From the NCBI GenBank assembly GCA_043809585.1, contig JBDROZ010000053.1, positions 1 through 64,000 of the forward strand: a DNA stretch of 64,000 nucleotides, written 5' to 3'. Below the pieces are notes generated by a model. It did no database searches. It was not told the origin of the DNA and saw nothing but the letters and a program-made list of their open reading frames with translations. The DNA comes from Candidatus Eiseniibacteriota bacterium. Its GTDB lineage: Bacteria > Orphanbacterota > Orphanbacteria > Orphanbacterales > Orphanbacteraceae. Shown here piece after piece: positions 1 through 64,000 of this stretch. The position numbers and the translations under genes were made by a program. Position 1 is the first letter of the stretch, and each line of letters opens with the position of its first letter.

Positions 1-121
1 GACTTGAACGCTCGTCGCACGGCGGGAGATAGCCCTCCCATTCTCCGGGCTCGTAGAGGAGGCGTTGCGTAAGACGGCAACAACTCCCCGGTTATGCCCC
101 CATCCCTCCCGAAGCCGGACC
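1..121. repeat. Repeat family R2 copy 1 (truncated by window start)
   Basis: Near-identical to 198-318 (period 197 bp) and similar to 44622-44763. Confidence 0.9.
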
Positions 122-171
122 GCCGCCCCGCCGTCCTTACCGCGCGTAGAACTTCGGGGCGGGGGGGGGGA

Positions 172-315
172 CCGGCTGAGGGAGGGATAGAGGGGCAGAC
201 TTGAACGCTCGTCGCACGGCGGGAGATAGCCCTCCCATTCTCCGGGCTCGTAGAGGAGGCGTTGCGTAAGACGGCAACAACTCCCCGGTCATGCCCCCAT
301 CCCTCCGGAAGCCGG
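172..315. repeat. Repeat family R2 copy 2, ~143 bp with terminal inverted repeat
   Basis: ccggctgagggagggatagaggggca ... tgcccccatccctccggaagccgg; internal hairpin gggag-atagcc-ctccc. Confidence 0.9.
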
Positions 316-343
316 ACCCGCCCCCCTCCGGACGGTTACTGCT

Positions 344-2839
344 CTACCTCGCGAGAACCATCCGGCGGCTCGTCGCCCGGCCCTTCGTCTCCAGCCTCGC
401 GGTGTAGACCCCGCTCGCGACATCATTGCCCCGCTCGCTCCGCCCGTCCCAGACCGTTTCATGCTCTCCCGCTCCCCGGAACCCCGACTCCAGGAGCCGC
501 ACCCGCCGCCCCGCGGCATTGTAGACGGCGAGCGTCATGTCGTCCGCTTCGTCCAAACGGTAGCGGATCGTCGTGGACGGGTTGAAGGGGTTCGGGAAGT
601 TCAGGAGTCCCCGCGCCTCGGGGAGCGGCGCCGGGCCTTCGGCGGCGGAGGTCGCCGCGTCGTAGGCGTAATCCCAGATCCCCCGGCCGTAAGTGCCGAA
701 TCGCATGACGCCCGCCGCGGGCACCGCCTCCACGGACCAGTACGTGGTCATCGGGGCCTCCGTGCCCCCGATGTACGACCAGCGCCGGGACGCGGGGTCC
801 CTGCGGTACGGGCCCGCCTCGGTGGCGGCGTAGAGGGCGTCCGTTCCCGTCTCTTCGAAGGCGAGGTCGTAGACGAGGGTGAAGGGAAGGCCGTCCGAGT
901 CGGGGACCCAAGTCACGCCCCCGTCCGCCGTGGAATAGACGGCCGGCCCGCTGTAGCCGCTTCCGCCGAGAGAAGCCGCGCCCCCTTCGATCGGCGAGAA
1001 GGCGACGGCCGTGCCGTAGAGGAATGTCTGGGAGGGCCCCGGGTCGGGGGAGGGGGACCAGTTCGCCCCGTGGTCAGTCGAATACCAGACCTCGCCTGCA
1101 TTCGTCGCCGCGATCCACCGGTCGGGATCGACGGGCGAGATGGAGAAGCAGGAGAGGAACGCGCTGCCGTTCACGGTGAAGTCCTGATTCGACGCGGTCA
1201 CCACGGGACCGTGAAGAAGGAAGCGGTACGTGTAGAGCCGGGAAGCGCAGAAGTACATCTTGTTCGATTCCAGCGGATCGGCGAGCACGTAGGGCATCCA
1301 CGCGTTGTACAACTCCCCGGCGGGGAAGTCGTGGGACGAAAGGACCGGGTTCGCCTCCCCCTGATGGCGGAGAACGAAGCCGGGATAGACGCTGTACACG
1401 TTCTCGTGGGTGCCGTCCCCCGACGTCAGGTGTCCGTAGTCGCCGCTCCAGAGCTGGTCGAAGTCCCGCCACGAGCCGATCGCCGTCCCCGTGCTCCTCT
1501 GGTAGCCCTGGTCCTGGGCCCCCGCGAGAATCAGGTCGGGGTCGTTCCCGCTCGTAAGCGTCGTGTAGTACTGGCTCACGCCGAGGTACTCGAGGGAGAT
1601 GTTCGTGATCGAGGCGAGGCCGTCTCCGCTCCGGTAGAGGCCGCCATCGGTGGCCACGTAGAAGACCTCCCCTTCGCCCGGAACCCAGACGCACGCGCCG
1701 CCGGGGAAGTCGGCGTGGAACTTGTGGACCGGGTCGTCGTAGTAGGCCCACCAGTCATTGTACTTCGTGAAGCTCCCGCCCCCGTCGACGGAGAGCCAGA
1801 GTTCGACGCCGGCGAAGAAGACCTTTTCCCAGTCCGTGATCGACGCGCAGAGGGTCTCCCAGAAGTCGTGGATTTCGTGCCGGTAGGCCCAGGTGAGGCC
1901 GCCGTCCGTGGAACGGTAGAGTCCCCAGCCCGCCGCCCCCGCCGCCGCGCAGTAGAGGGTCGGCGCCCCCGCCTCGGAGCCGGTGAGCACCACGCCGGTC
2001 GGATTCGCGACGGGAAGGACGCCGAGGGTGTCCCACGTGGCCCCCCCGTCGCCCGAGCGAAGGGTTCGCTCCCCTTTCTGTAGATAGAGGTCGCCGCCGG
2101 AGACGCGGTCCAGCCAGATGTCGCCGGGGTCCGCCGCGAGCCGGGCGATGCGCGTATAGGTGCGGCCCCCGTCGTCGGAGCGCCAGACCTTGCCCGACGT
2201 GACCGAGACCCGGGTGACCAGGTAGATCCGGTCCGATGTCCCGTAGTCGCGGAGCACCCGCTTGCATTCGGAGAGGTCCGGCTCGGGACCCGACGGGACG
2301 ATCCAGGTCGCGCCTCCGTCTTCCGTGTAGTGGATGAGCCCCCCGTCGGTGACCGCCGTCACCACTTCGGGCGGCCCGTCCGCCGCGGCCAGACCGTGGG
2401 CGCCGCCGTACAGGTTGTCCGAGAGGGGCCGCCACCCCTCGCCGTGGAGGGAACCCTTCCAGACGCCGCCGAGGGAGGAGCCGCCGTAGAGGCTGTCGCC
2501 CGAAACGGAGAGGGCGGCGGCGTGCATCCGCCCCGCCAGGTTTCTGCTGCCGAGCTCGGTCCATTCGGGGAGGCGCTTCGGGACCGAACGGTTCCGGAGG
2601 TCCTGAAGTTCCCGCCCGTTCGCCCGCTCGATCGCCCGCCAGTCCGTGCCCGGCGCGGCGCGGTGCATCTCCTCGAACCACCGTTTCCGGGCGATCTTGT
2701 TCTCCTCCTCGGCCCCTTCCGAGAGGCGGTGCTCCGTCGGCGCGGGGGGTACGGGCGCCGGGGGGGAGGGGCGCATCCCGGGCCGAAGAAGGGCGATCCC
2801 GAGGAGGACGAAGAGGAAAGCGGCGGCGGCCCGTTTCAC
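344..2839 (-). CDS. Secreted BNR/Asp-box beta-propeller protein (glycosyl hydrolase-like) with C-terminal FlgD-Ig/T9SS-like domain
   Basis: Repeated S/T-x-D-G-G-x-T-W Asp-boxes, N-terminal hydrophobic signal (GTG start at 2839 chosen), C-terminal NFPNPFNPSTTI...WDG...SGVY. Confidence 0.8.
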   Translation of the reverse strand: MKRAAAAFLFVLLGIALLRPGMRPSPPAPVPPAPTEHRLSEGAEEENKIARKRWFEEMHRAAPGTDWRAIERANGRELQDLRNRSVPKRLPEWTELGSRNLAGRMHAAALSVSGDSLYGGSSLGGVWKGSLHGEGWRPLSDNLYGGAHGLAAADGPPEVVTAVTDGGLIHYTEDGGATWIVPSGPEPDLSECKRVLRDYGTSDRIYLVTRVSVTSGKVWRSDDGGRTYTRIARLAADPGDIWLDRVSGGDLYLQKGERTLRSGDGGATWDTLGVLPVANPTGVVLTGSEAGAPTLYCAAAGAAGWGLYRSTDGGLTWAYRHEIHDFWETLCASITDWEKVFFAGVELWLSVDGGGSFTKYNDWWAYYDDPVHKFHADFPGGACVWVPGEGEVFYVATDGGLYRSGDGLASITNISLEYLGVSQYYTTLTSGNDPDLILAGAQDQGYQRSTGTAIGSWRDFDQLWSGDYGHLTSGDGTHENVYSVYPGFVLRHQGEANPVLSSHDFPAGELYNAWMPYVLADPLESNKMYFCASRLYTYRFLLHGPVVTASNQDFTVNGSAFLSCFSISPVDPDRWIAATNAGEVWYSTDHGANWSPSPDPGPSQTFLYGTAVAFSPIEGGAASLGGSGYSGPAVYSTADGGVTWVPDSDGLPFTLVYDLAFEETGTDALYAATEAGPYRRDPASRRWSYIGGTEAPMTTYWSVEAVPAAGVMRFGTYGRGIWDYAYDAATSAAEGPAPLPEARGLLNFPNPFNPSTTIRYRLDEADDMTLAVYNAAGRRVRLLESGFRGAGEHETVWDGRSERGNDVASGVYTARLETKGRATSRRMVLAR

Positions 2840-3146
2840 GATAGACCCTCCTTCCGGGGGAGATGAGAGCGGGCGAAGGATCGCATTTTCCGGCGATCCT
2901 ATTGCGGCGATTCCGGTTCCGCTATACATCATACCATGAAGAAGCGCGCGTTTCCCGGCTTTCCAGGGGCACCCGCCCTGCGCCGGGAGGGGTCCGGCGG
3001 GGGCGACGGTTGACTCGAAGCGGTGGACCTGAGAACATCAAGCGTTCGTTTCGACATCGACTCGCCCCTGTCTCTCGACGGGCGTTTCGCGTTTCGATCC
3101 GGGGCCTTCCGAACCGGGAGGGGGCGTCATTCCTCCGATCCACAAG

Positions 3147-5012
3147 GTGAAATCGACCATGGACGGTAGCGTCAGCCAGAAGCCGAAGCCCCATCTCCTC
3201 GAGGAGATCGACCACGTGGTCATCCGTTTCGCGGGCGACTCGGGCGACGGGATGCAGCTTACGGGAAACCAGTTCACCAACACCTCGGCGGTGATCGGCA
3301 ACGACATCAGCACTCTGCCCGATTTTCCGGCCGAGATCCGCGCCCCCGCGGGGTCCTTGCCCGGCGTGAGCGCCTTCCAGCTCAATTTCAGCAGTCTGGA
3401 CGTGGAGACGCCGGGCGACCAGCCGGACGTTCTGGTGGCGATGAACCCCGCCGCGCTCAAGGTGAACCTCCCCGATCTGGAGAAAAACGCCCGGATCATC
3501 GTCAACACCGACGCGTTCACCCCCCAGAACTTCAAGAAGGCGCACTACGATTCGAACCCTCTCGAGGACGGGAGTGTCGCCGAGTTTCAGGTGTTCAAGA
3601 TTCCGATCTCGACCCTGAACGCCTTGGCCCTGAAGGACAGCCCCCTGGCGAAGAAGCAGCAGGACCGGTGCAAGAACTTCTGGGCCCTCGGCCTCCTCTA
3701 CTGGCTGTACGAGCGCCCCCTCGAGCCGACCATGGACTGGATCAAGGAGAAGTTCGTTCACAAGCCGGAGGTGGCGGAGGCGAACGCCACGGCCCTGAAA
3801 GCCGGGTACTCTTACGGCGACGCGGGCGAGATCTTCACCACCCATTACAAGATCCGGAAGGCGTCGATCCGGCCGGGGACATACCGGAAGGTTTCCGGGA
3901 ACGAGGCGATCGTGCTCGGATGCGTCGCCGCGTCGATGATCGCGAAGACGCCGCTCACCTGCGCGAGCTACCCGATCACTCCGGCGAGCGACGTCCTCCA
4001 CGAGCTCGCGAAGTACAAGCACGTCGGTGTCCGAACCGTGCAGAGCGAGGACGAGATCGCCGCCGTGGGGACGGCGATCGGCGCTTCCTTCGCGGGTAAC
4101 CTGGCGGTGACGAGCACGAGCGGCCCCGGTCTCGCGTTGAAGGGAGAGGCCCTCGGCCTCGCGGTGATGACCGAGCTGCCCCTGGTGGTGCTCAACATCC
4201 AAAGGGCCGGGCCGAGCACCGGGCTCCCGACCAAGACCGAACAGTCGGATCTGCTCCAGGCGTTTTATGGACGGAGCGGCGAGGCGCCCTTGGTCGTCGT
4301 GGCGCCGTCGACGTCGTCCGACTGCTTCGCCATGACGATCGAAGCGTTCCGGATCGCCGTGAAGTACATGGTTCCGGTCATCCTCCTCTCCGACGGCTAT
4401 CTCGGGAACGGGGCCGAGCCTTGGATGCTCCCGGATCTCGCGGAGCTGCCGAAGATCGAAGTCCGTCATCCGACGGATCCGGACGGTTTCCTGCCGTATC
4501 TCCGGGACCCGAAGACGCTCTCCCGGCCGTGGCCGATTCCCGGCGTGCCCGGCCTCGAGCACCGGATCGGCGGCCTCGAGAAGAGCGACAAGACGGGGAA
4601 TGTCAGCTACGACGCGGTGAACCACGGGCTGATGACCGAATACCGGCAGCGGAAGGTGGACGGGATCGCCGAGGACATCCCTCCTCTCGAGGTGAAGGGG
4701 GACGAGTCGGGGAAACTCCTCGTGCTCTCGTGGGGGAGCACGTTCGGCGCCGTATCCCAGGCGGTGAAGCGGGAACGGGCCGAGGGGAAGAGCGTATCCC
4801 ACGCTCATCTCCGGTATCTCAACCCCTTTCAAAGGAACCTCGGCGACGTGCTTTCCCGGTTCGAGCGCGTGCTCATTCCGGAGAACAACACGGGACAGCT
4901 GAAACTGCTCGTTCGCGGCAGGTACCTCGTGGACGCGGTCGGCCTGAACAAAGTGTCCGGCCAGCCCTTCAAGATCCGCGAGGTGGTCGCCAAGATCGAA
5001 GAGCTCTTGTAA
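3147..5012 (+). CDS. korA: 2-oxoacid:ferredoxin oxidoreductase subunit alpha (fused gamma-alpha)
   Basis: RFAGDSGDGMQL, YPITP, TSGPG, QRAGPSTGLPTKTEQSD motifs. Confidence 0.93.
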   Translation: MKSTMDGSVSQKPKPHLLEEIDHVVIRFAGDSGDGMQLTGNQFTNTSAVIGNDISTLPDFPAEIRAPAGSLPGVSAFQLNFSSLDVETPGDQPDVLVAMNPAALKVNLPDLEKNARIIVNTDAFTPQNFKKAHYDSNPLEDGSVAEFQVFKIPISTLNALALKDSPLAKKQQDRCKNFWALGLLYWLYERPLEPTMDWIKEKFVHKPEVAEANATALKAGYSYGDAGEIFTTHYKIRKASIRPGTYRKVSGNEAIVLGCVAASMIAKTPLTCASYPITPASDVLHELAKYKHVGVRTVQSEDEIAAVGTAIGASFAGNLAVTSTSGPGLALKGEALGLAVMTELPLVVLNIQRAGPSTGLPTKTEQSDLLQAFYGRSGEAPLVVVAPSTSSDCFAMTIEAFRIAVKYMVPVILLSDGYLGNGAEPWMLPDLAELPKIEVRHPTDPDGFLPYLRDPKTLSRPWPIPGVPGLEHRIGGLEKSDKTGNVSYDAVNHGLMTEYRQRKVDGIAEDIPPLEVKGDESGKLLVLSWGSTFGAVSQAVKRERAEGKSVSHAHLRYLNPFQRNLGDVLSRFERVLIPENNTGQLKLLVRGRYLVDAVGLNKVSGQPFKIREVVAKIEELL

Positions 5013-5016
5013 GGAG

Positions 5017-6042
5017 ATGGTCATGAGCGACGCGAATGCGGCGACCCTGACGCGCAAGGACTTCCTTTCGGACCAGGAAGTGCGCTGGTGTCCCGGCTGC
5101 GGCGACTACTCGATCCTGGCTCAGGTGCAGAAAGTCATGCCCACCCTCAGCATCCCGCGGGAGAATTTCGTGTTCGTCTCCGGGATCGGGTGCTCGAGCC
5201 GGTTTCCCTATTACATGAACACCTACGGGTTCCACACGATTCACGGGCGCGCGCCGACGGTGGCGACGGGGATCAAGGTGGCGAACCCGGAGCTGTCGGT
5301 CTGGATCGCCACGGGGGACGGGGACGGTCTTTCCATCGGAGGCAACCACCTGCTCCACACGATCCGGCGGAATCTGGACGTCAAGATCCTGCTCTTCAAC
5401 AACCGGATCTACGGCCTGACCAAGGGGCAGTACTCCCCCACGTCGGAGCAGGGGAAGAGAACACGGTCGAGCCCCATGGGGTCGATCGACTACCCCCTTC
5501 ATCCGTGCTGCATGGCGATCGGCGCCGAGGGGACCTTCGTGGCCCGCACGATCGACACGGACACGAAGCATCTCGCCTGGACCCTCGAGAGGGCGGCGAA
5601 GCACGAGGGGACGGCGTTCGTGGAGATCTACCAGAACTGCAACATCTTCAACGACGGCGCCTTCGACCATTTGAAGGCGAAGGACGTTCGTTCGGACCGG
5701 GTCATCGAGTTGATGGACGGCGAGCCGCTCGTCTTCGGTGAGAACCGGGACAAGGGAATCCGTCTTGACCGGTGCCACCTCGAGGTAGTCACCCTCGGGA
5801 ACGGCATCACCGAAGAGGACCTGGTCGTTCACGACGAGAAGAGCCCGTATCCGAATCTCGGGTTCATGCTCGCCCACATGGACTACCCCGAATTCCCCGT
5901 GGGCGTGGGCGTCTTCCGCGACGTGGGGCGTCCCACCTACGACAGACTCCTTCACGACCAGGTGAACGCGGCGGTGAAGGAGAAAGGGGACCAGACCCTC
6001 GAGGAGATCCTGAAGAGCGGCGAGTGCTGGACGATCGACTAG
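5017..6042 (+). CDS. korB: 2-oxoacid:ferredoxin oxidoreductase subunit beta
   Basis: WCPGCGD, SGIGCS, HTIHGRA, GDGD TPP-binding motif; follows alpha gene. Confidence 0.93.
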   Translation: MVMSDANAATLTRKDFLSDQEVRWCPGCGDYSILAQVQKVMPTLSIPRENFVFVSGIGCSSRFPYYMNTYGFHTIHGRAPTVATGIKVANPELSVWIATGDGDGLSIGGNHLLHTIRRNLDVKILLFNNRIYGLTKGQYSPTSEQGKRTRSSPMGSIDYPLHPCCMAIGAEGTFVARTIDTDTKHLAWTLERAAKHEGTAFVEIYQNCNIFNDGAFDHLKAKDVRSDRVIELMDGEPLVFGENRDKGIRLDRCHLEVVTLGNGITEEDLVVHDEKSPYPNLGFMLAHMDYPEFPVGVGVFRDVGRPTYDRLLHDQVNAAVKEKGDQTLEEILKSGECWTID

Positions 6043-6044
6043 AC

Positions 6045-6220
6045 GGCCCGGAATCACTTGCGGTTTCTGCTGCGGCGTCGGATCGTGGGCTGCGAGGCCT
6101 CCTTTCCTGCGCCGCTTCCTCGACGTAGCTTCGGCTACGCCTCCGGGAGCGGCTTGTCCAAGTCGGCCTCTCGCCTGACGCTCCGACCCCTCGCGACGAA
6201 ACCGCGCGTGATCCCGGGCC
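6045..6220. repeat. Palindromic element family R1 copy A
   Basis: Terminal IR ggcccggaatcacttgcggtttc / gaaaccgcgcgtgatcccgggcc; core tcctcgacgtagc-ttcg-gctacgcctccgg shared with other copies. Confidence 0.85.
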
Positions 6221-6356
6221 AGAAGGGGACCTGGGACCAGGCCCGTGGTGCATCAACTGCCCGTCCAGCCCGATACGGACCACGAGCACAGTTGCTCCAA
6301 GGCGCGAAGAAGGAGTCCGAGGAAGCGCCCCGCTTCGGAGTGAGCGCATTCCTCTC

Positions 6357-7022
6357 CTAGTTCCGGAACATCTTCTTGACCGAACCCCAACTCGCGGGGC
6401 TCGTGCTCGTCACGGCGTCGGGCGCTCCCACCTGGATCTCGAAGGCGAGTTCGGACGGCTCCGGCGCGGAATGCTCCCAGGAGAGGGAGACCTTCCCGGT
6501 CAGCCGGAACCCGCCCGTGAGGGAGGCGCCCCGGATCCGGAGGATATCGATGCCGGCGTGGTCCCCGGAGGCGCGGGCTTCGTCCTCCACGTCTTCGCCG
6601 TCGAGGACCAAATCTTTCACCTCGACCTCGCTCTCCTTCTTCGCCGCCCGGGCCCGGATGAAGATCTCCGTGAACGTGCCCGCGGGCCGGTAGGTCAGGG
6701 CCTTGTCGTCCACGAGGAAGGTGACCAACCCGGACCCGGCGTGATAGGTGAGTTCGAAAGCCTCCTTCTCTCCCTTCTTCCATGAGAACTGCCCCGTCAT
6801 GGCCGGCGAGGCCGCGCTCGGGCCGACGTCGAGTTCGTAGGTCGCCGATCCGCCCCGGTCGCCGATCCGGCCTTCGGCGGCGAGGACCGGGATCGGTAGG
6901 ATGGCGGAGAGTTCCGCGTCCGATCCGAGATGGCTGGTCGAAAGAGCGGCGGCCGCCAAGCCGGGAACGGCGAGGGCGAGACCCGAGGCGAGAAGAGATC
7001 CGATTCCGGTCGGTTTCATCAC
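6357..7022 (-). CDS. Secreted hypothetical protein with C-terminal SWGSVKKMF motif
   Basis: Signal peptide, beta-rich body, terminal STSPASWGSVKKMFRN. Confidence 0.7.
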   Translation of the reverse strand: MMKPTGIGSLLASGLALAVPGLAAAALSTSHLGSDAELSAILPIPVLAAEGRIGDRGGSATYELDVGPSAASPAMTGQFSWKKGEKEAFELTYHAGSGLVTFLVDDKALTYRPAGTFTEIFIRARAAKKESEVEVKDLVLDGEDVEDEARASGDHAGIDILRIRGASLTGGFRLTGKVSLSWEHSAPEPSELAFEIQVGAPDAVTSTSPASWGSVKKMFRN

Positions 7023-7265
7023 GCTCTGTCCTCCGTCGCGCCGCCCCGTGTGGAGGGGGCGCGCCCGTGCTCCCGTTCCAAAGATCGGCCCTCGAGGAGA
7101 AATCTTGATCCTCCTGTCCCCGCCGGGGCCGAGAATGCCCCTCCCGGCCGGGGCTCCTTTTCCCTGGCGCCGGGCGTGGGGAGTGTGATATGATTATCTT
7201 GTTCTCGGACTTCACTTTAGACGAGGCGGTCCGCTCCTCCCCGCCCGAGTTCTCGAGGGAAAAAC

Positions 7266-9023
7266 ATGAAGCCTCCCGTGCATAGCCGTTTTCGCATCGT
7301 TCTGTCCGCATTCCTCCTCCTCGCTCCCGCTCTCTCGATCGCGGAGTGGGACGTCGACGGCCTCGAGGAACTCCTTCCCCAGGCGCCGACGGCGGAGGAG
7401 CTCCGGATCATGGAGAGTCCCGAATACCTGTCGAAGACGGCCCGGGTCGATCCGCCCCCCGTGGGTCCGATCCGGAACTGCGGCGAGTGGGAGCCGTGCA
7501 CGGGGGTGCTCATTCGATACCCCCTCGGCCTGCCCTACGGCCTCCTCACCGACTTCGACGACGACGTCACGCTTCATGTCATCGTTTCCAGCAGCTACCT
7601 GAGCACGGCGAGGAGCAACTTCGTGGCGAACGGCGTGGACACGTCGAAAGTGGAGTGGCTCGTGGCCAGCAGCAACTCGATCTGGACCCGCGACTACGGC
7701 CCCTGGTTCGTCTTCGACGGCGACGGCGACGTCGGGATCGTCGACCACGAGTACAACCGCCCCCGCCCGCTCGACAACGCCATCAACGGCCTCTTCGGCG
7801 CCCAGCAGGGGATTCCCGTCTACGCCCACGGCATGCGCCACACGGGCGGCAATTACATGACCGACGGGTCCCTCTTCAGCATGTCCACCGACCTCGTTTA
7901 CGACGAGGCGTGGTCGTACCACGGCATGACGCCCGCCCAGGTGGACGCCCTCATGGAGGAGTACCTCGGGATCACCGCCTACAACGTGATCGACGACATC
8001 TCCACTTCGGGGATCCACCACATCGACACGTGGGCCAAGTTCCTGGACGAGGAAAACGTCCTGATCAAGCAGACCTGGACGGGCCACTACACCTACGCCA
8101 ATCTGGAACAGAGGGCGACCTTGATCGCGTCGCTCCTCTCCTCCACGGGGCGCCCCTACACGGTGCACCGGGTCTACTGCTATGCCATCGCGGGGGGGGA
8201 GCCGGCGTCGTACACGAATTCGTTGATCCTGAACGACAAGATCTATGTCCCGATCTTCGGGAACGCGACCTACGACAACCAGGCGATCGCCGCGTACCAG
8301 GCGGCGGCGCCCGGCTATGCGGTGGAAGGCTACTCCTACGGAGGCTTCATCACCGACGACGCCCTCCACTGCCGGGCGAAGGGCGTGATGGACCGGCAGA
8401 TGCTCCGGGTCGCGCACGTGCCGATCGGGGAGCCGATGCCGGGGCCGGTCACCTTGACCGCCTCGGTGGACGACCGGAGCGAGGCCGGCCTCGCCGGGGT
8501 CGACCTGCGCTATAGGTTCGAAGGGGGATCGTGGCAGACCGCGACGATGTCGAACACGATCGGGAACGACTACGAAGGCGTGATCCCGGCCCCGCCGGTC
8601 GACTCGACGACGGTCGACTACTACGTCCACGCCGAGGACAACGGCGGCCGGGCCGAGGGGAAGCCGCGGACCGAACCGGCCGCCTGGTACACCTTCCCGA
8701 TTCTCGGCGACGCGAGCACCGCCGTGGCGGAAGGGGCCCCGGAGGCCGTGGCCGTGCTCTACCCGAACCGGCCGAACCCGTTCAACCCGTCGACGACATT
8801 CCGCTTCGATCTTCGCGAGGAAGACCGGGTCGAACTTTTCGTCTTCGACGTCCGGGGACGGCAAGTCCGCCGTCTCGTCGACCGGTCCTTCCCCGGCGGG
8901 TCCCACGAGGTGACCTGGGACGGCCGGGACGACTCCGGCCGGGAGGTTCCCTCGGGCGTTTACTACTACCGGCTCCGGGCGGCGGGGATCGCCTACAGCC
9001 GTCCCGCGGTTCTCATCCGCTAA
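7266..9023 (+). CDS. Agmatine/peptidylarginine deiminase family protein with FlgD-Ig/T9SS-like C-terminal domain
   Basis: WTRDYGP, GGNYM, HHIDTW, DALHCR motifs; NRPNPFNPST tail; signal peptide. Confidence 0.88.
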   Translation: MKPPVHSRFRIVLSAFLLLAPALSIAEWDVDGLEELLPQAPTAEELRIMESPEYLSKTARVDPPPVGPIRNCGEWEPCTGVLIRYPLGLPYGLLTDFDDDVTLHVIVSSSYLSTARSNFVANGVDTSKVEWLVASSNSIWTRDYGPWFVFDGDGDVGIVDHEYNRPRPLDNAINGLFGAQQGIPVYAHGMRHTGGNYMTDGSLFSMSTDLVYDEAWSYHGMTPAQVDALMEEYLGITAYNVIDDISTSGIHHIDTWAKFLDEENVLIKQTWTGHYTYANLEQRATLIASLLSSTGRPYTVHRVYCYAIAGGEPASYTNSLILNDKIYVPIFGNATYDNQAIAAYQAAAPGYAVEGYSYGGFITDDALHCRAKGVMDRQMLRVAHVPIGEPMPGPVTLTASVDDRSEAGLAGVDLRYRFEGGSWQTATMSNTIGNDYEGVIPAPPVDSTTVDYYVHAEDNGGRAEGKPRTEPAAWYTFPILGDASTAVAEGAPEAVAVLYPNRPNPFNPSTTFRFDLREEDRVELFVFDVRGRQVRRLVDRSFPGGSHEVTWDGRDDSGREVPSGVYYYRLRAAGIAYSRPAVLIR

Positions 9024-9094
9024 GGGCCGAAGGGGCCCCCGGTTAGGGAGCGGGCACCGTCCGTGAAGTCATCGCGCCGGGCCCATGGAACCCA

Positions 9095-9123
9095 TTGACC
9101 CGGCGCAAGTTCCGCGCTATAAT
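9095..9123 (+). promoter_or_regulatory. sigma70-type promoter TTGACC-N17-TATAAT
   Basis: Near-consensus boxes with 17-nt spacer upstream of the aminopeptidase gene. Confidence 0.7.
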
Positions 9124-9193
9124 CTGTGACGTACTCCCCACACGCTCCCAGGCGGCAAAACCCATCTCCCGGAGACAGGGAAGGAGATTCTCG

Positions 9194-11917
9194 ATGATGC
9201 GATCCTTGACGGGTCGGAACGCGCTCGTCCTGTTCGCGGTTCTCGGCGCGATGATGCTCTCGGCGTATGGCGCCCTCGCCCAAGATCTCGACGGCCCACG
9301 GGTCTACGCCAAGGAGTTCGAGGCGCCCCGGAAGGCCGAGGCGTACCGGAAGCTCTGGGACGCCGCGAAGCAGTCGGCGATTCAGGACGACTTCGACGCG
9401 CTCTACTACGAACTCGACCTCGACCTGAACCCGACCACCGCGACGCTCGCAGGAACGGTTCGGATGGACGCGACGCCGGTCGGCGTTTCGATCACCGAGG
9501 TGGTGCTCGATCTCCTCGACAACATGACGGTGATCGCCGTCCGTGTCGACGGTCTCCCGGCCGCGTTCGGTCATGCCGCCGACCGGGTCACGGTCCAACT
9601 CGGCGCCTCCTATTCGCCGGGGACGGTCTTCACCGTGGAGGTCGACTACGCCGGGACGCCGGACGAGGGATACGGCGCGTTCGGCTTCGACACCTACGAC
9701 GGGGCCCCGATGATCTGGAGCCTCTCCGAGCCTTACGGCGCAAAATCCTGGTGGCCGTGCAAGGACATCGTCGGTGACAAGGCGGACTCGTCGACCATGA
9801 AGGTCACGGTCCCGTCGAACTTGATCGTCGCCTCCAACGGCCTGCTCCTCTCCGCCGACAGCGTCAGCGTGCCGGGCAAAACGACGTACCACTGGTTCGA
9901 GAAGTACCCGATCAGCACCTATCTGATCTCCCTCGCCGCCTACCCGTACACGGTCTACTCGAACTGGTACTACTTCGACGCCGACTCCATGGAGATCCGC
10001 AACTTCGTCTTCCCGGGGAGCGTGGGGGCGGTCTCGGGGCTCACGGCCCAGTGCGCGACCCAGATCGGCTTCTTCGAAACCATCTTCGGCGACTACCCGT
10101 TCCGGGACGAGAAGTACGGCCACGCCGAGTTCCTCTGGGGGGGCGCCATGGAGCACCAGACCTGCTCCTCCATGGGATTCTGGAACGAGTACGTGGTCGC
10201 CCACGAGCTCGCCCACATGTGGTGGGGGGACATGATTTCCCCCGCGGCGTGGGAGCACATTTGGCTGAACGAGGGCTTCGCCACCTACGCGGAAGCGCTA
10301 TGGAGCGAGAACAAATACGGTATGGGCCAGTACCGGCAGGATATGAAGGCGACCCGCTACTACGGGCCGGGCACGATTTACGTGGACGACGTCACCGACC
10401 CGTGGCGGATTCTCGACGGCGATCTCTCCTACAACAAGGCGAACTGGGTCCTTCACATGCTCCGGCGGGTCGTCGGCGACACGAACTTCTTCGAGTGCCT
10501 CCGGCAGTGGCACGACTACGCCCCGGTCCTCTACGGGAACGGGACGACCGAAGACTTCCGGGTGGTGTGCGAGACCGTGAGCGGCATGGACCTCGCGTCG
10601 TTCTTCGAGCAGTGGATCTACAAGGAGTTCTACCCGATCTACGGATTCGAGTGGAGCGCCGCGCCGTCGGGGGGCGGCTACGAGGTGCAGCTCACGATCG
10701 AACAGAAGCAGACCCACTGGCTCTACACGATGCCCATCGACATCTTCATCGACATGGCCCCCCAGGACTCCACCATCGTGGTCCGCGACTCCCTCGCCTC
10801 CCAGAGCTGGACCTTTGAGGTCCCCTTCGAGCCCCTGGACGTCAAATTCGACAAGTTCAACGGCGGTTGGATCCTGAAGGGGTTGCAGGACGCCGTGGTC
10901 GACCCGACCTTCGACCGGGGCATCCTGGTAGTGAACGGCGTGAGTTGGACCAGCTACGGGAGCGAGATCACGAGCGCCTATGAGGACAGCGTCTTCTGGG
11001 GGAGCCTCGACTTCTCCTTCTGGGACTGCTTCGCGGCGCCGGCAAGCTATCCGTCGACGCTGCCCGCGCCCCTCGGTAACGGAACGAAAGTCCCCTCGGA
11101 CACGCTGAAGCAGTTCAGTGCCGTCGTCTGGGTGGGAAACAACTTCGGCGGCGACATCGATCCCTGGATCAACACGGCGATCCAAGACTACCTCGAGGCG
11201 GGGGGCAACGTACTGCTCCTCACCCGGATGGGCCAGGATTTCGTCAGTTCCGGTCTCGCCGACTACCTCGGCATCACCTGGGCGGGGGACGTGGAGAACA
11301 CGCTCACCAACTACGTGGCCCGCCATCCCGACCTGGTGAACCAAGGCTTCATCGGCAGCCAGTCCTTCAACGCCCTTTTCGACACGACCTTCCAGAGCGC
11401 CGAGACGGAGCTGCTCTTCACGTCCCACTCGTCCTCGGGCGTTCTCGGAAGCGGGGCGATGCGCGTCCCCGCCGCCGGCGGCACCCACCGTGCCGACGGC
11501 GCGAAGTTCGCGTTCCTGTCGGGGCGCCCCTACCGGATGAACCACGACCATCTCCGGGCGAATGTGGAGACCATTCTCCGGAACTTCTTCGGCGAGCCTT
11601 TCGACGCCACCGGCGTGGAGGGGGACGCGCCGCCGAAACCGGCGTACGAACTCGCCCAGAACCGGCCGAACCCGTTCAACCCGACGACGACGATTCGGTT
11701 CTCCTTGCCGGCCAAGGAGCGGGTTTCGCTGAACATCTACACCACCTCGGGTCGGCTCGTGAAGACCCTGGTGAACGGCGATCTCGACGCCGGCGCCCAC
11801 GCCGTCATCTGGGACGGCCTGAGCCAGTCGGGCAAGGAGACCGGCTCGGGTGTGTACTTCTACCGGATGGAGGCGGGCGACTTTCGAGAGACGAAGAAGA
11901 TGGTGCTCGTGCGATAG
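9194..11917 (+). CDS. M1 family metallo-aminopeptidase with FlgD-Ig/T9SS-like C-terminal domain
   Basis: GAMEH and HELAH...WLNEGFATY motifs; RBS aaggag before ATG 9194; NRPNPFNPTT tail. Confidence 0.9.
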   Translation: MMRSLTGRNALVLFAVLGAMMLSAYGALAQDLDGPRVYAKEFEAPRKAEAYRKLWDAAKQSAIQDDFDALYYELDLDLNPTTATLAGTVRMDATPVGVSITEVVLDLLDNMTVIAVRVDGLPAAFGHAADRVTVQLGASYSPGTVFTVEVDYAGTPDEGYGAFGFDTYDGAPMIWSLSEPYGAKSWWPCKDIVGDKADSSTMKVTVPSNLIVASNGLLLSADSVSVPGKTTYHWFEKYPISTYLISLAAYPYTVYSNWYYFDADSMEIRNFVFPGSVGAVSGLTAQCATQIGFFETIFGDYPFRDEKYGHAEFLWGGAMEHQTCSSMGFWNEYVVAHELAHMWWGDMISPAAWEHIWLNEGFATYAEALWSENKYGMGQYRQDMKATRYYGPGTIYVDDVTDPWRILDGDLSYNKANWVLHMLRRVVGDTNFFECLRQWHDYAPVLYGNGTTEDFRVVCETVSGMDLASFFEQWIYKEFYPIYGFEWSAAPSGGGYEVQLTIEQKQTHWLYTMPIDIFIDMAPQDSTIVVRDSLASQSWTFEVPFEPLDVKFDKFNGGWILKGLQDAVVDPTFDRGILVVNGVSWTSYGSEITSAYEDSVFWGSLDFSFWDCFAAPASYPSTLPAPLGNGTKVPSDTLKQFSAVVWVGNNFGGDIDPWINTAIQDYLEAGGNVLLLTRMGQDFVSSGLADYLGITWAGDVENTLTNYVARHPDLVNQGFIGSQSFNALFDTTFQSAETELLFTSHSSSGVLGSGAMRVPAAGGTHRADGAKFAFLSGRPYRMNHDHLRANVETILRNFFGEPFDATGVEGDAPPKPAYELAQNRPNPFNPTTTIRFSLPAKERVSLNIYTTSGRLVKTLVNGDLDAGAHAVIWDGLSQSGKETGSGVYFYRMEAGDFRETKKMVLVR

Positions 11918-12017
11918 CATCGCCCCTCGATCATGCATCACCGGCGGGCGGAAACGGGGCGTGACCCTTCCGCCCGCCATTTTTTCCCTCTCCCTCGGAG
12001 GGATCCGGAGCGGGAGG

Positions 12018-12722
12018 ATGAGAAAGCGGGGACATTGGCTCCCGGTCGTCCTGGCGGCGGGCGCCCTCGCGGCTCCGGCGGCCGGGCCGGTGTGGGGGGA
12101 GACGTCCGCCTCGCCCCCCCGCGTCGTGACCATCCTCTGGTCTGTTCCGGACGACCCCGACTGCGCCGGCGTTCTTCTCCGCTACTCGACCGAGGGGGAC
12201 CCCGCGGGACCGGAGGACGGAGCGCCCGCCCCGAACGGCCTGGGGGGGCGGTTCCCGGGCGGGCCCGGCGCCGCGGGCCGGTTCGTCCACGAGGGGCTCC
12301 TGCCGGGGAAGACCTACTACTACGCCGCGTTCGCCTATGACGAAGTCCCGAACTATGCTCCCCCCGCCCGCCTCGCCGTCCCCCCCCCCCCGGCCGAGGA
12401 GGCGCCCGAAGAAAGCCCCCCCGACGCAGTCCCCACCGATCCTCTCTATCTCCGGGTCCGCGAAGGGAGTCCCAATCCGTTCAACGGCACGGTCCTCTTC
12501 ACCTTCGAGATCCGGGACCGGCACGAGGTGCGGGCGGAGATGTACGATTCCGCGGGGCGGCACGTGGCGACCTTGGCGAACGGAACCTTTCCGCCCGGCG
12601 AGCACGACGCGGTGTGGGATGGGCGGGACGAACGGGGCCGCCCGGCGCCGGCGGGGGTCTACTTCGCGCGGATCGACAGCGGGAGGAAGGTGATCACGAA
12701 GAAGGCCGTGCTCGTCCGATAG
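12018..12722 (+). CDS. Secreted FN3-like domain plus FlgD-Ig/T9SS-like domain protein
   Basis: Signal peptide, GLLPGKTYYYAAFAYD FN3 signature, SPNPFNG...WDG...GVYF tail; RBS ggagg. Confidence 0.72.
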   Translation: MRKRGHWLPVVLAAGALAAPAAGPVWGETSASPPRVVTILWSVPDDPDCAGVLLRYSTEGDPAGPEDGAPAPNGLGGRFPGGPGAAGRFVHEGLLPGKTYYYAAFAYDEVPNYAPPARLAVPPPPAEEAPEESPPDAVPTDPLYLRVREGSPNPFNGTVLFTFEIRDRHEVRAEMYDSAGRHVATLANGTFPPGEHDAVWDGRDERGRPAPAGVYFARIDSGRKVITKKAVLVR

Positions 12723-12772
12723 TATCATTTGAACATGCTTGTCTTCCTCAGGGGGGAGCGGGCACTGAAGCG

Positions 12773-13330
12773 TCAAGGGAGTGGATCGGCGAGTTCCGCG
12801 CGAATCACCACCCAGAGGTCATCGTTCTCCGGATCAGGACGGACCACGAGGAACATCTCCTCGTCGAAGGAATCCGTCGTTCTCCCGTCCGTCCCGTCGA
12901 ACACCAGGAGCAGATCGACCGAGACCGAGCTCTTGTACCACTTCTCGCCATCAGGTTTTCCCTCGTACGGCGTGTCGTCGAGAAAGGTCCCCTTCTCGAT
13001 CACGACGAGGTCCCCGTGGGCGAGGGTCCGCCCCCTCTCGTCCGGATGTCCGGTGAGGGCCCTTCCCAGGTAGCGAAGAACGTCCTCCTTGGCGGCCGGG
13101 TCCTCCCCCCCCGCGCCGGGGTAGGCGAACGCCTCGTCGAGAGACTCCTCCAGGCCCGCGCTGTCCCGGGAGGCCACCGCGTAAGGGAGCCACCGGGCGA
13201 CCAGGTTCGACGGAGTCTCCCGGTCCGTATCCGACGGAAGACCCGATCCGGCGGGGTCGTTTGCCGAAGAACATGCGCCCCCGCTCATGGTGAGTAACAG
13301 AAGCCAAAACAACGTGTTGCGTGTCTTCAA
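12773..13330 (-). CDS. Hypothetical lipoprotein
   Basis: Hydrophobic N-terminus with GAC lipobox-like Cys; fits gap between genes. Confidence 0.55.
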   Translation of the reverse strand: MKTRNTLFWLLLLTMSGGACSSANDPAGSGLPSDTDRETPSNLVARWLPYAVASRDSAGLEESLDEAFAYPGAGGEDPAAKEDVLRYLGRALTGHPDERGRTLAHGDLVVIEKGTFLDDTPYEGKPDGEKWYKSSVSVDLLLVFDGTDGRTTDSFDEEMFLVVRPDPENDDLWVVIRAELADPLP

Positions 13331-13397
13331 ACCCGCTCTCCTTTCCCCTGACTGTAGAGTCGTTCCTCCCGCCCGTCAAGGCCGCCTCCCCCCCAAG

Positions 13398-13423
13398 GGA
13401 AACCTTTGCCGTTCCTGCTCGTA
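13398..13423 (+). promoter_or_regulatory. ECF (SigW-like) promoter GGAAAC-N16-CGTA
   Basis: Matches the (T)GAAAC-N16-CGTA consensus, ~55 nt upstream of ATG 13479. Confidence 0.5.
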
Positions 13424-13478
13424 TGAGGGTCATCGGGACCGCCCAAGAAGTCCGGATCCCGAGGCAGGAGGGACCGAG

Positions 13479-14051
13479 ATGAAGAGAATCGGGATTGCGC
13501 TCATCGTCCTCGCCGCCGCGGCGCTTCTCGCCGCGCCCGGAGTGCGGGCGGATGACGGCCACTGGCTGCACGTGTACGTTCAGGAGAAGGGGGACGGGGG
13601 GGACAAGGTCCGCGTCAATCTGCCGTTCTCCCTCATCGAAGCAGTGCTCCCCCTCATCGAGGAAGAGGAATTCAGCGGGGGCAAGGTACGCATCGACCAT
13701 CAGGAGCTCGACTCGGAGGACATCCACGCGATCCTGAAGGCGGTGCGGGAGGCCGAGGAGGGGGAGTACGTTCACGTGGACGGCATCGAAGAGAACGTCC
13801 GGGTCTCGAAGCAGGGCGACTACCTGACCGTGAACGTGGAAGAAGAGAAAGAGGAGGGCGAACCGAACACCGTCCGCGTCCGCATTCCTCTCGTGGTGCT
13901 CGACGCGATGATCTCCGGCGGCGAGGACGAGATCGACGTGCTGGGGGCGATCCGCGCGCTGGCGGAGCACGGCGGCGGTGACTTCGTCCTGGTGAACGAC
14001 GACGAGGACCAGGTCCGGATCTGGATCGACCAGAAGGCCTCCGGGGAGTAG
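13479..14051 (+). CDS. Secreted hypothetical protein with two internal V-x-V-x-(L/I)P repeats
   Basis: RBS aggagg, signal peptide ending VRA, repeats KVRVNLPFSLI and TVRVRIPLVVL. Confidence 0.75.
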   Translation: MKRIGIALIVLAAAALLAAPGVRADDGHWLHVYVQEKGDGGDKVRVNLPFSLIEAVLPLIEEEEFSGGKVRIDHQELDSEDIHAILKAVREAEEGEYVHVDGIEENVRVSKQGDYLTVNVEEEKEEGEPNTVRVRIPLVVLDAMISGGEDEIDVLGAIRALAEHGGGDFVLVNDDEDQVRIWIDQKASGE

Positions 14052-14060
14052 GAGGGGGTC

Positions 14061-14516
14061 ATGACCAGGCGGAACCGAACCATCCTGTGGATCGCGGTCG
14101 CCGTTCTCGCGGCGGTCTCGCTCACGGGGGCGGCGATCGCGACGAGCATCGCCGGGCGGGGGATGATCGAAGTGGAGGTGCGGGAGGCGTGCGGAACGGA
14201 CGTCCGGTTCTCCGTTCCCGTCTCGTTCCTTCTCCTGGCCCTCCCGTTCATGCCCTCCGAAGCGTACGAGGGAATGCCGCCCGAGGCGGTGCGGTACATG
14301 GGAGCCGTTCGTATCGTGGGCGACGAACTCGAAAAGATGCCCGATTTCACGATGGTCGAGGTGGAGTCCCCGGGGCACCGGGTGCTCGTACGGAAGTTGG
14401 GGAAGCGGCTCGTCGTCGATGTCGATGACGGCGGTGACGTGGTGCACGTCTCGATCCCGATCGGTGCGGTCGAACGGGTGGCGAAACGGATCGAGAAGGG
14501 CCGGTTCTTCCTCTGA
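14061..14516 (+). CDS. Membrane-anchored hypothetical protein, distantly similar to the upstream gene
   Basis: RBS aggagg; DVRFSVPVSFL and VVHVSIPIGAV motifs. Confidence 0.7.
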   Translation: MTRRNRTILWIAVAVLAAVSLTGAAIATSIAGRGMIEVEVREACGTDVRFSVPVSFLLLALPFMPSEAYEGMPPEAVRYMGAVRIVGDELEKMPDFTMVEVESPGHRVLVRKLGKRLVVDVDDGGDVVHVSIPIGAVERVAKRIEKGRFFL

Positions 14517-14591
14517 GCATGACGGGGCCGGCGGGTGGGATCCCTCCCGAACCTTGACGGATCGGTCCCAAGCGGCGATGCTCGACGGGGC

Positions 14592-15308
14592 ATGAAGAAA
14601 CCCGCGGGCACGCCCTTGGGATCGAAGCGGGGCACGGGGACCCTCGGCTGTCTCGGCGCGATGGTCGCCGTGAAGCCCGTCGCGGGCGCGACCGGGGGGG
14701 GGCCGCTGCTCTTCGCGATCTACCATCATTTGAAGAGGACCGCCGGGCCCGCCCGCTGGGCGGACGGCAGCCGGGCCCACCAGTTCCCACGGGTTCGTGA
14801 GCACCTCCTCGCGCTCTCAGCGACCCCCGGCCACCCCCGGGACTGGCGCCCGCAGATTCTCGCCCTCTCCAAGGACGATCACCAGCGGGCCCAACTGCTC
14901 CGGTTCGCGTCGTGGATCGACGGCGGGAGCGGCCTGACCTCGGGGGAGGAGATTCGGATCGACGCGGCGCCGGACGAGGGGGACGGGGCCCGAGCCGCCG
15001 ACGCGCGGGCCTCCGCGGGGGACGCCGAACGGGACGCGTCGAAGGCCGAGAGGCGGCTGGAGAAGGAACTCCGGGCGGTGGAGAAGGCGGAGGAGAAGCT
15101 CCGGAAGCTCGAAGAATCCTCTCCGGACGCCGGCGCTTCCCTTTCGGCCGCCCGGGACGAGTTCCGGGACGCCCGGTCCGCGATGAACCAGGCGAGGAGA
15201 AAGGCCGAATCCGCCCGAACCCGGGCCGACAAGCTCGCCGGAGAATCCGGAATCGTGCCCCCGCCCGTCCCCGGGCCCGAGGAGAGAGACCCGGCCGGCG
15301 GAGCATAG
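14592..15308 (+). pseudogene. Remnant of an amino-acid permease/cation-chloride cotransporter-like gene fused to a coiled-coil fragment
   Basis: Contains HPRDWRPQILALS...LLRFASWIDGGSGLT (post-TM region of SLC12-like permeases) but almost no TM helices; abrupt switch to coiled coil. Confidence 0.5.
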
Positions 15309-15452
15309 AAGACCCCCCCGCCCTCTGACCCCCGCCCCGGGGGCGCCTACAGAGCCCATCCCCCTCCGCCGATACTTTGACCGACGACCCCGCGGGCGCC
15401 TCGGGCGACGGCGGGACCATAGAGGAGTCACGGCGGAAAAGGAGATGCGGGC

Positions 15453-17363
15453 GTGGGCCGGATCCAGAAGAAACAGCTTGGGGAAATCCTCGTTGAAGCG
15501 GGCCTGATCGGAGAGCAGGACCTCAAAAAGTATCTCTTCGAGAAACTGACCACCGACATGAGGCTCGGCGAGTTTCTCGTCGAGAAGGGGGTCTGCACCG
15601 AGGAGGACGTGGCCCGGGCCCTTTCCACCCAGCTCGGGTACGAGTACGCCGACCCGAAGGGGATCCACGTCGAGGCGGCGGCGATCTCCGCCATTCCCGA
15701 AAAGCTCGCCCGGAAGCACGAGATGCTCCCGATCCAGATTCACATGCGCGAATTGATGGTGGTGATGGCCGATCCGACGAACGTCGCCGCCGTGGAGGAC
15801 GCCCAGTTCGTCAGCAGCTACGAGATTCGACCCCTCGTCGCTCCCCGGAGCGCGTTGCTGAAGGCGATCGACAAACACTACAGCATCGAGTCCTCGGTGG
15901 AGGAGATCGTCAAGGACATCACCGCCTCGAACGTGGAGGTGCTCGACGATTCGAAGGAGAGCTCCGTCGACCTGAAGGAGGCGCAGAAGCAGAGCCAGGC
16001 GCCTCCCATCATCCGGATGGTGAACCAGATCATCGCCACCGCCGTGGACATGGGCGCCTCCGACATCCACATCGAACCGGCCCGGGAGTCGCTCACCATC
16101 CGCTACCGGATCGACGGGCATCTCCGCAAGGAGCTGGAACTCCCCAAGTGGGTCCAGGGGGCGGTGCTCTCCCGGGCGAAGCTGATGGCCCACATGGACA
16201 TCGCCGAGAAAAGGATTCCCCAGGACGGCCGCTTCGGCGTGCGCATCGGGATCCACCGCCTCGATCTCCGGGCCTCCACGCTCCCGACGAATTTCGGCGA
16301 GAAGATCGTCATGCGCATCCTGGACAGCGAAAGCTCCCAGGTCGGCATCGAGAACCTCGGAATGGAGGAGGAGATGAAGACGAGCTTCCTCTCCATCGTC
16401 TCCCGGCCCCAGGGACTCGTGCTCGTGACCGGCCCGACGGGGAGCGGGAAGACGACGACCCTCTACTCGGCCCTCGGCCACATCAACACGGTGGAAAAGA
16501 ACATCACCACCATCGAGGACCCGATCGAATACGAGCTCGCCGGCGTCAACCAGGTGCAGATCGACGAGAAGGCGGGTCGCAACTTCGCGAACGTCCTCTC
16601 TTCCATCTTGCGGCAAGACCCCGACGTGGTGATGGTCGGCGAGATGCGGGACCTCGAGACGGCGACGATCGCCCTTCAGGCGTCGCTGACGGGGCACCTC
16701 GTCCTCTCGACCCTCCACACCAACTCGACGATCGAGACGATCACCCGGCTCCGCAATCTCGGCCTCCCGTCATACCTGATCGCGTCGGCCGTTCACGGAA
16801 TCCTGGCCCAGCGTCTCGTGCGACGGATCTGCCCGAATTGCCGGGCTCCTGCGGAGCCGGCGCCGGAGAAACTGGTCCGTCTCGGCATCCCCCCGAGCCA
16901 GGCGTCGAAACACCGTTTCTTCGAGGGGGCCGGATGCGAGCAATGCGGCAAGACGGGCTACTCGGGGCGGACCGCGATTCACGAGTTTCTCGTGTTCAGC
17001 CGCCGGATCCGGGAGGCGGTGGCGGGGGAAGGGAACGAGTCGACGATCCGGCAGCTCGCCCTCGCGGAGAAGACGAGAATGCTTCTCGCCGCGGGCCTCG
17101 AGAAACTCGAGGGAGGTTTGACGACCGTGGACGAGCTGCTCCGGGCGATCCAGGTGGACGCCGCCTCGGGCACCGCCTGCCCCAAATGCGCCCAGGTGAT
17201 CAGTCCCGAATTCGTCGCCTGCCCGGCCTGCGGCCATCGCCTGATCCACACCTGCGGCGCCTGCCGCGCCGTGGTCGACCCCGACTGGGCGCACTGCCCC
17301 TACTGCTCCGCGGAGAGAGGGGCCGCCCCCCGGATGGGGGCCGCGACCGTGAGCGTCCGGTAG
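15453..17363 (+). CDS. PilB/GspE-family ATPase with N-terminal MshEN-like domain and C-terminal double zinc ribbon
   Basis: ASDIHIEP, PQDGR, GPTGSGKTTT, TIEDPIEY, LRQDPD, TGHLVLSTLH; RLGEFLVEKG; four C-terminal CxxC. Confidence 0.92.
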   Translation: MGRIQKKQLGEILVEAGLIGEQDLKKYLFEKLTTDMRLGEFLVEKGVCTEEDVARALSTQLGYEYADPKGIHVEAAAISAIPEKLARKHEMLPIQIHMRELMVVMADPTNVAAVEDAQFVSSYEIRPLVAPRSALLKAIDKHYSIESSVEEIVKDITASNVEVLDDSKESSVDLKEAQKQSQAPPIIRMVNQIIATAVDMGASDIHIEPARESLTIRYRIDGHLRKELELPKWVQGAVLSRAKLMAHMDIAEKRIPQDGRFGVRIGIHRLDLRASTLPTNFGEKIVMRILDSESSQVGIENLGMEEEMKTSFLSIVSRPQGLVLVTGPTGSGKTTTLYSALGHINTVEKNITTIEDPIEYELAGVNQVQIDEKAGRNFANVLSSILRQDPDVVMVGEMRDLETATIALQASLTGHLVLSTLHTNSTIETITRLRNLGLPSYLIASAVHGILAQRLVRRICPNCRAPAEPAPEKLVRLGIPPSQASKHRFFEGAGCEQCGKTGYSGRTAIHEFLVFSRRIREAVAGEGNESTIRQLALAEKTRMLLAAGLEKLEGGLTTVDELLRAIQVDAASGTACPKCAQVISPEFVACPACGHRLIHTCGACRAVVDPDWAHCPYCSAERGAAPRMGAATVSVR

Positions 17364-17387
17364 GGCGACCGGCACCCGGCGACCGCG

Positions 17388-17418
17388 ACGCGCCCGGCTC
17401 CGGTCGGGCGCGTTTTTT
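17388..17418 (+). terminator. Intrinsic terminator after the ATPase gene
   Basis: acgcgcccggc-tccg-gtcgggcgcgt followed by a T-run. Confidence 0.7.
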
Positions 17419-17483
17419 CGGGCGCCGGAGACGCACCGGAACTCCCGGGCGCCCCCGAGGGGGAGGGAAGGGGCTGTCCGGAC

Positions 17484-17514
17484 AAAAAAAGGGCGGGGAC
17501 CGGAGCCCCCGCCC
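17484..17514 (-). terminator. Intrinsic terminator after the DUF1579 gene
   Basis: gggcgggg/ccccgccc stem next to A7 (T7 on minus strand). Confidence 0.75.
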
Positions 17515-17535
17515 GTGTATTCGTGGGAGCGCCGC

Positions 17536-18129
17536 CTACGAGCCGGCGCGCGTGTAAACCATCTCCATGGTCCGGGTCTCGGTGCCGTCCGCGGCCACGT
17601 CGTACATCTCCATCACCGCCTCGTCCTTCGAGACGGAGCGGACCACCATCTTGTAGGTCTTCGTTCCGCCGGTCATGATGTCCGGGTAGTGGCCCGTTTC
17701 TGTGATCACCGAGCAGTGGTCGGTGCACGATCCTTCGCTGGTCGTCATCAGCGTTCCCCACGTGTCGATCCAGAAGGAGGTGTGCTTGCCGGAGAGGTTG
17801 TCGAAGCCGGAGATCCCGATACCTTCGAAGGGCATGCCCATCGACATTCCGGAGAATCGCTGATCGAGAAAGCGGCCGCCGAGGACGAGGCGGAACTCGG
17901 CGGTCCCCGTCGTCTCCGCCGGGGGCTCGCCCGGCTTCATCCACATCTTCCCCGTCGCCTTCCAGGTCCCGACCATGTCCTTCATGTGGGCGTGATGAGG
18001 ACCGGGGGCCGCCACCTCCATCCACTTGGCCATCTCCGCATCGTGGTCCTCCCCGGCGAAGGGGGCCGTCCCCGTCACGAGGATCGCCAGCAGGGCGGCG
18101 CAGGTCCCGAACCGAAATGCGTGGTTCAT
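17536..18129 (-). CDS. DUF1579 family exported protein
   Basis: PGPHH..MVGTW...LGGRFL...PFEGIGISGFDN...WIDTWGT pattern; RBS aaggag before ATG 18129. Confidence 0.82.
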   Translation of the reverse strand: MNHAFRFGTCAALLAILVTGTAPFAGEDHDAEMAKWMEVAAPGPHHAHMKDMVGTWKATGKMWMKPGEPPAETTGTAEFRLVLGGRFLDQRFSGMSMGMPFEGIGISGFDNLSGKHTSFWIDTWGTLMTTSEGSCTDHCSVITETGHYPDIMTGGTKTYKMVVRSVSKDEAVMEMYDVAADGTETRTMEMVYTRAGS

Positions 18130-18257
18130 ATTCGTCTCCTTCGGTGATGTTTGCGGGAAAGGGGATCCGGTCTGAATATAGGAAGGAGGAGAGGCCCGCG
18201 CCAGGGGCGTCGGGGGCGCGCGGGGCATGAGCGGGTAACTACTTGCCGGGTTGGTCA

Positions 18258-18638
18258 TTAGCCTGGAAACGGCTGGGCCCGGACCCAGCTTTCGTCGATG
18301 GTGTGGTACACCTCGCCGGTAATCGTGAAGAGTACCGCTTCGGTGATGAAACGAACTTCGTCCACCGGCACGGGGAGGTCGAGTCCGGTGATCCGGCTCC
18401 ACTCGCCGGACACGCCGAGATGCCACGATTCCCCCGCCGGGGTCCACCAGTAGCGGCCGTCCCCGCCGACGATTCCGACGCCGATCGGGTCGTCGCTCAC
18501 CTGGGGCCTCCAATTCGCCCTTCCCGCGTCCGCGCCGGTGCTGAGCGCCACGGCCGCCCCCTCCGCACCGGAGCCCAAGAGATGAAGCACGAGCAGAACC
18601 GCGCCGAGCGCGACGATCTTCACGAATCGGCAGGGCAT
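18258..18638 (-). CDS. Small exported hypothetical protein
   Basis: RBS gggagga, hydrophobic N-terminus; no recognised family. Confidence 0.5.
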   Translation of the reverse strand: MPCRFVKIVALGAVLLVLHLLGSGAEGAAVALSTGADAGRANWRPQVSDDPIGVGIVGGDGRYWWTPAGESWHLGVSGEWSRITGLDLPVPVDEVRFITEAVLFTITGEVYHTIDESWVRAQPFPG

Positions 18639-18899
18639 GGTCCCATCCTCCCTTTTCGCGGAATGGAAATCACGTTCATCGTCTTATCGCCCCCTTCGTC
18701 GAACGCCGGCCCCGGGGGGGAACGAATCGGCCGTCAAGGGGCGCATCGGAGTCGTCGAACCGGGAGGAGGGTCTCACCGTTTGATCCACCACACAAGACG
18801 AACCTGGCCGGATGATCTGACGAAGGAAAGTGGGATCCCCTCCGGCCCCGGGCATGAGCCCTCTCCGGCGCCCCTCTCTCACGCCGCCGGTTCTTCCTC

Positions 18900-19080
18900 T
18901 AGAACCGGTTTCACAACCTCCATTCTACTGCGATCGGCTGCAAGGCCCGGCGGCTGCGTACTCGGGTAAAAACGTCCTCAATGGCCTTCTTAGGCCACCT
19001 CCGGGCGTTTTCCCCCTCGATCCTTGCCGCCGAACCTTTCGCTCGATCTCGCGACGAAGGAGGTTGTGAAACCGATTCTA
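18900..19080. repeat. Palindromic element family R1 copy D
   Basis: IR tagaaccggtttcacaacctcc / ggaggttgtgaaaccgattcta; conserved ctactgcg, tcctc...cctccgg, ctcgcgac. Confidence 0.82.
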
Positions 19081-19336
19081 CGCAGAACCGGACCCCTTTG
19101 TTTTGCGATGGCCGGCGGATCGGGCGAGAGAGAGGGGTCGCCGGACCGGCCCATCCTGTTGGACGGACTCTTCTCCGACACTTTTTGCTTCTCTAATGTA
19201 TAGGAGCCGCGAACTTGATGCGGGTCAAGTCGCGCGGTGCGTTTCCGCTTCGCCTTGTGCCCCAAATATGCTATAGTTTCGAGGGTTACAGCAGTAGCTC
19301 TCTTGCCTTCGCACCCACACCCAAGGAGGTCTACCG

Positions 19337-20380
19337 ATGCGAGTTCGTGCGGTGGTCGTGCTCGCCATCCTCGCCCTGGCCGCCGGTTCCGCCGCCGGAA
19401 ATCCGCGGTTGGTCGTGGTCGAGAATTTCACCAATACCGGCTGAGGCGGCTGTAACGCCATCAAAGTGGCGATGGACGCCATCTTTGAGGCGCATGCGGG
19501 GCAGGTTGCCCCGATTCGGCCTCATGTCAGTTGGCCCCTCCCGAGCGATCCGTTCTATCTCGCCAACACGCTCGACTCCAATGCGAGGGTGTCGTATTAC
19601 GGAGTGGGATACGTCCCCACCTTCCGCTTCGAGGGCATGTTTCTGAAGGACCCATCCAACTTCTTGACCTACGCCCAGTGGTACGCCTACGTGGAATCCA
19701 CCCTGGATAGCCTCTACAACGTACCGAGGCCCGAGTTCCGTATCAATTTCAGCCAGTACGTCGACGGCGCCTGGATTCGCACCAATTTCGACATCATCGC
19801 CGAGCAGGGCGTGAGCGGCGACTACCGGATCACGATGGCCGTGGTCGAGGATTCCGCCTACAGCGGACCAAACCTCTTCCGGTTCGTCATGCGGGATTAC
19901 GTCCCCAACGCGTACGGGATGCTGGCGACCATGACCACCGGCGACTCGCTCCACTACGAGTGGCCCTACCGGAATACCAGCGGGGCGACGGACATCACCA
20001 CCATGGTCTTCGTGCAACGGGTGTCGGACAATCAGATCCTCCAGGCGATCTCCGTGCCTCCCTTCGGCACGACCACGGGAATCGGTTCGGGCGAAGCTCC
20101 CCTCCGCGTGGTGCTCGCGCCGAACGCCCCCAACCCGTTCAACCCGGCCACGACGATCGGCTACACCCTCGACCGGGCCCGTCCGGTCCGGCTCGCCGTG
20201 TACGATCAGGCGGGCCGGCTCGTGAGCGAGCTGGTCCGGGGCGCGGGAGAACCGGGCAGCCACACGGCGGTGTGGGACGGCCGGGACCGCTTCGGACACG
20301 AGGTCGGGAGCGGCGTCTATTTCTACCGGCTCGACGCGGGGCCCCTCTCGGAGACCCGCAAAATGACATTGATCCGATGA
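19337..20380 (+). CDS. Secreted Omp28/thioredoxin-like selenoprotein (UGGC motif) with FlgD-Ig/T9SS-like domain
   Basis: RBS aaggaggt, ATG 19337, signal peptide, ENFTNTG-TGA(19442)-GGC in frame with ORF 19466-20380; downstream hairpin. Confidence 0.85.
19456..19492 (+). promoter_or_regulatory. Putative bacterial SECIS element
   Basis: cgcc-a-tcaaag-tggcg[atgga]cgcca-t-ctttga-ggcg; bulged U, G-containing loop starting 27 nt after TGA. Confidence 0.7.
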
Positions 20381-20658
20381 TAGGGAACGGCTAGTCGAGC
20401 CTTCTTTGGCCCCGGGCATCCGCCCGGGGCTTCTTCACAGGGGCCCCGAGCGAATCGGCCGGCGGCCGTGCTGACCTTGATGTTTCAAGAGACCCGCACG
20501 TCTTGCGCCGAGTCGGGGAGCCAGGCGCGCCGAAATCAAAGCTGCAGTTTTGTGGAATTGGGGCTAGTATCGGTCCGATTCCCGGCAAAGGGTCGGAATC
20601 GCCCTTCTGCCGGCCCCGATTCGACCGATGATAGGAATGGGGAACGAAACCCCTCGAG

Positions 20659-21723
20659 GTGACCCGAATGAACACCCCGACATGGATATTTCTCGGCGCC
20701 CTTGCCCTGGCTCCGCCCGGCGGGGCCCGCGCGTTCCATGACGGCGGCGTCGCGAGCTGCCACGGATGCCACATCATGCACGACAGCGAGGACGGGTACC
20801 CCGGTCCGGGGGGCTACCCGATGCTTCTCATCGCCGACACGCCGACCGAGGTCTGCCTCACCTGTCACGCCGGCGGCTATGGAAACGTCCTCGGCGACAA
20901 CCTCCTCATGCCCCCCGACGAAAAGGGCGCCGGGAACTTCGTCTTCCTTCTCGAGGACAACTTGAACGACGGTCCGAACGGGGCCACCCAGCCGATCCCG
21001 GGGCAGGCGGCGGGGCACAGCGTGATCGCCCCCTCCTACGGGCTCCAGCAGGACACGGACTGGACCTATGCCCCCGGGGGGACCTTCCCCTCGAGCCAGC
21101 TGGGTTGCACAAGCTGTCACGATCCTCACGGCGCCGACACGTTCCGTCTTCTCCGGGGCGTGGGGCCGTTGCAGGGGGGCATCTTCGATTTCGTGAACCC
21201 GGCCCCCGATGGCATCGGAATCGACATCGGCCCGACGGGAGGGGCGGAAGCCTCGAACAACCACAGCGCCTATCGATCCGGTTTCACTGCGTGGTGCGCG
21301 AACTGCCACGGCGACTATCACGCGCCCCCCGGCGATTTCGGTTTCAAGCACGACCCGGACCGCTCCTTCGGCGGAGCCTCCTCGCGCCGGTACAACGAGT
21401 ACAACGGCGACGACGACCCCGGTGGCGGGGACGTGGCGAGCGCCTATCTCCCCCTCGTCCCCTTCGAAGACACGAACATGACGACCGATAACTTCTTCGG
21501 TCCGTCGATGGTCAGCCGGGTGATGTGCCTGTCCTGCCATCGCGCCCACGCCTCGTCCGCCCCCCGGGCGGGCCGGTGGGACTTCAACGTCGACCTTCTC
21601 GATCAGGACGGCATCGCCTCCGGCTCCTGGCCGATACCGAATCCCTACGGGCCGAACCAGGGACAGCTCTGCGCCAAGTGCCATCGGCACCACGTGGCGG
21701 ACGGAGTCGGCTTCCAGGATTGA
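20659..21723 (+). CDS. Hexaheme c-type cytochrome, OmcS-like
   Basis: Six CxxCH motifs; mature N-terminus FHDGGVASCHGCHIMH; APGGTFP, CHDPHG, WCANCH, AYLPLVPFE, CLSCHRAHAS co-linear with recalled OmcS sequence. Confidence 0.88.
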   Translation: MTRMNTPTWIFLGALALAPPGGARAFHDGGVASCHGCHIMHDSEDGYPGPGGYPMLLIADTPTEVCLTCHAGGYGNVLGDNLLMPPDEKGAGNFVFLLEDNLNDGPNGATQPIPGQAAGHSVIAPSYGLQQDTDWTYAPGGTFPSSQLGCTSCHDPHGADTFRLLRGVGPLQGGIFDFVNPAPDGIGIDIGPTGGAEASNNHSAYRSGFTAWCANCHGDYHAPPGDFGFKHDPDRSFGGASSRRYNEYNGDDDPGGGDVASAYLPLVPFEDTNMTTDNFFGPSMVSRVMCLSCHRAHASSAPRAGRWDFNVDLLDQDGIASGSWPIPNPYGPNQGQLCAKCHRHHVADGVGFQD

Positions 21724-21741
21724 CCGATCCGCCGAGGCACC

Positions 21742-24700
21742 CTACCAAGCGCCCGACTGCCACATCTCGGGAACCGAGTCCGATCCGTCCCCGCCGATGT
21801 CGGAGAGGATCTCTCTCGATCGCCTCGCGTATTCCGCCGCCCGCTCCGCCGACTCTCCTTCCTCGAGCACTCGGGCGAGGTTCTCGTACGCCCGAGCGAG
21901 GCCTTGCCTGTTGCCGAGCCGCTCGAAGAGACGGACGCTCTCCCGGAAGTGCTCGGCCGCCCGCGCCCCGTCCCCGCTCTCCCCGTAGACGAGTCCGAGG
22001 TTGTTGAGGCAGGAGGCGAGGCCGTAGGTTTCGCCCGTCTTCTCGCAGATCGACCGGCATCGGGCGAGGTGCCGGATCGCGGCCTCCCATGCGCCCCGCT
22101 TTCCATGGATGACGCCGAGGTTGTTGCACGCCTGCGCCGTTCCCCACTCGTCGCCGAGGCTCTTCATCATCTTCAGGGCGACGGCGCCCATGCGGGCCGC
22201 CTCCTCCAGCCGGGACCGGTGGGCGTGGACGACGGCGAGGCCTGCGTAGATCCGCGCCACTTCGCCGGGCTCGACGCCCGGCCCGACCGCGCGAAGCCCC
22301 GTCTCGAAACTCTCCTTCGCCTCGTCGCACCGTCCCCACTTCTCGAAGACCCGGCCCCGGCGCCGGTGGAGGGCCACGATGAGCCCCGCCTCCCGGGCGC
22401 CGGCAAGGGCCCGGTCGTACGCGTCGAGCGCCATCTTGAAGTCGCCCATCCGGTAGTGAACGTCGCCGAGGTCGGCGGAAGCGGAGGCGAGGTCTTCGTC
22501 GCCGAGCCCGGGATCGCCCCCCCGGGCCAGCGTGATCGCCCGTTCCAGGTAGGCGATCGCTTCGGGGTTGGCGGAGACCCGCACCGCCCCCCGGGCGGCC
22601 CGGTTGAGATAGGCGAAGGCCCGGACGGGGACACCTCCCCTTTCGAAGTGATGGGCCAATGCGGGGGTCATCTCCTCTTTCCGGTCCGGCCATTTCCCCT
22701 CGATCGCGTTCCCCGCCCGGCGGTGAAGCTCCCGTCGTTCGCGCCGGAGGAGGCTGTTGTAGGCGACATCCGCGGTGATGGCGTGCTTGAACGTGAACCC
22801 GTCCCCTTCGCCGGCGCCGGGGGGGAGGAGGAAACCGCGGCGGCAGAGGAGATCGATCGCCTCCCCGAGGACGGGTCCGTCCCTCTCCTCGCCGGCGAGG
22901 GGGGCGAGGAGGGTGCGGGGGAAGGTGCGGCCGAGGACCGAGGCGGTCTGGAGGACCCGTTTCGTGGCGGGCGGGAGCCGGTCGATTCGGGCCATGATCA
23001 CGCCCTGAACCGTGCCGGGGAGGGTGACGGGACCGGCCTCGGACGGTGCGGGACCGCCCGACTCGGCGAGGGCGCCCGCCATCTCTTCGAGGAAGAAAGG
23101 ATTCCCTTCGGCCCCACGGAGCAGGGCGCCCCGGGTCTCGGCGGTGATGCCGGACGGGGGGAGGAGCCGATCGATCAGACGGGCGCTCTCTTCTTTCGAG
23201 AGGGGCGCGATCTCGATCGTCCGGTGCCGGTCCCCGCCCGCCGATTCGAGGCGCGCCCGTGCGTCGCCTATCCTCCCCTCGCCGGGGCGGAAGAGGAAGA
23301 TCTGGAGGACCGGTGCGGTCTCCCCGAGGGGGGCGAGGGCCTCGAGGAAACCGGCGGTGGAGGAATCCATCCAGTGGATGTCCTCCCACACGATCACGAG
23401 GGGACGGCGGGACGCCGTCCGGGCGACGACAAAGCGGAACCCCTCGAATAGTCGTTCCCGGAGGAGGTCGGCGCCGAGGTGGTCGAAACGGCCTTCCTCT
23501 TCGGCCGTCAGGGGAATGTCGAGAAGCCGGGCGAGGCAGGAACGGAGTTCCTCCCCGGAGAGGGCTCCCCCGGGCGGTTCCTCCGGGCGGAGGTCGCCGA
23601 GGAAGACCCGGAGCGCCGTCTCCCGCTCCTCCCGGGGTCCTTCCGGATCGGCGCCGAGCATCTGGGCGAGCACGCTTCTGACGGGCCATGCGCCCGTCCC
23701 CTCGCCGTAGGAGGCGCAGCGGCCGTCGACCCAGGGCGCGTCCGGGGAAGCCCGTCTCCGCGCCTCCTCGACCAGGCGGCTCTTGCCGACGCCCGCCTCC
23801 CCTTCGATCGCGACGGTCCCCCCCCGGCCCGAAGCGAGATCCTCGATCGATTCGAGAAGGGCGCCCAATTCCCGCTGGCGCCCCACGAGGGGGGAACGGT
23901 GCGCCTCCGCTTCCGTGGCCCCCCGCCGCGCGCCGAGGAGACGGAAGGCGGGAACCGGGGCCGATTTCCCCTTCACCGCCAGAGGGCCCACATCTTCCAG
24001 ATCGAAGACGCGCTTCACGAGCCCCGCCGTCGCGCCGGTCAGGAGAATGGTCCCCGGCCGGGCGGCGCTCTCCATGCGGGCCGCGAGGTTGACCGCGTCC
24101 CCCATGGCCGTGTACTCGACCCGGAGGTCCGAGCCGACCTCGCCCACCACCACGAGACCCGTGTTGATCCCGACCCGCACCTGGAAACCGGAGATCCCCC
24201 GCTCCCCTTCGAGCTTCTCGCCGTATCGCTTCGCCCCCTCGATCATGTCCGACGCGGCCCGGCAGGCCCGCTCCGGATCATCCTCGTGGGCGATCGGGGC
24301 GCCGAAGAAGGCGAGCACCGCGTCCCCCATGAGCCGGGCCAATGTCCCCTCGTGCCGGAAGACCGGTTCGATCAGGGTCTCGAGGGCGCCGTTCATGATG
24401 TCCATCACCTCTTCGGGGTCGAGATGCTCGGCGAGGGCCACCGAGCCGTGGACATCGCAGAAGAGGATCGTGATCACCCGCCGCTCTCCCGATACGCGGC
24501 CGCGGGTGGCGGCGAGCTGGTCCACGTACTCCCGGGGCATGAGGCGGCGGAGGGCGTCCTCGATCCCGGCGGGCGGGGGGGACGTCTTCGCGTTCCCCTC
24601 GACCGGCGCGCCGCAGGAGAAGCAGAACTTCGCGGAGCCGGGGAGGGAGGTCCCGCAGGAGGGACAGCCCGAGGGGGGCGCCGCACCGAGGGGGGCGCCG

Positions 24701-24759
24701 CAGCCCATGCAGAAGACGGCCCCCTCGGGATTCTCGGTGCGGCAGGCGGAACAGATCAT
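21742..24759 (-). CDS. Class III nucleotide cyclase with double zinc ribbon, AAA ATPase and TPR domains
   Basis: ILFCDVHGS, GDAVLAFFG, GDAVNLAARME, GEAGVGKSRL Walker A, C-terminal TPRs. Confidence 0.9.
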   Translation of the reverse strand: MICSACRTENPEGAVFCMGCGAPLGAAPPSGCPSCGTSLPGSAKFCFSCGAPVEGNAKTSPPPAGIEDALRRLMPREYVDQLAATRGRVSGERRVITILFCDVHGSVALAEHLDPEEVMDIMNGALETLIEPVFRHEGTLARLMGDAVLAFFGAPIAHEDDPERACRAASDMIEGAKRYGEKLEGERGISGFQVRVGINTGLVVVGEVGSDLRVEYTAMGDAVNLAARMESAARPGTILLTGATAGLVKRVFDLEDVGPLAVKGKSAPVPAFRLLGARRGATEAEAHRSPLVGRQRELGALLESIEDLASGRGGTVAIEGEAGVGKSRLVEEARRRASPDAPWVDGRCASYGEGTGAWPVRSVLAQMLGADPEGPREERETALRVFLGDLRPEEPPGGALSGEELRSCLARLLDIPLTAEEEGRFDHLGADLLRERLFEGFRFVVARTASRRPLVIVWEDIHWMDSSTAGFLEALAPLGETAPVLQIFLFRPGEGRIGDARARLESAGGDRHRTIEIAPLSKEESARLIDRLLPPSGITAETRGALLRGAEGNPFFLEEMAGALAESGGPAPSEAGPVTLPGTVQGVIMARIDRLPPATKRVLQTASVLGRTFPRTLLAPLAGEERDGPVLGEAIDLLCRRGFLLPPGAGEGDGFTFKHAITADVAYNSLLRRERRELHRRAGNAIEGKWPDRKEEMTPALAHHFERGGVPVRAFAYLNRAARGAVRVSANPEAIAYLERAITLARGGDPGLGDEDLASASADLGDVHYRMGDFKMALDAYDRALAGAREAGLIVALHRRRGRVFEKWGRCDEAKESFETGLRAVGPGVEPGEVARIYAGLAVVHAHRSRLEEAARMGAVALKMMKSLGDEWGTAQACNNLGVIHGKRGAWEAAIRHLARCRSICEKTGETYGLASCLNNLGLVYGESGDGARAAEHFRESVRLFERLGNRQGLARAYENLARVLEEGESAERAAEYARRSREILSDIGGDGSDSVPEMWQSGAW

Positions 24760-24762
24760 CGC

Positions 24763-25149
24763 TTATCGACCATCCTCGGGGGCGCCCCCCTTCAGGCGGG
24801 CCACCTCCTCCGAAAGCTCGCGGATCCGGCGCGACATGGCCTGGGCCATGCGGAACGCGATCGACGGGTCCTGGTGAATCCGCTGCACGAAGTTCTTCTT
24901 GTCCACGGTCAGCACCTTCGCGGGCCCGAGGGCGCGCACCGTGGCCATCCTGACCTCCTTTTCGAAGAGCGCCATCTCTCCGAAGAAGTCCCCTTTCTTC
25001 CGGACGGCGAGGCGGACCTCGCGGCCCGCATTCTCGGCCACCACCTCCACCTCCCCCTCCTGGACCACGAACATGCAGTCCCCCTCGTCCCCCTGGCGGA
25101 CGATCACGTCGCCGTCTCCGTAATCCCGGCCCAAAGCCCCCCCGTTCAT
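24763..25149 (-). CDS. Stand-alone cyclic nucleotide-binding domain protein
   Basis: QGDEGDCMFVVQEGEVEV...FFGEMAL...RMATVRA; ATG overlaps the upstream stop. Confidence 0.88.
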   Translation of the reverse strand: MNGGALGRDYGDGDVIVRQGDEGDCMFVVQEGEVEVVAENAGREVRLAVRKKGDFFGEMALFEKEVRMATVRALGPAKVLTVDKKNFVQRIHQDPSIAFRMAQAMSRRIRELSEEVARLKGGAPEDGR

Positions 25150-26552
25150 GGTGTCCCTTTCCCGCTCTTCGCGGCTCGTGGCCCGCCCGCTCCCACCGCC
25201 GCGCCCGCGAGATCGCAGGCAAGGCGGCCCCAGAAGGCGGGGTGAAGGGTGCGGCCGAGGATGTCCCGGTACGGGGCGCTCCCGGTGAACATGTCCCAGA
25301 GGACGCCGCTCATCCGGGGCGGCCCGGCCGGGCGCCCCTGCTCCCGGTCGACCATGCGGAGGACCGCCCCTCTCGCGACGCGCGTCTTCTGGATGATCCC
25401 CATGACGAGAAAGATCAGCCTCCCCACGGCATTGTCCTTCTCGATGGCCCGGCAGACCGGGAGGAACGCCTTCTCGAAATCGCCGGCGGCGACGCCCTGG
25501 AAGACCGCCGCGCTCGCCGCCGCCTTGGCCGTGCGGTAGGCGGCTCCGATGCCGTCCTTGAAGAGGCGGGTGACGCCCGAGTCGCCGATGTAGACGACCC
25601 GGTCGCCGAAGGGGCGGGGCGCCCCCCGGACGTTCATCAGAGGAGAACACATGCACGAGATCGTCGCCGGGTCCCACCCGGGGGGCATGCAGCGGCGCAC
25701 CTCCTCGGAACCGAGAAACGCCGCCATCAGCTCCTTGTCCACGTCGTCGCCGAGCAAGGCGACCGTGACGTACTCTCCCTTCGGGATGATGGCGGCGAAC
25801 TCGAGGCGGGGGAGATTGAGCAGGAAGACGTGCATGGCGCTTCCGAGTTGCCGCCGGATCGTTTCGGCGCCGAGCCAGTATTCGCGGATCATGGTCTTCG
25901 TCGGCACGGGGGGGACGAACCCGTCGTCCATCGACCGGAGGAGCTTCATCGCCCCCGAATTGACTCCGGCCGCGACGGCGAGGAGGTCGTAGACGGCAGT
26001 CTCCCCCCCCGCGATGGTGATCCGCGGCCTCCCCTCCTCCCGGTCCACCTTGGCCACTTTTTCGGGGATCCGCGTCGCCCCCCGTCCCTCGGCGAGGGAG
26101 AGGAGGTGGCCGTCGAAGCTCTCCCATCGAAGATGTTTCAGGTCCCGCGGCCCGGGCCCCCGGTGGACCGCGGCGATCCGCTTCTCCTTGAGGGGCGTCG
26201 CGATGCGGACGCTCCCCACATCCATGTGAAGCACGTACGAGTCGATGCCTCGCTGCACCACGTCGCCGCCGAGATTGATGCCGTCGGTGGCGAGCATTTG
26301 GACGAGGGACTCCGAGATGATCCCGCCGCACATGTTGCACCCGCCCGGTCCGGGCGTTCGGAAGTCCCGGGGCTCGTAGATGGTGACGTCGAGGTCGAGG
26401 CCGTACCGCTCGGCCATGTCGAGGAGAAAATAGCTGAAAAAGGTGCCCGCCGGACCGCCGCCGATCACGGCGACCCGGGACCCGTCCCCGAGGGTGAGGG
26501 CGCCCTCCCGCCCGGGGCGGGGGGCGAAGGTGTCGGCCCGGAACTCTTCCAT
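25146..26552 (-). CDS. FAD-dependent oxidoreductase (geranylgeranyl reductase-like)
   Basis: VAVIGGGPAG, CNMCGG, IGDSG...DGIGAA motifs. Confidence 0.82.
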   Translation of the reverse strand: MEEFRADTFAPRPGREGALTLGDGSRVAVIGGGPAGTFFSYFLLDMAERYGLDLDVTIYEPRDFRTPGPGGCNMCGGIISESLVQMLATDGINLGGDVVQRGIDSYVLHMDVGSVRIATPLKEKRIAAVHRGPGPRDLKHLRWESFDGHLLSLAEGRGATRIPEKVAKVDREEGRPRITIAGGETAVYDLLAVAAGVNSGAMKLLRSMDDGFVPPVPTKTMIREYWLGAETIRRQLGSAMHVFLLNLPRLEFAAIIPKGEYVTVALLGDDVDKELMAAFLGSEEVRRCMPPGWDPATISCMCSPLMNVRGAPRPFGDRVVYIGDSGVTRLFKDGIGAAYRTAKAAASAAVFQGVAAGDFEKAFLPVCRAIEKDNAVGRLIFLVMGIIQKTRVARGAVLRMVDREQGRPAGPPRMSGVLWDMFTGSAPYRDILGRTLHPAFWGRLACDLAGAAVGAGGPRAAKSGKGTP

Positions 26553-26932
26553 CCGCTCACTCCACCGGATCGGGGCGCGCTGCGGGGGCGGGTTCGAACG
26601 GGCGTCGAGGAGATGAGGTCGCAGCCCGGGGGTCCGCCCCCGAAACGGCGCCGGCCCCTGATCTTCCATCATTATAACGGATTTCGGCCTCGAAAACCCG
26701 GGCGGAGTGGTGGGCCGGCGAGAAAGGAGGACGGCCGCCGGTCGTCGTGCGGTTGCCGAATTGCGGGGCTTCCCCCGATCCGGGGCCGATTCCTTTCGGC
26801 GAGAATCTTATGGAATTGATCCGGTTGGCCGATGGGAAGGAAGTGCGGCGCGCCGCGGGCTCCGCCCGGGGTATCGCTCCGAATCGTTCCACCGGAGCCC
26901 CGCGCCGGGGCTCTCATGGAGGAGGTGTTCTC

Positions 26933-27616
26933 GTGAGATCATGGATGGTACCCCTGCTGATCGCGGTCTCCCTGGGCGTGGCCCTGGCTTCGGAGCCCCT
27001 GACCCCGGCAAAACCGGTCACCTTCGCCCTCAAGGGAGGGATCAGCCAGACCACCCCGAGCCTCGATCCCGATCCGGGCGCGGGGGACGGTGCGGCCATG
27101 GGATACGGAGGGGGCGTGACGATCGGACTCAATCTCTCGTCGCACGTTTCCTTCGACGCGGAGGTGCTCTACGCGCGCAAGGGGGGGAAGTACTCTTACT
27201 CGACGGGCGATCCGATCGAGGGGCCGGAGGGCCGGCTCGAATCGCGGGTCGCCCTCGACTACGTCACCTTGAGCCCCCTCCTCCGGGCGACCTTCCGCCC
27301 CCACGGGGCATCCCCCTACCTTCTCGCCGGAGCCGAATTCGGTTTCCTCATGAACGCCGAGTGGGAGTGGAGCGAGACGACGGGGGGCTCGGGGACGTGG
27401 GACGCCAAGGACGAGTTCGAGGAGACCGACTTCTCCCTCTCCTTCGGCGGCGGCCTCGACCTGCCGGCGTCGGGAACGACCAACTTCTTCGTCGAGGCCC
27501 GGTACTACTACGGAATGACCGACATCAGCAAGACGCCCTACAGCGAATCGATCCGAGAGGACACGAGCGAGATGAAGAACCGCGGGACCTACCTCTTCGG
27601 AGGGCTACGGTTCTAG
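26933..27616 (+). CDS. Outer-membrane beta-barrel (porin family) protein
   Basis: RBS ggaggt, signal peptide, amphipathic strands, C-terminal YLFGGLRF. Confidence 0.82.
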   Translation: MRSWMVPLLIAVSLGVALASEPLTPAKPVTFALKGGISQTTPSLDPDPGAGDGAAMGYGGGVTIGLNLSSHVSFDAEVLYARKGGKYSYSTGDPIEGPEGRLESRVALDYVTLSPLLRATFRPHGASPYLLAGAEFGFLMNAEWEWSETTGGSGTWDAKDEFEETDFSLSFGGGLDLPASGTTNFFVEARYYYGMTDISKTPYSESIREDTSEMKNRGTYLFGGLRF

Positions 27617-27730
27617 GGTCGGTCTCGCAGCCTCCCTCGCCGCGAGATCGCGCGAAAATCCACCGGCAAGAATCGAAGGCCGGTTCCCGCGAAAAGGGAG
27701 CCGGCCTTCTCTCGTCCAGAGGGTGGCCCG
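27613..27730 (-). repeat. Partial inverted copy of R1 (copy E)
   Basis: Reverse complement resembles the right half of copy D (gatctcgcg.cga.ggagg.tg.ga.accga..cta). Confidence 0.6.
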
Positions 27731-27783
27731 GAATCATCCCCATCACGAAGAAAACGCCGGAGAAGAACCTCCGGCGCTCTTAT

Positions 27784-27860
<77 letters not shown>

Positions 27861-27876
27861 TCATGCACGGATAATC

Positions 27877-27905
27877 AAACTAACGCAGGCTCAGCGGGCT
27901 GTCAA
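27877..27905 (-). promoter_or_regulatory. sigma70 promoter TTGACA-N17-TAGTTT for tRNA-fMet
   Basis: Consensus -35 and 17-nt spacer; overlaps the ftsB 3' end. Confidence 0.7.
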
Positions 27906-28328
27906 CGGTTTTTCGGTTGTTTCCCCGTCTCCCGCGGCCTCCGGCTCGGGCGGGAGGAGCCGGGGGGGGCGCTCTTTCTCCGACTCGTCGACGGGGAGGA
28001 AGACGTACGATTTTTCGCCCTTCGCGAGTAGGTGATACCGCTCCCGGGCGACCCGCTCGACCGCCGCGGGGTCCCTCTCCAGATCGGCTCCGAGGGCGCC
28101 GAGCGAGTCGAGCGCGGCCTCGGTGCGCTCGATCTCGGCGATCAGGTCCCGGTTTTCCGCACGGAGCACCGCGTAGCGGATGAGGCTGTCGTCGGAGAGC
28201 AGGAAGGTCCAAACGAGCCATGTCCCGGCGAGGATGCCGAGGAGCCTGTAGAACTGCTTGCGGGCCAGGAGCGCCCGGAAGTCGATCCGGAGCATGCGGA
28301 GCCGTTCCCGGGGGTTCCGGAGGGTCAT
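27891..28328 (-). CDS. ftsB: Septum formation initiator FtsB/DivIC family
   Basis: TM helix plus coiled coil, ERVARERY...GE motif; downstream of eno. Confidence 0.8.
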   Translation of the reverse strand: MTLRNPRERLRMLRIDFRALLARKQFYRLLGILAGTWLVWTFLLSDDSLIRYAVLRAENRDLIAEIERTEAALDSLGALGADLERDPAAVERVARERYHLLAKGEKSYVFLPVDESEKERPPRLLPPEPEAAGDGETTEKPLTAR

Positions 28329-28352
28329 GGCCGTCCTTTCGGCGCCCCGCTC

Positions 28353-29726
<1,374 letters not shown>

Positions 29727-29799
29727 CTAACGCCCCGGCCGAAGGGGGGTCAAGGGAAAACCCCCCGGGCGCCCCTCTCCCGCCCCCGGGGGGCGCGGC

Positions 29800-29828
29800 T
29801 TGACGGTCCGCTCCCGGGTCTCTACATT
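29800..29828 (+). promoter_or_regulatory. sigma70 promoter TTGACG-N17-TACATT
   Basis: Upstream of the ECF sigma gene. Confidence 0.55.
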
Positions 29829-29903
29829 GGCGGGGTGGCCGGCCGTGCCGGGAAGACGGAGGCGGCCCCCTGGTCGAAACGCCCTGCCCGAACGGAGCGG
29901 CCG

Positions 29904-30494
29904 ATGGAATCCTCGCCGGATGTCCGAATCCTGGTCGAGCGGGCCCGAGAGGGGGACGAGGAAGCCTTCCGGCTCCTGCTCCGCCGGTTCCAAGGGGACG
30001 TGATGGCCCTGGCGTGGCGCATTCTTCGGAACCGGGACGACGCCGAAGACGCGGCCCAGGAGGTCTTCATACGCCTCCACCGGTCCCTCGGCCAGTACGA
30101 CCCGAACCGGGCCTTTCGCAGCTGGCTCCTCAGGATCACCCACAACCTCTGCATCGACCATCTCCGGAGGAAGAAGCCGGCCACCATCTCCCTCGACGAG
30201 CCGATCCGTCACGGCGACGGGGAAATGGACCGGGACCTGCCCGATCCCGACGCGAAAGACCCCTTGGAGATCCTCGTCGAGAAGGAAGAGAAGACATTGA
30301 TCGAGGAGGCCATCGCGGGCCTCGGCCCGACGCTCCGTTCGGCGATCACGCTCCGCCATGTCCAAGGCCTCCGCTACGAGGAGATCGCCGAGATTCTGGA
30401 AGTTCCCCTCGGCACCGTGAAGGTGAGGATCTTCCGGGCCCGGGCGGCGATGGCCGAGATTCTGGAACGGAAGCTCCGGGGAGATTCGTCATGA
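29904..30494 (+). CDS. ECF RNA polymerase sigma factor (SigW/RpoE-like)
   Basis: DAEDAAQEVF, FRSWLLRITHNLCIDHLR, YEEIAEILEVPLGTVKVRIFRAR. Confidence 0.92.
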   Translation: MESSPDVRILVERAREGDEEAFRLLLRRFQGDVMALAWRILRNRDDAEDAAQEVFIRLHRSLGQYDPNRAFRSWLLRITHNLCIDHLRRKKPATISLDEPIRHGDGEMDRDLPDPDAKDPLEILVEKEEKTLIEEAIAGLGPTLRSAITLRHVQGLRYEEIAEILEVPLGTVKVRIFRARAAMAEILERKLRGDSS

Positions 30495-31557
30495 GCCGCT
30501 CCCTCCGTTTCGCGATCGCCGCTCTCGTGATCGCCGCGCCGGCGGGGGTCGAGACGCGGGAGTGGAACGAGTCCGCCCCGTTCCGGGCGCCCCGGCGCCT
30601 CGAGATCGTCCTCCCCCGGGGATCGGTTACCGTCGACGGCGAGCCGGGGGGGACGGTCCTTTCGGTCCGGGCGAAGGGCTCGGTGGAGGGGACGGACGGG
30701 AGGGGGGCGGAGGCGATTCTGGGCGCCATGGGAGTGACGCTCGAGGAAGGGGAGGGGGTGACCCGTCTCGATGCCCGGCTTCCGGAGGACCCGAAGAGCG
30801 ATGATCGTTCCTTCTTCGCGCGACTCTTCGACCGGGGGCGCCCCCCGCGGAGCCGGATAGACATGGATATTTTGGTCCCGTCCGGATCGTCGATCGAGGT
30901 GCGGGTCGGAGGGGCGGACGTGACGATCCGCCGGATCCGGGGGGAAGTGTCGGTGACGGGCGAGCGGGGGGACATCATGTCTCCGGCGTCGGCGGGAATC
31001 TTCGGGTCGCCGTGGATCGGGGGAGTCTGTCGATCGGGGATGTCGCCGGAGATGCGGACCTCCACACCGCCCGGGGGGAGATCGAGGCGAGGCGGATCGG
31101 CGGCTCCCTACGGGCGCGGGGGAGCCGGAGCCCGATTTACGTATACGACATCGGAGGGAGAGGGGAACTCAGCACCGTGTCGGGGGATGTGCTCGTGGAG
31201 GAATGCGCGGGGAACCTCCAGGTGAAGGTGGTCGGGGGAAACGTCGACGTGATCCGTGCGGGGGCCGATCTCTTTGTTTCCGCCCGCCGGGGGAACATCA
31301 TGGTGCGGGTGGGCGAATCGCCCCCGGGAATCCGGTACGAGCTGGTCTCCGACCGGGGGGACATCGACCTGGCCCTGCCGGGAGATTGGGGGGTCCGGAT
31401 CGATGGGTTCACCGGGTCCGGTACGATTCAATGCTTCTTACCTATTGTCATTGAAGAAATTGCGAGAAATCGACTGGCCGGAATCGCGGGGGAGGGGGGC
31501 TCGGAGGTCCGGCTCGACTCTCGAACCGGAGATATCCGCGTTTCCCGGACCGACTGA
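30491..31557 (+). pseudogene. DUF4097-like beta-repeat protein, frameshifted near 30977
   Basis: N-terminal half in the frame of ATG 30491, C-terminal half in the frame of 31012-31557; one base missing at GAC ATC (x)AT GTC TCC. Confidence 0.72.
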
Positions 31558-31560
31558 AAC

Positions 31561-31586
31561 GAAACCCGGGAAGGGCCCTTTGCGTA
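31561..31586 (+). promoter_or_regulatory. Possible ECF promoter GAAAC-N17-CGTA
   Basis: In the short gap before the anti-sigma gene. Confidence 0.4.
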
Positions 31587-31620
31587 GGGAGATCCAGAAA
31601 GGCAATCGGGGGCACCGCAC

Positions 31621-32250
31621 ATGAAACCGCATTGGAACGACGACGAGATCCAGGCTTACTTGGAAGAGGGGAGCGCGGATGGCGCGCGGCGGGCCCACCT
31701 CGAGAGCTGCCCCCGCTGCTCGGCGCGCCTCGAACGGTTTCGTTCCCTCTTTTCTCTTCTGGAGGGCTTCGAGTTTCCCGCCCCCTCCGCCGCTTTCGAG
31801 CGGGCGGTGATGGAACGGCTCTTCCCGAGCCGCGCCCCGGCAAGGACCCACGTCCGCCGGGCCCCGGTTCCCCGGTGGGCCCGCGCCCTGGCGCCGGCGA
31901 TGCTCCTGGCCGGATCGGCGGTCTTTTACTCGTTTCTCCGTCTCGCCGGCGTTCTGGGGGACAACCTGGTCCGCTGGGCGCTGCAGAGCGAGCCCGGGCT
32001 CCTCTCGTTCGGGGCCCGCAAGTTGACTTTGCTCCTCCCCGTCCTCTCGCGCATGATCGACGGACTCGTCGAATTCGTGTCCGTGGCCGTTCCGGTCGGG
32101 CGCGCGATGCTCCTGGTGGGGCACACCGCGGAGGCCCGCGTGATGATCGTCGCGTCGGCGGGGCTCCTCGTCCTGTTCGCCTTGGGCTGGGGGACGCGGA
32201 TCTTCCGCTCCCGAATCAAGGGAGGGCACCATGTCCTGCTTCTCTGGTAG
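31621..32250 (+). CDS. Zinc-finger anti-sigma factor, membrane-anchored
   Basis: HLESCPRC (HxxxCxxC) motif; TM segments; in the ECF operon. Confidence 0.85.
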   Translation: MKPHWNDDEIQAYLEEGSADGARRAHLESCPRCSARLERFRSLFSLLEGFEFPAPSAAFERAVMERLFPSRAPARTHVRRAPVPRWARALAPAMLLAGSAVFYSFLRLAGVLGDNLVRWALQSEPGLLSFGARKLTLLLPVLSRMIDGLVEFVSVAVPVGRAMLLVGHTAEARVMIVASAGLLVLFALGWGTRIFRSRIKGGHHVLLLW

Positions 32251-33412
32251 TCGTGGTCGAAGCGCTCACGCACTCCTTCTGCTCGGCGGGCTGATCGCCC
32301 TCCTCTCCGGTCCCGTTTCAGCGCGGGTCGCCTACGCCGAAGAGGAAGGGGGTGGGGCGGACACGACGGCCCTTTCGGCCGAGGGGGCGATCGGCGTGGT
32401 CGACACCGTGATCGAGGCGGCCGGCGGCCGGGTGCGGGTGAACATCGAGAGGACCTCCGCCGACCTGGTCCGCATGGGCGAGTCCATGGTGATCGAAGCG
32501 GACCAACTCGTGAAGGGGGACGCCGTAGTCATCGGAGGGAACATGGACGTCTACGGCCAGGTGAACGGGGACGCCGTGGTCATCGGGGGCACCCTGGACG
32601 TCTACGGCCAGGTCAGCGGGGACGCCGTGGTCATCGGGGGAACGCTTCATCTCTACCCGACGGCTGTCGTGCAGGGCGACGCGGTCAGTTTCGGTGGAGT
32701 CGTCGTCGAAGACGAAGGCGCCGAAGTGAACGGGGAGAAATTCTCTTTCGGGATAGGTGCTTTCCCGAGCTTCTCCCGAATAATCGGCACGGAGGATCCC
32801 GGCAAGAACTGCGGTTTTTGGTGCACTTCCGTCGGTAAGGCGGCGGCTATGCTGGTCTTCCTGGCCGGCACGCTCTTCTTGATTCTGATCTCCGTCGAGT
32901 TGTTCACCACACCGACGGAACGGGTTGCCACCCAGGTGCAGGAGGACTACCTGCGGGCAGGTCTTGCAGGCCTTCTGGTGTTCATTCTCACTCTCCCGGC
33001 GCTGCTTGTCCTCGGCATCAGCATCGTCGGCCTTCTACTCTATCCGTTTCTTTTCCTGCTCATGATCGTCGCCCCGCTCTGGGGATTCGTTGTGGTCTCG
33101 CTCGTCCTCGGCCGGACCTGGGCGGCGAAGATCCTGCCCAGCCTGAGGGACCGTTGGGTGAGGGCGCTCATCGGAGCTGTGCTTCTTTTCCTGCCGATCG
33201 TGCTCGGCTCCGTTCTCATCGGGATGGGACCGTTCAAGTTCTTCGGTTGGTCTCTCCTGATCGCCGCGATGGTGATCCACTTCCTGGTCTTCCTCGTCGG
33301 GATCGGGGCGGTGTTCATGACCCGGTTCGGCCGCCGGGGGGACGACGGCACGACGGCGGCGGATGCGGATCTTCCGCCGACACTCCCGGTGGATCCCGCC
33401 GCGGCGCACTAA
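32231..33412 (+). CDS. Bactofilin-like beta-repeat domain plus multi-pass membrane protein
   Basis: 17-aa tandem repeats GDAVVIGG.(M/L)DVYGQV; several C-terminal TM helices. Confidence 0.75.
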   Translation: MSCFSGSRGRSAHALLLLGGLIALLSGPVSARVAYAEEEGGGADTTALSAEGAIGVVDTVIEAAGGRVRVNIERTSADLVRMGESMVIEADQLVKGDAVVIGGNMDVYGQVNGDAVVIGGTLDVYGQVSGDAVVIGGTLHLYPTAVVQGDAVSFGGVVVEDEGAEVNGEKFSFGIGAFPSFSRIIGTEDPGKNCGFWCTSVGKAAAMLVFLAGTLFLILISVELFTTPTERVATQVQEDYLRAGLAGLLVFILTLPALLVLGISIVGLLLYPFLFLLMIVAPLWGFVVVSLVLGRTWAAKILPSLRDRWVRALIGAVLLFLPIVLGSVLIGMGPFKFFGWSLLIAAMVIHFLVFLVGIGAVFMTRFGRRGDDGTTAADADLPPTLPVDPAAAH

Positions 33413-33537
33413 CCGCCGGGCGGGGAGACGAGATTCGACGACGGAAAGAGGCGGACCCTCGGGCCCGCCCCTTTCGTTTTCACGAAGATCACGAAGGGAG
33501 AGGGAATAACCGCCGCGAGGACGAGGATCGTATCGTT

Positions 33538-34194
33538 CTACTCGAGTGACTCGGGGCGGAAGGTGACGCTCCTCGCCTCGATCGATTCCTCACCGAGTCC
33601 GGCGAGTCCGGCGACGAATCCGAAGACCCTCTCCGGCATGCCGAGAATCCCCCCGCCCGGGTCCGATTCCTCTTCGCCGGGTATCTTCCCCTCGAGCCAC
33701 GCCTCGATCTCCCGGATCTGCTCGAGTTCGAGCGGTTTTACCCGGGCCCGAGCCGAGAAGTAGTGGGCCTGCCGGCCGTCCACGCGGTCCAGCGGGGCTA
33801 CCCGGACCGCCCCCGGCCGGAGGGTCAGGTCCTCGAGCGCCTCCGTCGTCCGCACTTCCCAGAACCCCCCGTCGGCGCTCCGCACCCGATAGACTCCGGA
33901 GAGAACGTCTCGCTCGATTCGGAAGACCAGATAGCGCGTCCTCTCGAGCCGGTCGAACCACCGGGACCGGGAGCGCCAAAGCTCCAGCGCATAGGTCACA
34001 GTCGTCGGAAGTCCCCGTTCCAAGCTTTCACCGACCTTTCCGGAAAACCCGTCTTCGAGACGGAGATCCAATTCGATCCAGCCCTCCCGGGCCCGGATGT
34101 TCTCGAACGAAAGAGACCGATCCGCCCGGGCGGGCGCCGGCGCCGTGAGCGCCATCGCGACGAGCCCGGCGAAGACCATGCGCGCAAGGGGCAA
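33538..34194 (-). CDS. DUF4390-like exported protein
   Basis: SLERGLPTTVTYALELWRSRSRWFD pattern; neighbours NtrY/NtrX-like genes. Confidence 0.7.
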   Translation of the reverse strand: MPLARMVFAGLVAMALTAPAPARADRSLSFENIRAREGWIELDLRLEDGFSGKVGESLERGLPTTVTYALELWRSRSRWFDRLERTRYLVFRIERDVLSGVYRVRSADGGFWEVRTTEALEDLTLRPGAVRVAPLDRVDGRQAHYFSARARVKPLELEQIREIEAWLEGKIPGEEESDPGGGILGMPERVFGFVAGLAGLGEESIEARSVTFRPESLE

Positions 34195-34255
34195 GGGGAT
34201 CGCCTCCTGTTTATTCCGAACTAGCCGGGACTCGGTACGACACTCCGAGTCACGG

Positions 34256-35893
34256 CTAAAACATGCGCGCGAACCGGACCGTCACGACCAGATCGTCGTC
34301 GCCCGGTCCGAGCCGGCGGGCGAGATCGACCCGAACATCGGCCTCCTCGCCGAGAACGCTGATGCCCATGTCCGACTCGAGATCGAAATCCCGCCGTTCC
34401 TCCGTATCCCACGCGTCGCCCAGATCGGCGAAGAACGCGCATTGCAGGTCGCCCCAGACGGACGCCCGGTATTCGATGTTGGCGAGGAAGAACCGGTTCC
34501 CCACCAGCTCCTTGAATTCGTGGGCCCGGAGCGTCCCGACACCGCCGAGAAAGAAGCGCTCCTGCCGGGGGGCCGTGGCCTGGATCGCGCCCCCCATCAC
34601 CCGGAAATCGAAATGCACCCGGGAGGTCAATTTGTGATAGTGACGGAAGTCGGCGACTCCCTTCCAGTAGTCGTAGTCGCCGCCCAGCTCCCAGCCGGAG
34701 TAGTCCCCGCGGAAGTCGGCGTACCAACCCATGGTCGGGGTCTCTTCGTAGTTCCGGTTGTCGAAGGTGTACCGGCCCTCCAGACGCTTCGTCTCCCCCC
34801 GGACGCCGGTCGAGTCGGCGAACAGGTTTTCCCGGAACGTCTTCTCCCCTCCGAAGACGGACCAGTCCGTCACCTTCGCCATCGGGTCGTCCTGCCGCTC
34901 CCCGTAGCCCGCGGAGAGGGTGTGGTGCCCCATCGACTCCACGACGCGCGCGGTCCACCCCCGGGACCAGACGTAGTCGTAGAAATCCTCCTTGATGAGA
35001 AGGGCGGCGGCGAAGTTCTCCTGGGGCGTGACGGTCCACTGGAGGGGGATTCGCGTCTTGTCGTAGCCCTCCACCTCGAGTGAGAGGCCGGGCGTCGGAG
35101 TGAGCGGCACGGCGAGGGTCGCTTCCCACGACCAGCGCTCGACCTCGATGGAATAGCTCTGAGACCATTCGAGGCGGGCGGTCCGCCGGATGCCGTGTTC
35201 GAGTCCGAGCCGGTAGGTCAGGCGCAGCCCCTCCACTCGGTTGTAGGCGGCGCCGAGACCGGCCCGGAAGTCGTCTTCCCTCTCCTCCTCGACATACCAG
35301 CCGATCTCACGGTCCCCCATCTCGAGGACATAGACTTTCCGCCGCTCCCCCGTCAGACGCTCCTCTCTCTCCGGTTCCTCGAACCAGTGGTCGTCTCCCT
35401 CGAGACGGTAACGGATGCGGAAACGATGCTCCCCCTTGCCGAGCCGCCCGACGACCACCCACCCCTCCTCCTCCCGGTCCATGAGCCGGAGCTTCCACCC
35501 GGTGAAGGTGCCCTCGAGATAGACCTCCGCCGCGTCGGGTTGGTGGAAGCGGATGTACACCCCTTCTTCGAGCCGGTCGATGTCGACCCGTCCGATCCGG
35601 TAGTCGTCCCCCTCCCGCCGGGGGAGGGGAGAGAGAGTCTCTCCCACGGCGACCGCGAGCACCCGCTCCTCGTCGTCCACAATCAGGATGATCCGGCCGT
35701 CCCGGACGAACCAGTCGCCCCGCCGGAGGTACCCCGCCTCCTCTTCGTCCAGAAGGAAGGTGTGGCCGCCTGCGCGGAGCAGAACGCCGTCGTCGGTGAT
35801 CTGGATCTCGTCGATGCGCTTCCGAACCTCGCCCGAGGCGAGGGCGGGGACGAGGGCGGCGAGGATCGCGAGGCGGACCAGGCGCCAAGTCAT
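34256..35893 (-). CDS. Omp85/BamA-TamA-like barrel with CBM48/AMPK-like glycogen-binding domain
   Basis: YNRVEG, RFFLGGVGTLRAH, FFADLGDAW, C-terminal F; EVYLEGTFTGW...LGKGEHRFR. Confidence 0.75.
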   Translation of the reverse strand: MTWRLVRLAILAALVPALASGEVRKRIDEIQITDDGVLLRAGGHTFLLDEEEAGYLRRGDWFVRDGRIILIVDDEERVLAVAVGETLSPLPRREGDDYRIGRVDIDRLEEGVYIRFHQPDAAEVYLEGTFTGWKLRLMDREEEGWVVVGRLGKGEHRFRIRYRLEGDDHWFEEPEREERLTGERRKVYVLEMGDREIGWYVEEEREDDFRAGLGAAYNRVEGLRLTYRLGLEHGIRRTARLEWSQSYSIEVERWSWEATLAVPLTPTPGLSLEVEGYDKTRIPLQWTVTPQENFAAALLIKEDFYDYVWSRGWTARVVESMGHHTLSAGYGERQDDPMAKVTDWSVFGGEKTFRENLFADSTGVRGETKRLEGRYTFDNRNYEETPTMGWYADFRGDYSGWELGGDYDYWKGVADFRHYHKLTSRVHFDFRVMGGAIQATAPRQERFFLGGVGTLRAHEFKELVGNRFFLANIEYRASVWGDLQCAFFADLGDAWDTEERRDFDLESDMGISVLGEEADVRVDLARRLGPGDDDLVVTVRFARMF

Positions 35894-36061
35894 GGCCTCT
35901 CCTTTCTCCCGTGGGCCGCACCGAGAGAACGCAAGGCCCGTGCCGGAGTGGGGAGGAGGGGGGGACAATCTATCTTCTTCGATTTCAATGGATTCAGATG
36001 AGGCCCCCCACGGCCCGCCGACAGGCCGTGACGGTTCGACACGCCCCCGCGGGTCAGGGTG

Positions 36062-37429
<1,368 letters not shown>

Positions 37430-37483
37430 GGGCGGTTCCTCCTTCGACCGGGTCATTGTAAATGCCCGGACGGGGGCGCGCAA

Positions 37484-39016
37484 CTACGGGGCGGCGGGGA
37501 GCAGGATCCGGAAGACGGTCCCCCGCGGTTCATTCGCCTCCACCGTGATCGTCCCCCCGTGATCGTGGATGATGCGCTCCACGAGGGCCAGGCCGAGGCC
37601 GGACCCGCTCGCCTTGGTCGTGAAGTAGGGGGAGAAGATCCGGTCCCGGGTTTTTGGGTCGATTCCCGGGCCGTTGTCGGCGACGCGGATCTCCACGCCC
37701 TCCCCGGCGGGGATCGCGGAGAGAAGGAGTTCGCCCCCCTCCGCCATCGCTTCGGCGGCGTTCTTCACGAGGTTCGAAAAGGCGCGCCAGAGAAGCTCCC
37801 GGTCCCCCCGCGCGGCGGGCGTGTCTTCGCGGACGTCGATGCGGACCCGGAGCCCGGTCCCCTCCCGGTAGAGGGCGGTCACCTTCTCGAAGAGGTCCCG
37901 GAGATCGACGGGGGCCGAGGCCGGCGCGGGGAGTCTCGAGAACTGGGAGAACTGGTCGGCCAGGGAGACCAGGTTTCCCGTCTCCTCCAGAATCGGTTCG
38001 AGCAGTTCTTCGAAGGCGCGCCGTTCCTTCTCGGGCAGCTTCTCCGTCCGCTTCTTCAGCCGGTGGAGGGAGAGGGTGATCGGCGTGAGCGGATTCTTGA
38101 TCTCGTGGGCGATCCGCCGCGCCGCCTCCGCCCATGTGGCGACGCGCTCCGCCCGGACGAGCCTCTCCCGGCTGGCATGGAGATCGCGGATCATCTCGTT
38201 GAAGGCGTTCACCAAGGCGCCGATCTCGTCGGGGCCGGGGGGTTCGACGCGCACCGTGAGGTCCCCCTCTCTCACCCGGCGCGTCCCGGCCACGAGGGAC
38301 TGGATCGGCCGGCTGAGGGAGCGGGAGAGGAACCGGGCGACGACGAAGGCGAGGAGCCCGGCGGCGATCAGGATGATGCCGATCTGGGCGCCGACTCTCG
38401 CCTTCGCGTAGCGCTCGTAGACGCCGAGCCTTTGATAGAAGCGGACGCCGTCCCTGATCGCCGCGAGGCGGGTTCCGTACTCCTCCGGGAGGAGGACACC
38501 CCCCGTGCCGGCGAGATACCGGCCGTCATCCAGAAGAACCGAACCGTGGGCGACGGCGAGCCGGGGGTCGGTCCCCTCGGCGAAAATGCCGGGAAGACGA
38601 ACGGTTTCGGGTACGCCCCTCTTCCGGATCGACGCGATTCGCTCGGCCCCTTGCCCGTCGGGACGGTCCCCGAGGGCGAGGTTCAGCAGATCGAGGCCGC
38701 CCGCCGAGCGGCGCGCCGCCCGCTCGATCTCTTCGGACGACAGGGAGGAGAGATCCTCCTCGGCCACCCGCGCGAGGGCCTCCTCGAGGGCTTCTTTCGT
38801 TCGCTCCCCTTCGGCGGAGACGGCCGCCGTCGCGAAATCGAGCGACTCCCGGAGAGCCCGCTCCACGCCGGGGTTCTCCCAGAAATCGATCAGCCGCTCG
38901 ATGCGGTCCTTTTGCGTCGCGACGAGGACGATCGTCGGGAGAAGCGCGAGGGCGAGAAACGCGACGAGCAGTTTCTTCTCGAAGGTGAGCCGTCGCCAGA
39001 GGGGGGGGGCGTTCAC
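37484..39016 (-). CDS. NtrY-like HAMP sensor histidine kinase
   Basis: ARRIAHEIKNPLTPI, NLVKNA, DNGPGI, GSGLGL. Confidence 0.92.
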   Translation of the reverse strand: MNAPPLWRRLTFEKKLLVAFLALALLPTIVLVATQKDRIERLIDFWENPGVERALRESLDFATAAVSAEGERTKEALEEALARVAEEDLSSLSSEEIERAARRSAGGLDLLNLALGDRPDGQGAERIASIRKRGVPETVRLPGIFAEGTDPRLAVAHGSVLLDDGRYLAGTGGVLLPEEYGTRLAAIRDGVRFYQRLGVYERYAKARVGAQIGIILIAAGLLAFVVARFLSRSLSRPIQSLVAGTRRVREGDLTVRVEPPGPDEIGALVNAFNEMIRDLHASRERLVRAERVATWAEAARRIAHEIKNPLTPITLSLHRLKKRTEKLPEKERRAFEELLEPILEETGNLVSLADQFSQFSRLPAPASAPVDLRDLFEKVTALYREGTGLRVRIDVREDTPAARGDRELLWRAFSNLVKNAAEAMAEGGELLLSAIPAGEGVEIRVADNGPGIDPKTRDRIFSPYFTTKASGSGLGLALVERIIHDHGGTITVEANEPRGTVFRILLPAAP

Positions 39017-40059
39017 CTGGTCCCCTCCTTTCCGGGCCTTCCCGCGCGGAGCCTGAGCTGACCGCACGCGGCGTCGATCCGGCGGCCCGCGCTCCGGCGG
39101 ACCGTGACGGTGAGGCGGCGGGCGAGAATCTCGAGGAACCGGTCGATCCTCGCTTCCCCGGGCGGCCGGTAGGGAAGACCCTCCACGGTGTTAAAGGGGA
39201 TCAGGTTCACCTTGCACCGGAGGGGGGCGAGGCGGCGCGCGAGGAGCCCGGCGTCGTCGTCCGAGTCGTTCACGCCGGCGAGGAGGGGGATCTCGAAAGT
39301 GACCGGCGCGCCGCTCCGCTCGGCGAAGCGGCCGGCGGCGGCGAGGAGATCGCCGACCGGATACCGCCGGGCGATCGGCATCAGGCGGGTCCGTTTCTCG
39401 TCCTCCGCGGCGGCGAGGGAGACGGCGAGCCGGACGCCGAGGTCCTCCGAGGCGAGACGGTCGATGAGGGGGACGAGGCCGACGGTGGAGACCGTGACGC
39501 GCCGCGGCGGGAGGGCGGCGCCCTCCGGGTGGGTGAGGAGACGGATGCTCCGCACCACGGCTCGGTAGTTGGCGAGGGGCTCGCCCATGCCCATGTAGAC
39601 GATCCTCTTCGCCGGACGGTCCGTGCCGAGAACCTGCCCCACGATCTCATCGGCCCGGAGGGAGCGGAGAAACCCGCCGAGAGGGGTCGCGCAGAAGACG
39701 CAGTCGTACCGGCAGCCCGACTGGGAGGAGACGCAGACCGTCGGCCCGTCCTCCGCCGGAATTTCGACCGTCTCGAACTCGGCCCCCCCCTCGCCCCGGT
39801 AGAGAAACTTCCGCGCCCCATCGGGATCGAGATCGGAGAGGGCGACCAACTCCGGAGCGCCCACGTCGAAACGCCCCCCGAGGACCGAGCGGAGATCGAT
39901 CGGGAGGTTCGTCATCTCGTCGAAGCTCCGGGCCCGCTGCTTATGAATCCACCGGAACAGCTGGTCCGCCCGATACCGGGGCGCGCCGAGGGGCGCGAGG
40001 AGCTCCGCGATCTCCTCGGGGAAGAGGCCGGCCAGTCTCGTCCGCTCCGTCCCTGCCAC
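39013..40059 (-). CDS. rlmN: 23S rRNA m2A2503 methyltransferase RlmN
   Basis: CVSSQSGCRYDCVFC radical SAM motif, MGMGEPL, IDAACGQL. Confidence 0.93.
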   Translation of the reverse strand: MAGTERTRLAGLFPEEIAELLAPLGAPRYRADQLFRWIHKQRARSFDEMTNLPIDLRSVLGGRFDVGAPELVALSDLDPDGARKFLYRGEGGAEFETVEIPAEDGPTVCVSSQSGCRYDCVFCATPLGGFLRSLRADEIVGQVLGTDRPAKRIVYMGMGEPLANYRAVVRSIRLLTHPEGAALPPRRVTVSTVGLVPLIDRLASEDLGVRLAVSLAAAEDEKRTRLMPIARRYPVGDLLAAAGRFAERSGAPVTFEIPLLAGVNDSDDDAGLLARRLAPLRCKVNLIPFNTVEGLPYRPPGEARIDRFLEILARRLTVTVRRSAGRRIDAACGQLRLRAGRPGKEGTR

Positions 40060-40208
40060 TGCTCGCTCCTTCGCCCGGACCCGCCGGGCTCTCTCGCATC
40101 ATACATTCCCCCCCGCCCCGGTGACAGTCACTATCGGCCCATCGGCGTGTTCTCCCTTGTGCGGGCCGCCGGGGTTTCGTACTCCTCAGGGAAAGGAGGA
40201 TCGGCGCC

Positions 40209-40919
40209 ATGTCGGACAAGAGACTCGAGGGAAAGAGGGCGGTCGTGACGGGGGCGTCCCGGGGGCTCGGGTGGTTCATCGCCCGGGAGCTCGCGGGAGC
40301 CGGGGCGCGGGTGATCGTCACCGGAAGGGACGCCGAGACCCTGGGAGACGGGGCGGCCCGGATCGGCGGAAACGTCACGGCGATGGTCTGCGATCATTCC
40401 GACGAATCGACGATCGAAGAGTTCGCGAAGCGGGTCGTCGGCGATGGCGGGGCGCCCGACATTCTCGTGAACAACGCGGGGGTCTTCCGGGGACGGGCCT
40501 CCGTGGCCGAGATGCCCACGGAGCTCTGGAAGAGCGTGATCGACACGAACCTTTCGGGCGTCTTCTTCACGACCCGCGCCTTCCTGCCCGCCATGATCGA
40601 CCGGGGGGCCGGGGGCGAGATCGTCATGATCGCGTCCACGAGCGGGCTTCGGGCGGATCCCGGAGCGGCGGCGTACAACGCGAGCAAGTTCGGGCTCCGG
40701 GGTTTTTCGGAGGCCCTGACGAAGGAAGTTCGATCCCACGACATCCGGGTGAACGTCCTTTGCCCGTCGTCGATCGACATGACCGACCCGCCGGCGGCGG
40801 AGGGGGGCAAGGGGGCGCGCCTCCACGCCGTCGACCTCGCCCGAACCGTGGTCCATCTCGTGACGCTCCCCGGGCGGACGCTGATCCGGGAGATGGAGAT
40901 CTGGGGAACCAACCCGTAG
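40209..40919 (+). CDS. SDR family oxidoreductase
   Basis: TGASRGLG, NNAG, YNASK. Confidence 0.92.
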   Translation: MSDKRLEGKRAVVTGASRGLGWFIARELAGAGARVIVTGRDAETLGDGAARIGGNVTAMVCDHSDESTIEEFAKRVVGDGGAPDILVNNAGVFRGRASVAEMPTELWKSVIDTNLSGVFFTTRAFLPAMIDRGAGGEIVMIASTSGLRADPGAAAYNASKFGLRGFSEALTKEVRSHDIRVNVLCPSSIDMTDPPAAEGGKGARLHAVDLARTVVHLVTLPGRTLIREMEIWGTNP

Positions 40920-40984
40920 CCGGGTCGCGGGTGGCGGCTGAACCTGTTTGGTGACAAAAAGTTGCCGCCCCCCCACATCCCCCG

Positions 40985-41020
40985 TTGACAGTCTCTCGAT
41001 GTGTACCCATAATGGGACAC
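40985..41020 (+). promoter_or_regulatory. sigma70 promoter TTGACA-N17-CATAAT with overlapping palindrome (putative ArsR operator)
   Basis: gtgt-a-cccat / atggg-acac spans the -10 box. Confidence 0.65.
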
Positions 41021-41041
41021 GTTCGAGAGAGGGAGGAGCCG

Positions 41042-41371
41042 GTGGATTTGCGGGAGATTTTCGAAGCCCTCGGAGATCCGCTCCGATTTCAGCTTCTCGA
41101 AGAGCTTCGCCGGGGCCCGAAGTACGTCACCGAGCTGGTGGAGGCGACGGGCGCGGCTCAGCCGAATGTCTCCCGGGGGCTGAAGGGCCTCCGCGATTCA
41201 GGCCTGATTGCGGGGACCCGGGAGGGAAAGTGGATCCGCTACCGGGTCCTCCCCGAGGCGCTGGCCGAGATTCGCCGCTGGTCGGGAGGGCGGGACCGGC
41301 CGCCGGCGGGGCCGGAGGCCCGGATCGAGAGGGGGAAGCGCCCCGGCCCGGACGACTACCTCTTCACCTGA
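41042..41371 (+). CDS. ArsR/SmtB family regulator
   Basis: FEALGDPLRFQLL...QPNVSRGLKGLRDSGLI...REGKWIRY; RBS ggagga. Confidence 0.88.
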   Translation: MDLREIFEALGDPLRFQLLEELRRGPKYVTELVEATGAAQPNVSRGLKGLRDSGLIAGTREGKWIRYRVLPEALAEIRRWSGGRDRPPAGPEARIERGKRPGPDDYLFT

Positions 41372-41406
41372 TCCAGGCGAGTCTCACTGATCGGGAGGAC
41401 CCGGCC

Positions 41407-42780
41407 GTGAACGGGATACTGGTCGTCGACGACGAGAGAGGGATCCAAACCTCCCTTCGCCGCATACTCGAATACGAAGGGTACGACGTGGAGGTCGCCT
41501 CGAACGGGGAGGAAGCCCTCGATGCGGTGAAGGCGGGCTCTCTCTCCCTGGTGCTCCTCGACATCAAGATGCCCGGAATGGACGGGATCGAGGTGCTCGG
41601 CGAGATCAGGAGGATGAAGAGCGATCTGGTGGTGATCATGATTTCAGGGCACGGCACGGTGGGGACGGCGGTGGAGGCGACGAAGCTCGGGGCGTACGAC
41701 TTCCTCGAGAAGCCCCTCGACCGGGATCGGCTGCTCCTCACGGTGCGGAACGGCCTCGAGCAGCGGCGGCTGTCGGTGGAGAACCTGGTCTTCCGGGAAC
41801 GGATGGAGGAGAGGTACCGGATCGTCGGCCAGAGCGAGGCGATCGAGAGGATTCTCCGGACCGTCGAGAAGGTGGGGCCCACGAACGGCCGGGTGCTCAT
41901 CACCGGCGCGAACGGAACGGGAAAGGAACTCGTCGCCCGGGCCCTTCACGGCGCGTCCCCCCGGGTGGACCGCCCGTTCGTGGAGGTGAACTGCGCCGCC
42001 ATTCCGGAGGAGTTGATCGAGAGCGAGCTTTTCGGCCACGAGAAGGGGGCTTTCACGGGGGCCACCGCCCTCCGCATCGGCAAGTTCGAACTCGCGAACG
42101 GCGGGACCCTCTTTCTCGACGAGGTGGGGGACATGTCCCTCTCGGCCCAGTCGAAAGTGCTGCGCGCCCTCGAGCTCGGCGAGGTGGCCCGCGTCGGCGG
42201 GGGGCACACGCGGCAGGTCGACGTTCGGGTGCTGTCGGCGACGAACAAGGACATCGTGAAAGAGGTGAACGAGGGCCGATTCCGGGAGGATCTCTACTAC
42301 CGGTTGAACGTCGTGCCGATCCACGTCCCGCCCCTCACGGAGCGGAAGGAGGACATTCCGATCCTGGCACGCCATTTCACGGAGCGCTACTGCGCGGAGA
42401 ACGGGATCCGTCCCAAGGTCCTCTCCGACGGGGTTCTCGATCTCTTCCGGAAGCATCCGTGGCAGGGCAACGTGCGGGAGCTCCGGAACACGATCGAGAG
42501 GATCATCATTCTTTCGGACGCGGAGTCGGACTTGATCGATGTGGGCGACGTTCCGTTTCTCGGTGCCGCCCAGGGGCCCGCGGCGGATCTCTTGGCGGGC
42601 GCCTCGAGTTTCTCCGATTTCAAGGACAAGGCGGAGCGGAACTTCCTGCTGAAGAAGCTGGAGGAGAACCGGTGGAGCGTCTCTCGAACCGCCCGGGACC
42701 TCGGGATGCAGCGCTCCAACGTGTACAAGAAGATCGAGAAGTTCGGGCTGAAGCGGCCGTCCCCCGGCGGAGACGATTGA
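41407..42780 (+). CDS. sigma54-dependent response regulator (NtrC family)
   Basis: Receiver domain, intact GAFTGA, WQGNVRELRN, HTH. Confidence 0.92.
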   Translation: MNGILVVDDERGIQTSLRRILEYEGYDVEVASNGEEALDAVKAGSLSLVLLDIKMPGMDGIEVLGEIRRMKSDLVVIMISGHGTVGTAVEATKLGAYDFLEKPLDRDRLLLTVRNGLEQRRLSVENLVFRERMEERYRIVGQSEAIERILRTVEKVGPTNGRVLITGANGTGKELVARALHGASPRVDRPFVEVNCAAIPEELIESELFGHEKGAFTGATALRIGKFELANGGTLFLDEVGDMSLSAQSKVLRALELGEVARVGGGHTRQVDVRVLSATNKDIVKEVNEGRFREDLYYRLNVVPIHVPPLTERKEDIPILARHFTERYCAENGIRPKVLSDGVLDLFRKHPWQGNVRELRNTIERIIILSDAESDLIDVGDVPFLGAAQGPAADLLAGASSFSDFKDKAERNFLLKKLEENRWSVSRTARDLGMQRSNVYKKIEKFGLKRPSPGGDD

Positions 42781-42935
42781 CCCTCCCCCGGTGGCGGTCC
42801 GACACACCCGCGCCCCCCTCGAAGCCCGGGAGGGCATCGATCCCCCGGCGAAGGACGTTCAGAACATCTTTGACGACAAGGGCTTCGTCGGCTATCGGGC
42901 CGCCGGTCCCGCACCGGTTTCTCTCACCCGAAGAT

Positions 42936-42950
42936 TGGCACGACCTTTGC
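42936..42950 (+). promoter_or_regulatory. sigma54 -24/-12 promoter TGGCAC-N5-TTGC
   Basis: tggcacgacctttgc, exact consensus, 35 nt upstream of ATG 42986. Confidence 0.78.
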
Positions 42951-42985
42951 GATTCCGTCGGGGTGATCACAAGACGGGAGGAACG

Positions 42986-43885
42986 ATGATGAAACGACGA
43001 CCACTTTTCGCGCTCTGCCTCGGTCTCGCGGTCCTCGCCGCGGCGGCGGGGTGCGGCGACGACGGCCACCCGACGGAGATCACGTACTATCCGCCGCCGG
43101 TTCCTTCCGGCGTCTACACGGTCACGGGCGACGAATCGGTCCAGGTCTACTGGAGTCCGATCCGGGGGGGCGCGGTGGAGAAGTACGGTGTTTACCGGAG
43201 CCTCACGCCGGACGGCGAGTACAAGCTGATCGGCGAGGTCTTGCAGTCCGACGACCCGTACTACATCGACTCGGGACTCACGAACGGCGTGACCTACTAT
43301 TACGCCGTGGACGCATGGTCCCGATACGGCGATTCCGAGCTTTCCTACGAGCTGGTGGCGGACACGCCCCGTCCCTCGGGCATCGACGTCGTGGTGTACG
43401 ACGACCTGACCGACCCGGACCGGGCCGGCATCGATCTCAGCCGGGTGATGGAACGGGGGATCGGGGACGACATGGTCCGGCCCTTCGACGATCCGCTCAC
43501 CGACTACTTCGTGATTGTCGTCGACAGTCTTCTCCGGCTGGTCGGCACGGTGATCGAGCACGGAGGGGAGGACCACTTCAATCTGGTTCAAGATTTCGGC
43601 TACACCTACGATTTCGACGAGATCTCCTTCGCCCCCGACGTCGATCCGAGTTACAGCTTCGACCCGTACGGGGTGGAACTTCTCATCGGCCACACCTACG
43701 TTCTCTGGACCTGGGACGACCATTTCGCGAAGCTCAGGGTCACCGAGCTCGGGGATAAGCGGGTCTGGTTCGATTGGGCGTACCAGACGAGCGACGACGG
43801 GATCGAGCGGCGCCAGCTGAAGGCGCTTTCCGGCGCCGTCGCCGGCGGCCCCGGCGGGCGGAAAACCCCGGCGGAGCGGGGCTGA
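42986..43885 (+). CDS. Lipoprotein with FN3 domain
   Basis: LAAAAGC lipobox; GLTNGVTYYYAVDA FN3 signature. Confidence 0.8.
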   Translation: MMKRRPLFALCLGLAVLAAAAGCGDDGHPTEITYYPPPVPSGVYTVTGDESVQVYWSPIRGGAVEKYGVYRSLTPDGEYKLIGEVLQSDDPYYIDSGLTNGVTYYYAVDAWSRYGDSELSYELVADTPRPSGIDVVVYDDLTDPDRAGIDLSRVMERGIGDDMVRPFDDPLTDYFVIVVDSLLRLVGTVIEHGGEDHFNLVQDFGYTYDFDEISFAPDVDPSYSFDPYGVELLIGHTYVLWTWDDHFAKLRVTELGDKRVWFDWAYQTSDDGIERRQLKALSGAVAGGPGGRKTPAERG

Positions 43886-44159
43886 TTATTTTTTCCTGCG
43901 GGGGCGCAAGAATTGTGGAACCCGGGACCACACACCGGGTGCAAAGGGGCGGAACCTCAGGGTAGCGGCCGGGCCACGAAGCCAGGATGCTCGGCAGGAC
44001 CGGGGGTCCGAGGGGAATGAGCCCCTCGAATTCTCCCGACACAAGGACCGACGACTCTGCCCTCCTGCAGAGATGTTGCGAGCCCCTCCAAGGGGTTTCG
44101 CAAAGGGTGCCGGCGGTAATGGTGCTGAAAAGGGGCAGCTCCTGACGCCGTCCGGCACC

Positions 44160-44345
44160 CCTTTTTCGTGATTCGGAGGTGGGGGCTACTGCGGATCCGG
44201 GGCGCGGGCGGGACGGCCCCCTTCCTTCGCCGTGTTCCTCACCGTAGCTACGGCTACGCCTCCGGTACACGGCTCGTCCAGGGAACCGTCCCGCCTCGCG
44301 CCCCGACTCCTCGCGACGCCCCCACCTCCGAACCACGAAAAAAGG
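44160..44345. repeat. Palindromic element family R1 copy B
   Basis: IR cctttttcgtgattcggaggtggggg / cccccacctccgaaccacgaaaaaagg; core tcctcaccgtagc-tacg-gctacgcctccgg. Confidence 0.85.
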
Positions 44346-44501
44346 ACCACGGAAAACCCGGGAACTGAAGTGAGCGGGGGACTGGCTCCGCCCGAGCCCT
44401 TCGATACGGACCTTCGGTCCTACTCAGGACAGGCCTCCGGCGGAATACGGGGGACATGAACTCGTTTCGTGTCCCCCGTATTCCTCAGCGGACCCTGTCC
44501 C

Positions 44502-44853
44502 CCTCCGGGCGGGCATTGCACACGAGCACAACCATTCCAGAGTGCAAAAGAGGAGTCCAAGGAAGATGGAGCTGCGGGCTCGATGGAATCTCCCGGCACG
44601 ATCATCGGTGGGGCGGGGGAGCGGCTTCGGGAGGGATAGAGGGGCAGGCTTGAACGCTCGTCGCACGGCGGGAGTCAACCCTCCCATTCTCCGGGCTCGT
44701 AGAGAAGGCGTTGCGAAAGACGTCAACAACTCCCCGGTTATGCCCCCATCCCTCCCGAAGCCGGACCCCCGAACCGCCGCCTTCCGGACGGGCATTGCAG
44801 ACGAGCGCAACCATTCCAGGGTGCAGAAGAGGAGTCCGAGGAGGATAGGCTCT
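44502..44853. repeat. ~70-bp direct repeat pair (44502-44573 and 44781-44853)
   Basis: c.tccgg.cgggcattgca.acgagc.caaccattccag.gtgca.aagaggagtcc.agga.gat in both copies. Confidence 0.85.
44622..44763. repeat. Repeat family R2 copy 3
   Basis: cggcttcgggagggatagaggggca ... tgcccccatccctcccgaagccg; interior matches 198-315. Confidence 0.9.
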
Positions 44854-44879
44854 GGAATGAGCACTATTCCCTATCTGTT

Positions 44880-45362
44880 TCAGTCGCCCGCCGCCAGGTC
44901 GTCCCAGTACGCCTGCTGGATGATCTCGTTCTCCTCCGATTCGTGCCGCTTCAGCGTGAAGATCAGCATCTTCGTGCGGAGGGTGAGCTCCCGGATCTGG
45001 GCGTGCACCGGATCGGTGGTCGACCTCGCCACGTCGAGCAATCCCCGGAGCTCCTGAACGATATCCTTATGCTCGCCGAAGAGCCGCTCCAAGGGCCGGG
45101 AGAACCGAGGAAACTCGATCGGTACGTCCCGGTAGAGAGGGCTTTTCTCCTCCCCCTCGAAGTGGGGGGGGAGAATCGCTACGAGCGGTTCGAGCCGCTC
45201 CCGGAGACATTCGGTCCACGAGTGATGGCAGTCGGCCGGCTCGTCGAGCCACTGTTCGAGGTCGCCGACCATCTTCGAGATCTCCTTGTGTTCTTCGAAC
45301 GCCGCCTCCGCTTCGGCCTTGGCGCTCTTCCGGGGGGCGCGATCCGTGTTCATGTCGGTCAC
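44880..45362 (-). CDS. Hemerythrin-like (HHE) domain protein
   Basis: EEH...HFEGEE...EH...HESEE pattern. Confidence 0.78.
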   Translation of the reverse strand: MTDMNTDRAPRKSAKAEAEAAFEEHKEISKMVGDLEQWLDEPADCHHSWTECLRERLEPLVAILPPHFEGEEKSPLYRDVPIEFPRFSRPLERLFGEHKDIVQELRGLLDVARSTTDPVHAQIRELTLRTKMLIFTLKRHESEENEIIQQAYWDDLAAGD

Positions 45363-45393
45363 CCCTCCTTCCTTGGCCCGGTCTTTCCCGGGA

Positions 45394-45573
45394 TCACCGG
45401 TTCGACCGGATGCGCATCGCTCCGTCCCTCACCTCGGCGGCGGCGGGCGTCTCCTTGCGGACGCTGTTGCTGCCGCATTCCAGGCAGGTACGCTCCTTCA
45501 CTTCTTTCGCCTCCACCATCAAGGGAAACCGGCTCTGGCACCGGAGACAGTAGAAGGTCACCTCTTCGGCCAT
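45394..45573 (-). CDS. Small zinc-ribbon/rubredoxin-like protein
   Basis: MAEEVTFYCLRC...CLECGS; start overlaps the hdrA stop. Confidence 0.7.
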   Translation of the reverse strand: MAEEVTFYCLRCQSRFPLMVEAKEVKERTCLECGSNSVRKETPAAAEVRDGAMRIRSNR

Positions 45574-48074
45574 CACGATTTCTCCCCGGCCGCCACGGCC
45601 TCGGCGCCGGCCGACTTCTCGGCCGCCTTCGCCTTCCGCTTCTCCGCCTTCTCCCGCCTCGCCTTCATGAACTCGCCGACGATTTCCTTCGTTTTCTCCA
45701 CCTCTTCGGCGTTGACCTGCTTCAGGAGTTCGTCCATCTGGTTCATGACCCGGGCGAACTTGGAGCCCTCGGCGGCGCTGATCCACTCGAGCTGGAGACG
45801 CTCCGGCCGGATGCCGAGCTTCTCCATCTGGTTCCAGATCCGTTCGATCCGCTGCTGGGTCCACGTCACGGCGTCGATGTAATGGCAGTCCGTGAAGTGG
45901 CAGCCCGAGACGAGCACCATGGGGGCGCCCTTCTCGAAGGCGTGCCATATGAAATCCTCGTCCACCCGGCCCGAGCACATGGTTCGGATCAGGCGGACCG
46001 ACGGCGGGTACTGGAAGCGGCTCGTGCCGCACGTGTCTCCGCCCGCGTAGGAACACCAGTTGCACGCGAAGGCGACCACCTTCTCCATCGCCCTGTCCTC
46101 CAGGATCGCGTCGACCTGGCCGAGGATCTGGGGGTCCGTGAAGTGGCGCATGGTGATCGTGTCGTTCGGGCACTCGGCGGAGCAAGTCCCGCACCCGGAG
46201 CACGCCGCCTGGACCACCATGGGGAACAGGTTCAGTTTCTTGTCGGGCGCGGTAATCGCGTGGTACGGGCAGACCCGCGCGCACCGGCCGCACAGGTTGC
46301 AGTCGTCCCGAACGATCTCGGCGGTGATCGCCTCGATCTTCACATGGCCCGCCGCGAGGAGCGCCCCGGCGCGGGAGGCCGCGGCGGAGGCCTGGGTGAC
46401 CGAGTCCTTCACGTCTTTCGGCGCCTCCACGCATCCGGCGAAGTAGACCCCCCGAGTGGGGGCGTCCACCGGCTTCAGCTTCGGGTGCGCCTCGAGCATG
46501 AAGCCGTCCGACGTGGACGAGAGGGCGAGCAGCTCCTTGACCTTGTTGCGTCCGTTCTTCCTCGGAACCATCCCGGTGGAGAGGACGAGCATGTCGAGCT
46601 CGTACTTCTCGAGTTCGCCGGTCAGGGTGTTCTCGACGGTGACCACGACGTTTCCCGTTTCCGTCTTCTGGACGACGTGGCCGGGAAGGCCGCGGACATA
46701 TCTCGTCCCCGCCTCCCGGCTCCTCCGGTAGAGGTCCTCGAACCCCTTGCCGAAGGCCCGGATGTCCGTATAGAAGACGTGGCAGACGGCGTCCCGGTAG
46801 TGCTCGGAGATGAGCAGGGTCTGCTTCACCGTGTTCATGCAGCAGATGTTCGAGCAGTACGGTTGGGCCCTGGCGGGAGAGCGGGAGCCGACGCACTGCA
46901 CGAAGCCGATCCGCTTCGGCGTCTTCCGGTCCGAGGGCCGGATCATGTGGCCGCCCGTCGGACCGCCGGCGCAGATCAGCCGCTCGAACTCCATCGCCGT
47001 GATCACGTTCTCGAAACGGGTGTAGCCGTACTCGTCCTGGTCCCGCGGGTCGTACACCTCCATTCCCGTGGCGACGACGATGGTCCCCACCTCGACGTCC
47101 AGGAACTTGTCCGTGTCGTCGAGGTCGATGCACTTCTTGTCGCATGCCTCGACGCACTTCCCGCAGGCGATCGGATCGTTACCCAGGCAGTTCACCATGT
47201 CCAGGGCGTAGGCCGACGGTACGGCCTGGGGGAAGGGGAGGTAGATCGCCTTGCGGGACGACAACCCCTGCTGGTACTCGTCGGGCACCACTTGGGGGCA
47301 CACCTTGGCGCATTCGCCGCAGTTGGTGCACTCGCTCTCGTTCACGTACCGGGCTTTCTTCCGGATCCGCGCCCGGAAGTTGCCGACGAAACCGGAAACC
47401 TCTTCGACCTCGGCGTTCGCGATCAGTTCAATCTTCGGATGTCGACCGACATCCATCATCTTGGGGCCGAGAATTCATATGGAGCAGTCCATCGTGGGGT
47501 ACGTCTTGTCCAGTGCGGCCATGAGTCCCCCGATGGACGGATCCTTCTCGACCAGGTAGACCTGGTTTCCCAGGTCGGCGAGATCGAGAGCGGTTTGAAT
47601 TCCGGCGACGCCGCCGCTGATGACGAGGGCCGCCCCGGTGACGGGGAAGGTGGCCTCCTCCTGGGCCTGGAGTTTCGTCGCCCGGGCGACGGCGCTCCGG
47701 ACCAGGTCCTTCGCCTTGTCCGTCGCCCCCCGGCGGTCGTTCTGGTGGACCCACGAGCAGTGTTCCCGGATGTTCGCCATCTCCATGAGGTACGGGTTGA
47801 GGCCCGCATCGGCGACGCACGCCCGGAACGTGGGCTCGTGGATCTTCGGCGTGCAGGAGGCGATGACCACGCGATCGAGGTCGTGCTCCCGGATGGCCGA
47901 CTTGATTTCGTTCTGTCCCGGATCGGCGCATGTGTATCGATTGCGGACCACCGCGACGACGCCGGGGAGGGTCTCGGCGAACTTCGAGACCTCGTCGGTG
48001 TTGACCGTGCCGGCGATGTTCAAACCGCAATCGCACACGAAGACCCCGATCCTGGGTAGCTTCTGCACCATCAT
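45573..48074 (-). CDS. hdrA: Heterodisulfide reductase subunit A-like selenoprotein fused to an MvhD/FlpD domain
   Basis: IGVFVCDCG...; DKTYPTMDCSI-TGA(47475-47477)-ILGPKMM in frame; C-terminal CNWCSYAG...MCSGRVD. Confidence 0.9.
47437..47454 (-). promoter_or_regulatory. Putative SECIS hairpin of hdrA
   Basis: ggatgtc[ggtc]gacatcc, loop starts 27 nt after TGA. Confidence 0.62.
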
Positions 48075-49273
48075 TCGCCTCCTTCGGCCGGGGCGGCCGC
48101 CATGGATCGCATCAGGGCCCCGTCGATCAGGACGGTGAGGTCCTCGGTTTGCATCCGTTTCCGCATCGGAGCGGTGCCTCCCAGGCTCGCGCGGCGCTCG
48201 TCTTCCGCCTGGGCGCATTGAAAGTGGATCATGCACTTCGGGCATGCCGTCACGAGCGTGCCGGCGCCCGTCGCCCGGGCGTCGGCGAGCCGCATCGCCT
48301 GAAGAAGCCTCGACTCGGCGTCGCAGTGCTGGAACCCGGCGGTGCCGCAGCATCGGGAGCGGAGGCCCGACAGCTCCATCTCCCGGAGTTGCACGCCCGG
48401 CAGGGAGCGAAGGACCTCCCGGGGCTCGTCGAGCACCTCCAGGTGCCGGGCGAGACGGCACGGGTCCTGGTAGGTGACGGTCTTCGCCCCGCCGTTCCAC
48501 TCCCCGGCCTCCAGGCCGAGTTCCTTCCCCCGCTCCGCGACGAAGGCGGCCATGTGGACCACCTTCGGCTTGAACCCGGGAATCACTTCCTTGTAAGACA
48601 GCGAGAGGGTTCTCGCGCACTCGGCGCAGGTCGTGACGATCGTCATCGCCCCGGTGCTCTCGATGAGCGTGACGTTCCTCTCCGCCAGCTTCCGGAAGCT
48701 CGCCGGGTCCCCCGCCCAGAGGAGATCGTGGCCGCAGCAGACCTCCTCCTCCCGGACCACCGGCTCGATGCCGAGCCGGTTCAGGATCCGCACAGCGGAG
48801 CGGGCGATCTCGACCATCTTTACGTCGAGGTCCGCGTACACCTTGTCGAAGAGGGGCAGGCAGCCCACGAAGAGCATCACCTCCCCCTCCTTCTTGACTT
48901 TCAGGTCGGGCGTCAGCCACGCGAGCCGGTCCGGCCGGGACCCGCCCTCCGCCTGCAGGCGGGTGGCCTGGGCGAGGATTTGGTGATGGGGGCACGAGGC
49001 CCTCTCCTCCGGAGGAAGGGCGGCCCGGGCGTGCCGGACGAAGTCGACGAACGCCACCCCTTCCGGACACCTCTGCTCGCACGCGCCGCAAGTGAGACAC
49101 TGCCGGATCAGGATCCGGCCGTCCTCTTCGAGGTCCGCGAGCGCCCGCGCGACGAGGCGACGGGGCGAATGCCCGTGGCTCAGTTCGGCGAGGGGGCACA
49201 TGCCCGTGCACTTCCCGCATCCGAGACAGAGCGTCGCCTTCGTGCGGCGTGCCAGTTGGTCCAGGGTCATCAT
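48071..49273 (-). CDS. HdrD/GlpC-like Fe-S oxidoreductase (two 4Fe-4S motifs plus CCG domains)
   Basis: CLGCGKCTGMCP, CLTCGACEQRCP, CCG twice, YQDPC, TACPKC. Confidence 0.87.
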   Translation of the reverse strand: MMTLDQLARRTKATLCLGCGKCTGMCPLAELSHGHSPRRLVARALADLEEDGRILIRQCLTCGACEQRCPEGVAFVDFVRHARAALPPEERASCPHHQILAQATRLQAEGGSRPDRLAWLTPDLKVKKEGEVMLFVGCLPLFDKVYADLDVKMVEIARSAVRILNRLGIEPVVREEEVCCGHDLLWAGDPASFRKLAERNVTLIESTGAMTIVTTCAECARTLSLSYKEVIPGFKPKVVHMAAFVAERGKELGLEAGEWNGGAKTVTYQDPCRLARHLEVLDEPREVLRSLPGVQLREMELSGLRSRCCGTAGFQHCDAESRLLQAMRLADARATGAGTLVTACPKCMIHFQCAQAEDERRASLGGTAPMRKRMQTEDLTVLIDGALMRSMAAAPAEGGE

Positions 49274-51576
49274 GATCCTTCTCCCACGGTGACCTTCACC
49301 ATTTCATCGATCGGCAGGGGATCCCCCTCCCGTCCTTCGGACCAGTGGCTCCGAATCCGATCGGGATCGAGGCCGCAGAGACCCAGCATCGACCGCGCCA
49401 GCTCCACCTGGTCGACGGCGAGGCCCGCCCCCGACTCGAAGCGGCACCGGTCCTCCGCGCATCCGGCGACCATGACCCGCCGGGCCCCGTTCAGAATCAG
49501 TTTGAGAATGGTCCCCGCCTCGAGCTGGCCGACGCAGGAAAGGCGGAGAACCTCCACGCCGTCGCCGACGCTCTCGGAGGTCGGGCTGAGGCAGCCGCCC
49601 CGCCGCTGGCAGGTGATGATCACGTTCTCCGCCACCTTCCGGCCGGGGGCCGCCCGGTCGAGAATCCAGTTCTTCGAAAACGGCTCGATCTCCGCCGCGC
49701 CGGTTTGGCAGACCGACACGCAGAGTCCGCAGCCCCGGCACTCCGTCGCGTCGACGAGGCTCACGGGTTCGCCTTCGGGTCCCATGACGAGCCGGGGGGC
49801 GCCGAAGGCGCAAATCTCGACGCACCGCCCGCAACCGCGGCAGAGGGCCTGGTCGATCCGGGACTTCACGAGTCCCACGCTGACCGGCGAGGGGAACGTG
49901 CGCCCCTCCGACTTCGCCTCGAATATCGCCTTCGCTTCCTGAAGCCTCGCCTCGGCGGGCATCCCTTCCCGGGGCGTGCGGAGAAGAAGATCCACCGCCG
50001 CCTCGCGGCCGTTGGCGCCCACGGCGCTCCGGATCAGCACGTGCCGGCGGGCGCAGGTGGGAACGCAGGTCTGGCACTCCGAGCACGGCCCGCACCGGAG
50101 ACAGCGGGAGGCCTCTTCGATCGCTTCCAAGTCGGAAAGGGCGAACTCGACCTCTTCGAAATTGTTCCTGTCCGTGACGGGCCGCTCCGGGTGAGGGACC
50201 CGGGGACGCCGCTCCGGCGGCGTGTCGGCGAGACCGAGTTCCCACTGCCCGCCCCGCTTCGGGAAGATCCGGTCGAGCGACGCGGGCCCCTCTTCGACGA
50301 GGCGGCGGATGGCCTTCGCGGCCCGGTGCCCCGCGGCGATCGCCTCGATCACCGTAGCGGGTCCGGTGACGACGTCCCCGCCGGCGAAGACCGCCGCAAT
50401 CCTGGTCAGCCCCGTGTCGTCGGAGGCGACCAGGTTGCCGCTCCGGTCTGTGGAGGTGTCGTATTGCTGGCCGAGGAAGGGCAGGTACGGCTCCTGGCCG
50501 ATGGAGGAGATGATGGCGTCCGCCCGGAGAACGAACTCGGAGCCCGAGACCGGGATCGGCCTCCGCCGCCCGCTCGCGTCCGGCTCGCCGAGCCGGACCT
50601 CGAGACACTCGAGGCCGGTCACCCGTCCGTTCTCCACCTTGAGCGCGTTCGGGGCGGTGAGGAACCGGATGCCGATCCCTTCCGCCTCCGCCGCCCGGAT
50701 CTCCTCCTCCGCGGCGGGCATCTCTTCCTTCGACCGGCGGTAGACGATATCCGCGCTCTTGGAGCCGAGGCGGAGGGCCGTCCGCGCCGCGTCGATGGCC
50801 GAGCTGCCGCCGCCGATCACGAGGACCCGTTCGCCCACCGGCGTCCGGTCCCCTTCGTTGGCGCGCTTCAGGAACGCCAGGGCGTCCTCGACACCCTGGA
50901 TCTCGTGCTCGCCGGGAAGGCCGAGGCGCCGGCTCTTCATGGCCCCCACGCCGACGAATATCGCCTTGTGTTCCGCCAGGAGGTCTTGGAGCCCCATGTC
51001 CCGGCCGAGGGCGACGCCGGTCTTCACCTCGATCGGCGCGCCGAGCATCTGTTCGATCTCCCGGTCCAGGATGTCGGGAGGCAGGCGGTAGTCGGGGATG
51101 CCGTAGCGGAGCATCCCGCCGAGCTGGCTTTCCGACTCGAGCAGCGTCACTCGGAATCCCTGCCGGGCGAGGTCGTAGGCGACCGTGAGTCCCGCCGGCC
51201 CCGAACCGACCACCGCGACCCTCTCGCTCCGCCAGGGGCGGGGGAGGGGAGGGGGCGCCGGCAGGCCGAGCCCGTAGTCGGCGACGAACCGTTTGAGCGC
51301 GCGAATCGAAACGGCGCCGTCCACGTTGTTCCGGCGGCAGACCGACTCGCACGGGTGGTTGCACACGCGGCCGCAGACGCCGGGAAGGGGGCAACGCTCG
51401 CGCACCACGCCGAGGGCTTCGGCGAAGCGCCCCTCCGCGATGAGCGACACGTACGCCTTCACGTTGACGCCGGCCGGACAGGCGCCGGTGCAGGGGGACG
51501 GGCTGATCCTCTCGATGAGGAGCTCCGACCCCTTCTCGAAGGTCAGTTTCGCTTCCTCGATAATCGACAATTCCAT
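49270..51576 (-). CDS. NfnB/GltD-like FAD/NAD(P) oxidoreductase with ferredoxin and MvhD-like C-terminus
   Basis: PCTGACP, CGRVCNHPCE, GSGPAG, GGMLRYGIPDYRL, GGGSSAID, two CxxCxxCxxxC, GCAEDRC. Confidence 0.87.
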   Translation of the reverse strand: MELSIIEEAKLTFEKGSELLIERISPSPCTGACPAGVNVKAYVSLIAEGRFAEALGVVRERCPLPGVCGRVCNHPCESVCRRNNVDGAVSIRALKRFVADYGLGLPAPPPLPRPWRSERVAVVGSGPAGLTVAYDLARQGFRVTLLESESQLGGMLRYGIPDYRLPPDILDREIEQMLGAPIEVKTGVALGRDMGLQDLLAEHKAIFVGVGAMKSRRLGLPGEHEIQGVEDALAFLKRANEGDRTPVGERVLVIGGGSSAIDAARTALRLGSKSADIVYRRSKEEMPAAEEEIRAAEAEGIGIRFLTAPNALKVENGRVTGLECLEVRLGEPDASGRRRPIPVSGSEFVLRADAIISSIGQEPYLPFLGQQYDTSTDRSGNLVASDDTGLTRIAAVFAGGDVVTGPATVIEAIAAGHRAAKAIRRLVEEGPASLDRIFPKRGGQWELGLADTPPERRPRVPHPERPVTDRNNFEEVEFALSDLEAIEEASRCLRCGPCSECQTCVPTCARRHVLIRSAVGANGREAAVDLLLRTPREGMPAEARLQEAKAIFEAKSEGRTFPSPVSVGLVKSRIDQALCRGCGRCVEICAFGAPRLVMGPEGEPVSLVDATECRGCGLCVSVCQTGAAEIEPFSKNWILDRAAPGRKVAENVIITCQRRGGCLSPTSESVGDGVEVLRLSCVGQLEAGTILKLILNGARRVMVAGCAEDRCRFESGAGLAVDQVELARSMLGLCGLDPDRIRSHWSEGREGDPLPIDEMVKVTVGEGS

Positions 51577-51597
51577 ATTCCCGTGACTCCCCCGCGC

Positions 51598-52164
51598 TTA
51601 GGTGGCGGCCTCGGCGACGCCGCCGGCGACCTTCTCGCCATGGGCGAAGCCGCTGTCGAACGCCTCCAGGTTCAGTCCTTCGCTGCCCGGAGGCACCGAC
51701 TCCTTGATCGCTTCCCGGGCCGCTTCCCGGTCGACGACTCCGGTGACGGCGGCGAGGAAGCCGCACATCACCATGTTCGCGGCGATGCGCCTCCCGAGCT
51801 TCTCCGCGATGCGCGTGGCCGGGACGGCGAAGACCCCCCCTTTCTCCTCCCCCTCGAGGTGCACCAGGTCTTCGTCGACGAGGAGCTTTCCGCCCGGCGC
51901 GAGTTCGCCGTGGAACTTGGAGTACGCCTCTTGGGACATGCAGATCACGACGTCCGGCCTCCGGATATACGGGTAGTCCACCGGATCGTCGGACAAGATG
52001 AGCTGGGCGCTGCAGGCGCTCCCCCGCGCCTCGGGCCCGAAGCTCTGGTTCAGCGTCGCGTGGCGGCCTTCCTTGATCGACACCGCCTTTCCCGTCACGT
52101 AGGCGAGGAAGATGATGCCCTGGCCGCCGAAGCCGGATACCCGGAGTTCCGTCCTCTTACTCAT
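51598..52164 (-). CDS. korC: 2-oxoacid:ferredoxin oxidoreductase gamma subunit
   Basis: SGFGGQG, SFGPEARG; ATGA overlap with the beta gene. Confidence 0.88.
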   Translation of the reverse strand: MSKRTELRVSGFGGQGIIFLAYVTGKAVSIKEGRHATLNQSFGPEARGSACSAQLILSDDPVDYPYIRRPDVVICMSQEAYSKFHGELAPGGKLLVDEDLVHLEGEEKGGVFAVPATRIAEKLGRRIAANMVMCGFLAAVTGVVDREAAREAIKESVPPGSEGLNLEAFDSGFAHGEKVAGGVAEAAT

Positions 52165-53117
52165 GCCTCGCCCCCCCGGTCGATCAAGGCCCGGCGGTCC
52201 GCCGGCCTCATGTAGTACTCCTTGTTCAGGCCGTATTCCTTCCCGAGGGCCCTCTGCATGCTCGCGTCGAGGTTGTCGAGGAAGGTCGGCTTCTCGATGT
52301 CCACGAACTTGCCGAGGGTGATCTTTCCGCCGAAATCGATGTCCACCGACGAGGGATCGGCGCCGTGCCTGATCTCGCTCTTCGTCCGGTAGTACTCGAG
52401 CACGTCGATCGACGTGCCGAGCTTGTTCCGCCTGGTGTAGAGCGTGGGGCAGGGCGCGATCACCTCGACGAAGGAGAATCCCGGCTTCTCCATCGCCTCG
52501 TGGATCGAGTTGGTCAGCCGGCGGACGTGGAGGGAGGTCCACCGGGCGACATAGACGGCGCCGCTCGACGCCGCGAGGCCGGGAAGGTTGAAGGGGTGCT
52601 CGAAATTGCCGTAGGGCGTGGTGGTCGACAGGGCGCCGACCGGCGTGCCCGGGCCGAGCTGGCCGCCCGTCATGGCGTAGTTGAAGTTGTTGATGCAGAC
52701 GATGGTCAGGTCGATGTTCCGCCGGGCGGCGTGGATGAAGTGGTTGCCGCCGATGGCGATCAGGTCGCCGTCGCCGGAGATCACCACAACCTTGAGCCTC
52801 CGGTTGGACAGATGGAGCCCGGTGGCGAAGGGGATCGCCCGGCCGTGGGTCGTGTGGAACGAGTCGAGTTTGACGTATCCCGCCACCCGTCCCGAACAGC
52901 CGATGCCGGAGACGACCGCCACCTTGTCCAGATCGTACGCCCCCTTCTTGAGGGCGTCGACGAAGCAGGTGACCACCGTCCCGATGCCGCATCCGGGGCA
53001 CCAGATGTGGGGAATCCGGTCCATGCGGAGGAACGGCTCCATCGGGTGGTCGAGGGGGGCGGCCGCGCTCTCGCCCGCGCTCGGGGGCGCTTTCGTGGTC
53101 GATCGATCCTCACTCAC
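52161..53117 (-). CDS. korB: 2-oxoacid:ferredoxin oxidoreductase beta subunit
   Basis: WCPGCG, SGIGCSGR, HGRA, SGDGD; GTGA overlap with the alpha gene. Confidence 0.9.
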   Translation of the reverse strand: MSEDRSTTKAPPSAGESAAAPLDHPMEPFLRMDRIPHIWCPGCGIGTVVTCFVDALKKGAYDLDKVAVVSGIGCSGRVAGYVKLDSFHTTHGRAIPFATGLHLSNRRLKVVVISGDGDLIAIGGNHFIHAARRNIDLTIVCINNFNYAMTGGQLGPGTPVGALSTTTPYGNFEHPFNLPGLAASSGAVYVARWTSLHVRRLTNSIHEAMEKPGFSFVEVIAPCPTLYTRRNKLGTSIDVLEYYRTKSEIRHGADPSSVDIDFGGKITLGKFVDIEKPTFLDNLDASMQRALGKEYGLNKEYYMRPADRRALIDRGGEA

Positions 53118-54334
53118 GATGCCTTCTCCTTCCGCGGCCGCTTCTTGCCCGTCGCCGTCGCGGCTTTCTTCGCCTTTCCCTTCGCTCCCCCCTTGATGGC
53201 GTCGTAGATTCGTTCCGGGTCGTGCACCCATCCGCCGGCATGGCTGACCGGAATCACCGCCGCCCGTCCCCCCGCGTTCCTCTCCACCTCGAGGACGATC
53301 TGGCCGAGGTTGATCTCGGGCACCACGAATGCGTTCACTTTCGGGGCCAGGTCGCGGATCAGCCTCTCGGGGAACGGCCAGACCGTGACGAGCCGGATCT
53401 CGCCCACCTTGTATCCGTCGGCGAGGGCGGCGTCGATGGCGGCCCGGGCGACCCGGGAAGTGATTCCGTAGCTAATCACGACGACGTCGGCGCCGTCCAG
53501 ACGGGCCGTTTCGACGTCGATGATCTTGTCCGCGTTGTCGTCGATCTTCGACCGGAGACGGCGCACGAGCTTGTCCTGGACCTCCGCCGTCATGACCGGG
53601 TAACCCCGCTCGTCGTGGGTGAGGCCGGTGGTGTGGATCTTGTACCCCTCGCCGGCCATGATCATGTCCGGGACCTGATCCCCGTTGGTGGCGTAGGGCA
53701 GGTACTCGCCCGGCGGGAGGGAGGTGATCCGCCGCGGGACGATCTCGATTTCGTCCGCGCTCGGGATGACCACCTTCTCCGTCATGTGGCCGACGCACTC
53801 GTCCATCATCACGAGGACCGGGACGCGCCATGTCTCGGACAGGTTGAACGCCTGGATCGTGCGGTCGAAGCACTCCTGGGGGGAGTTCGGGGCGAGGGCG
53901 ATGATGCTGTAGTCTCCGTGGGATCCCCAGCGGGCCTGCATCATGTCCTGCTGGCCCACCATGGTCGGAAGGCCGGTGGACGGACCGCCCCGCTGAACGT
54001 TCACCAGGACGCAGGGGACCTCCATCATGATGCCGAGCCCGAGGTTCTCCATCATCAGGGAGAAGCCGGGTCCGGACGTGCACGTCATGGCCTTGACCCC
54101 TCCCCAGGCGGCGCCGAGGATCGCGGCCATGGAGGCCATCTCGTCTTCCATCTGGATGAACACGCCCCCCACCTTGGGGAAGCGCCGCGCGATCCGCTCG
54201 GCGATCTCCGTGGACGGAGTGATGGGATAGCCCGCGAAGAACCGGCAGCCCGCGGCGAGTCCGCCTTCGGAGGCGGCATGGTCGCCGTCGAGGTAGTGGG
54301 CGCCGGTGAGGACTCCTTCCGGGGCGGCGGTCAT
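53114..54334 (-). CDS. korA: 2-oxoacid:ferredoxin oxidoreductase alpha subunit
   Basis: AGYPITPSTE, MEDE, TSGPG, QRGGPSTGLPT. Confidence 0.92.
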   Translation of the reverse strand: MTAAPEGVLTGAHYLDGDHAASEGGLAAGCRFFAGYPITPSTEIAERIARRFPKVGGVFIQMEDEMASMAAILGAAWGGVKAMTCTSGPGFSLMMENLGLGIMMEVPCVLVNVQRGGPSTGLPTMVGQQDMMQARWGSHGDYSIIALAPNSPQECFDRTIQAFNLSETWRVPVLVMMDECVGHMTEKVVIPSADEIEIVPRRITSLPPGEYLPYATNGDQVPDMIMAGEGYKIHTTGLTHDERGYPVMTAEVQDKLVRRLRSKIDDNADKIIDVETARLDGADVVVISYGITSRVARAAIDAALADGYKVGEIRLVTVWPFPERLIRDLAPKVNAFVVPEINLGQIVLEVERNAGGRAAVIPVSHAGGWVHDPERIYDAIKGGAKGKAKKAATATGKKRPRKEKAS

Positions 54335-54663
54335 GTGAGTATCTCCTCTCCCGCCGCGCCGGGAATCGCGGAGGTCGCCCCGACCGGGGCCTTCTCGGTG
54401 ATGAATATGGCGAACTCGGGGCAGATCACTTCACATAGGTGGCAGGCGACGCAGGTGCCGGGCTTCGTCGTCTCGGGGGGATGATATCCTTTGAGGTTGA
54501 ACTGGGCGGACAATCGAAGCACGCCCAGGGGGCAGTACTCGACGCAGTAGGCACAGCCCTTACATCGCTCGGTGAGGATGTGAATGTCGCCTTGGGATCG
54601 CGTAACGTGTTGATCGTCGAGAGGTGTACGCCAATAACGTTTCGTCTCCAAGTCGCCCGTCAT
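54331..54663 (-). CDS. korD: 2[4Fe-4S] ferredoxin, delta subunit
   Basis: CKGCAYCVEYCP and CVACHLCEVICP. Confidence 0.88.
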   Translation of the reverse strand: MTGDLETKRYWRTPLDDQHVTRSQGDIHILTERCKGCAYCVEYCPLGVLRLSAQFNLKGYHPPETTKPGTCVACHLCEVICPEFAIFITEKAPVGATSAIPGAAGEEILT

Positions 54664-54701
54664 AGCTGTGGCCTCCGAGTCTTGAGCGGGCGTGGTGGAC
54701 T

Positions 54702-55295
54702 TTACGGCTTAGTCGTCCTCCGCGCCTGCTCATAGGGACAACGCCCGGTCACCCCGTGGACGGGGCAACCGTCTTCATAGAAGGCCCCGCAGCGCAGACA
54801 GCCGCGGCCACCTTGCTCCTCTATGTCGATCAATGTTGTGACGAACTTGGTGAGGAGCCGGGCGAACTCCTCTCGTTCTTCTTCGCTGAACGTCTCGAGC
54901 ACCGGGCGGAGGCCGGTCGCCCGCCGCTCTTCGTAGCGGCGGACGAGGTCGCGCCCTTTCGCGGTGATCTTCAGGCAGGTGTTCCTCCTGTCCTTTTCGG
55001 GCGTCACCCGCCTGAGAAGATCGAGACGGGCGAGTTTGTCGACGTTCTTAGAGGCGGCAGGCGCGCTCACCCCGAGAAAATCGGCCACCTCGCCGACGAA
55101 GTGATCCCCGTTCATGTCGATCAACTTGAGAAGATGGATCTGCGAGAGGGAGAGAGGAGCGGGAGCGGTCTCGCGGAGATACCGGGACTCGAGAATGTCC
55201 CGGACGGCGTTGGCGAAGACGTGGCTGATCTTCAGGATACGCTGGGCTACGGGGCCGCCGTCGCCGTTGGTCGGGCCGTGGGTAGGTTGGATCAT
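54702..55295 (-). CDS. MarR family regulator with C-terminal four-Cys motif
   Basis: VADFLGVSAPAASKNVDKL...DRR...IT.KG; CLRC-x7-C-x8-CPY tail. Confidence 0.85.
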   Translation of the reverse strand: MIQPTHGPTNGDGGPVAQRILKISHVFANAVRDILESRYLRETAPAPLSLSQIHLLKLIDMNGDHFVGEVADFLGVSAPAASKNVDKLARLDLLRRVTPEKDRRNTCLKITAKGRDLVRRYEERRATGLRPVLETFSEEEREEFARLLTKFVTTLIDIEEQGGRGCLRCGAFYEDGCPVHGVTGRCPYEQARRTTKP

Positions 55296-55616
55296 GGCCA
55301 CTCTCCGAATTAGAGTTGCTTTCGAACGTCCCATTTATACCATGGAGACATTGGTGAATCCACTTAAAAATTAACCCGATTAAGAAGAAATGGCAGTGAT
55401 TGTGCTGCTGATTGTTTCGAATAATATTAGAAGTAGGTTCAAACCTGCCGGAGGCAATCGATTATGCCGGCTCTTCCTATCGCCGGGATCACGCAAGTCC
55501 CGCCCGGTCTCGGGAGTTGACACCCATTCGTTCCGTTTCTATTCTAGTGGGACGGCTCCACCGCCGGGGCGGCCCGGCTCTTTTTCGCCCCCCTTCCCGG
55601 GGGGGAGGAGGATACG

Positions 55617-58600
55617 TTGCCCCGTCTGCTCGATACCTTTGCGATGCTGGGGGTTCTCTTTGTTCTGGCCGCGCCGGATCGGGGATCCGGGGCGGTTCCC
55701 GCTCCGCCCCTTCCGGGGGTCTCCGGGGTGCGGGGGTTCCCGGCGGCGGGCCCCCCCTCGCCGCGGGCGGACAAGAGGTTCGACCCGTCGGCGGCGGCGG
55801 ACACGTTCCGGGTCGTCGCGCTTCTCGTCCAGTTCCCCCCCGACGACGATCCGTCGACCACGGGGAACGGCCTTTTCGGCGACGTGCCCGACGCGAACGA
55901 AGTGGTCTTCGGCGATTCTTACCCCGAGCTGCTGGAGATCCCCCGGGATCCGGAGTACTTCCGCGAGCAACTCCGCTATCTCTCCCAGTACTGGAGCGTG
56001 GTCTCCGGCGGCCGCCTCGAGATCGTCGCCACCGTTCCGGAGACGGTCTTCACCGCCCCCGAACCGATGGCGTATTACGGAGAGAACGAAGAGGCGAGCC
56101 GCCGGCAGTCGGCCCTCTTCCGGGACGCCGTCCGGCTCGCCGACGGGGCGGTCGACTTCGCCGACTTCGACGGTGTCTTCGTCTACCACGCCGGCTGCGG
56201 CGAGGAGACGGATGTTCTCGGCGATTCACCCGGCGACATCTGGACCGCCTTCCTGACCCGCGCCGACTTCGTTGACGCCTTCGCCGATTCGGGTTTCGAG
56301 GAGGCCTACCGGGGTATCCCGACCGGCGACACCGACGAGGGGGGGGACACGCTCTTCCTGACCGAAGGCGTCGTGTTTCCCGAGAGCGAGACCCAGGACG
56401 AGATCGGCGGGTCGATTCTCGCCCAGTGGATTCTCGGCGTCTCGGCCCACATGACCGGCCGCCTTCTCGGCGCCCCTTCTCTCTTCGACACGGACCTCCG
56501 CGACGGCTCCTCATCTCAAGGCATCGGCAACTTCGGCATCATGGGGACCGGGCTCTGGAACTCGGGCGGCATCCTTCCTCCGCACCCCTGCCCGTGGACC
56601 AAGATCTTCTTCGGATGGACCGAGCCTCTGACCGTGACGAGGGACACGACGATCGCGCTTCCCCCCGTGGAGAAGGGGGACTCGTCTCCGAGGATCGTGA
56701 AGGTCCCGATCACCGAGACCGAGTACTGGCTGATCGAGAACCGGGCGAAGGACGAGAACGGCGACGGCGACTTCAATTTCGACGACAAGAACGGGGACAA
56801 CGTGCTCTATCCCTTCGAAGACTCGTACGAAGGGGCCGAGTTCGACTGGTCTCTGCCGAGCGAGGGGAGCATCGAGGGGGCGGGCATCCTCATCTGGCAC
56901 GTGGACGAGTCGGTGATCGCCGCGTCGGGTGACTTCCGGGAGCGGAACACGGTGAACGCCGACGCCTCGTGGAAGGGGGTCGACCTCGAGGAGGCGGACG
57001 GGATCCAGGACCTCGATCTCCGGGCGACGTCCTTCGACAACTTCGGCTCGCCCCTCGACAGTTGGACCTCCTCGAACGGCGGCGTCTTCGGGCCCGCCAC
57101 CACCCCCTCCACGATGTCGAACTTCGGCGCGGCGACGGGCGTCACGATCACGGTCGAGTCGGAGCCGGGAAGTCTCATGACCGTGTCGATCGACTTCGAT
57201 GACGGCCGCCCGGACGGATGGCCGGTGATCGGCCCCCGGGGGAGACGATTGATCGGACCGGTCGCGCCCGCCAAGGCCGGGGATCTCGGTCTCTTCGGCT
57301 TCGCCTTCGCCTCCTTCGATTCGATGGAGGGCTTGAGCCGTCTCGGAGTGATCGGCGCGGACGGCGCGCCGTGGCCCGGCTTCCCCGTGGATCTCCCCGG
57401 CAGGCCTTCGTTCGGGCCGGCCGCCCATCGGGCGGCCCCCGACGGCCCCCTCGCCCTTCTCGTCCCGATGGAGGACGGCGGCGTTCTCCGGGTCTTCTCC
57501 GACGGGGCGATCGACACCACCGGCGCATGGGGCGATCCGGTTCCGGGCGCGTCGGGTTCCTTCCTTTCGGCCTCTCCCGGGGGGGGCGCGGCCTTCTCCC
57601 TCGTGGAGGTGGATGGTACGACTCGGGTCTATCTCTACGACGGCTTCGCGGGGGGCGTGCGGACCCTCCTCGCCGAAACGGAAGGGGCCGCGGTGGGCCC
57701 GGCGGCGATCACGTCCTATGGGAGCGCGGTCTTCGCCACCGGCGCTTCGAGGGTGTTCGAGGTCAGGGGTTCGGAAGTGATCTGGGAGGGGAGCACCCGT
57801 GAAGAACCGGTGGCCCTCGCCATCGGCGACGCCCCCCGCGGCGGGCCCGCGGACGACGAAGTCGATCTTTGGGAGACGGTGGTCTCCACGGGGGGCGGTC
57901 TGGAGATTTTCGACTCCCGGGGCTCTCCGGTCCCGATCGCCGTCGCCGGCCTCTCGGGGCCCGCCGGTCCCTCCGCCCTGGCCGATCTCGACCGGGACGG
58001 GTTCGCCGAGTACCTCGCCGGGAGCCCGGGCCGGATGAACGCCATCAACCGGACGGGGGCCCCGTCCACGGACTGGCCGATCCGTCTCGCCGGCGGCCCG
58101 CCGTCGCACCCTCTCGACCGGGCCGAGGGTTCGCCCGCCGTCGCCGATTTCGACGGCGACGGGGAATCGGATGTCGCGTTCCTGACCGAACACGGAAGCC
58201 TCTGGATCGTGGATGCCGGCGGCGTCCCCTGGCCGGGGTTCCCGGCGGCGGCCCCGGGGAGAAACCGGTACGGCCTCCTCGCGGGAACCACCCTCTCCGG
58301 CGACAGCACGTATCTCCTCCTTCCCGGCGAAGGGGGAAACCTCGATCTCCGGGTCTGGCCGACGCCGGGGGGCGCGCGGGTCGATTGGGCGGGGTACGGG
58401 AACGGGGCGGGATTCGCGGGGCGCTATCTCGGATCCTCCGACACCCCGTCGCCGGGCCCTTCGCTTCTCGCTCCGGACGAGACCTTCTGCTACCCGAACC
58501 CGGTCCGGGGGGAGGGGCTCGTGAAGATCCACTTCCGCCTGACCGAGGCGGCGGAAGTGAGCGTATCGATCTACCACACCGCCGGGGGAGTGGTCGAGGA

Positions 58601-58748
58601 GTTCCCCCGGGCTCTCTTCCCCGCCGAAACGGGCGAGGTCGTCTGGGACACGCGGGAGACGGGAAGCGGGGTCTACTACGCCCGGATCGAGGCCCGCTCC
58701 GCTACCCGGGAAGAGGTCCGGTTCGTCCCGATCGCCGTGCTACGCTGA
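55617..58748 (+). CDS. M6/immune-inhibitor-A-like domain, FG-GAP repeats and T9SS-like CTD; zinc motif degenerate
   Basis: YHAG.GEE, IMGTGLWN, CPWTK..FGW, EYWLIENR, GILIWHVD; HMTGR in place of HExGH; YPNP...SGVY tail. Confidence 0.78.
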   Translation: MPRLLDTFAMLGVLFVLAAPDRGSGAVPAPPLPGVSGVRGFPAAGPPSPRADKRFDPSAAADTFRVVALLVQFPPDDDPSTTGNGLFGDVPDANEVVFGDSYPELLEIPRDPEYFREQLRYLSQYWSVVSGGRLEIVATVPETVFTAPEPMAYYGENEEASRRQSALFRDAVRLADGAVDFADFDGVFVYHAGCGEETDVLGDSPGDIWTAFLTRADFVDAFADSGFEEAYRGIPTGDTDEGGDTLFLTEGVVFPESETQDEIGGSILAQWILGVSAHMTGRLLGAPSLFDTDLRDGSSSQGIGNFGIMGTGLWNSGGILPPHPCPWTKIFFGWTEPLTVTRDTTIALPPVEKGDSSPRIVKVPITETEYWLIENRAKDENGDGDFNFDDKNGDNVLYPFEDSYEGAEFDWSLPSEGSIEGAGILIWHVDESVIAASGDFRERNTVNADASWKGVDLEEADGIQDLDLRATSFDNFGSPLDSWTSSNGGVFGPATTPSTMSNFGAATGVTITVESEPGSLMTVSIDFDDGRPDGWPVIGPRGRRLIGPVAPAKAGDLGLFGFAFASFDSMEGLSRLGVIGADGAPWPGFPVDLPGRPSFGPAAHRAAPDGPLALLVPMEDGGVLRVFSDGAIDTTGAWGDPVPGASGSFLSASPGGGAAFSLVEVDGTTRVYLYDGFAGGVRTLLAETEGAAVGPAAITSYGSAVFATGASRVFEVRGSEVIWEGSTREEPVALAIGDAPRGGPADDEVDLWETVVSTGGGLEIFDSRGSPVPIAVAGLSGPAGPSALADLDRDGFAEYLAGSPGRMNAINRTGAPSTDWPIRLAGGPPSHPLDRAEGSPAVADFDGDGESDVAFLTEHGSLWIVDAGGVPWPGFPAAAPGRNRYGLLAGTTLSGDSTYLLLPGEGGNLDLRVWPTPGGARVDWAGYGNGAGFAGRYLGSSDTPSPGPSLLAPDETFCYPNPVRGEGLVKIHFRLTEAAEVSVSIYHTAGGVVEEFPRALFPAETGEVVWDTRETGSGVYYARIEARSATREEVRFVPIAVLR

Positions 58749-58865
58749 TCTAATCCAAGCGGCGCGGCGCCCCTTGTGGAGAATTGGAAAGAAATGTACG
58801 ATACTTCCCACGAAGGCTACCGTCCGGCGATTCCCCGCCGGGATTCCCCGAGTGAGGTTCATCGA

Positions 58866-59780
58866 ATGAAATCGGTTTTCGCGGCGACTTGTCTTCTTCT
58901 CCTTCTCGCCGGATTCGCCCTCGGGGCGCCCACCGGGCTCCACTCGCTGCTGATCGACCCGGGTGTGGTCGCCTCCGGCATGGGTCACGCCTATACCGCC
59001 GTGGCCGACGATCCGAGCGCCCTCTACTGGAATCCGGCCGGGCTCACTCGGGGGGCCCTCGGGTACGACCTCCTGCTCTCCCATACCGAGTGGTTCGTGG
59101 ATCACCGGATGGAGTACGCCGCGGTCACCCGGAACCGGGGGGGCGACGCTTTCGGCGCGAGCATCAGCGGGTTCTACGTCGGCGGGATCGAACGGCGCGA
59201 GGACTTTCCGACCTCCGAGCCGTTCGGCGATTTCGGCTCGTACGATCTGGTCGTCTCCGTCGCCTACGCCCGCGTGTTCGGGCCGGCCCGGGCTGGACTG
59301 ACGGCGAAGCCCTTCTACAGCAAGATCGACCGGGAGAGCGCCCACGGCGTGGCGTTCGACCTCGGCGCGCAGCTCGACACTCCTCTCGAGGGGCTCGTCC
59401 TCGGCGGCGCGGTGGCGAACATCGGAAACAAGCCGAGCTACATCGAGGAGGAGTTCTCCCTTCCGGTCGACCTTCGCGGGGGCGCCGCCTACCGGTTCTC
59501 TTTCGACTCGGGCGCCCTGCCCGGCGAGGTCCTCCTCTCCGGGGAGGTCCGGAAGAGCAGGGACGAGGAGACGCGCACCCACGTGGGCGCGGATCTCCGG
59601 GTGAAGGAGACCGCGTCGATCCGCTTCGGCTACAAGTGGGGATACGAACTGGAGGATTACTCGTTCGGGATCGGCGTGACCCGGGGAAACTTCTCGGCCC
59701 AGTACGCGCTGGTTCCGTTCCAGTCCGACTTCGGCACGGTCCACCGGTTCGGCATCGTCCTGCACCGGGACAAGATCTGA
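58866..59780 (+). CDS. PorV/PorQ-family outer-membrane protein
   Basis: GMGHAYTAVADDPSALYWNPAGL signature. Confidence 0.85.
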   Translation: MKSVFAATCLLLLLAGFALGAPTGLHSLLIDPGVVASGMGHAYTAVADDPSALYWNPAGLTRGALGYDLLLSHTEWFVDHRMEYAAVTRNRGGDAFGASISGFYVGGIERREDFPTSEPFGDFGSYDLVVSVAYARVFGPARAGLTAKPFYSKIDRESAHGVAFDLGAQLDTPLEGLVLGGAVANIGNKPSYIEEEFSLPVDLRGGAAYRFSFDSGALPGEVLLSGEVRKSRDEETRTHVGADLRVKETASIRFGYKWGYELEDYSFGIGVTRGNFSAQYALVPFQSDFGTVHRFGIVLHRDKI

Positions 59781-59781
59781 T

Positions 59782-60549
59782 TCAGTCCTCCCAGCGTTTC
59801 AGCTCGAGCTTCCCTTCCCGGAGCACCGCGTAGGTAAAAGTCTCCATCCAGTCGCCGAGAACCAAACACTCCCCTTCCTCGTAGGTGAAGCGGTCGGCCA
59901 CGTGGATGTGGCCCATCACGATCCCGTCGAAGCCCTCCCGGAGCTTGTCGAGGATCGCGCTTTCGAGGGTGCGGTTCAGTATGAACTTCTTCCGGTTGCT
60001 GTAGCTCCGGCTCCGGTGGGAGGCCCAGCGGGCGAACGGAATCCCGATGTCGGGATGAATCCAATGGTACGCCCGGATGGCCCAGGAACTGCGGACGAGG
60101 CGCCGGAGAAAGCGGTACCCCGGGTCGCGGCCGGCCGTCAGGTCGTCGCCGTGGGTGACGTAGAGCCGCCGCCCCTGGGTCTCGAGGATCACGGACTCCC
60201 GGCGGATTCGGAGGCCGACGGTGCGGCTGAAGAATTCGCCGATCCAGTAGTCATGGTTGCCCGCGAGGTAGACGACCTCGACGCCGCTCCGGACGAGCCC
60301 GGCGAGCCCCGTGAAGATGACCGTGTGTGTCTTCGGGAGCACCTGGGAGTACTCGAACCAGAAGTCGAAGAGATCGCCGACGATGTAGAGCGTGCCGGCT
60401 TCTTTCCGGGCGAGGGCGAGAAAACGGAGAAAACGTTCCACCCGTTCCCGTTCCTTCTCCGATCCCGCCGCGCCGAAGTGGGCGTCGGACACGAAGAAGA
60501 CCACGCCCTCCCGGCCCTCTCCGGCGGCCGATTTCTTCGCTTCCGACAT
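59782..60549 (-). CDS. lpxH: UDP-2,3-diacylglucosamine hydrolase
   Basis: SDAHFG, GDLFDFW, GNHD, HGD, MGHIH, LGDW. Confidence 0.85.
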   Translation of the reverse strand: MSEAKKSAAGEGREGVVFFVSDAHFGAAGSEKERERVERFLRFLALARKEAGTLYIVGDLFDFWFEYSQVLPKTHTVIFTGLAGLVRSGVEVVYLAGNHDYWIGEFFSRTVGLRIRRESVILETQGRRLYVTHGDDLTAGRDPGYRFLRRLVRSSWAIRAYHWIHPDIGIPFARWASHRSRSYSNRKKFILNRTLESAILDKLREGFDGIVMGHIHVADRFTYEEGECLVLGDWMETFTYAVLREGKLELKRWED

Positions 60550-60657
60550 GGCTGGCATGGTAGCATTCGCCCGGAAGCCGGGCAAGAGAATCGCCCGGCG
60601 CCCGCCGGTGCGAGGATGAGCGGATTCTCGAATCCGCGGTGGAGAGGAGAAGAGGCG

Positions 60658-61122
60658 ATGGAAGAGCGCAAGGAGACGGAAGATGCGCGGGAGACCGCAG
60701 GGGAAAGAGGCACCGGCAAGGCCGGGCCGGGCGAAGGAGCGCCAGGGGCCGGCGACCACACGTTTTCGGGTGATCCCTACCGAGAGGATCCCGGACTCTG
60801 GGACAAGGTGAGGCGCGGGGCGGTGGAGGGGTATCACTTCGCCGCCGACAAGACGGATCTCTATGCCCGCGTGGCGAGCCGGCGGATGAGCATCCTCGGC
60901 TTGAATCGGAAGATCGACCACGCTTACGCGGAGCTGGGCGAGAAGACCTATAACCTCCTCGCCGCGGACGAGAACGCGGCGGTGGCGGCGGATACGGCGG
61001 TGCGGGAACTCGTCGGGCGGATCCGGGCCTCCGAGGAAGAGATGACGCTGAAGGAGGCGGAAATCGAAGAGATCCGCCAGGAGTACCGGGAACGCGCCGC
61101 CGCGGCGAAGGAAGAGGAGTAA
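60658..61122 (+). CDS. Hypothetical coiled-coil protein
   Basis: RBS-like aggaga; helical C-terminal half; directly upstream of the protease. Confidence 0.6.
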   Translation: MEERKETEDARETAGERGTGKAGPGEGAPGAGDHTFSGDPYREDPGLWDKVRRGAVEGYHFAADKTDLYARVASRRMSILGLNRKIDHAYAELGEKTYNLLAADENAAVAADTAVRELVGRIRASEEEMTLKEAEIEEIRQEYRERAAAAKEEE

Positions 61123-61125
61123 GGG

Positions 61126-62643
61126 ATGATCATGGGGCGGATCCGCCGGAACCGGTGGCTCGACCGGGCGTGGGTGGCGGGGCTCGGCGTGTGTTGCGGT
61201 CTTCTGATCTCGGCCAACTGCAAGTGGACCCCCTCGTCGAACGCGGGGGACCGGTCCGGGCCCGCGCCGGCGTCCGCCCCCTCGGATCTCCGGCTCCCCC
61301 CGCCCCCCGCCGGGAAGGGGGGGGTCGCGGTGGGCACATTCGAGTCTCCCTTCGTGGCCGTGGCCGAGCGGGTGCAGGAGGCGGTGGTGAACGTGAACAC
61401 CCGGAAGACCTTCGAGCACCCGCCGATTCCCGGGTGGGGGGATGATCCGCTCCGCGATCTTCTTCCGGAGATGGACGGTCCCATGGACGTCCCGTCGAGC
61501 GCGTCGGGCTTCGTCTTCGACGAACGGGGTTACGTGATCACCAACAACCACGTGATCCAGGACGCCGAGGAGGTCATGGTCACTTTCATGGACGGCCGGG
61601 AATTCGCCGCCGACGTGGTGGGCGTCGATCCGAGCACGGACGTGGCGGTGCTCCGGATCGAGGGGGGAGAGCCCTTCCCGGTCCTCCCCCTCGGCGATTC
61701 GGAGCGGATCCGCGTCGGCGATTGGGCGATCGCCGTCGGTAACCCGTTCGGGTATCTCCAAGGGACCGTCACGGTCGGCGTGATCAGCGCGAAAGGGCGG
61801 GCCGATCTGGACATCGCCGGCGGGACTCCCGTCTACCAGAACTTCATCCAGACCGACGCGTCGATCAACTTCGGCAACTCCGGGGGGCCCCTCGTCGATA
61901 TCCACGGCGAGGTGATCGGCGTCAACACGGCCATCAACCCTTCGGGCCAGGGGATCGGCTTCGCGATTCCCATCAATCTCGCGAAGCGGATCGCCGGCGA
62001 GTTGATCGCGAGCGGCCGGGTGATCCGGGCGTATCTCGGCGTCTATCCCCAGGAGCTGACGCCGGAGATCGTCGAGGCGAAGGGCCTCGGATCGATCCGG
62101 GGGATTCTCGTCGGGCAGGTGGTGCCGGGCGCGCCGGCCGAACGGGGGGGGCTCGAGCGGGGCGACGTCATCCTCTCCTTCGACGGCGTGGAGACGGGCG
62201 ACGTCGCCCGGTTCCGGATGGTCGTCGCCGACAGCGAGGTCGGCACGGACGTGGAGATGGTGTACATGCGGGACGGCGAGCGGCGGACGGCGACGGTCCG
62301 TCTCGCCGAGCGCCCCGATGTGGCCGCCGCGGCGGAGCGGCCGGGGCCCGAGGAGTCGTGGCTCGGCCTCAACGTGGTCGAACCCGCGGAGGAGCCCGAC
62401 GCGGTTCGCGCCCTCGGTCTCGAAGGGGAAGCGGGAGTGCTCGTCTCCGGCGTCGAACGGGGGAGCCCCGCATGGCGCGCCGGCCTCCGGGCGGGCGATC
62501 TCATCCAGGAGATCGACGACCGGGTCGTGGATGGTCTCGGCGGCTACGGCGACGCGCGCCGGGCGCTCAGGAACCGGGAAGACCCGATCATGTTCCTCGT
62601 CCTCCGGGGAGGCTTCACCCAGTACCTGGCGGTGCGCCCCTGA
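61126..62643 (+). CDS. DegP/HtrA serine protease with two PDZ domains
   Basis: ITNNHV, TDVAV, INFGNSGGPL, GIGFAIP. Confidence 0.94.
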   Translation: MIMGRIRRNRWLDRAWVAGLGVCCGLLISANCKWTPSSNAGDRSGPAPASAPSDLRLPPPPAGKGGVAVGTFESPFVAVAERVQEAVVNVNTRKTFEHPPIPGWGDDPLRDLLPEMDGPMDVPSSASGFVFDERGYVITNNHVIQDAEEVMVTFMDGREFAADVVGVDPSTDVAVLRIEGGEPFPVLPLGDSERIRVGDWAIAVGNPFGYLQGTVTVGVISAKGRADLDIAGGTPVYQNFIQTDASINFGNSGGPLVDIHGEVIGVNTAINPSGQGIGFAIPINLAKRIAGELIASGRVIRAYLGVYPQELTPEIVEAKGLGSIRGILVGQVVPGAPAERGGLERGDVILSFDGVETGDVARFRMVVADSEVGTDVEMVYMRDGERRTATVRLAERPDVAAAAERPGPEESWLGLNVVEPAEEPDAVRALGLEGEAGVLVSGVERGSPAWRAGLRAGDLIQEIDDRVVDGLGGYGDARRALRNREDPIMFLVLRGGFTQYLAVRP

Positions 62644-62655
62644 CCGGTCCTTCCT

Positions 62656-62838
62656 CTAGCCTGGATTATGCACAAATCTCCTACTGCGATCTGGGATCGC
62701 CGCCTGCGAAGCCTCCTTTCCGTCGCCGCCTCCTCGACGTAGTGCATGACTACGCCTCCGGTGGCGGCTCGTCCAAGTCGGCTTCTCGTCAGGCGATCCG
62801 AGCCCTCGTGACGGAGATTCGTGCATAATCCAGGCTAG
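62656..62838. repeat. Palindromic element family R1 copy C
   Basis: 26-bp IR with one mismatch, ctagcctggattatgcacaaatctcc / ggagattcgtgcataatccaggctag; conserved core. Confidence 0.9.
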
Positions 62839-63098
62839 AGGCTTCGATAGACGTCCTTCCGATGGCCGACCTTCACGACGACGATCACCAGGACCTCGTC
62901 CTCGATCTCGTAGATGATTCGATAGTCCCCCCGGCGGATCCGGTACCGCTCCTGGCCCGAGATCTTCTCGGCCCCCGGACGATGGGGATCTTCCGCGAGG
63001 TCGCGGAAGCAGCGCAGGATCCGCTCGACATCCCGGTTCGGCAGGCCTCGCAGATCCTTTGCCACCGATTTCTTGAACACCAGCCTATAGCTTGCCAT
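62835..63098 (-). CDS. RelE/ParE family toxin
   Basis: YRIRRGDYRIIYEI...VVKVGHRKDVYR. Confidence 0.9.
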   Translation of the reverse strand: MASYRLVFKKSVAKDLRGLPNRDVERILRCFRDLAEDPHRPGAEKISGQERYRIRRGDYRIIYEIEDEVLVIVVVKVGHRKDVYRSL

Positions 63099-63318
63099 GA
63101 GCCCGCAGGTCTCGGAGCAGCTGCTCGTACGAGATCGTGGATTCCCCTTCCCGCGCCTCGAACGCCGCGAGGTCATCGTGGTCCTCCCGGAGGGACTCCC
63201 GGACCGCGTCGTTCACCAGCTCGGAGAGGCTCCGCCGGGTGTGGGCCGCCTTGACCCGCAGCGCCCGGTGCAGATTGGGCTCGAAATAGACCGTGGAACG
63301 CTTGGTGGGCTCGCTCAT
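63085..63318 (-). CDS. RHH/CopG-type antitoxin
   Basis: KRSTVYF...SLSELVNDAVRE; overlaps the toxin start. Confidence 0.85.
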   Translation of the reverse strand: MSEPTKRSTVYFEPNLHRALRVKAAHTRRSLSELVNDAVRESLREDHDDLAAFEAREGESTISYEQLLRDLRAHGKL

Positions 63319-63338
63319 CCGATTCACCTCCCGGAGCC

Positions 63339-63367
63339 AGACTAGCACTAAAACATTAGAATGTCAA
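63339..63367 (-). promoter_or_regulatory. TA promoter TTGACA-N17-TAGTCT with acatt-ag-aatgt palindrome
   Basis: Consensus -35, TG-extended -10, operator-like IR overlapping the -35 box and spacer. Confidence 0.65.
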
Positions 63368-63509
63368 GACGTCACAACGTCCTGGATCGAAGGAATCTGA
63401 TACCTACGGAACCAGGGTCATTTTGGAGCCCGGGCGGCACTCAGGACGAACGGCTTCTTCAGGCCCCGCCCGGACGATGACTTCGCACCGGCCTCGCCCG
63501 CTCCCTCTC

Positions 63510-64000
63510 TCAACAGATCCTCGGCAGCTGCTCCCCGCTCAGCATGTCCAGCACCCGCTTCGCGCCGATGCGGCTCTTGACCGTGACCGGTGGGGATGCG
63601 TCGGCGACGACCGAGCCGATGACCGTCGCGCTTTCGGAAACCGGAAAAGCACGCAGGATGTCGACCGCCCGTTCCACATCGGCGGCATCCACGAAGGCGA
63701 CGAAGCGCCCCTCGTTCGCCACGTAGAGAGGATCGAAGCCGAGGATCTCGCACGCGCTCCGGACATCCTCCCGGACCGGCACGAGGGTCTCGTCGATGCC
63801 GATGCCGAGGTCCGCGGTCTCGGCGATCTCGTTCAGGGCGCTCGCGAGCCCCCCCCGTGTCAGGTCTCGGAGGCACCGCACGCGGATCCCCTCCTCGAAG
63901 AGCCGGAGCACAGGTTCCGTCACCGGGGCCGAATCGCTCTCGATGGAGCTCTCGAACTCGAGCCCCTCCCGGACCGCCATGATCGCCATCCCGTGACGCC
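63510..64000 (-). CDS. hypE: Hydrogenase maturation protein HypE (partial, 5' end outside the window)
   Basis: [17 protein letters not shown]-terminal LPRIC. Confidence 0.93.

What the first reader, a model, noticed from the sequence alone, without database searches (positions are those of the whole stretch)
19337..20380. Hidden secreted selenoprotein: Omp28/thioredoxin-like UxxC protein with a T9SS-like export domain
Seen: a strong RBS (aaggaggt) and ATG 19337 encode a signal peptide (MRVRAVVVLAILALAAGSAAG), then NPRLVVVENFTNTG-TGA-GG-C, exactly in frame with ORF 19466-20380, which otherwise lacks a signal peptide. TGA is codon 36. Known: E-x-F-T-x-x-x-C-x-x-C is the thioredoxin-fold motif of Omp28-type proteins, and Sec commonly replaces the first Cys. 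A bulged hairpin follows at 19456-19492. Inference: a 347-aa exported selenoenzyme, possibly displayed at the cell surface; well-studied bacterial selenoproteins are mostly cytoplasmic or periplasmic oxidoreductases. Standard gene callers truncate it.
Basis: partly seen in the sequence, partly recalled or inferred. Interest (0 to 1): 0.9.

Follow-up and report, generated by a model that had tools for sequence, protein, structure and literature searches.

The report
Exported thioredoxin-like selenoprotein gene, mis-annotated
The in-frame stop codon almost certainly encodes selenocysteine in the active site of an exported, thioredoxin-like surface protein that gene callers cut short, but it is a divergent relative of a selenoprotein family already predicted in 2008.

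Summary
ATG 19337 opens a 347-codon frame with one in-frame TGA (19442-19444, codon 36).

- **Cys in homologs:** the TGA aligns with the first Cys of a CxxC motif in 23 of 23 database homologs that cover the site.
- **Repeated TGA:** the same TGA sits at the same motif position in 13 of 16 loci read in 9 related genomes, including two further paralogs in this genome.
- **SECIS:** the hairpin at 19456-19492 is stable (z -4.8) and kept by compensatory changes.
- **Sec machinery:** the genome has selA, selB, Sec-containing selD and tRNA-Sec.
- **Fold:** the model (pLDDT 91) puts U36-x-x-C39 at the thioredoxin active-site position. Closest solved structure: HBP35 of Porphyromonas gingivalis.
- **Export:** the tail is homologous to type IX secretion sorting domains, and the genome has PorU and SprA.

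It is a divergent relative, below cut-off, of NCBIfam NF045500, which is 'hypothetical protein GOS_C' of Zhang and Gladyshev 2008. This scan has reported the same kind of gene in at least 10 other genomes. Export, surface display and activity are inferred.

The parts
19323..19329 (+). Ribosome-binding site AAGGAGG, 7 nt before the ATG
   Evidence: Read directly from the sequence.
19337..20380 (+). Whole selenoprotein gene: 347 codons with one in-frame TGA, plus the TGA stop at 20378-20380 (TAG follows at 20381-20383)
   Evidence: Translation. The six-frame search reports one open frame with '1 TGA'.
19337..19399 (+). Signal peptide, residues 1-21: basic n-region, hydrophobic h-region and small-residue c-region, with no lipobox Cys
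   Evidence: Read by eye. Full-length homologs share the same layout. The model gives helix 2-15 with lower pLDDT. No signal-peptide predictor was available.
19442..19444 (+). UGA codon 36, read as selenocysteine: first position of the U-x-x-C redox motif (C39 = TGT 19451-19453)
   Evidence: Cys in 23 of 23 covering homologs. TGA at the same motif position in 13 of 16 related loci and in 4 distant-lineage loci.
19456..19492 (+). Bacterial SECIS-type hairpin. The conserved core helix spans 19461-19488 and the apical loop AUGGA is at 19472-19476.
   Evidence: -21.9 kcal/mol, z -4.83, 0 of 200 shuffles. In 12 Sec-form genes 81% of cells pair against 28-44% when slid, 9 of 14 pairs show compensatory change, and 0 of 500 shuffles reach the score. 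RNAalifold finds the same core.
19472..19474 (+). False start codon (M46) used by gene callers. It is the AUG in the SECIS apical loop.
   Evidence: P0002 (302 aa) aligns from query residue 46 at its own residue 1. 11 of 16 N-truncated database homologs start at this column.
19406..19726 (+). Thioredoxin-like domain, about residues 24-130: strand 26-32, U36xxC39 at the start of helix 37-52, and invariant P94 before strand 95-98
   Evidence: AlphaFold2 model, pLDDT 91.3. Profile hits to 2axo, HBP35 and thioredoxins. P94 is present in 40 of 40 rows.
19727..20065 (+). Omp28-like beta-sandwich, about residues 131-243
   Evidence: All-beta in the model. Profile hit to Omp28 structure 2r2c over residues 100-243, E 1.3e-4. 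Pfam Omp28 scores 16.3 bits, below its cut-off of 34.9.
20108..20377 (+). C-terminal Ig-like sorting domain, residues 258-347: FlgD_ig and T9SS type A CTD-like
   Evidence: PF13860 scores 33.9 bits (cut-off 27). TIGR04183 scores 22.8 bits (cut-off 23). 40 of 40 family members match TIGR04183 at E<=1e-3. Profile hits to the PorU CTD (6za2) and a CTD chain (8glj_D).
20408..20431 (+). GC-rich 10-bp hairpin after the stop codon; a possible terminator
   Evidence: Fold (z -1.92 for the 62-nt stretch). The consensus scan did not call it a terminator because the T-tail is too weak.

Best explanation
This is a genuine selenoprotein gene. The ribosome starts at ATG 19337. SelB with Sec-tRNA(Sec), recruited by the hairpin at 19456-19492, reads UGA 19442 as selenocysteine, giving a 347-aa precursor. 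The signal peptide takes the precursor across the inner membrane. The C-terminal Ig-like domain, homologous to type IX secretion type A sorting domains, then directs it across the outer membrane, probably for attachment to the cell surface. The mature protein is a thioredoxin-fold domain packed against an Omp28-like beta-sandwich. Sec36 is the attacking nucleophile and Cys39 the resolving residue (selenenylsulfide/selenol-thiol cycle), so the protein would act as an extracytoplasmic thiol-disulfide-type oxidoreductase. HBP35 of P. gingivalis, which has reported thioredoxin activity, is the nearest studied analogue.

Shown here: Sec/Cys correspondence, a conserved SECIS, the Sec machinery, the fold, homology of the tail, and T9SS genes in the genome. 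Inferred: actual Se incorporation, export route, surface attachment, substrate and reductant.
For: 1. **Cys at the UGA column.** 16 of 16 full-length homologs and 23 of 23 covering rows have Cys there. C39 is kept in the same 23 rows.
2. **Recurrence.** In the 10 genomes held for the phylum there are 18 near-full-length matches, 15 with exactly one in-frame TGA and 3 with none. In the 16 I could read, all 13 TGAs sit at E-x-F-T-N-x-x-U-x-x-C and the 3 others have Cys. This excludes a one-off sequencing error.
3. **Distant lineages.** The same U-x-x-C is seen in four loci of 'same domain only' genomes.
4. **SECIS.** The hairpin alone has z -4.83. On 12 Sec forms 81% of cells pair against 28-44% in the slid controls, 9 of 14 pairs have changes on both sides, and 0 of 500 shuffles reach the score. 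RNAalifold finds the same core. Eleven of 12 apical loops contain G. The three Cys forms fold no better than shuffles (z +0.2, +1.0, +1.8).
5. **Machinery.** selA 535 bits, selB 359 bits, selD 361 bits with its own in-frame TGA at G-U-A-A-K, and tRNA-Sec 73 bits with anticodon TCA.
6. **Fold.** pLDDT is 91.3, UxxC lies between strand 26-32 and helix 37-52, and P94 is invariant. Top Foldseek hit is HBP35, 5y1a, E 1.7e-10.
7. **Export.** FlgD_ig scores above cut-off. TIGR04183 matches 40 of 40 family members. K342 near the C-terminus is at least 90% conserved. The genome has two PorU genes (551 and 520 bits), SprA (532.7 bits summed) and a PorV-like gene beside PorU. Forty-nine loci in the genome match the query at E<=1e-20, nearly all through this tail.
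Against: - No experimental or read-level evidence: the public contigs do not cover 19442.
- This protein's own TIGR04183 score (22.8) is just under the cut-off (23), and PF18962 is far under (13.3 against 27).
- The PorV match is below cut-off (107 against 250 bits).
- The common helix register fits some Sec forms poorly (G005_C31b 6 of 14, G005_C31a 8 of 14, G003_C2 7 of 14). Two Cys forms reach 8 and 9 of 14, so the per-sequence counts overlap. Those Sec forms do have hairpins in other registers.
- I dropped G003_C2 from the 12-sequence alignment before counting.
- No Rfam SECIS family matches.
- No known reductant exists outside the outer membrane, and no redox partner is conserved next to the gene.
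Confidence: 0.85

Rival explanations
1. The TGA is a true stop. The functional product starts downstream (GTG 19466 or ATG 19472) and is a cytoplasmic protein of about 302 aa without a signal peptide or redox motif. The upstream 35 codons would be a separate small ORF or a leader.
For: This is how gene callers annotate it (P0002). A review passage reports that HBP35 also yields N-terminally truncated forms from internal starts.
Against: - The 35 upstream codons are conserved in frame, with the E-x-F-T-N motif, in 13 of 13 TGA-bearing loci.
- Cys homologs are continuous through this point.
- A protein with a secretion tail but no signal peptide makes little sense.
- No RBS-like purine run lies before 19466 or 19472 (by eye).
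Confidence: 0.04
2. The gene is a pseudogene, or the TGA is an assembly or sequencing error for TGC/TGT.
For: The read-level check failed for lack of coverage. The genome is a 123-contig assembly.
Against: - Fifteen of 18 homologous loci in 9 other-or-same genomes carry exactly one TGA, at the same column wherever read.
- There are no other stops or frameshifts in the frame.
- A covarying hairpin follows the TGA only in the TGA forms.
Confidence: 0.02
3. The UGA is decoded, but as another residue: Cys loaded on tRNA-Sec when selenium is scarce, or Trp/Gly by near-cognate read-through or an altered genetic code.
For: None was obtained here. It cannot be excluded without protein chemistry.
Against: - TGA is used as a normal stop in this genome, including by this gene itself.
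- The selA and selB matches read open with no internal stops.
- The conserved SelB-type hairpin and the complete Sec pathway fit Sec best.
Confidence: 0.04
4. It is a real selenoprotein, but not a catalytic oxidoreductase. Instead it would be a surface ligand-binding protein (haem, metal or chalcogen) that uses the Sec/Cys pair as ligands, by analogy with haem-binding HBP35.
For: HBP35 is the closest structure and is described as a haem-binding T9SS cargo. No reductant is evident outside the cell. A multihaem cytochrome c gene lies 280 nt downstream.
Against: - HBP35 shares only 13% identity.
- The canonical thioredoxin active-site geometry and the invariant Pro are kept.
- The cytochrome neighbour is not conserved beside 15 homologous loci, within the roughly 1.5-kb flanks held.
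Confidence: 0.25

Closest known systems
Hypothetical protein GOS_C (Zhang and Gladyshev 2008, PMC2398784) = NCBIfam NF045500 'Omp28-related selenoprotein'
   Same: Both are predicted bacterial selenoproteins with a Trx-like fold, a UxxC motif and many Cys homologs. The paper reports 74 Sec and 312 Cys sequences (passages read). The 2026 review table equates GOS_C with NF045500 and UxxC (passage read). This protein matches the NF045500 profile over positions 34-263.
   Different: The score is 34.8 bits against a cut-off of 200. None of 301 related genomes reaches the cut-off, so this is a separate, divergent branch. Profile positions 264-377 are not matched; here the tail is a FlgD_ig/T9SS-type domain instead. 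In the passages and word searches I ran, neither the paper nor the two reviews mention a signal peptide, secretion or T9SS for GOS_C. The GOS_C sequences are in a supplement I could not open, so no direct alignment was made.
HBP35, 35-kDa hemin-binding protein of Porphyromonas gingivalis (PDB 5Y1A)
   Same: It is the best structural match over the whole length (Foldseek E 1.7e-10, TM 0.50/0.55), and the profile hits its CxxC region. It is a T9SS cargo with a type A CTD and reported thioredoxin activity (review passages).
   Different: It has Cys, not Sec, and only 13% identity. Haem binding has not been examined here. It comes from a different phylum.
Atu2684 / DUF1223 thioredoxin-like protein (PDB 2AXO)
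   Same: It is the best sequence-profile hit among solved structures (E 5.8e-8 over residues 13-179) and a good fold match (TM 0.60 on the target). Some homologs carry PF06764.
   Different: It has no T9SS-type tail and no Sec, and its function is unknown.
Omp28 of P. gingivalis (Pfam PF11551, PDB 2R2C)
   Same: The beta-sandwich part (residues 100-243) matches the profile at E 1.3e-4. Twenty of 40 family members match NF033782 'Omp28 family outer membrane lipoprotein' at E<=1e-3.
   Different: Pfam Omp28 scores 16.3 bits against a cut-off of 34.9 for this protein. The solved Omp28 chain matches only residues 100-243 of the profile, not the UxxC region.
Extracytoplasmic Sec forms of DsbA-, DsbG- and Trx-like proteins
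   Same: These are UxxC selenoproteins of thiol-oxidoreductase families listed in Table 2 of PMC2398784. That they act in the periplasm is my recollection of those families, not something stated in the passages I read.
   Different: They are not reported with an outer-membrane secretion tail.

Membership tests
Bacterial selenoprotein gene (SelB/SECIS-dependent UGA decoding) | In-frame UGA aligned with Cys in homologs | tested here: met
   16 of 16 and 23 of 23 homologs that cover the column have Cys. 13 of 16 related loci have TGA there and 3 have Cys.
Bacterial selenoprotein gene (SelB/SECIS-dependent UGA decoding) | Stem-loop shortly downstream of the UGA, conserved in Sec forms | tested here: met
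   z -4.83. 81% of cells pair against 28-44% when slid, with 9 of 14 compensatory pairs. The loop starts 27 nt after the UGA, and 11 of 12 loops contain G. The published distance and loop rules are recalled, not checked.
Bacterial selenoprotein gene (SelB/SECIS-dependent UGA decoding) | selA, selB, selD and tRNA-Sec in the genome | tested here: met
   All four are above their curated cut-offs. ARAGORN calls tRNA-SeC with anticodon TCA.
Bacterial selenoprotein gene (SelB/SECIS-dependent UGA decoding) | Selenium shown in the protein | not testable with these tools
   Needs 75Se labelling or mass spectrometry.
NCBIfam NF045500 Omp28-related selenoprotein (GOS_C) | Score at or above the curated cut-off (200 bits) | tested here: not met
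   34.8 bits. The best paralog in this genome reaches 49.8 bits. 0 of 301 genomes are over the cut-off.
NCBIfam NF045500 Omp28-related selenoprotein (GOS_C) | UxxC motif in a Trx-like fold | tested here: met
   The motif is given as UxxC for the family.
NCBIfam NF045500 Omp28-related selenoprotein (GOS_C) | C-terminal part of the profile (positions 264-377) | tested here: not met
   The match covers profile positions 34-263 only.
T9SS type A CTD cargo | TIGR04183 / PF18962 above cut-off | tested here: inconclusive
   TIGR04183 scores 22.8 against 23 bits and PF18962 scores 13.3 against 27 bits for this protein. However, 40 of 40 family members match TIGR04183 at E<=1e-3, best 8.7e-14, and sources name P0007 and P0012 'T9SS type A sorting domain-containing protein'.
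T9SS type A CTD cargo | N-terminal signal peptide | tested here: met
   The n/h/c layout was read directly and is shared by full-length homologs. No predictor was run.
T9SS type A CTD cargo | T9SS core genes in the same genome | tested here: met
   Two PorU genes and SprA score over their cut-offs. The PorV-like gene next to PorU is below cut-off. The GldK/L/M/N homologs were not searched.
T9SS type A CTD cargo | Conserved Lys in the last residues (motif E, per PMC10202324) | tested here: met
   K342 is at least 90% conserved, 6 residues from the end. The requirement comes from a passage.
T9SS type A CTD cargo | T9SS-dependent secretion shown | not testable with these tools
   Needs experiment.
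Thioredoxin-fold thiol-disulfide oxidoreductase | C/U-x-x-C at the N-terminus of helix 1 after strand 1, and a conserved Pro before strand 3 | tested here: met
   Secondary structure of the model. P94 is present in 40 of 40 rows. The cis conformation of the Pro was not checked.
Pfam PF11551 Omp28 | Score at or above the gathering cut-off (34.9 bits) | tested here: not met
   16.3 bits. This indicates partial homology only.

The most novel reading that the evidence does not exclude
These proteins are working selenoenzymes delivered by the type IX secretion system to the outside of the outer membrane. That would make them a class of cell-surface bacterial selenoprotein. In this Eisenbacteria-like lineage the Sec form is the rule (15 of 18 loci) and has been kept in at least two paralog lines. 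A redox-active Sec outside the cell would imply an unknown extracellular electron supply, or a non-catalytic use of selenium such as ligand capture. Word searches of the held library found no paper linking selenoproteins with T9SS, Omp28 or Eisenbacteria.
Probability: 0.35. Interest if true: 0.55.

Novelty: new member of a known kind. Interest (0 to 1): 0.3.

Why it matters
In practice, annotation pipelines cut this gene and most of its close relatives at the Sec codon. They then start the protein at an AUG inside the SECIS loop, so databases hold a headless protein with no signal peptide and no active site. In the large protein library, 6 of the 10 best representatives and 14 of the 150 listed start there.

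Biologically, it adds a well-supported, paralog-rich branch from a little-studied phylum to the GOS_C/Omp28-related selenoprotein group. It also links that group to type IX secretion, which the papers I read do not discuss. It does not reveal a new mechanism.

Tried and rejected
- **Read-level check of the TGA.** One study, three DNA runs kept as contigs. They cover only 19803-20166 and 20300-20500, so they say nothing about 19442. No RNA holder was listed.
- **Rfam.** Nothing but a tRNA at gathering thresholds, and no SECIS family in a permissive scan of 19380-19560, only chance-level hits.
- **Conserved neighbourhood.** The four flanking window genes (T2SS-E ATPase, DUF1579, multihaem cytochrome c, cyclase-AAA-TPR) gave no tblastn hit in the roughly 1.5-kb flanks of 15 homologous loci. 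I therefore dropped an operon or redox-partner argument.
- **Promoter and terminator scan.** No sigma-70-like site was found, and the GC hairpin after the stop was not called.
- **Membership in NF045500 and Pfam Omp28.** Rejected on score.
- **Direction of Sec/Cys change.** The tree needs 4 changes of the label, of which at least 2 are forced by well-supported branches. It is rooted at the midpoint only, so I make no claim about which state is ancestral.
- **Haft 2022 preprint.** I looked in 10.1101/2022.07.06.499078 for this family (passages only). It describes other extracellular selenoproteins (SaoB, SaoC), not this one.
- **Earlier scan notes for this genome.** None on selenocysteine.
Full report
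**Observation**

The window has AAGGAGG at 19323-19329 and an ATG at 19337. A 21-residue N-terminus follows with the basic, hydrophobic and small-residue layout of a signal peptide. Then comes E-N-F-T-N-T-G, a TGA at 19442-19444 (codon 36), and G-G-C. The TGA is in frame with the listed ORF 19466-20380. Read through, the product is 347 aa. It ends at TGA 20378-20380, which is followed at once by TAG.

My stored translation P0001 also carries that terminal TGA as a 348th residue. This is an artefact of the range I gave, and it has no bearing on the results.

The protein that public gene calling made from this contig (P0002, 302 aa) begins at M46.

**Is the TGA a Sec codon?**

Four independent lines agree.

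*Homologs have Cys at the TGA position.* In an alignment of 19 homologs, all 16 full-length ones have Cys at the TGA column and Cys three residues later. The other three are N-truncated. In a 40-row alignment, 23 of 23 database rows that cover the column have Cys at both positions. The remaining 16 rows are N-truncated, and 11 of them start exactly at the M46 column.

*The TGA recurs at the same position.*
- A six-frame search of the 10 genomes held for this phylum listed 18 near-full-length matches. Fifteen have exactly one in-frame TGA and three have none (159 weaker matches were not listed).
- I could read 16 of the 18. G006:C11 and G002:C312 got no locus.
- All 13 TGAs fall at E-x-F-T-N-x-x-U-x-x-C, and the three others have Cys there.
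- Two of the Sec loci are further paralogs in this same genome: C69:10639-11673 and C106:7669-8724.
- The same U-x-x-C occurs in four loci from genomes related only at domain level.

*A conserved hairpin follows the UGA.*
- In this gene the hairpin is at 19456-19492: -21.9 kcal/mol, z -4.83, and 0 of 200 shuffles fold as well.
- I aligned 12 Sec-form genes without gaps from the UGA. I left out G003_C2, whose hairpin lies in another register.
- A 14-pair helix pairs in 81% of cells, against 28-44% when the 3' side is slid by 1-3 columns.
- Nine of 14 pairs show changes on both sides, and 0 of 500 column shuffles reach the covariation score.
- RNAalifold predicts the same core on its own.
- One paralog (G000_C106) changes AAA/UUU to CGU/AUG. 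This swaps Lys and Phe for Arg and Met in the protein while keeping the pairing.
- The three Cys forms fold no better than shuffles (z +0.2, +1.0, +1.8).

There are results against a clean picture. In the common register, three Sec forms pair only 6, 7 and 8 of 14, while two Cys forms reach 8 and 9 of 14. The weak Sec forms do have strong hairpins in other registers. No Rfam SECIS model matches, but I do not count this against the hairpin: from recall, not from a call, bacterial SECIS elements are specific to each gene family.

*The genome has the Sec machinery.* It contains selA (535 bits), selB (359 bits) and selD (361 bits). The selD gene itself has an in-frame TGA at G-U-A-A-K. There is also a tRNA-Sec (73 bits, anticodon TCA).

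**What the protein is**

Pfam places only the C-terminal FlgD_ig domain above its cut-off; Omp28 is a weak hit. NCBIfam's best hit is NF045500 'Omp28-related selenoprotein', at 34.8 bits against a cut-off of 200.

A profile of the family against PDB sequences hits several groups:
- Atu2684/DUF1223 (2axo, E 5.8e-8, residues 13-179)
- HBP35 (5y1a, residues 17-63)
- Omp28 (2r2c, residues 100-243)
- FlgD Ig domains, the PorU C-terminal domain and a T9SS sorting-domain chain
- weakly, many thioredoxins and DsbA-like proteins over residues 20-63

The AlphaFold2 model is confident (pLDDT 91.3, pTM 0.67). It has four parts:
- strand 26-32, then U36-x-x-C39 at the start of helix 37-52, with the invariant P94 before strand 95-98. 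This is the thioredoxin active-site arrangement.
- an all-beta domain at 134-240
- a disordered linker at 245-251
- a beta-sandwich at 258-345

Foldseek's best PDB match is HBP35 of Porphyromonas gingivalis (E 1.7e-10, TM 0.50/0.55, 13% identity), followed among relevant hits by 2axo.

**Export**

The tail's own TIGR04183 score is 22.8 bits, just under the cut-off of 23. However, all 40 of 40 family members match TIGR04183 at E<=1e-3. A Lys six residues from the end is at least 90% conserved. A review describes a conserved Lys of this kind in motif E as needed for secretion (passage).

The genome encodes two PorU sortases (551 and 520 bits) and SprA (532.7 bits summed). A PorV-like gene lies next to one PorU, though below cut-off. 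Forty-nine places in the genome match the query at E<=1e-20, nearly all through this tail. I did not search for the GldK/L/M/N homologs.

Export through Sec and then T9SS is therefore a well-founded inference, but nothing here shows it.

**Context**

The gene looks monocistronic. Its neighbours are a T2SS-E-type ATPase (15453-17363, +), a DUF1579 protein (17536-18513, -), a multihaem cytochrome c (20659-21723, +) and a cyclase-AAA-TPR protein (21742-24759, -). None of these is found beside 15 homologous loci within the flanks held.

A 10-bp GC hairpin follows the stop codon at 20408-20431. The consensus scan does not call it a terminator.

**Evolution**

I built a tree of 25 rows: the 16 loci plus nine Cys-form database proteins of my choosing. 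It needs four Sec/Cys changes, at least two of them forced by well-supported branches.
- This gene groups weakly (84/59) with one set of Sec genes from genus g6.
- The paralog on C106 groups strongly (99/98) with a second set.

So at least two Sec paralog lines seem to predate those genera. The root is arbitrary, so no direction of change is claimed.

**What is known**

- Zhang and Gladyshev 2008 (PMC2398784; passages read) predicted 'hypothetical protein GOS_C'. They reported 74 Sec sequences, 312 Cys homologs, a Trx-like fold, a UxxC motif, SECIS-like elements and no known function.
- A 2026 review (PMC13188914; table passage) lists GOS_C with model NF045500 and motif UxxC.
- A 2022 review (PMC9312934; table passage) lists GOS_C under cd02973.

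The kind is therefore in print and in NCBI's model library. This protein and its relatives score far below the NF045500 cut-off: 0 of 301 genomes pass. They also lack a match to the last third of that profile. I therefore treat them as a divergent branch rather than as members.

In the two reviews, 'secreted' does not occur in the main text. 'Signal peptide' does not occur in the 2026 review or in the 2008 paper.

Library searches found nothing relevant:

| Search terms | Papers found |
|---|---|
| Omp28 + selenoprotein | 0 |
| selenoprotein + Eisenbacteria | 0 |
| selenoprotein + 'type IX secretion' | 1, unrelated |
| selenocysteine + T9SS | 2, each term once; not opened |

These are word searches of the held library only. 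The GOS_C sequences are in a supplement that I could not open.

HBP35 is described as a T9SS cargo with thioredoxin activity and a role in haem use (review passages).

**Earlier notes of this scan**

A word look-up returned 10 earlier findings of the same kind in at least 10 other genomes, one of them labelled Eisenbacteria. They reached the same verdict and gave me the lead to PMC2398784, which I then checked myself. They are not independent evidence.

**Mis-annotation in databases**

I searched the catalytic part (residues 1-245) against 1.84 billion representatives. It found 2000 proteins at E<=1e-3, 352 at E<=1e-10 and 5 at E<=1e-30. Among the 150 listed, 14 begin at their residue 1-4 opposite query residue 46-65. 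Six of the ten best do so. This is the pattern expected for Sec forms cut at the UGA, but I did not see their DNA.

**Verdict**

This is a real, well-supported selenoprotein gene whose annotation is wrong. Mechanistically it is an exported thioredoxin-fold UxxC protein with a T9SS-type sorting tail. In novelty it is a new member of a known kind. I score interest at 0.3.

The organism name is not established. The nearest named homologs are labelled Candidatus Eisenbacteria by their sources.

Noticed in passing
L010:1531-1533 (G000:C19, within selD match 30755-31678): The genome's selD has its own in-frame TGA at G-U-A-A-K, so selenophosphate synthetase is itself a selenoprotein here.
   Followed up: partly
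G000:C69:10639-11673 (-) = L035; G000:C106:7669-8724 (-) = L042; G000:C31:13998-14648 (-) = L060: There are two further Sec paralogs of this gene in the same genome, each with one TGA at the same motif. A more distant Cys-form relative (C-x-x-C) has a different architecture and no such tail.
   Followed up: partly
L037/L027 (G005:C31:105996-107048 and 107232-108296): One related genome has two Sec-form paralogs in tandem, 184 nt apart. Their SECIS hairpins have quite different sequences.
   Followed up: partly
G000:C39:1357-4836 and 109688-113119; C39:510-1151; C72:12519-16787: Type IX secretion genes (two PorU, a PorV-like gene beside one of them, SprA) are present in a genome whose nearest named relatives are Candidatus Eisenbacteria, outside Bacteroidota. 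Dozens of ORFs carry the same C-terminal domain.
   Followed up: partly
window 8766-8978 (+), 11573-11914 (+), 58932-59510 (+): Inside this window there are two more ORFs ending in the same sorting-type domain, and a weak PorV-like match at 44.6 bits.
   Followed up: no
window 20659-21723 (+): A multihaem cytochrome c gene (paired CXXCH motifs) lies 280 nt downstream on the same strand. It is not conserved beside homologs.
   Followed up: partly
L042:2395-2451 (-) versus window 19442-19498: In paralog G000_C106 the SECIS stem changes AAA/UUU to CGU/AUG. This forces a coupled Lys-to-Arg and Phe-to-Met change in the encoded peptide, a clear case of RNA structure constraining protein sequence.
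   Followed up: yes
window 27784-27860 (-): tRNA-Met (CAT), the only RNA gene found in the window.
   Followed up: no
window 63747-64000 (-), running to C53:64268: There is a weak SelD/AIR-synthase-family match (28.2 bits, far below cut-off) at the window's end. It is probably another member of that superfamily, not selD.
   Followed up: no

Follow-up and report, generated by a model that had tools for sequence, protein, structure and literature searches.

The stretch of DNA analysed here (the window, 64,000 nucleotides on contig C53 of the host genome) carries on its forward strand a gene for a hexaheme cytochrome of the OmcS family (20668..21723, 351 aa), which belongs to a second-copy (non-KD) subfamily described below. 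The open frame at 20659-21723 (+) has 354 codons counted from a GTG at 20659; the ATG at 20668 is the likelier start because a putative Shine-Dalgarno sequence, GAGGTG (20656..20661, +), precedes it by 6 nt and the database record for the protein has 351 aa. A Sec-type signal peptide (20668..20733, +) without a lipobox cysteine ends in ARA, and alignment to Phe1 of mature OmcS places the probable cleavage at the junction ARA/FH; an AxA just before the mature start is found in 70 of 120 near homologs (the best 120 of 2,372, here and throughout). The mature chain begins FHDGGVASCHGCHIMH and contains six CxxCH motifs starting at residues 9, 41, 125, 188, 265 and 313; these motifs and the ARA leader, which an earlier note on this DNA had claimed, can both be read in the frame. 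The ORF is intact, keeps every conserved residue and has a GC3 of 0.86, and a full-length homolog that is 83% identical (P0004) is present elsewhere. A minus-strand ORF (20536-21693) was taken to be the antisense shadow of the cytochrome gene. Rfam gave no match over 18000-23000, and a promoter and terminator scan returned 0 promoters and 1 terminator-like site, a number expected by chance. The gene is solitary on the contig, between a gene for a secreted protein that ends in a FlgD-Ig domain and a cyclase/TPR gene running towards it; 3 kb upstream (15453-17363, +) lies a gene for a GspE/PilB-type secretion ATPase with MshEN and a double zinc ribbon.

Among 177,635 PDB sequences, OmcS of Geobacter sulfurreducens (GSU2504; PDB 6EF8, 6NEF) is the sole match at E<=0.001 (6ef8_A, E 7.8e-30), and a profile built from the near homologs finds it at E 1.1e-50 with the next match at 9e-4, so that the likeness exceeds chance agreement of CxxCH motifs. 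All eight OmcS blocks named in the earlier note occur in 6ef8_A and align to the window protein in the same order: WCANCH and CLSCHRAHAS are identical letter for letter, and GHSVIA, APGGTFP, CTSCHDPHG, AYLPLVPFE and LCAKCH correspond to GHNIVA, APGGTYP, CSSCHDPHG, AYLSLAPFE and LCNKCH of OmcS. A structure model (residues 22-342) matches the OmcS chain (1-407) end to end, with 27-33% identity in structural alignments. Above their cut-offs, NCBIfam and Pfam had nothing more specific than generic CXXCH domains, and the ESM Atlas nothing beyond unnamed CXXCH clusters. In a tree of family representatives built without OmcS itself, the window protein falls in a separate compact clade and is 37-38% identical to the two representatives nearest OmcS. 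The two proteins have in common six CxxCH motifs in order, six distal histidines, the FH start with His16, and the predicted fold. The window protein differs in its shorter mature chain (329 residues against 407), in lacking large segments past the heme-3 block and between hemes 5 and 6 (measured against OmcS-like representatives), in a more acidic character, and in a 12-residue tail in place of the terminal CHxKD; OmcS is a known filament former, the window protein a candidate. The proposal of a compact OmcS homolog is thus upheld, and sequence comparison confirms the gene as a true OmcS-family hexaheme cytochrome (OmcS/T/J/OscC-like).

The heme-binding residues can be followed along the forward strand. 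The mature N-terminus from Phe1 to His16 (20734..20781), 12 of whose 16 residues are identical in OmcS, comprises the distal His2, the heme-1 motif (20758-20772) and His16 (20779-20781). It is followed by the heme-2 motif CLTCH (20854..20868), also seen in the homolog alignment; the distal His95 in the block equivalent to GHNIVA of OmcS (21016..21018; kept in 120 of 120 near homologs and 85 of 85 family representatives); the heme-3 motif CTSCH with the invariant distal His132 (21106..21129), placed by OmcS alignment and conservation; the heme-4 motif CANCH (21295..21309), shared with OmcS and the homologs; the distal His206 in the OmcS RHP block (21349..21351; kept in 120 of 120 near homologs and 82 of 85 representatives); and the heme-5 motif CLSCH with the invariant distal His272 (21526..21549), again placed by OmcS alignment and conservation. 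Histidines 2, 16, 95, 132, 206 and 272, all near-invariant, are the predicted distal ligands for bis-His ligation as judged from their conservation, and none of the six is missing. Wang et al. reportedly described His16 of OmcS in 2019 as an inter-subunit ligand. The window His16 aligns with it at the same mature position, as the earlier note had stated, and is kept in 118 of 120 near homologs. One of the 12 histidine ligands of OmcS, that on heme 5, is supplied by the neighbouring subunit (PMC6584659). His16 was nevertheless rejected as a marker of filament formers: it is family-wide, occurring in 84 of 85 representatives, and therefore does not single them out. Two extra histidines, His177 and His196 of the mature chain, are kept in 120 and 119 of the 120 near homologs, respectively; they also occur in paralogs with a standard C-terminal end on contigs C69 and C41 of the host and are therefore no marker of the window type.

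The host genome (4.24 Mb, 97.5% complete, 66% GC) belongs to a phylum of 10 genomes. Its RpoC is 82-87% identical within the family (5 genomes), 64-70% to full-length matches from Zixibacteria, Eisenbacteria and Krumholzibacteriota, and 59-60% to two Desulfobacterota; in the RpoC tree the host forms a lineage of its own (support 1.0) without a resolved sister. The nearest named RpoB (89%) is labelled 'Ca. Eisenbacteria' by NCBI, and Eisenbacteria was rejected as the host phylum, the 10 genomes standing against more than 150 of Eisenbacteria and RpoC separating both. Contamination as the source of C53 was ruled out by its enolase (80-82% identical to family members, 66-67% to three other phyla) and its tetranucleotide rank (7 of 82 contigs). 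The apparently non-Geobacter lineage of the earlier note is borne out by these data, which place the host in neither Geobacterales nor Desulfobacterota. Its further suggestion of extracellular electron transfer in this lineage agrees with the gene content, the genome being equipped for it with a Ccm locus, 28 ORFs with at least two CxxCH motifs and, on C69, an operon resembling the Geobacter osc cluster. Four OmcS-like copies are present: those of the window and C69, a C41 copy (28000-29298, L003) with an extra N-terminal CxxCH ahead of the usual start, seen also in its sister L010, Krumholzibacteriota, and a C45 copy (9681-10559), close to that of C69, which has four CxxCH motifs, lacks the signal peptide and the first two motifs (the N-terminal third) and is probably a remnant.

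Several other cytochrome loci came to light. On host contigs C52 and C58 (L044:3708-6452 and L045:3439-8271), cytochromes with 6 and 16 CxxCH motifs end in a FlgD-Ig or T9SS-like sorting domain; PorV is matched above the cut-off in the same genome, where 156 ORFs resemble such a C-terminal domain, and this sequence pattern suggests that the cytochromes with a sorting domain are exported by a T9SS-like route. A run on C52 (L044:8799-18242) with Rieske, cytochrome b, several multiheme genes and a possible barrel gene resembles, by analogy, an inner-to-outer membrane electron conduit. Adjacent ORFs for 20 and at least 36 hemes reach the end of C36 (46289-50980, L048), the 20-heme protein having no Pfam match. 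In the other family of the host phylum (L100, G009 C72:42000-61000), an osc-like operon with NHL, lipoprotein and 42-heme genes contains two hexahemes whose similarity to OmcS is marginal (E 2e-4) and which may represent another family of wire subunits. A seven-heme cytochrome of ~280 aa recurs at the edge of osc-like operons (L090-L098, L101-L114). Loci titled 'uncultured Ignavibacteria(les)' (L013, L023, L026, L028, L033) fall in the Zixibacteria phylum sample, and both of those tested group with Zixibacteria by RpoC.

The omcS-companion (osc) cluster of G. sulfurreducens, GSU2500-GSU2493, is reportedly the subject of Shen et al. in 2025. This eight-gene block is tied to OmcS maturation and secretion in the available parts of two papers (PMC12977616, PMC13194489), and a nearby barrel and propeller serve as a criterion for likely wires in the accessible text of another (PMC13712944). 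The window gene lies neither in nor beside an osc cluster. The osc-like cluster of the host lies on C69, where a paralog 43% identical to the window protein is the last gene of an operon comprising a probable beta-barrel without a Pfam match, two lipoprotein-like genes, a PPIase, a 34+8-heme cytochrome split by a frameshift and an NHL propeller. The operons of C69 and its relatives, likened to Geobacter Osc by description, have in common the propeller, PPIase, lipoprotein-like genes, probable barrel and a very large multiheme cytochrome; the C69 type has one 42-heme gene in the place taken at other loci by 26-heme and 16-heme genes. On C69 (84851-87965, L043) a run of five C marks the point at which this gene breaks into the 34-heme and 8-heme frames, and nine relatives have a single 42-heme ORF; the break falls in a homopolymer run and may be an assembly error, the alternative being a real break. 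Osc-like neighbours were found at 23 of 31 homologous loci from GTDB genomes, within the locus stretches examined; the other eight loci are solitary, and the operon lipoprotein was found elsewhere in seven of their eight genomes and not in G045.

The window protein has an altered C-terminal end (21658..21720, +), where QGQL-CAKCH and a 12-residue low-confidence tail replace QRxL-CNKCH-x-[K/Q]D of the family; it ends QGQLCAKCHRHHVADGVGFQD and OmcS ends LCNKCHAKD. The QRxLCNKCHx[K/Q]D end is a feature defined in this analysis rather than taken from published work. CHx[K/Q]D is kept in 70 of 85 representatives, absent in 12 and unparsed in 3; it is lacking in all members of the window clade (support 0.98), in 108 of the 120 near homologs and in P0339, a close relative of OmcS. 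Several window-type relatives have a seventh CxxCH at this end. No published description of the non-KD subfamily was found in the available parts of the literature (including PMC12307469, PMC9727166, PMC13748539, PMC11495043 and 10.1101/2022.08.01.502099, in the last of which no list of ligands was found either), a set that stops short of Shen et al. 2025 and its supplements, which may list these phyla. Within that set, what is new is the subfamily of second copies in which the heme-6 end is rebuilt; OmcS-like genes outside Geobacter were already known, and their reports, as far as the accessible text of each goes, concern Geoalkalibacter and Anaeromyxobacter (PMC10954620), Desulfurivibrionaceae (PMC12545173), Thermodesulfovibrionia (PMC8478452) and Krumholzibacteria, the last called by FeGenie (10.1101/2020.09.22.307553), which makes the lineage less surprising. 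One of them, DA_402 of Desulfurivibrio alkaliphilus, is predicted to polymerise and also has a seventh CxxCH (PMC12545173, available part).

At a threshold of E<=1e-30, and in phylum samples centred on known positive genomes with a limit on the candidates taken per genome, OmcS-like matches were found in at least 33 of 121 Krumholzibacteriota, at least 22 of 121 Zixibacteria and at least 8 of 151 Eisenbacteria genomes searched; in the host phylum strong matches are confined to the host and G005, and seven of the 10 genomes have no match. Ten of the at least 33 positive Krumholzibacteriota genomes have a window-like gene directly after a C69-like gene. Nine of these paired loci were compared in full, the tenth (L006) ending at the contig start, and all nine share the gene order of C69, including a 42-heme gene. 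The window protein groups with their second-copy partners, six of which have a seventh CxxCH just past motif 6. The 20 single-match genomes of the three phylum samples are a less biased test of pairing: in 17 the copy has the standard end beside osc-like genes, one is cut at a contig end, and two (G309 and G111) have a lone seven-heme window-type gene. A standard copy also occurs in 25 of 28 genomes with a window-type copy (G047 left out), these genomes being related and not independent events. A lone seven-heme window-type gene on contig C46 of G005 (L002 / L099) is interrupted in frame by a TAG where the heme-4 block has its W. The three genomes without a standard copy are G005, G309 and G111; none of them gave a match to the operon lipoprotein, and two control genomes did. 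In none of the export operons examined is the window type the sole hexaheme. A comparable pair, from a different clade, is found at two Desulfobacterota loci; at one, L035, the propeller gene is immediately followed by the non-KD gene.

We propose that the window protein is an accessory, possibly terminal, subunit of an OmcS-type wire system and is exported alongside the main subunit from C69, and we give this reading a probability of about 45%. The protein would be exported by Sec and receive its hemes from the host Ccm system, the genes for which are present. It would then fold around a six-heme stack with 12 histidine ligands, as the predicted fold and conserved ligands suggest. Its export would run through the barrel, lipoprotein, PPIase and propeller machine supplied in trans from C69, a step suggested by relatives of the window gene that sit inside that operon. 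By analogy with OmcS, the intact Phe1-His16 end would dock on the heme-5/6 end of a standard subunit. The weakest step is the last, in which the changed heme-6 end may take further subunits poorly or differently and thereby end, space or diversify the filament; the protein might also offer an exit heme to minerals or partner cells. The hemes are ordered as their motifs are, so the altered region should be the face that receives the next subunit, which makes an accessory or terminal role the best reading. Several observations speak against it. The window type can apparently occur without the cluster, as in G005, G309 and G111, although the G005 copy is interrupted; P0339 lacks the K/Q-D end despite its closeness to OmcS; the window gene is itself solitary; the frameshifted 42-heme gene and the truncated C45 copy may point to a decaying system; and some studies report that Fe(III) oxide reduction can do without OmcS (PMC13194489, available part).

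The retention of all 12 histidine ligands and the 16 N-terminal residues, together with a predicted fold that follows OmcS end to end, would also suit a protein that polymerises by itself into a conductive filament, as the earlier note envisaged, and serves as an alternative wire under other conditions. If His16 acts as in OmcS it would require a heme of a neighbour, and a solitary gene could be regulated on its own. We nevertheless consider this unlikely: the heme-6 end is altered and in relatives often bears a seventh heme, the export operons examined all hold another hexaheme beside the window type, and polymerisation into wires is known for only one of the four G. sulfurreducens paralogs according to the available part of PMC12977616. 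The same source, so far as it is available, records no known filament for OmcT, OmcJ and GSU2501, and places the extra hexaheme paralogs of G. sulfurreducens either in the export operon or, like omcJ, elsewhere in the genome, an arrangement likened to the present one by description only. It is accordingly conceivable, if doubtful, that the window protein is a cytochrome of the periplasm or cell surface, monomeric or in short oligomers, relaying electrons outside the wire, or an assembly helper like OmcT, OmcJ or OscC. The three genomes with a window-type gene and no operon gene found would fit, and His177 and His196 could be same-chain ligands; but the C69 and C41 paralogs, which have the standard end, carry both histidines as well, conservation of His16 and the N-terminal block is strict, and relatives remain linked to the export operon. 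That the gene is a relic displaced from its operon in a decaying system, to which the broken 42-heme, C45 and G005 genes and the seven match-free genomes of the host phylum might point, is very improbable given the intact ORF with its conserved residues and GC3, the full-length homolog P0004 and a 42-heme frameshift that may be an assembly error.

The accessory-subunit reading invites a bolder extension, which we consider rather unlikely: wires in Krumholzibacteriota, Zixibacteria, Eisenbacteria and the host lineage might be heteropolymers whose shaft consists of KD-ended subunits (C69 type). The tip would be of the window type, which keeps the His16 end, has its heme-6 end rebuilt and in many cases adds a seventh heme at the C-terminus, and the C41 type, with one more N-terminal heme, might form a base.

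Deciding which OmcS-like proteins form wires is still a problem for annotation (PMC12977616, available part), and for now the window gene adds one more paralog to a known family. The presence or absence of CHx[K/Q]D provides a simple sequence marker that separates operon-head from second copies in three candidate phyla. The family is common in uncultured lineages, judging from the counts given above, which points to an under-count of extracellular electron transfer there. The two-type pattern offers a testable idea of how a wire ends and releases electrons; if the heteropolymer proposal is true, cytochrome wires would gain a pilus-like architecture of major and minor subunits that sets their length and exit point.
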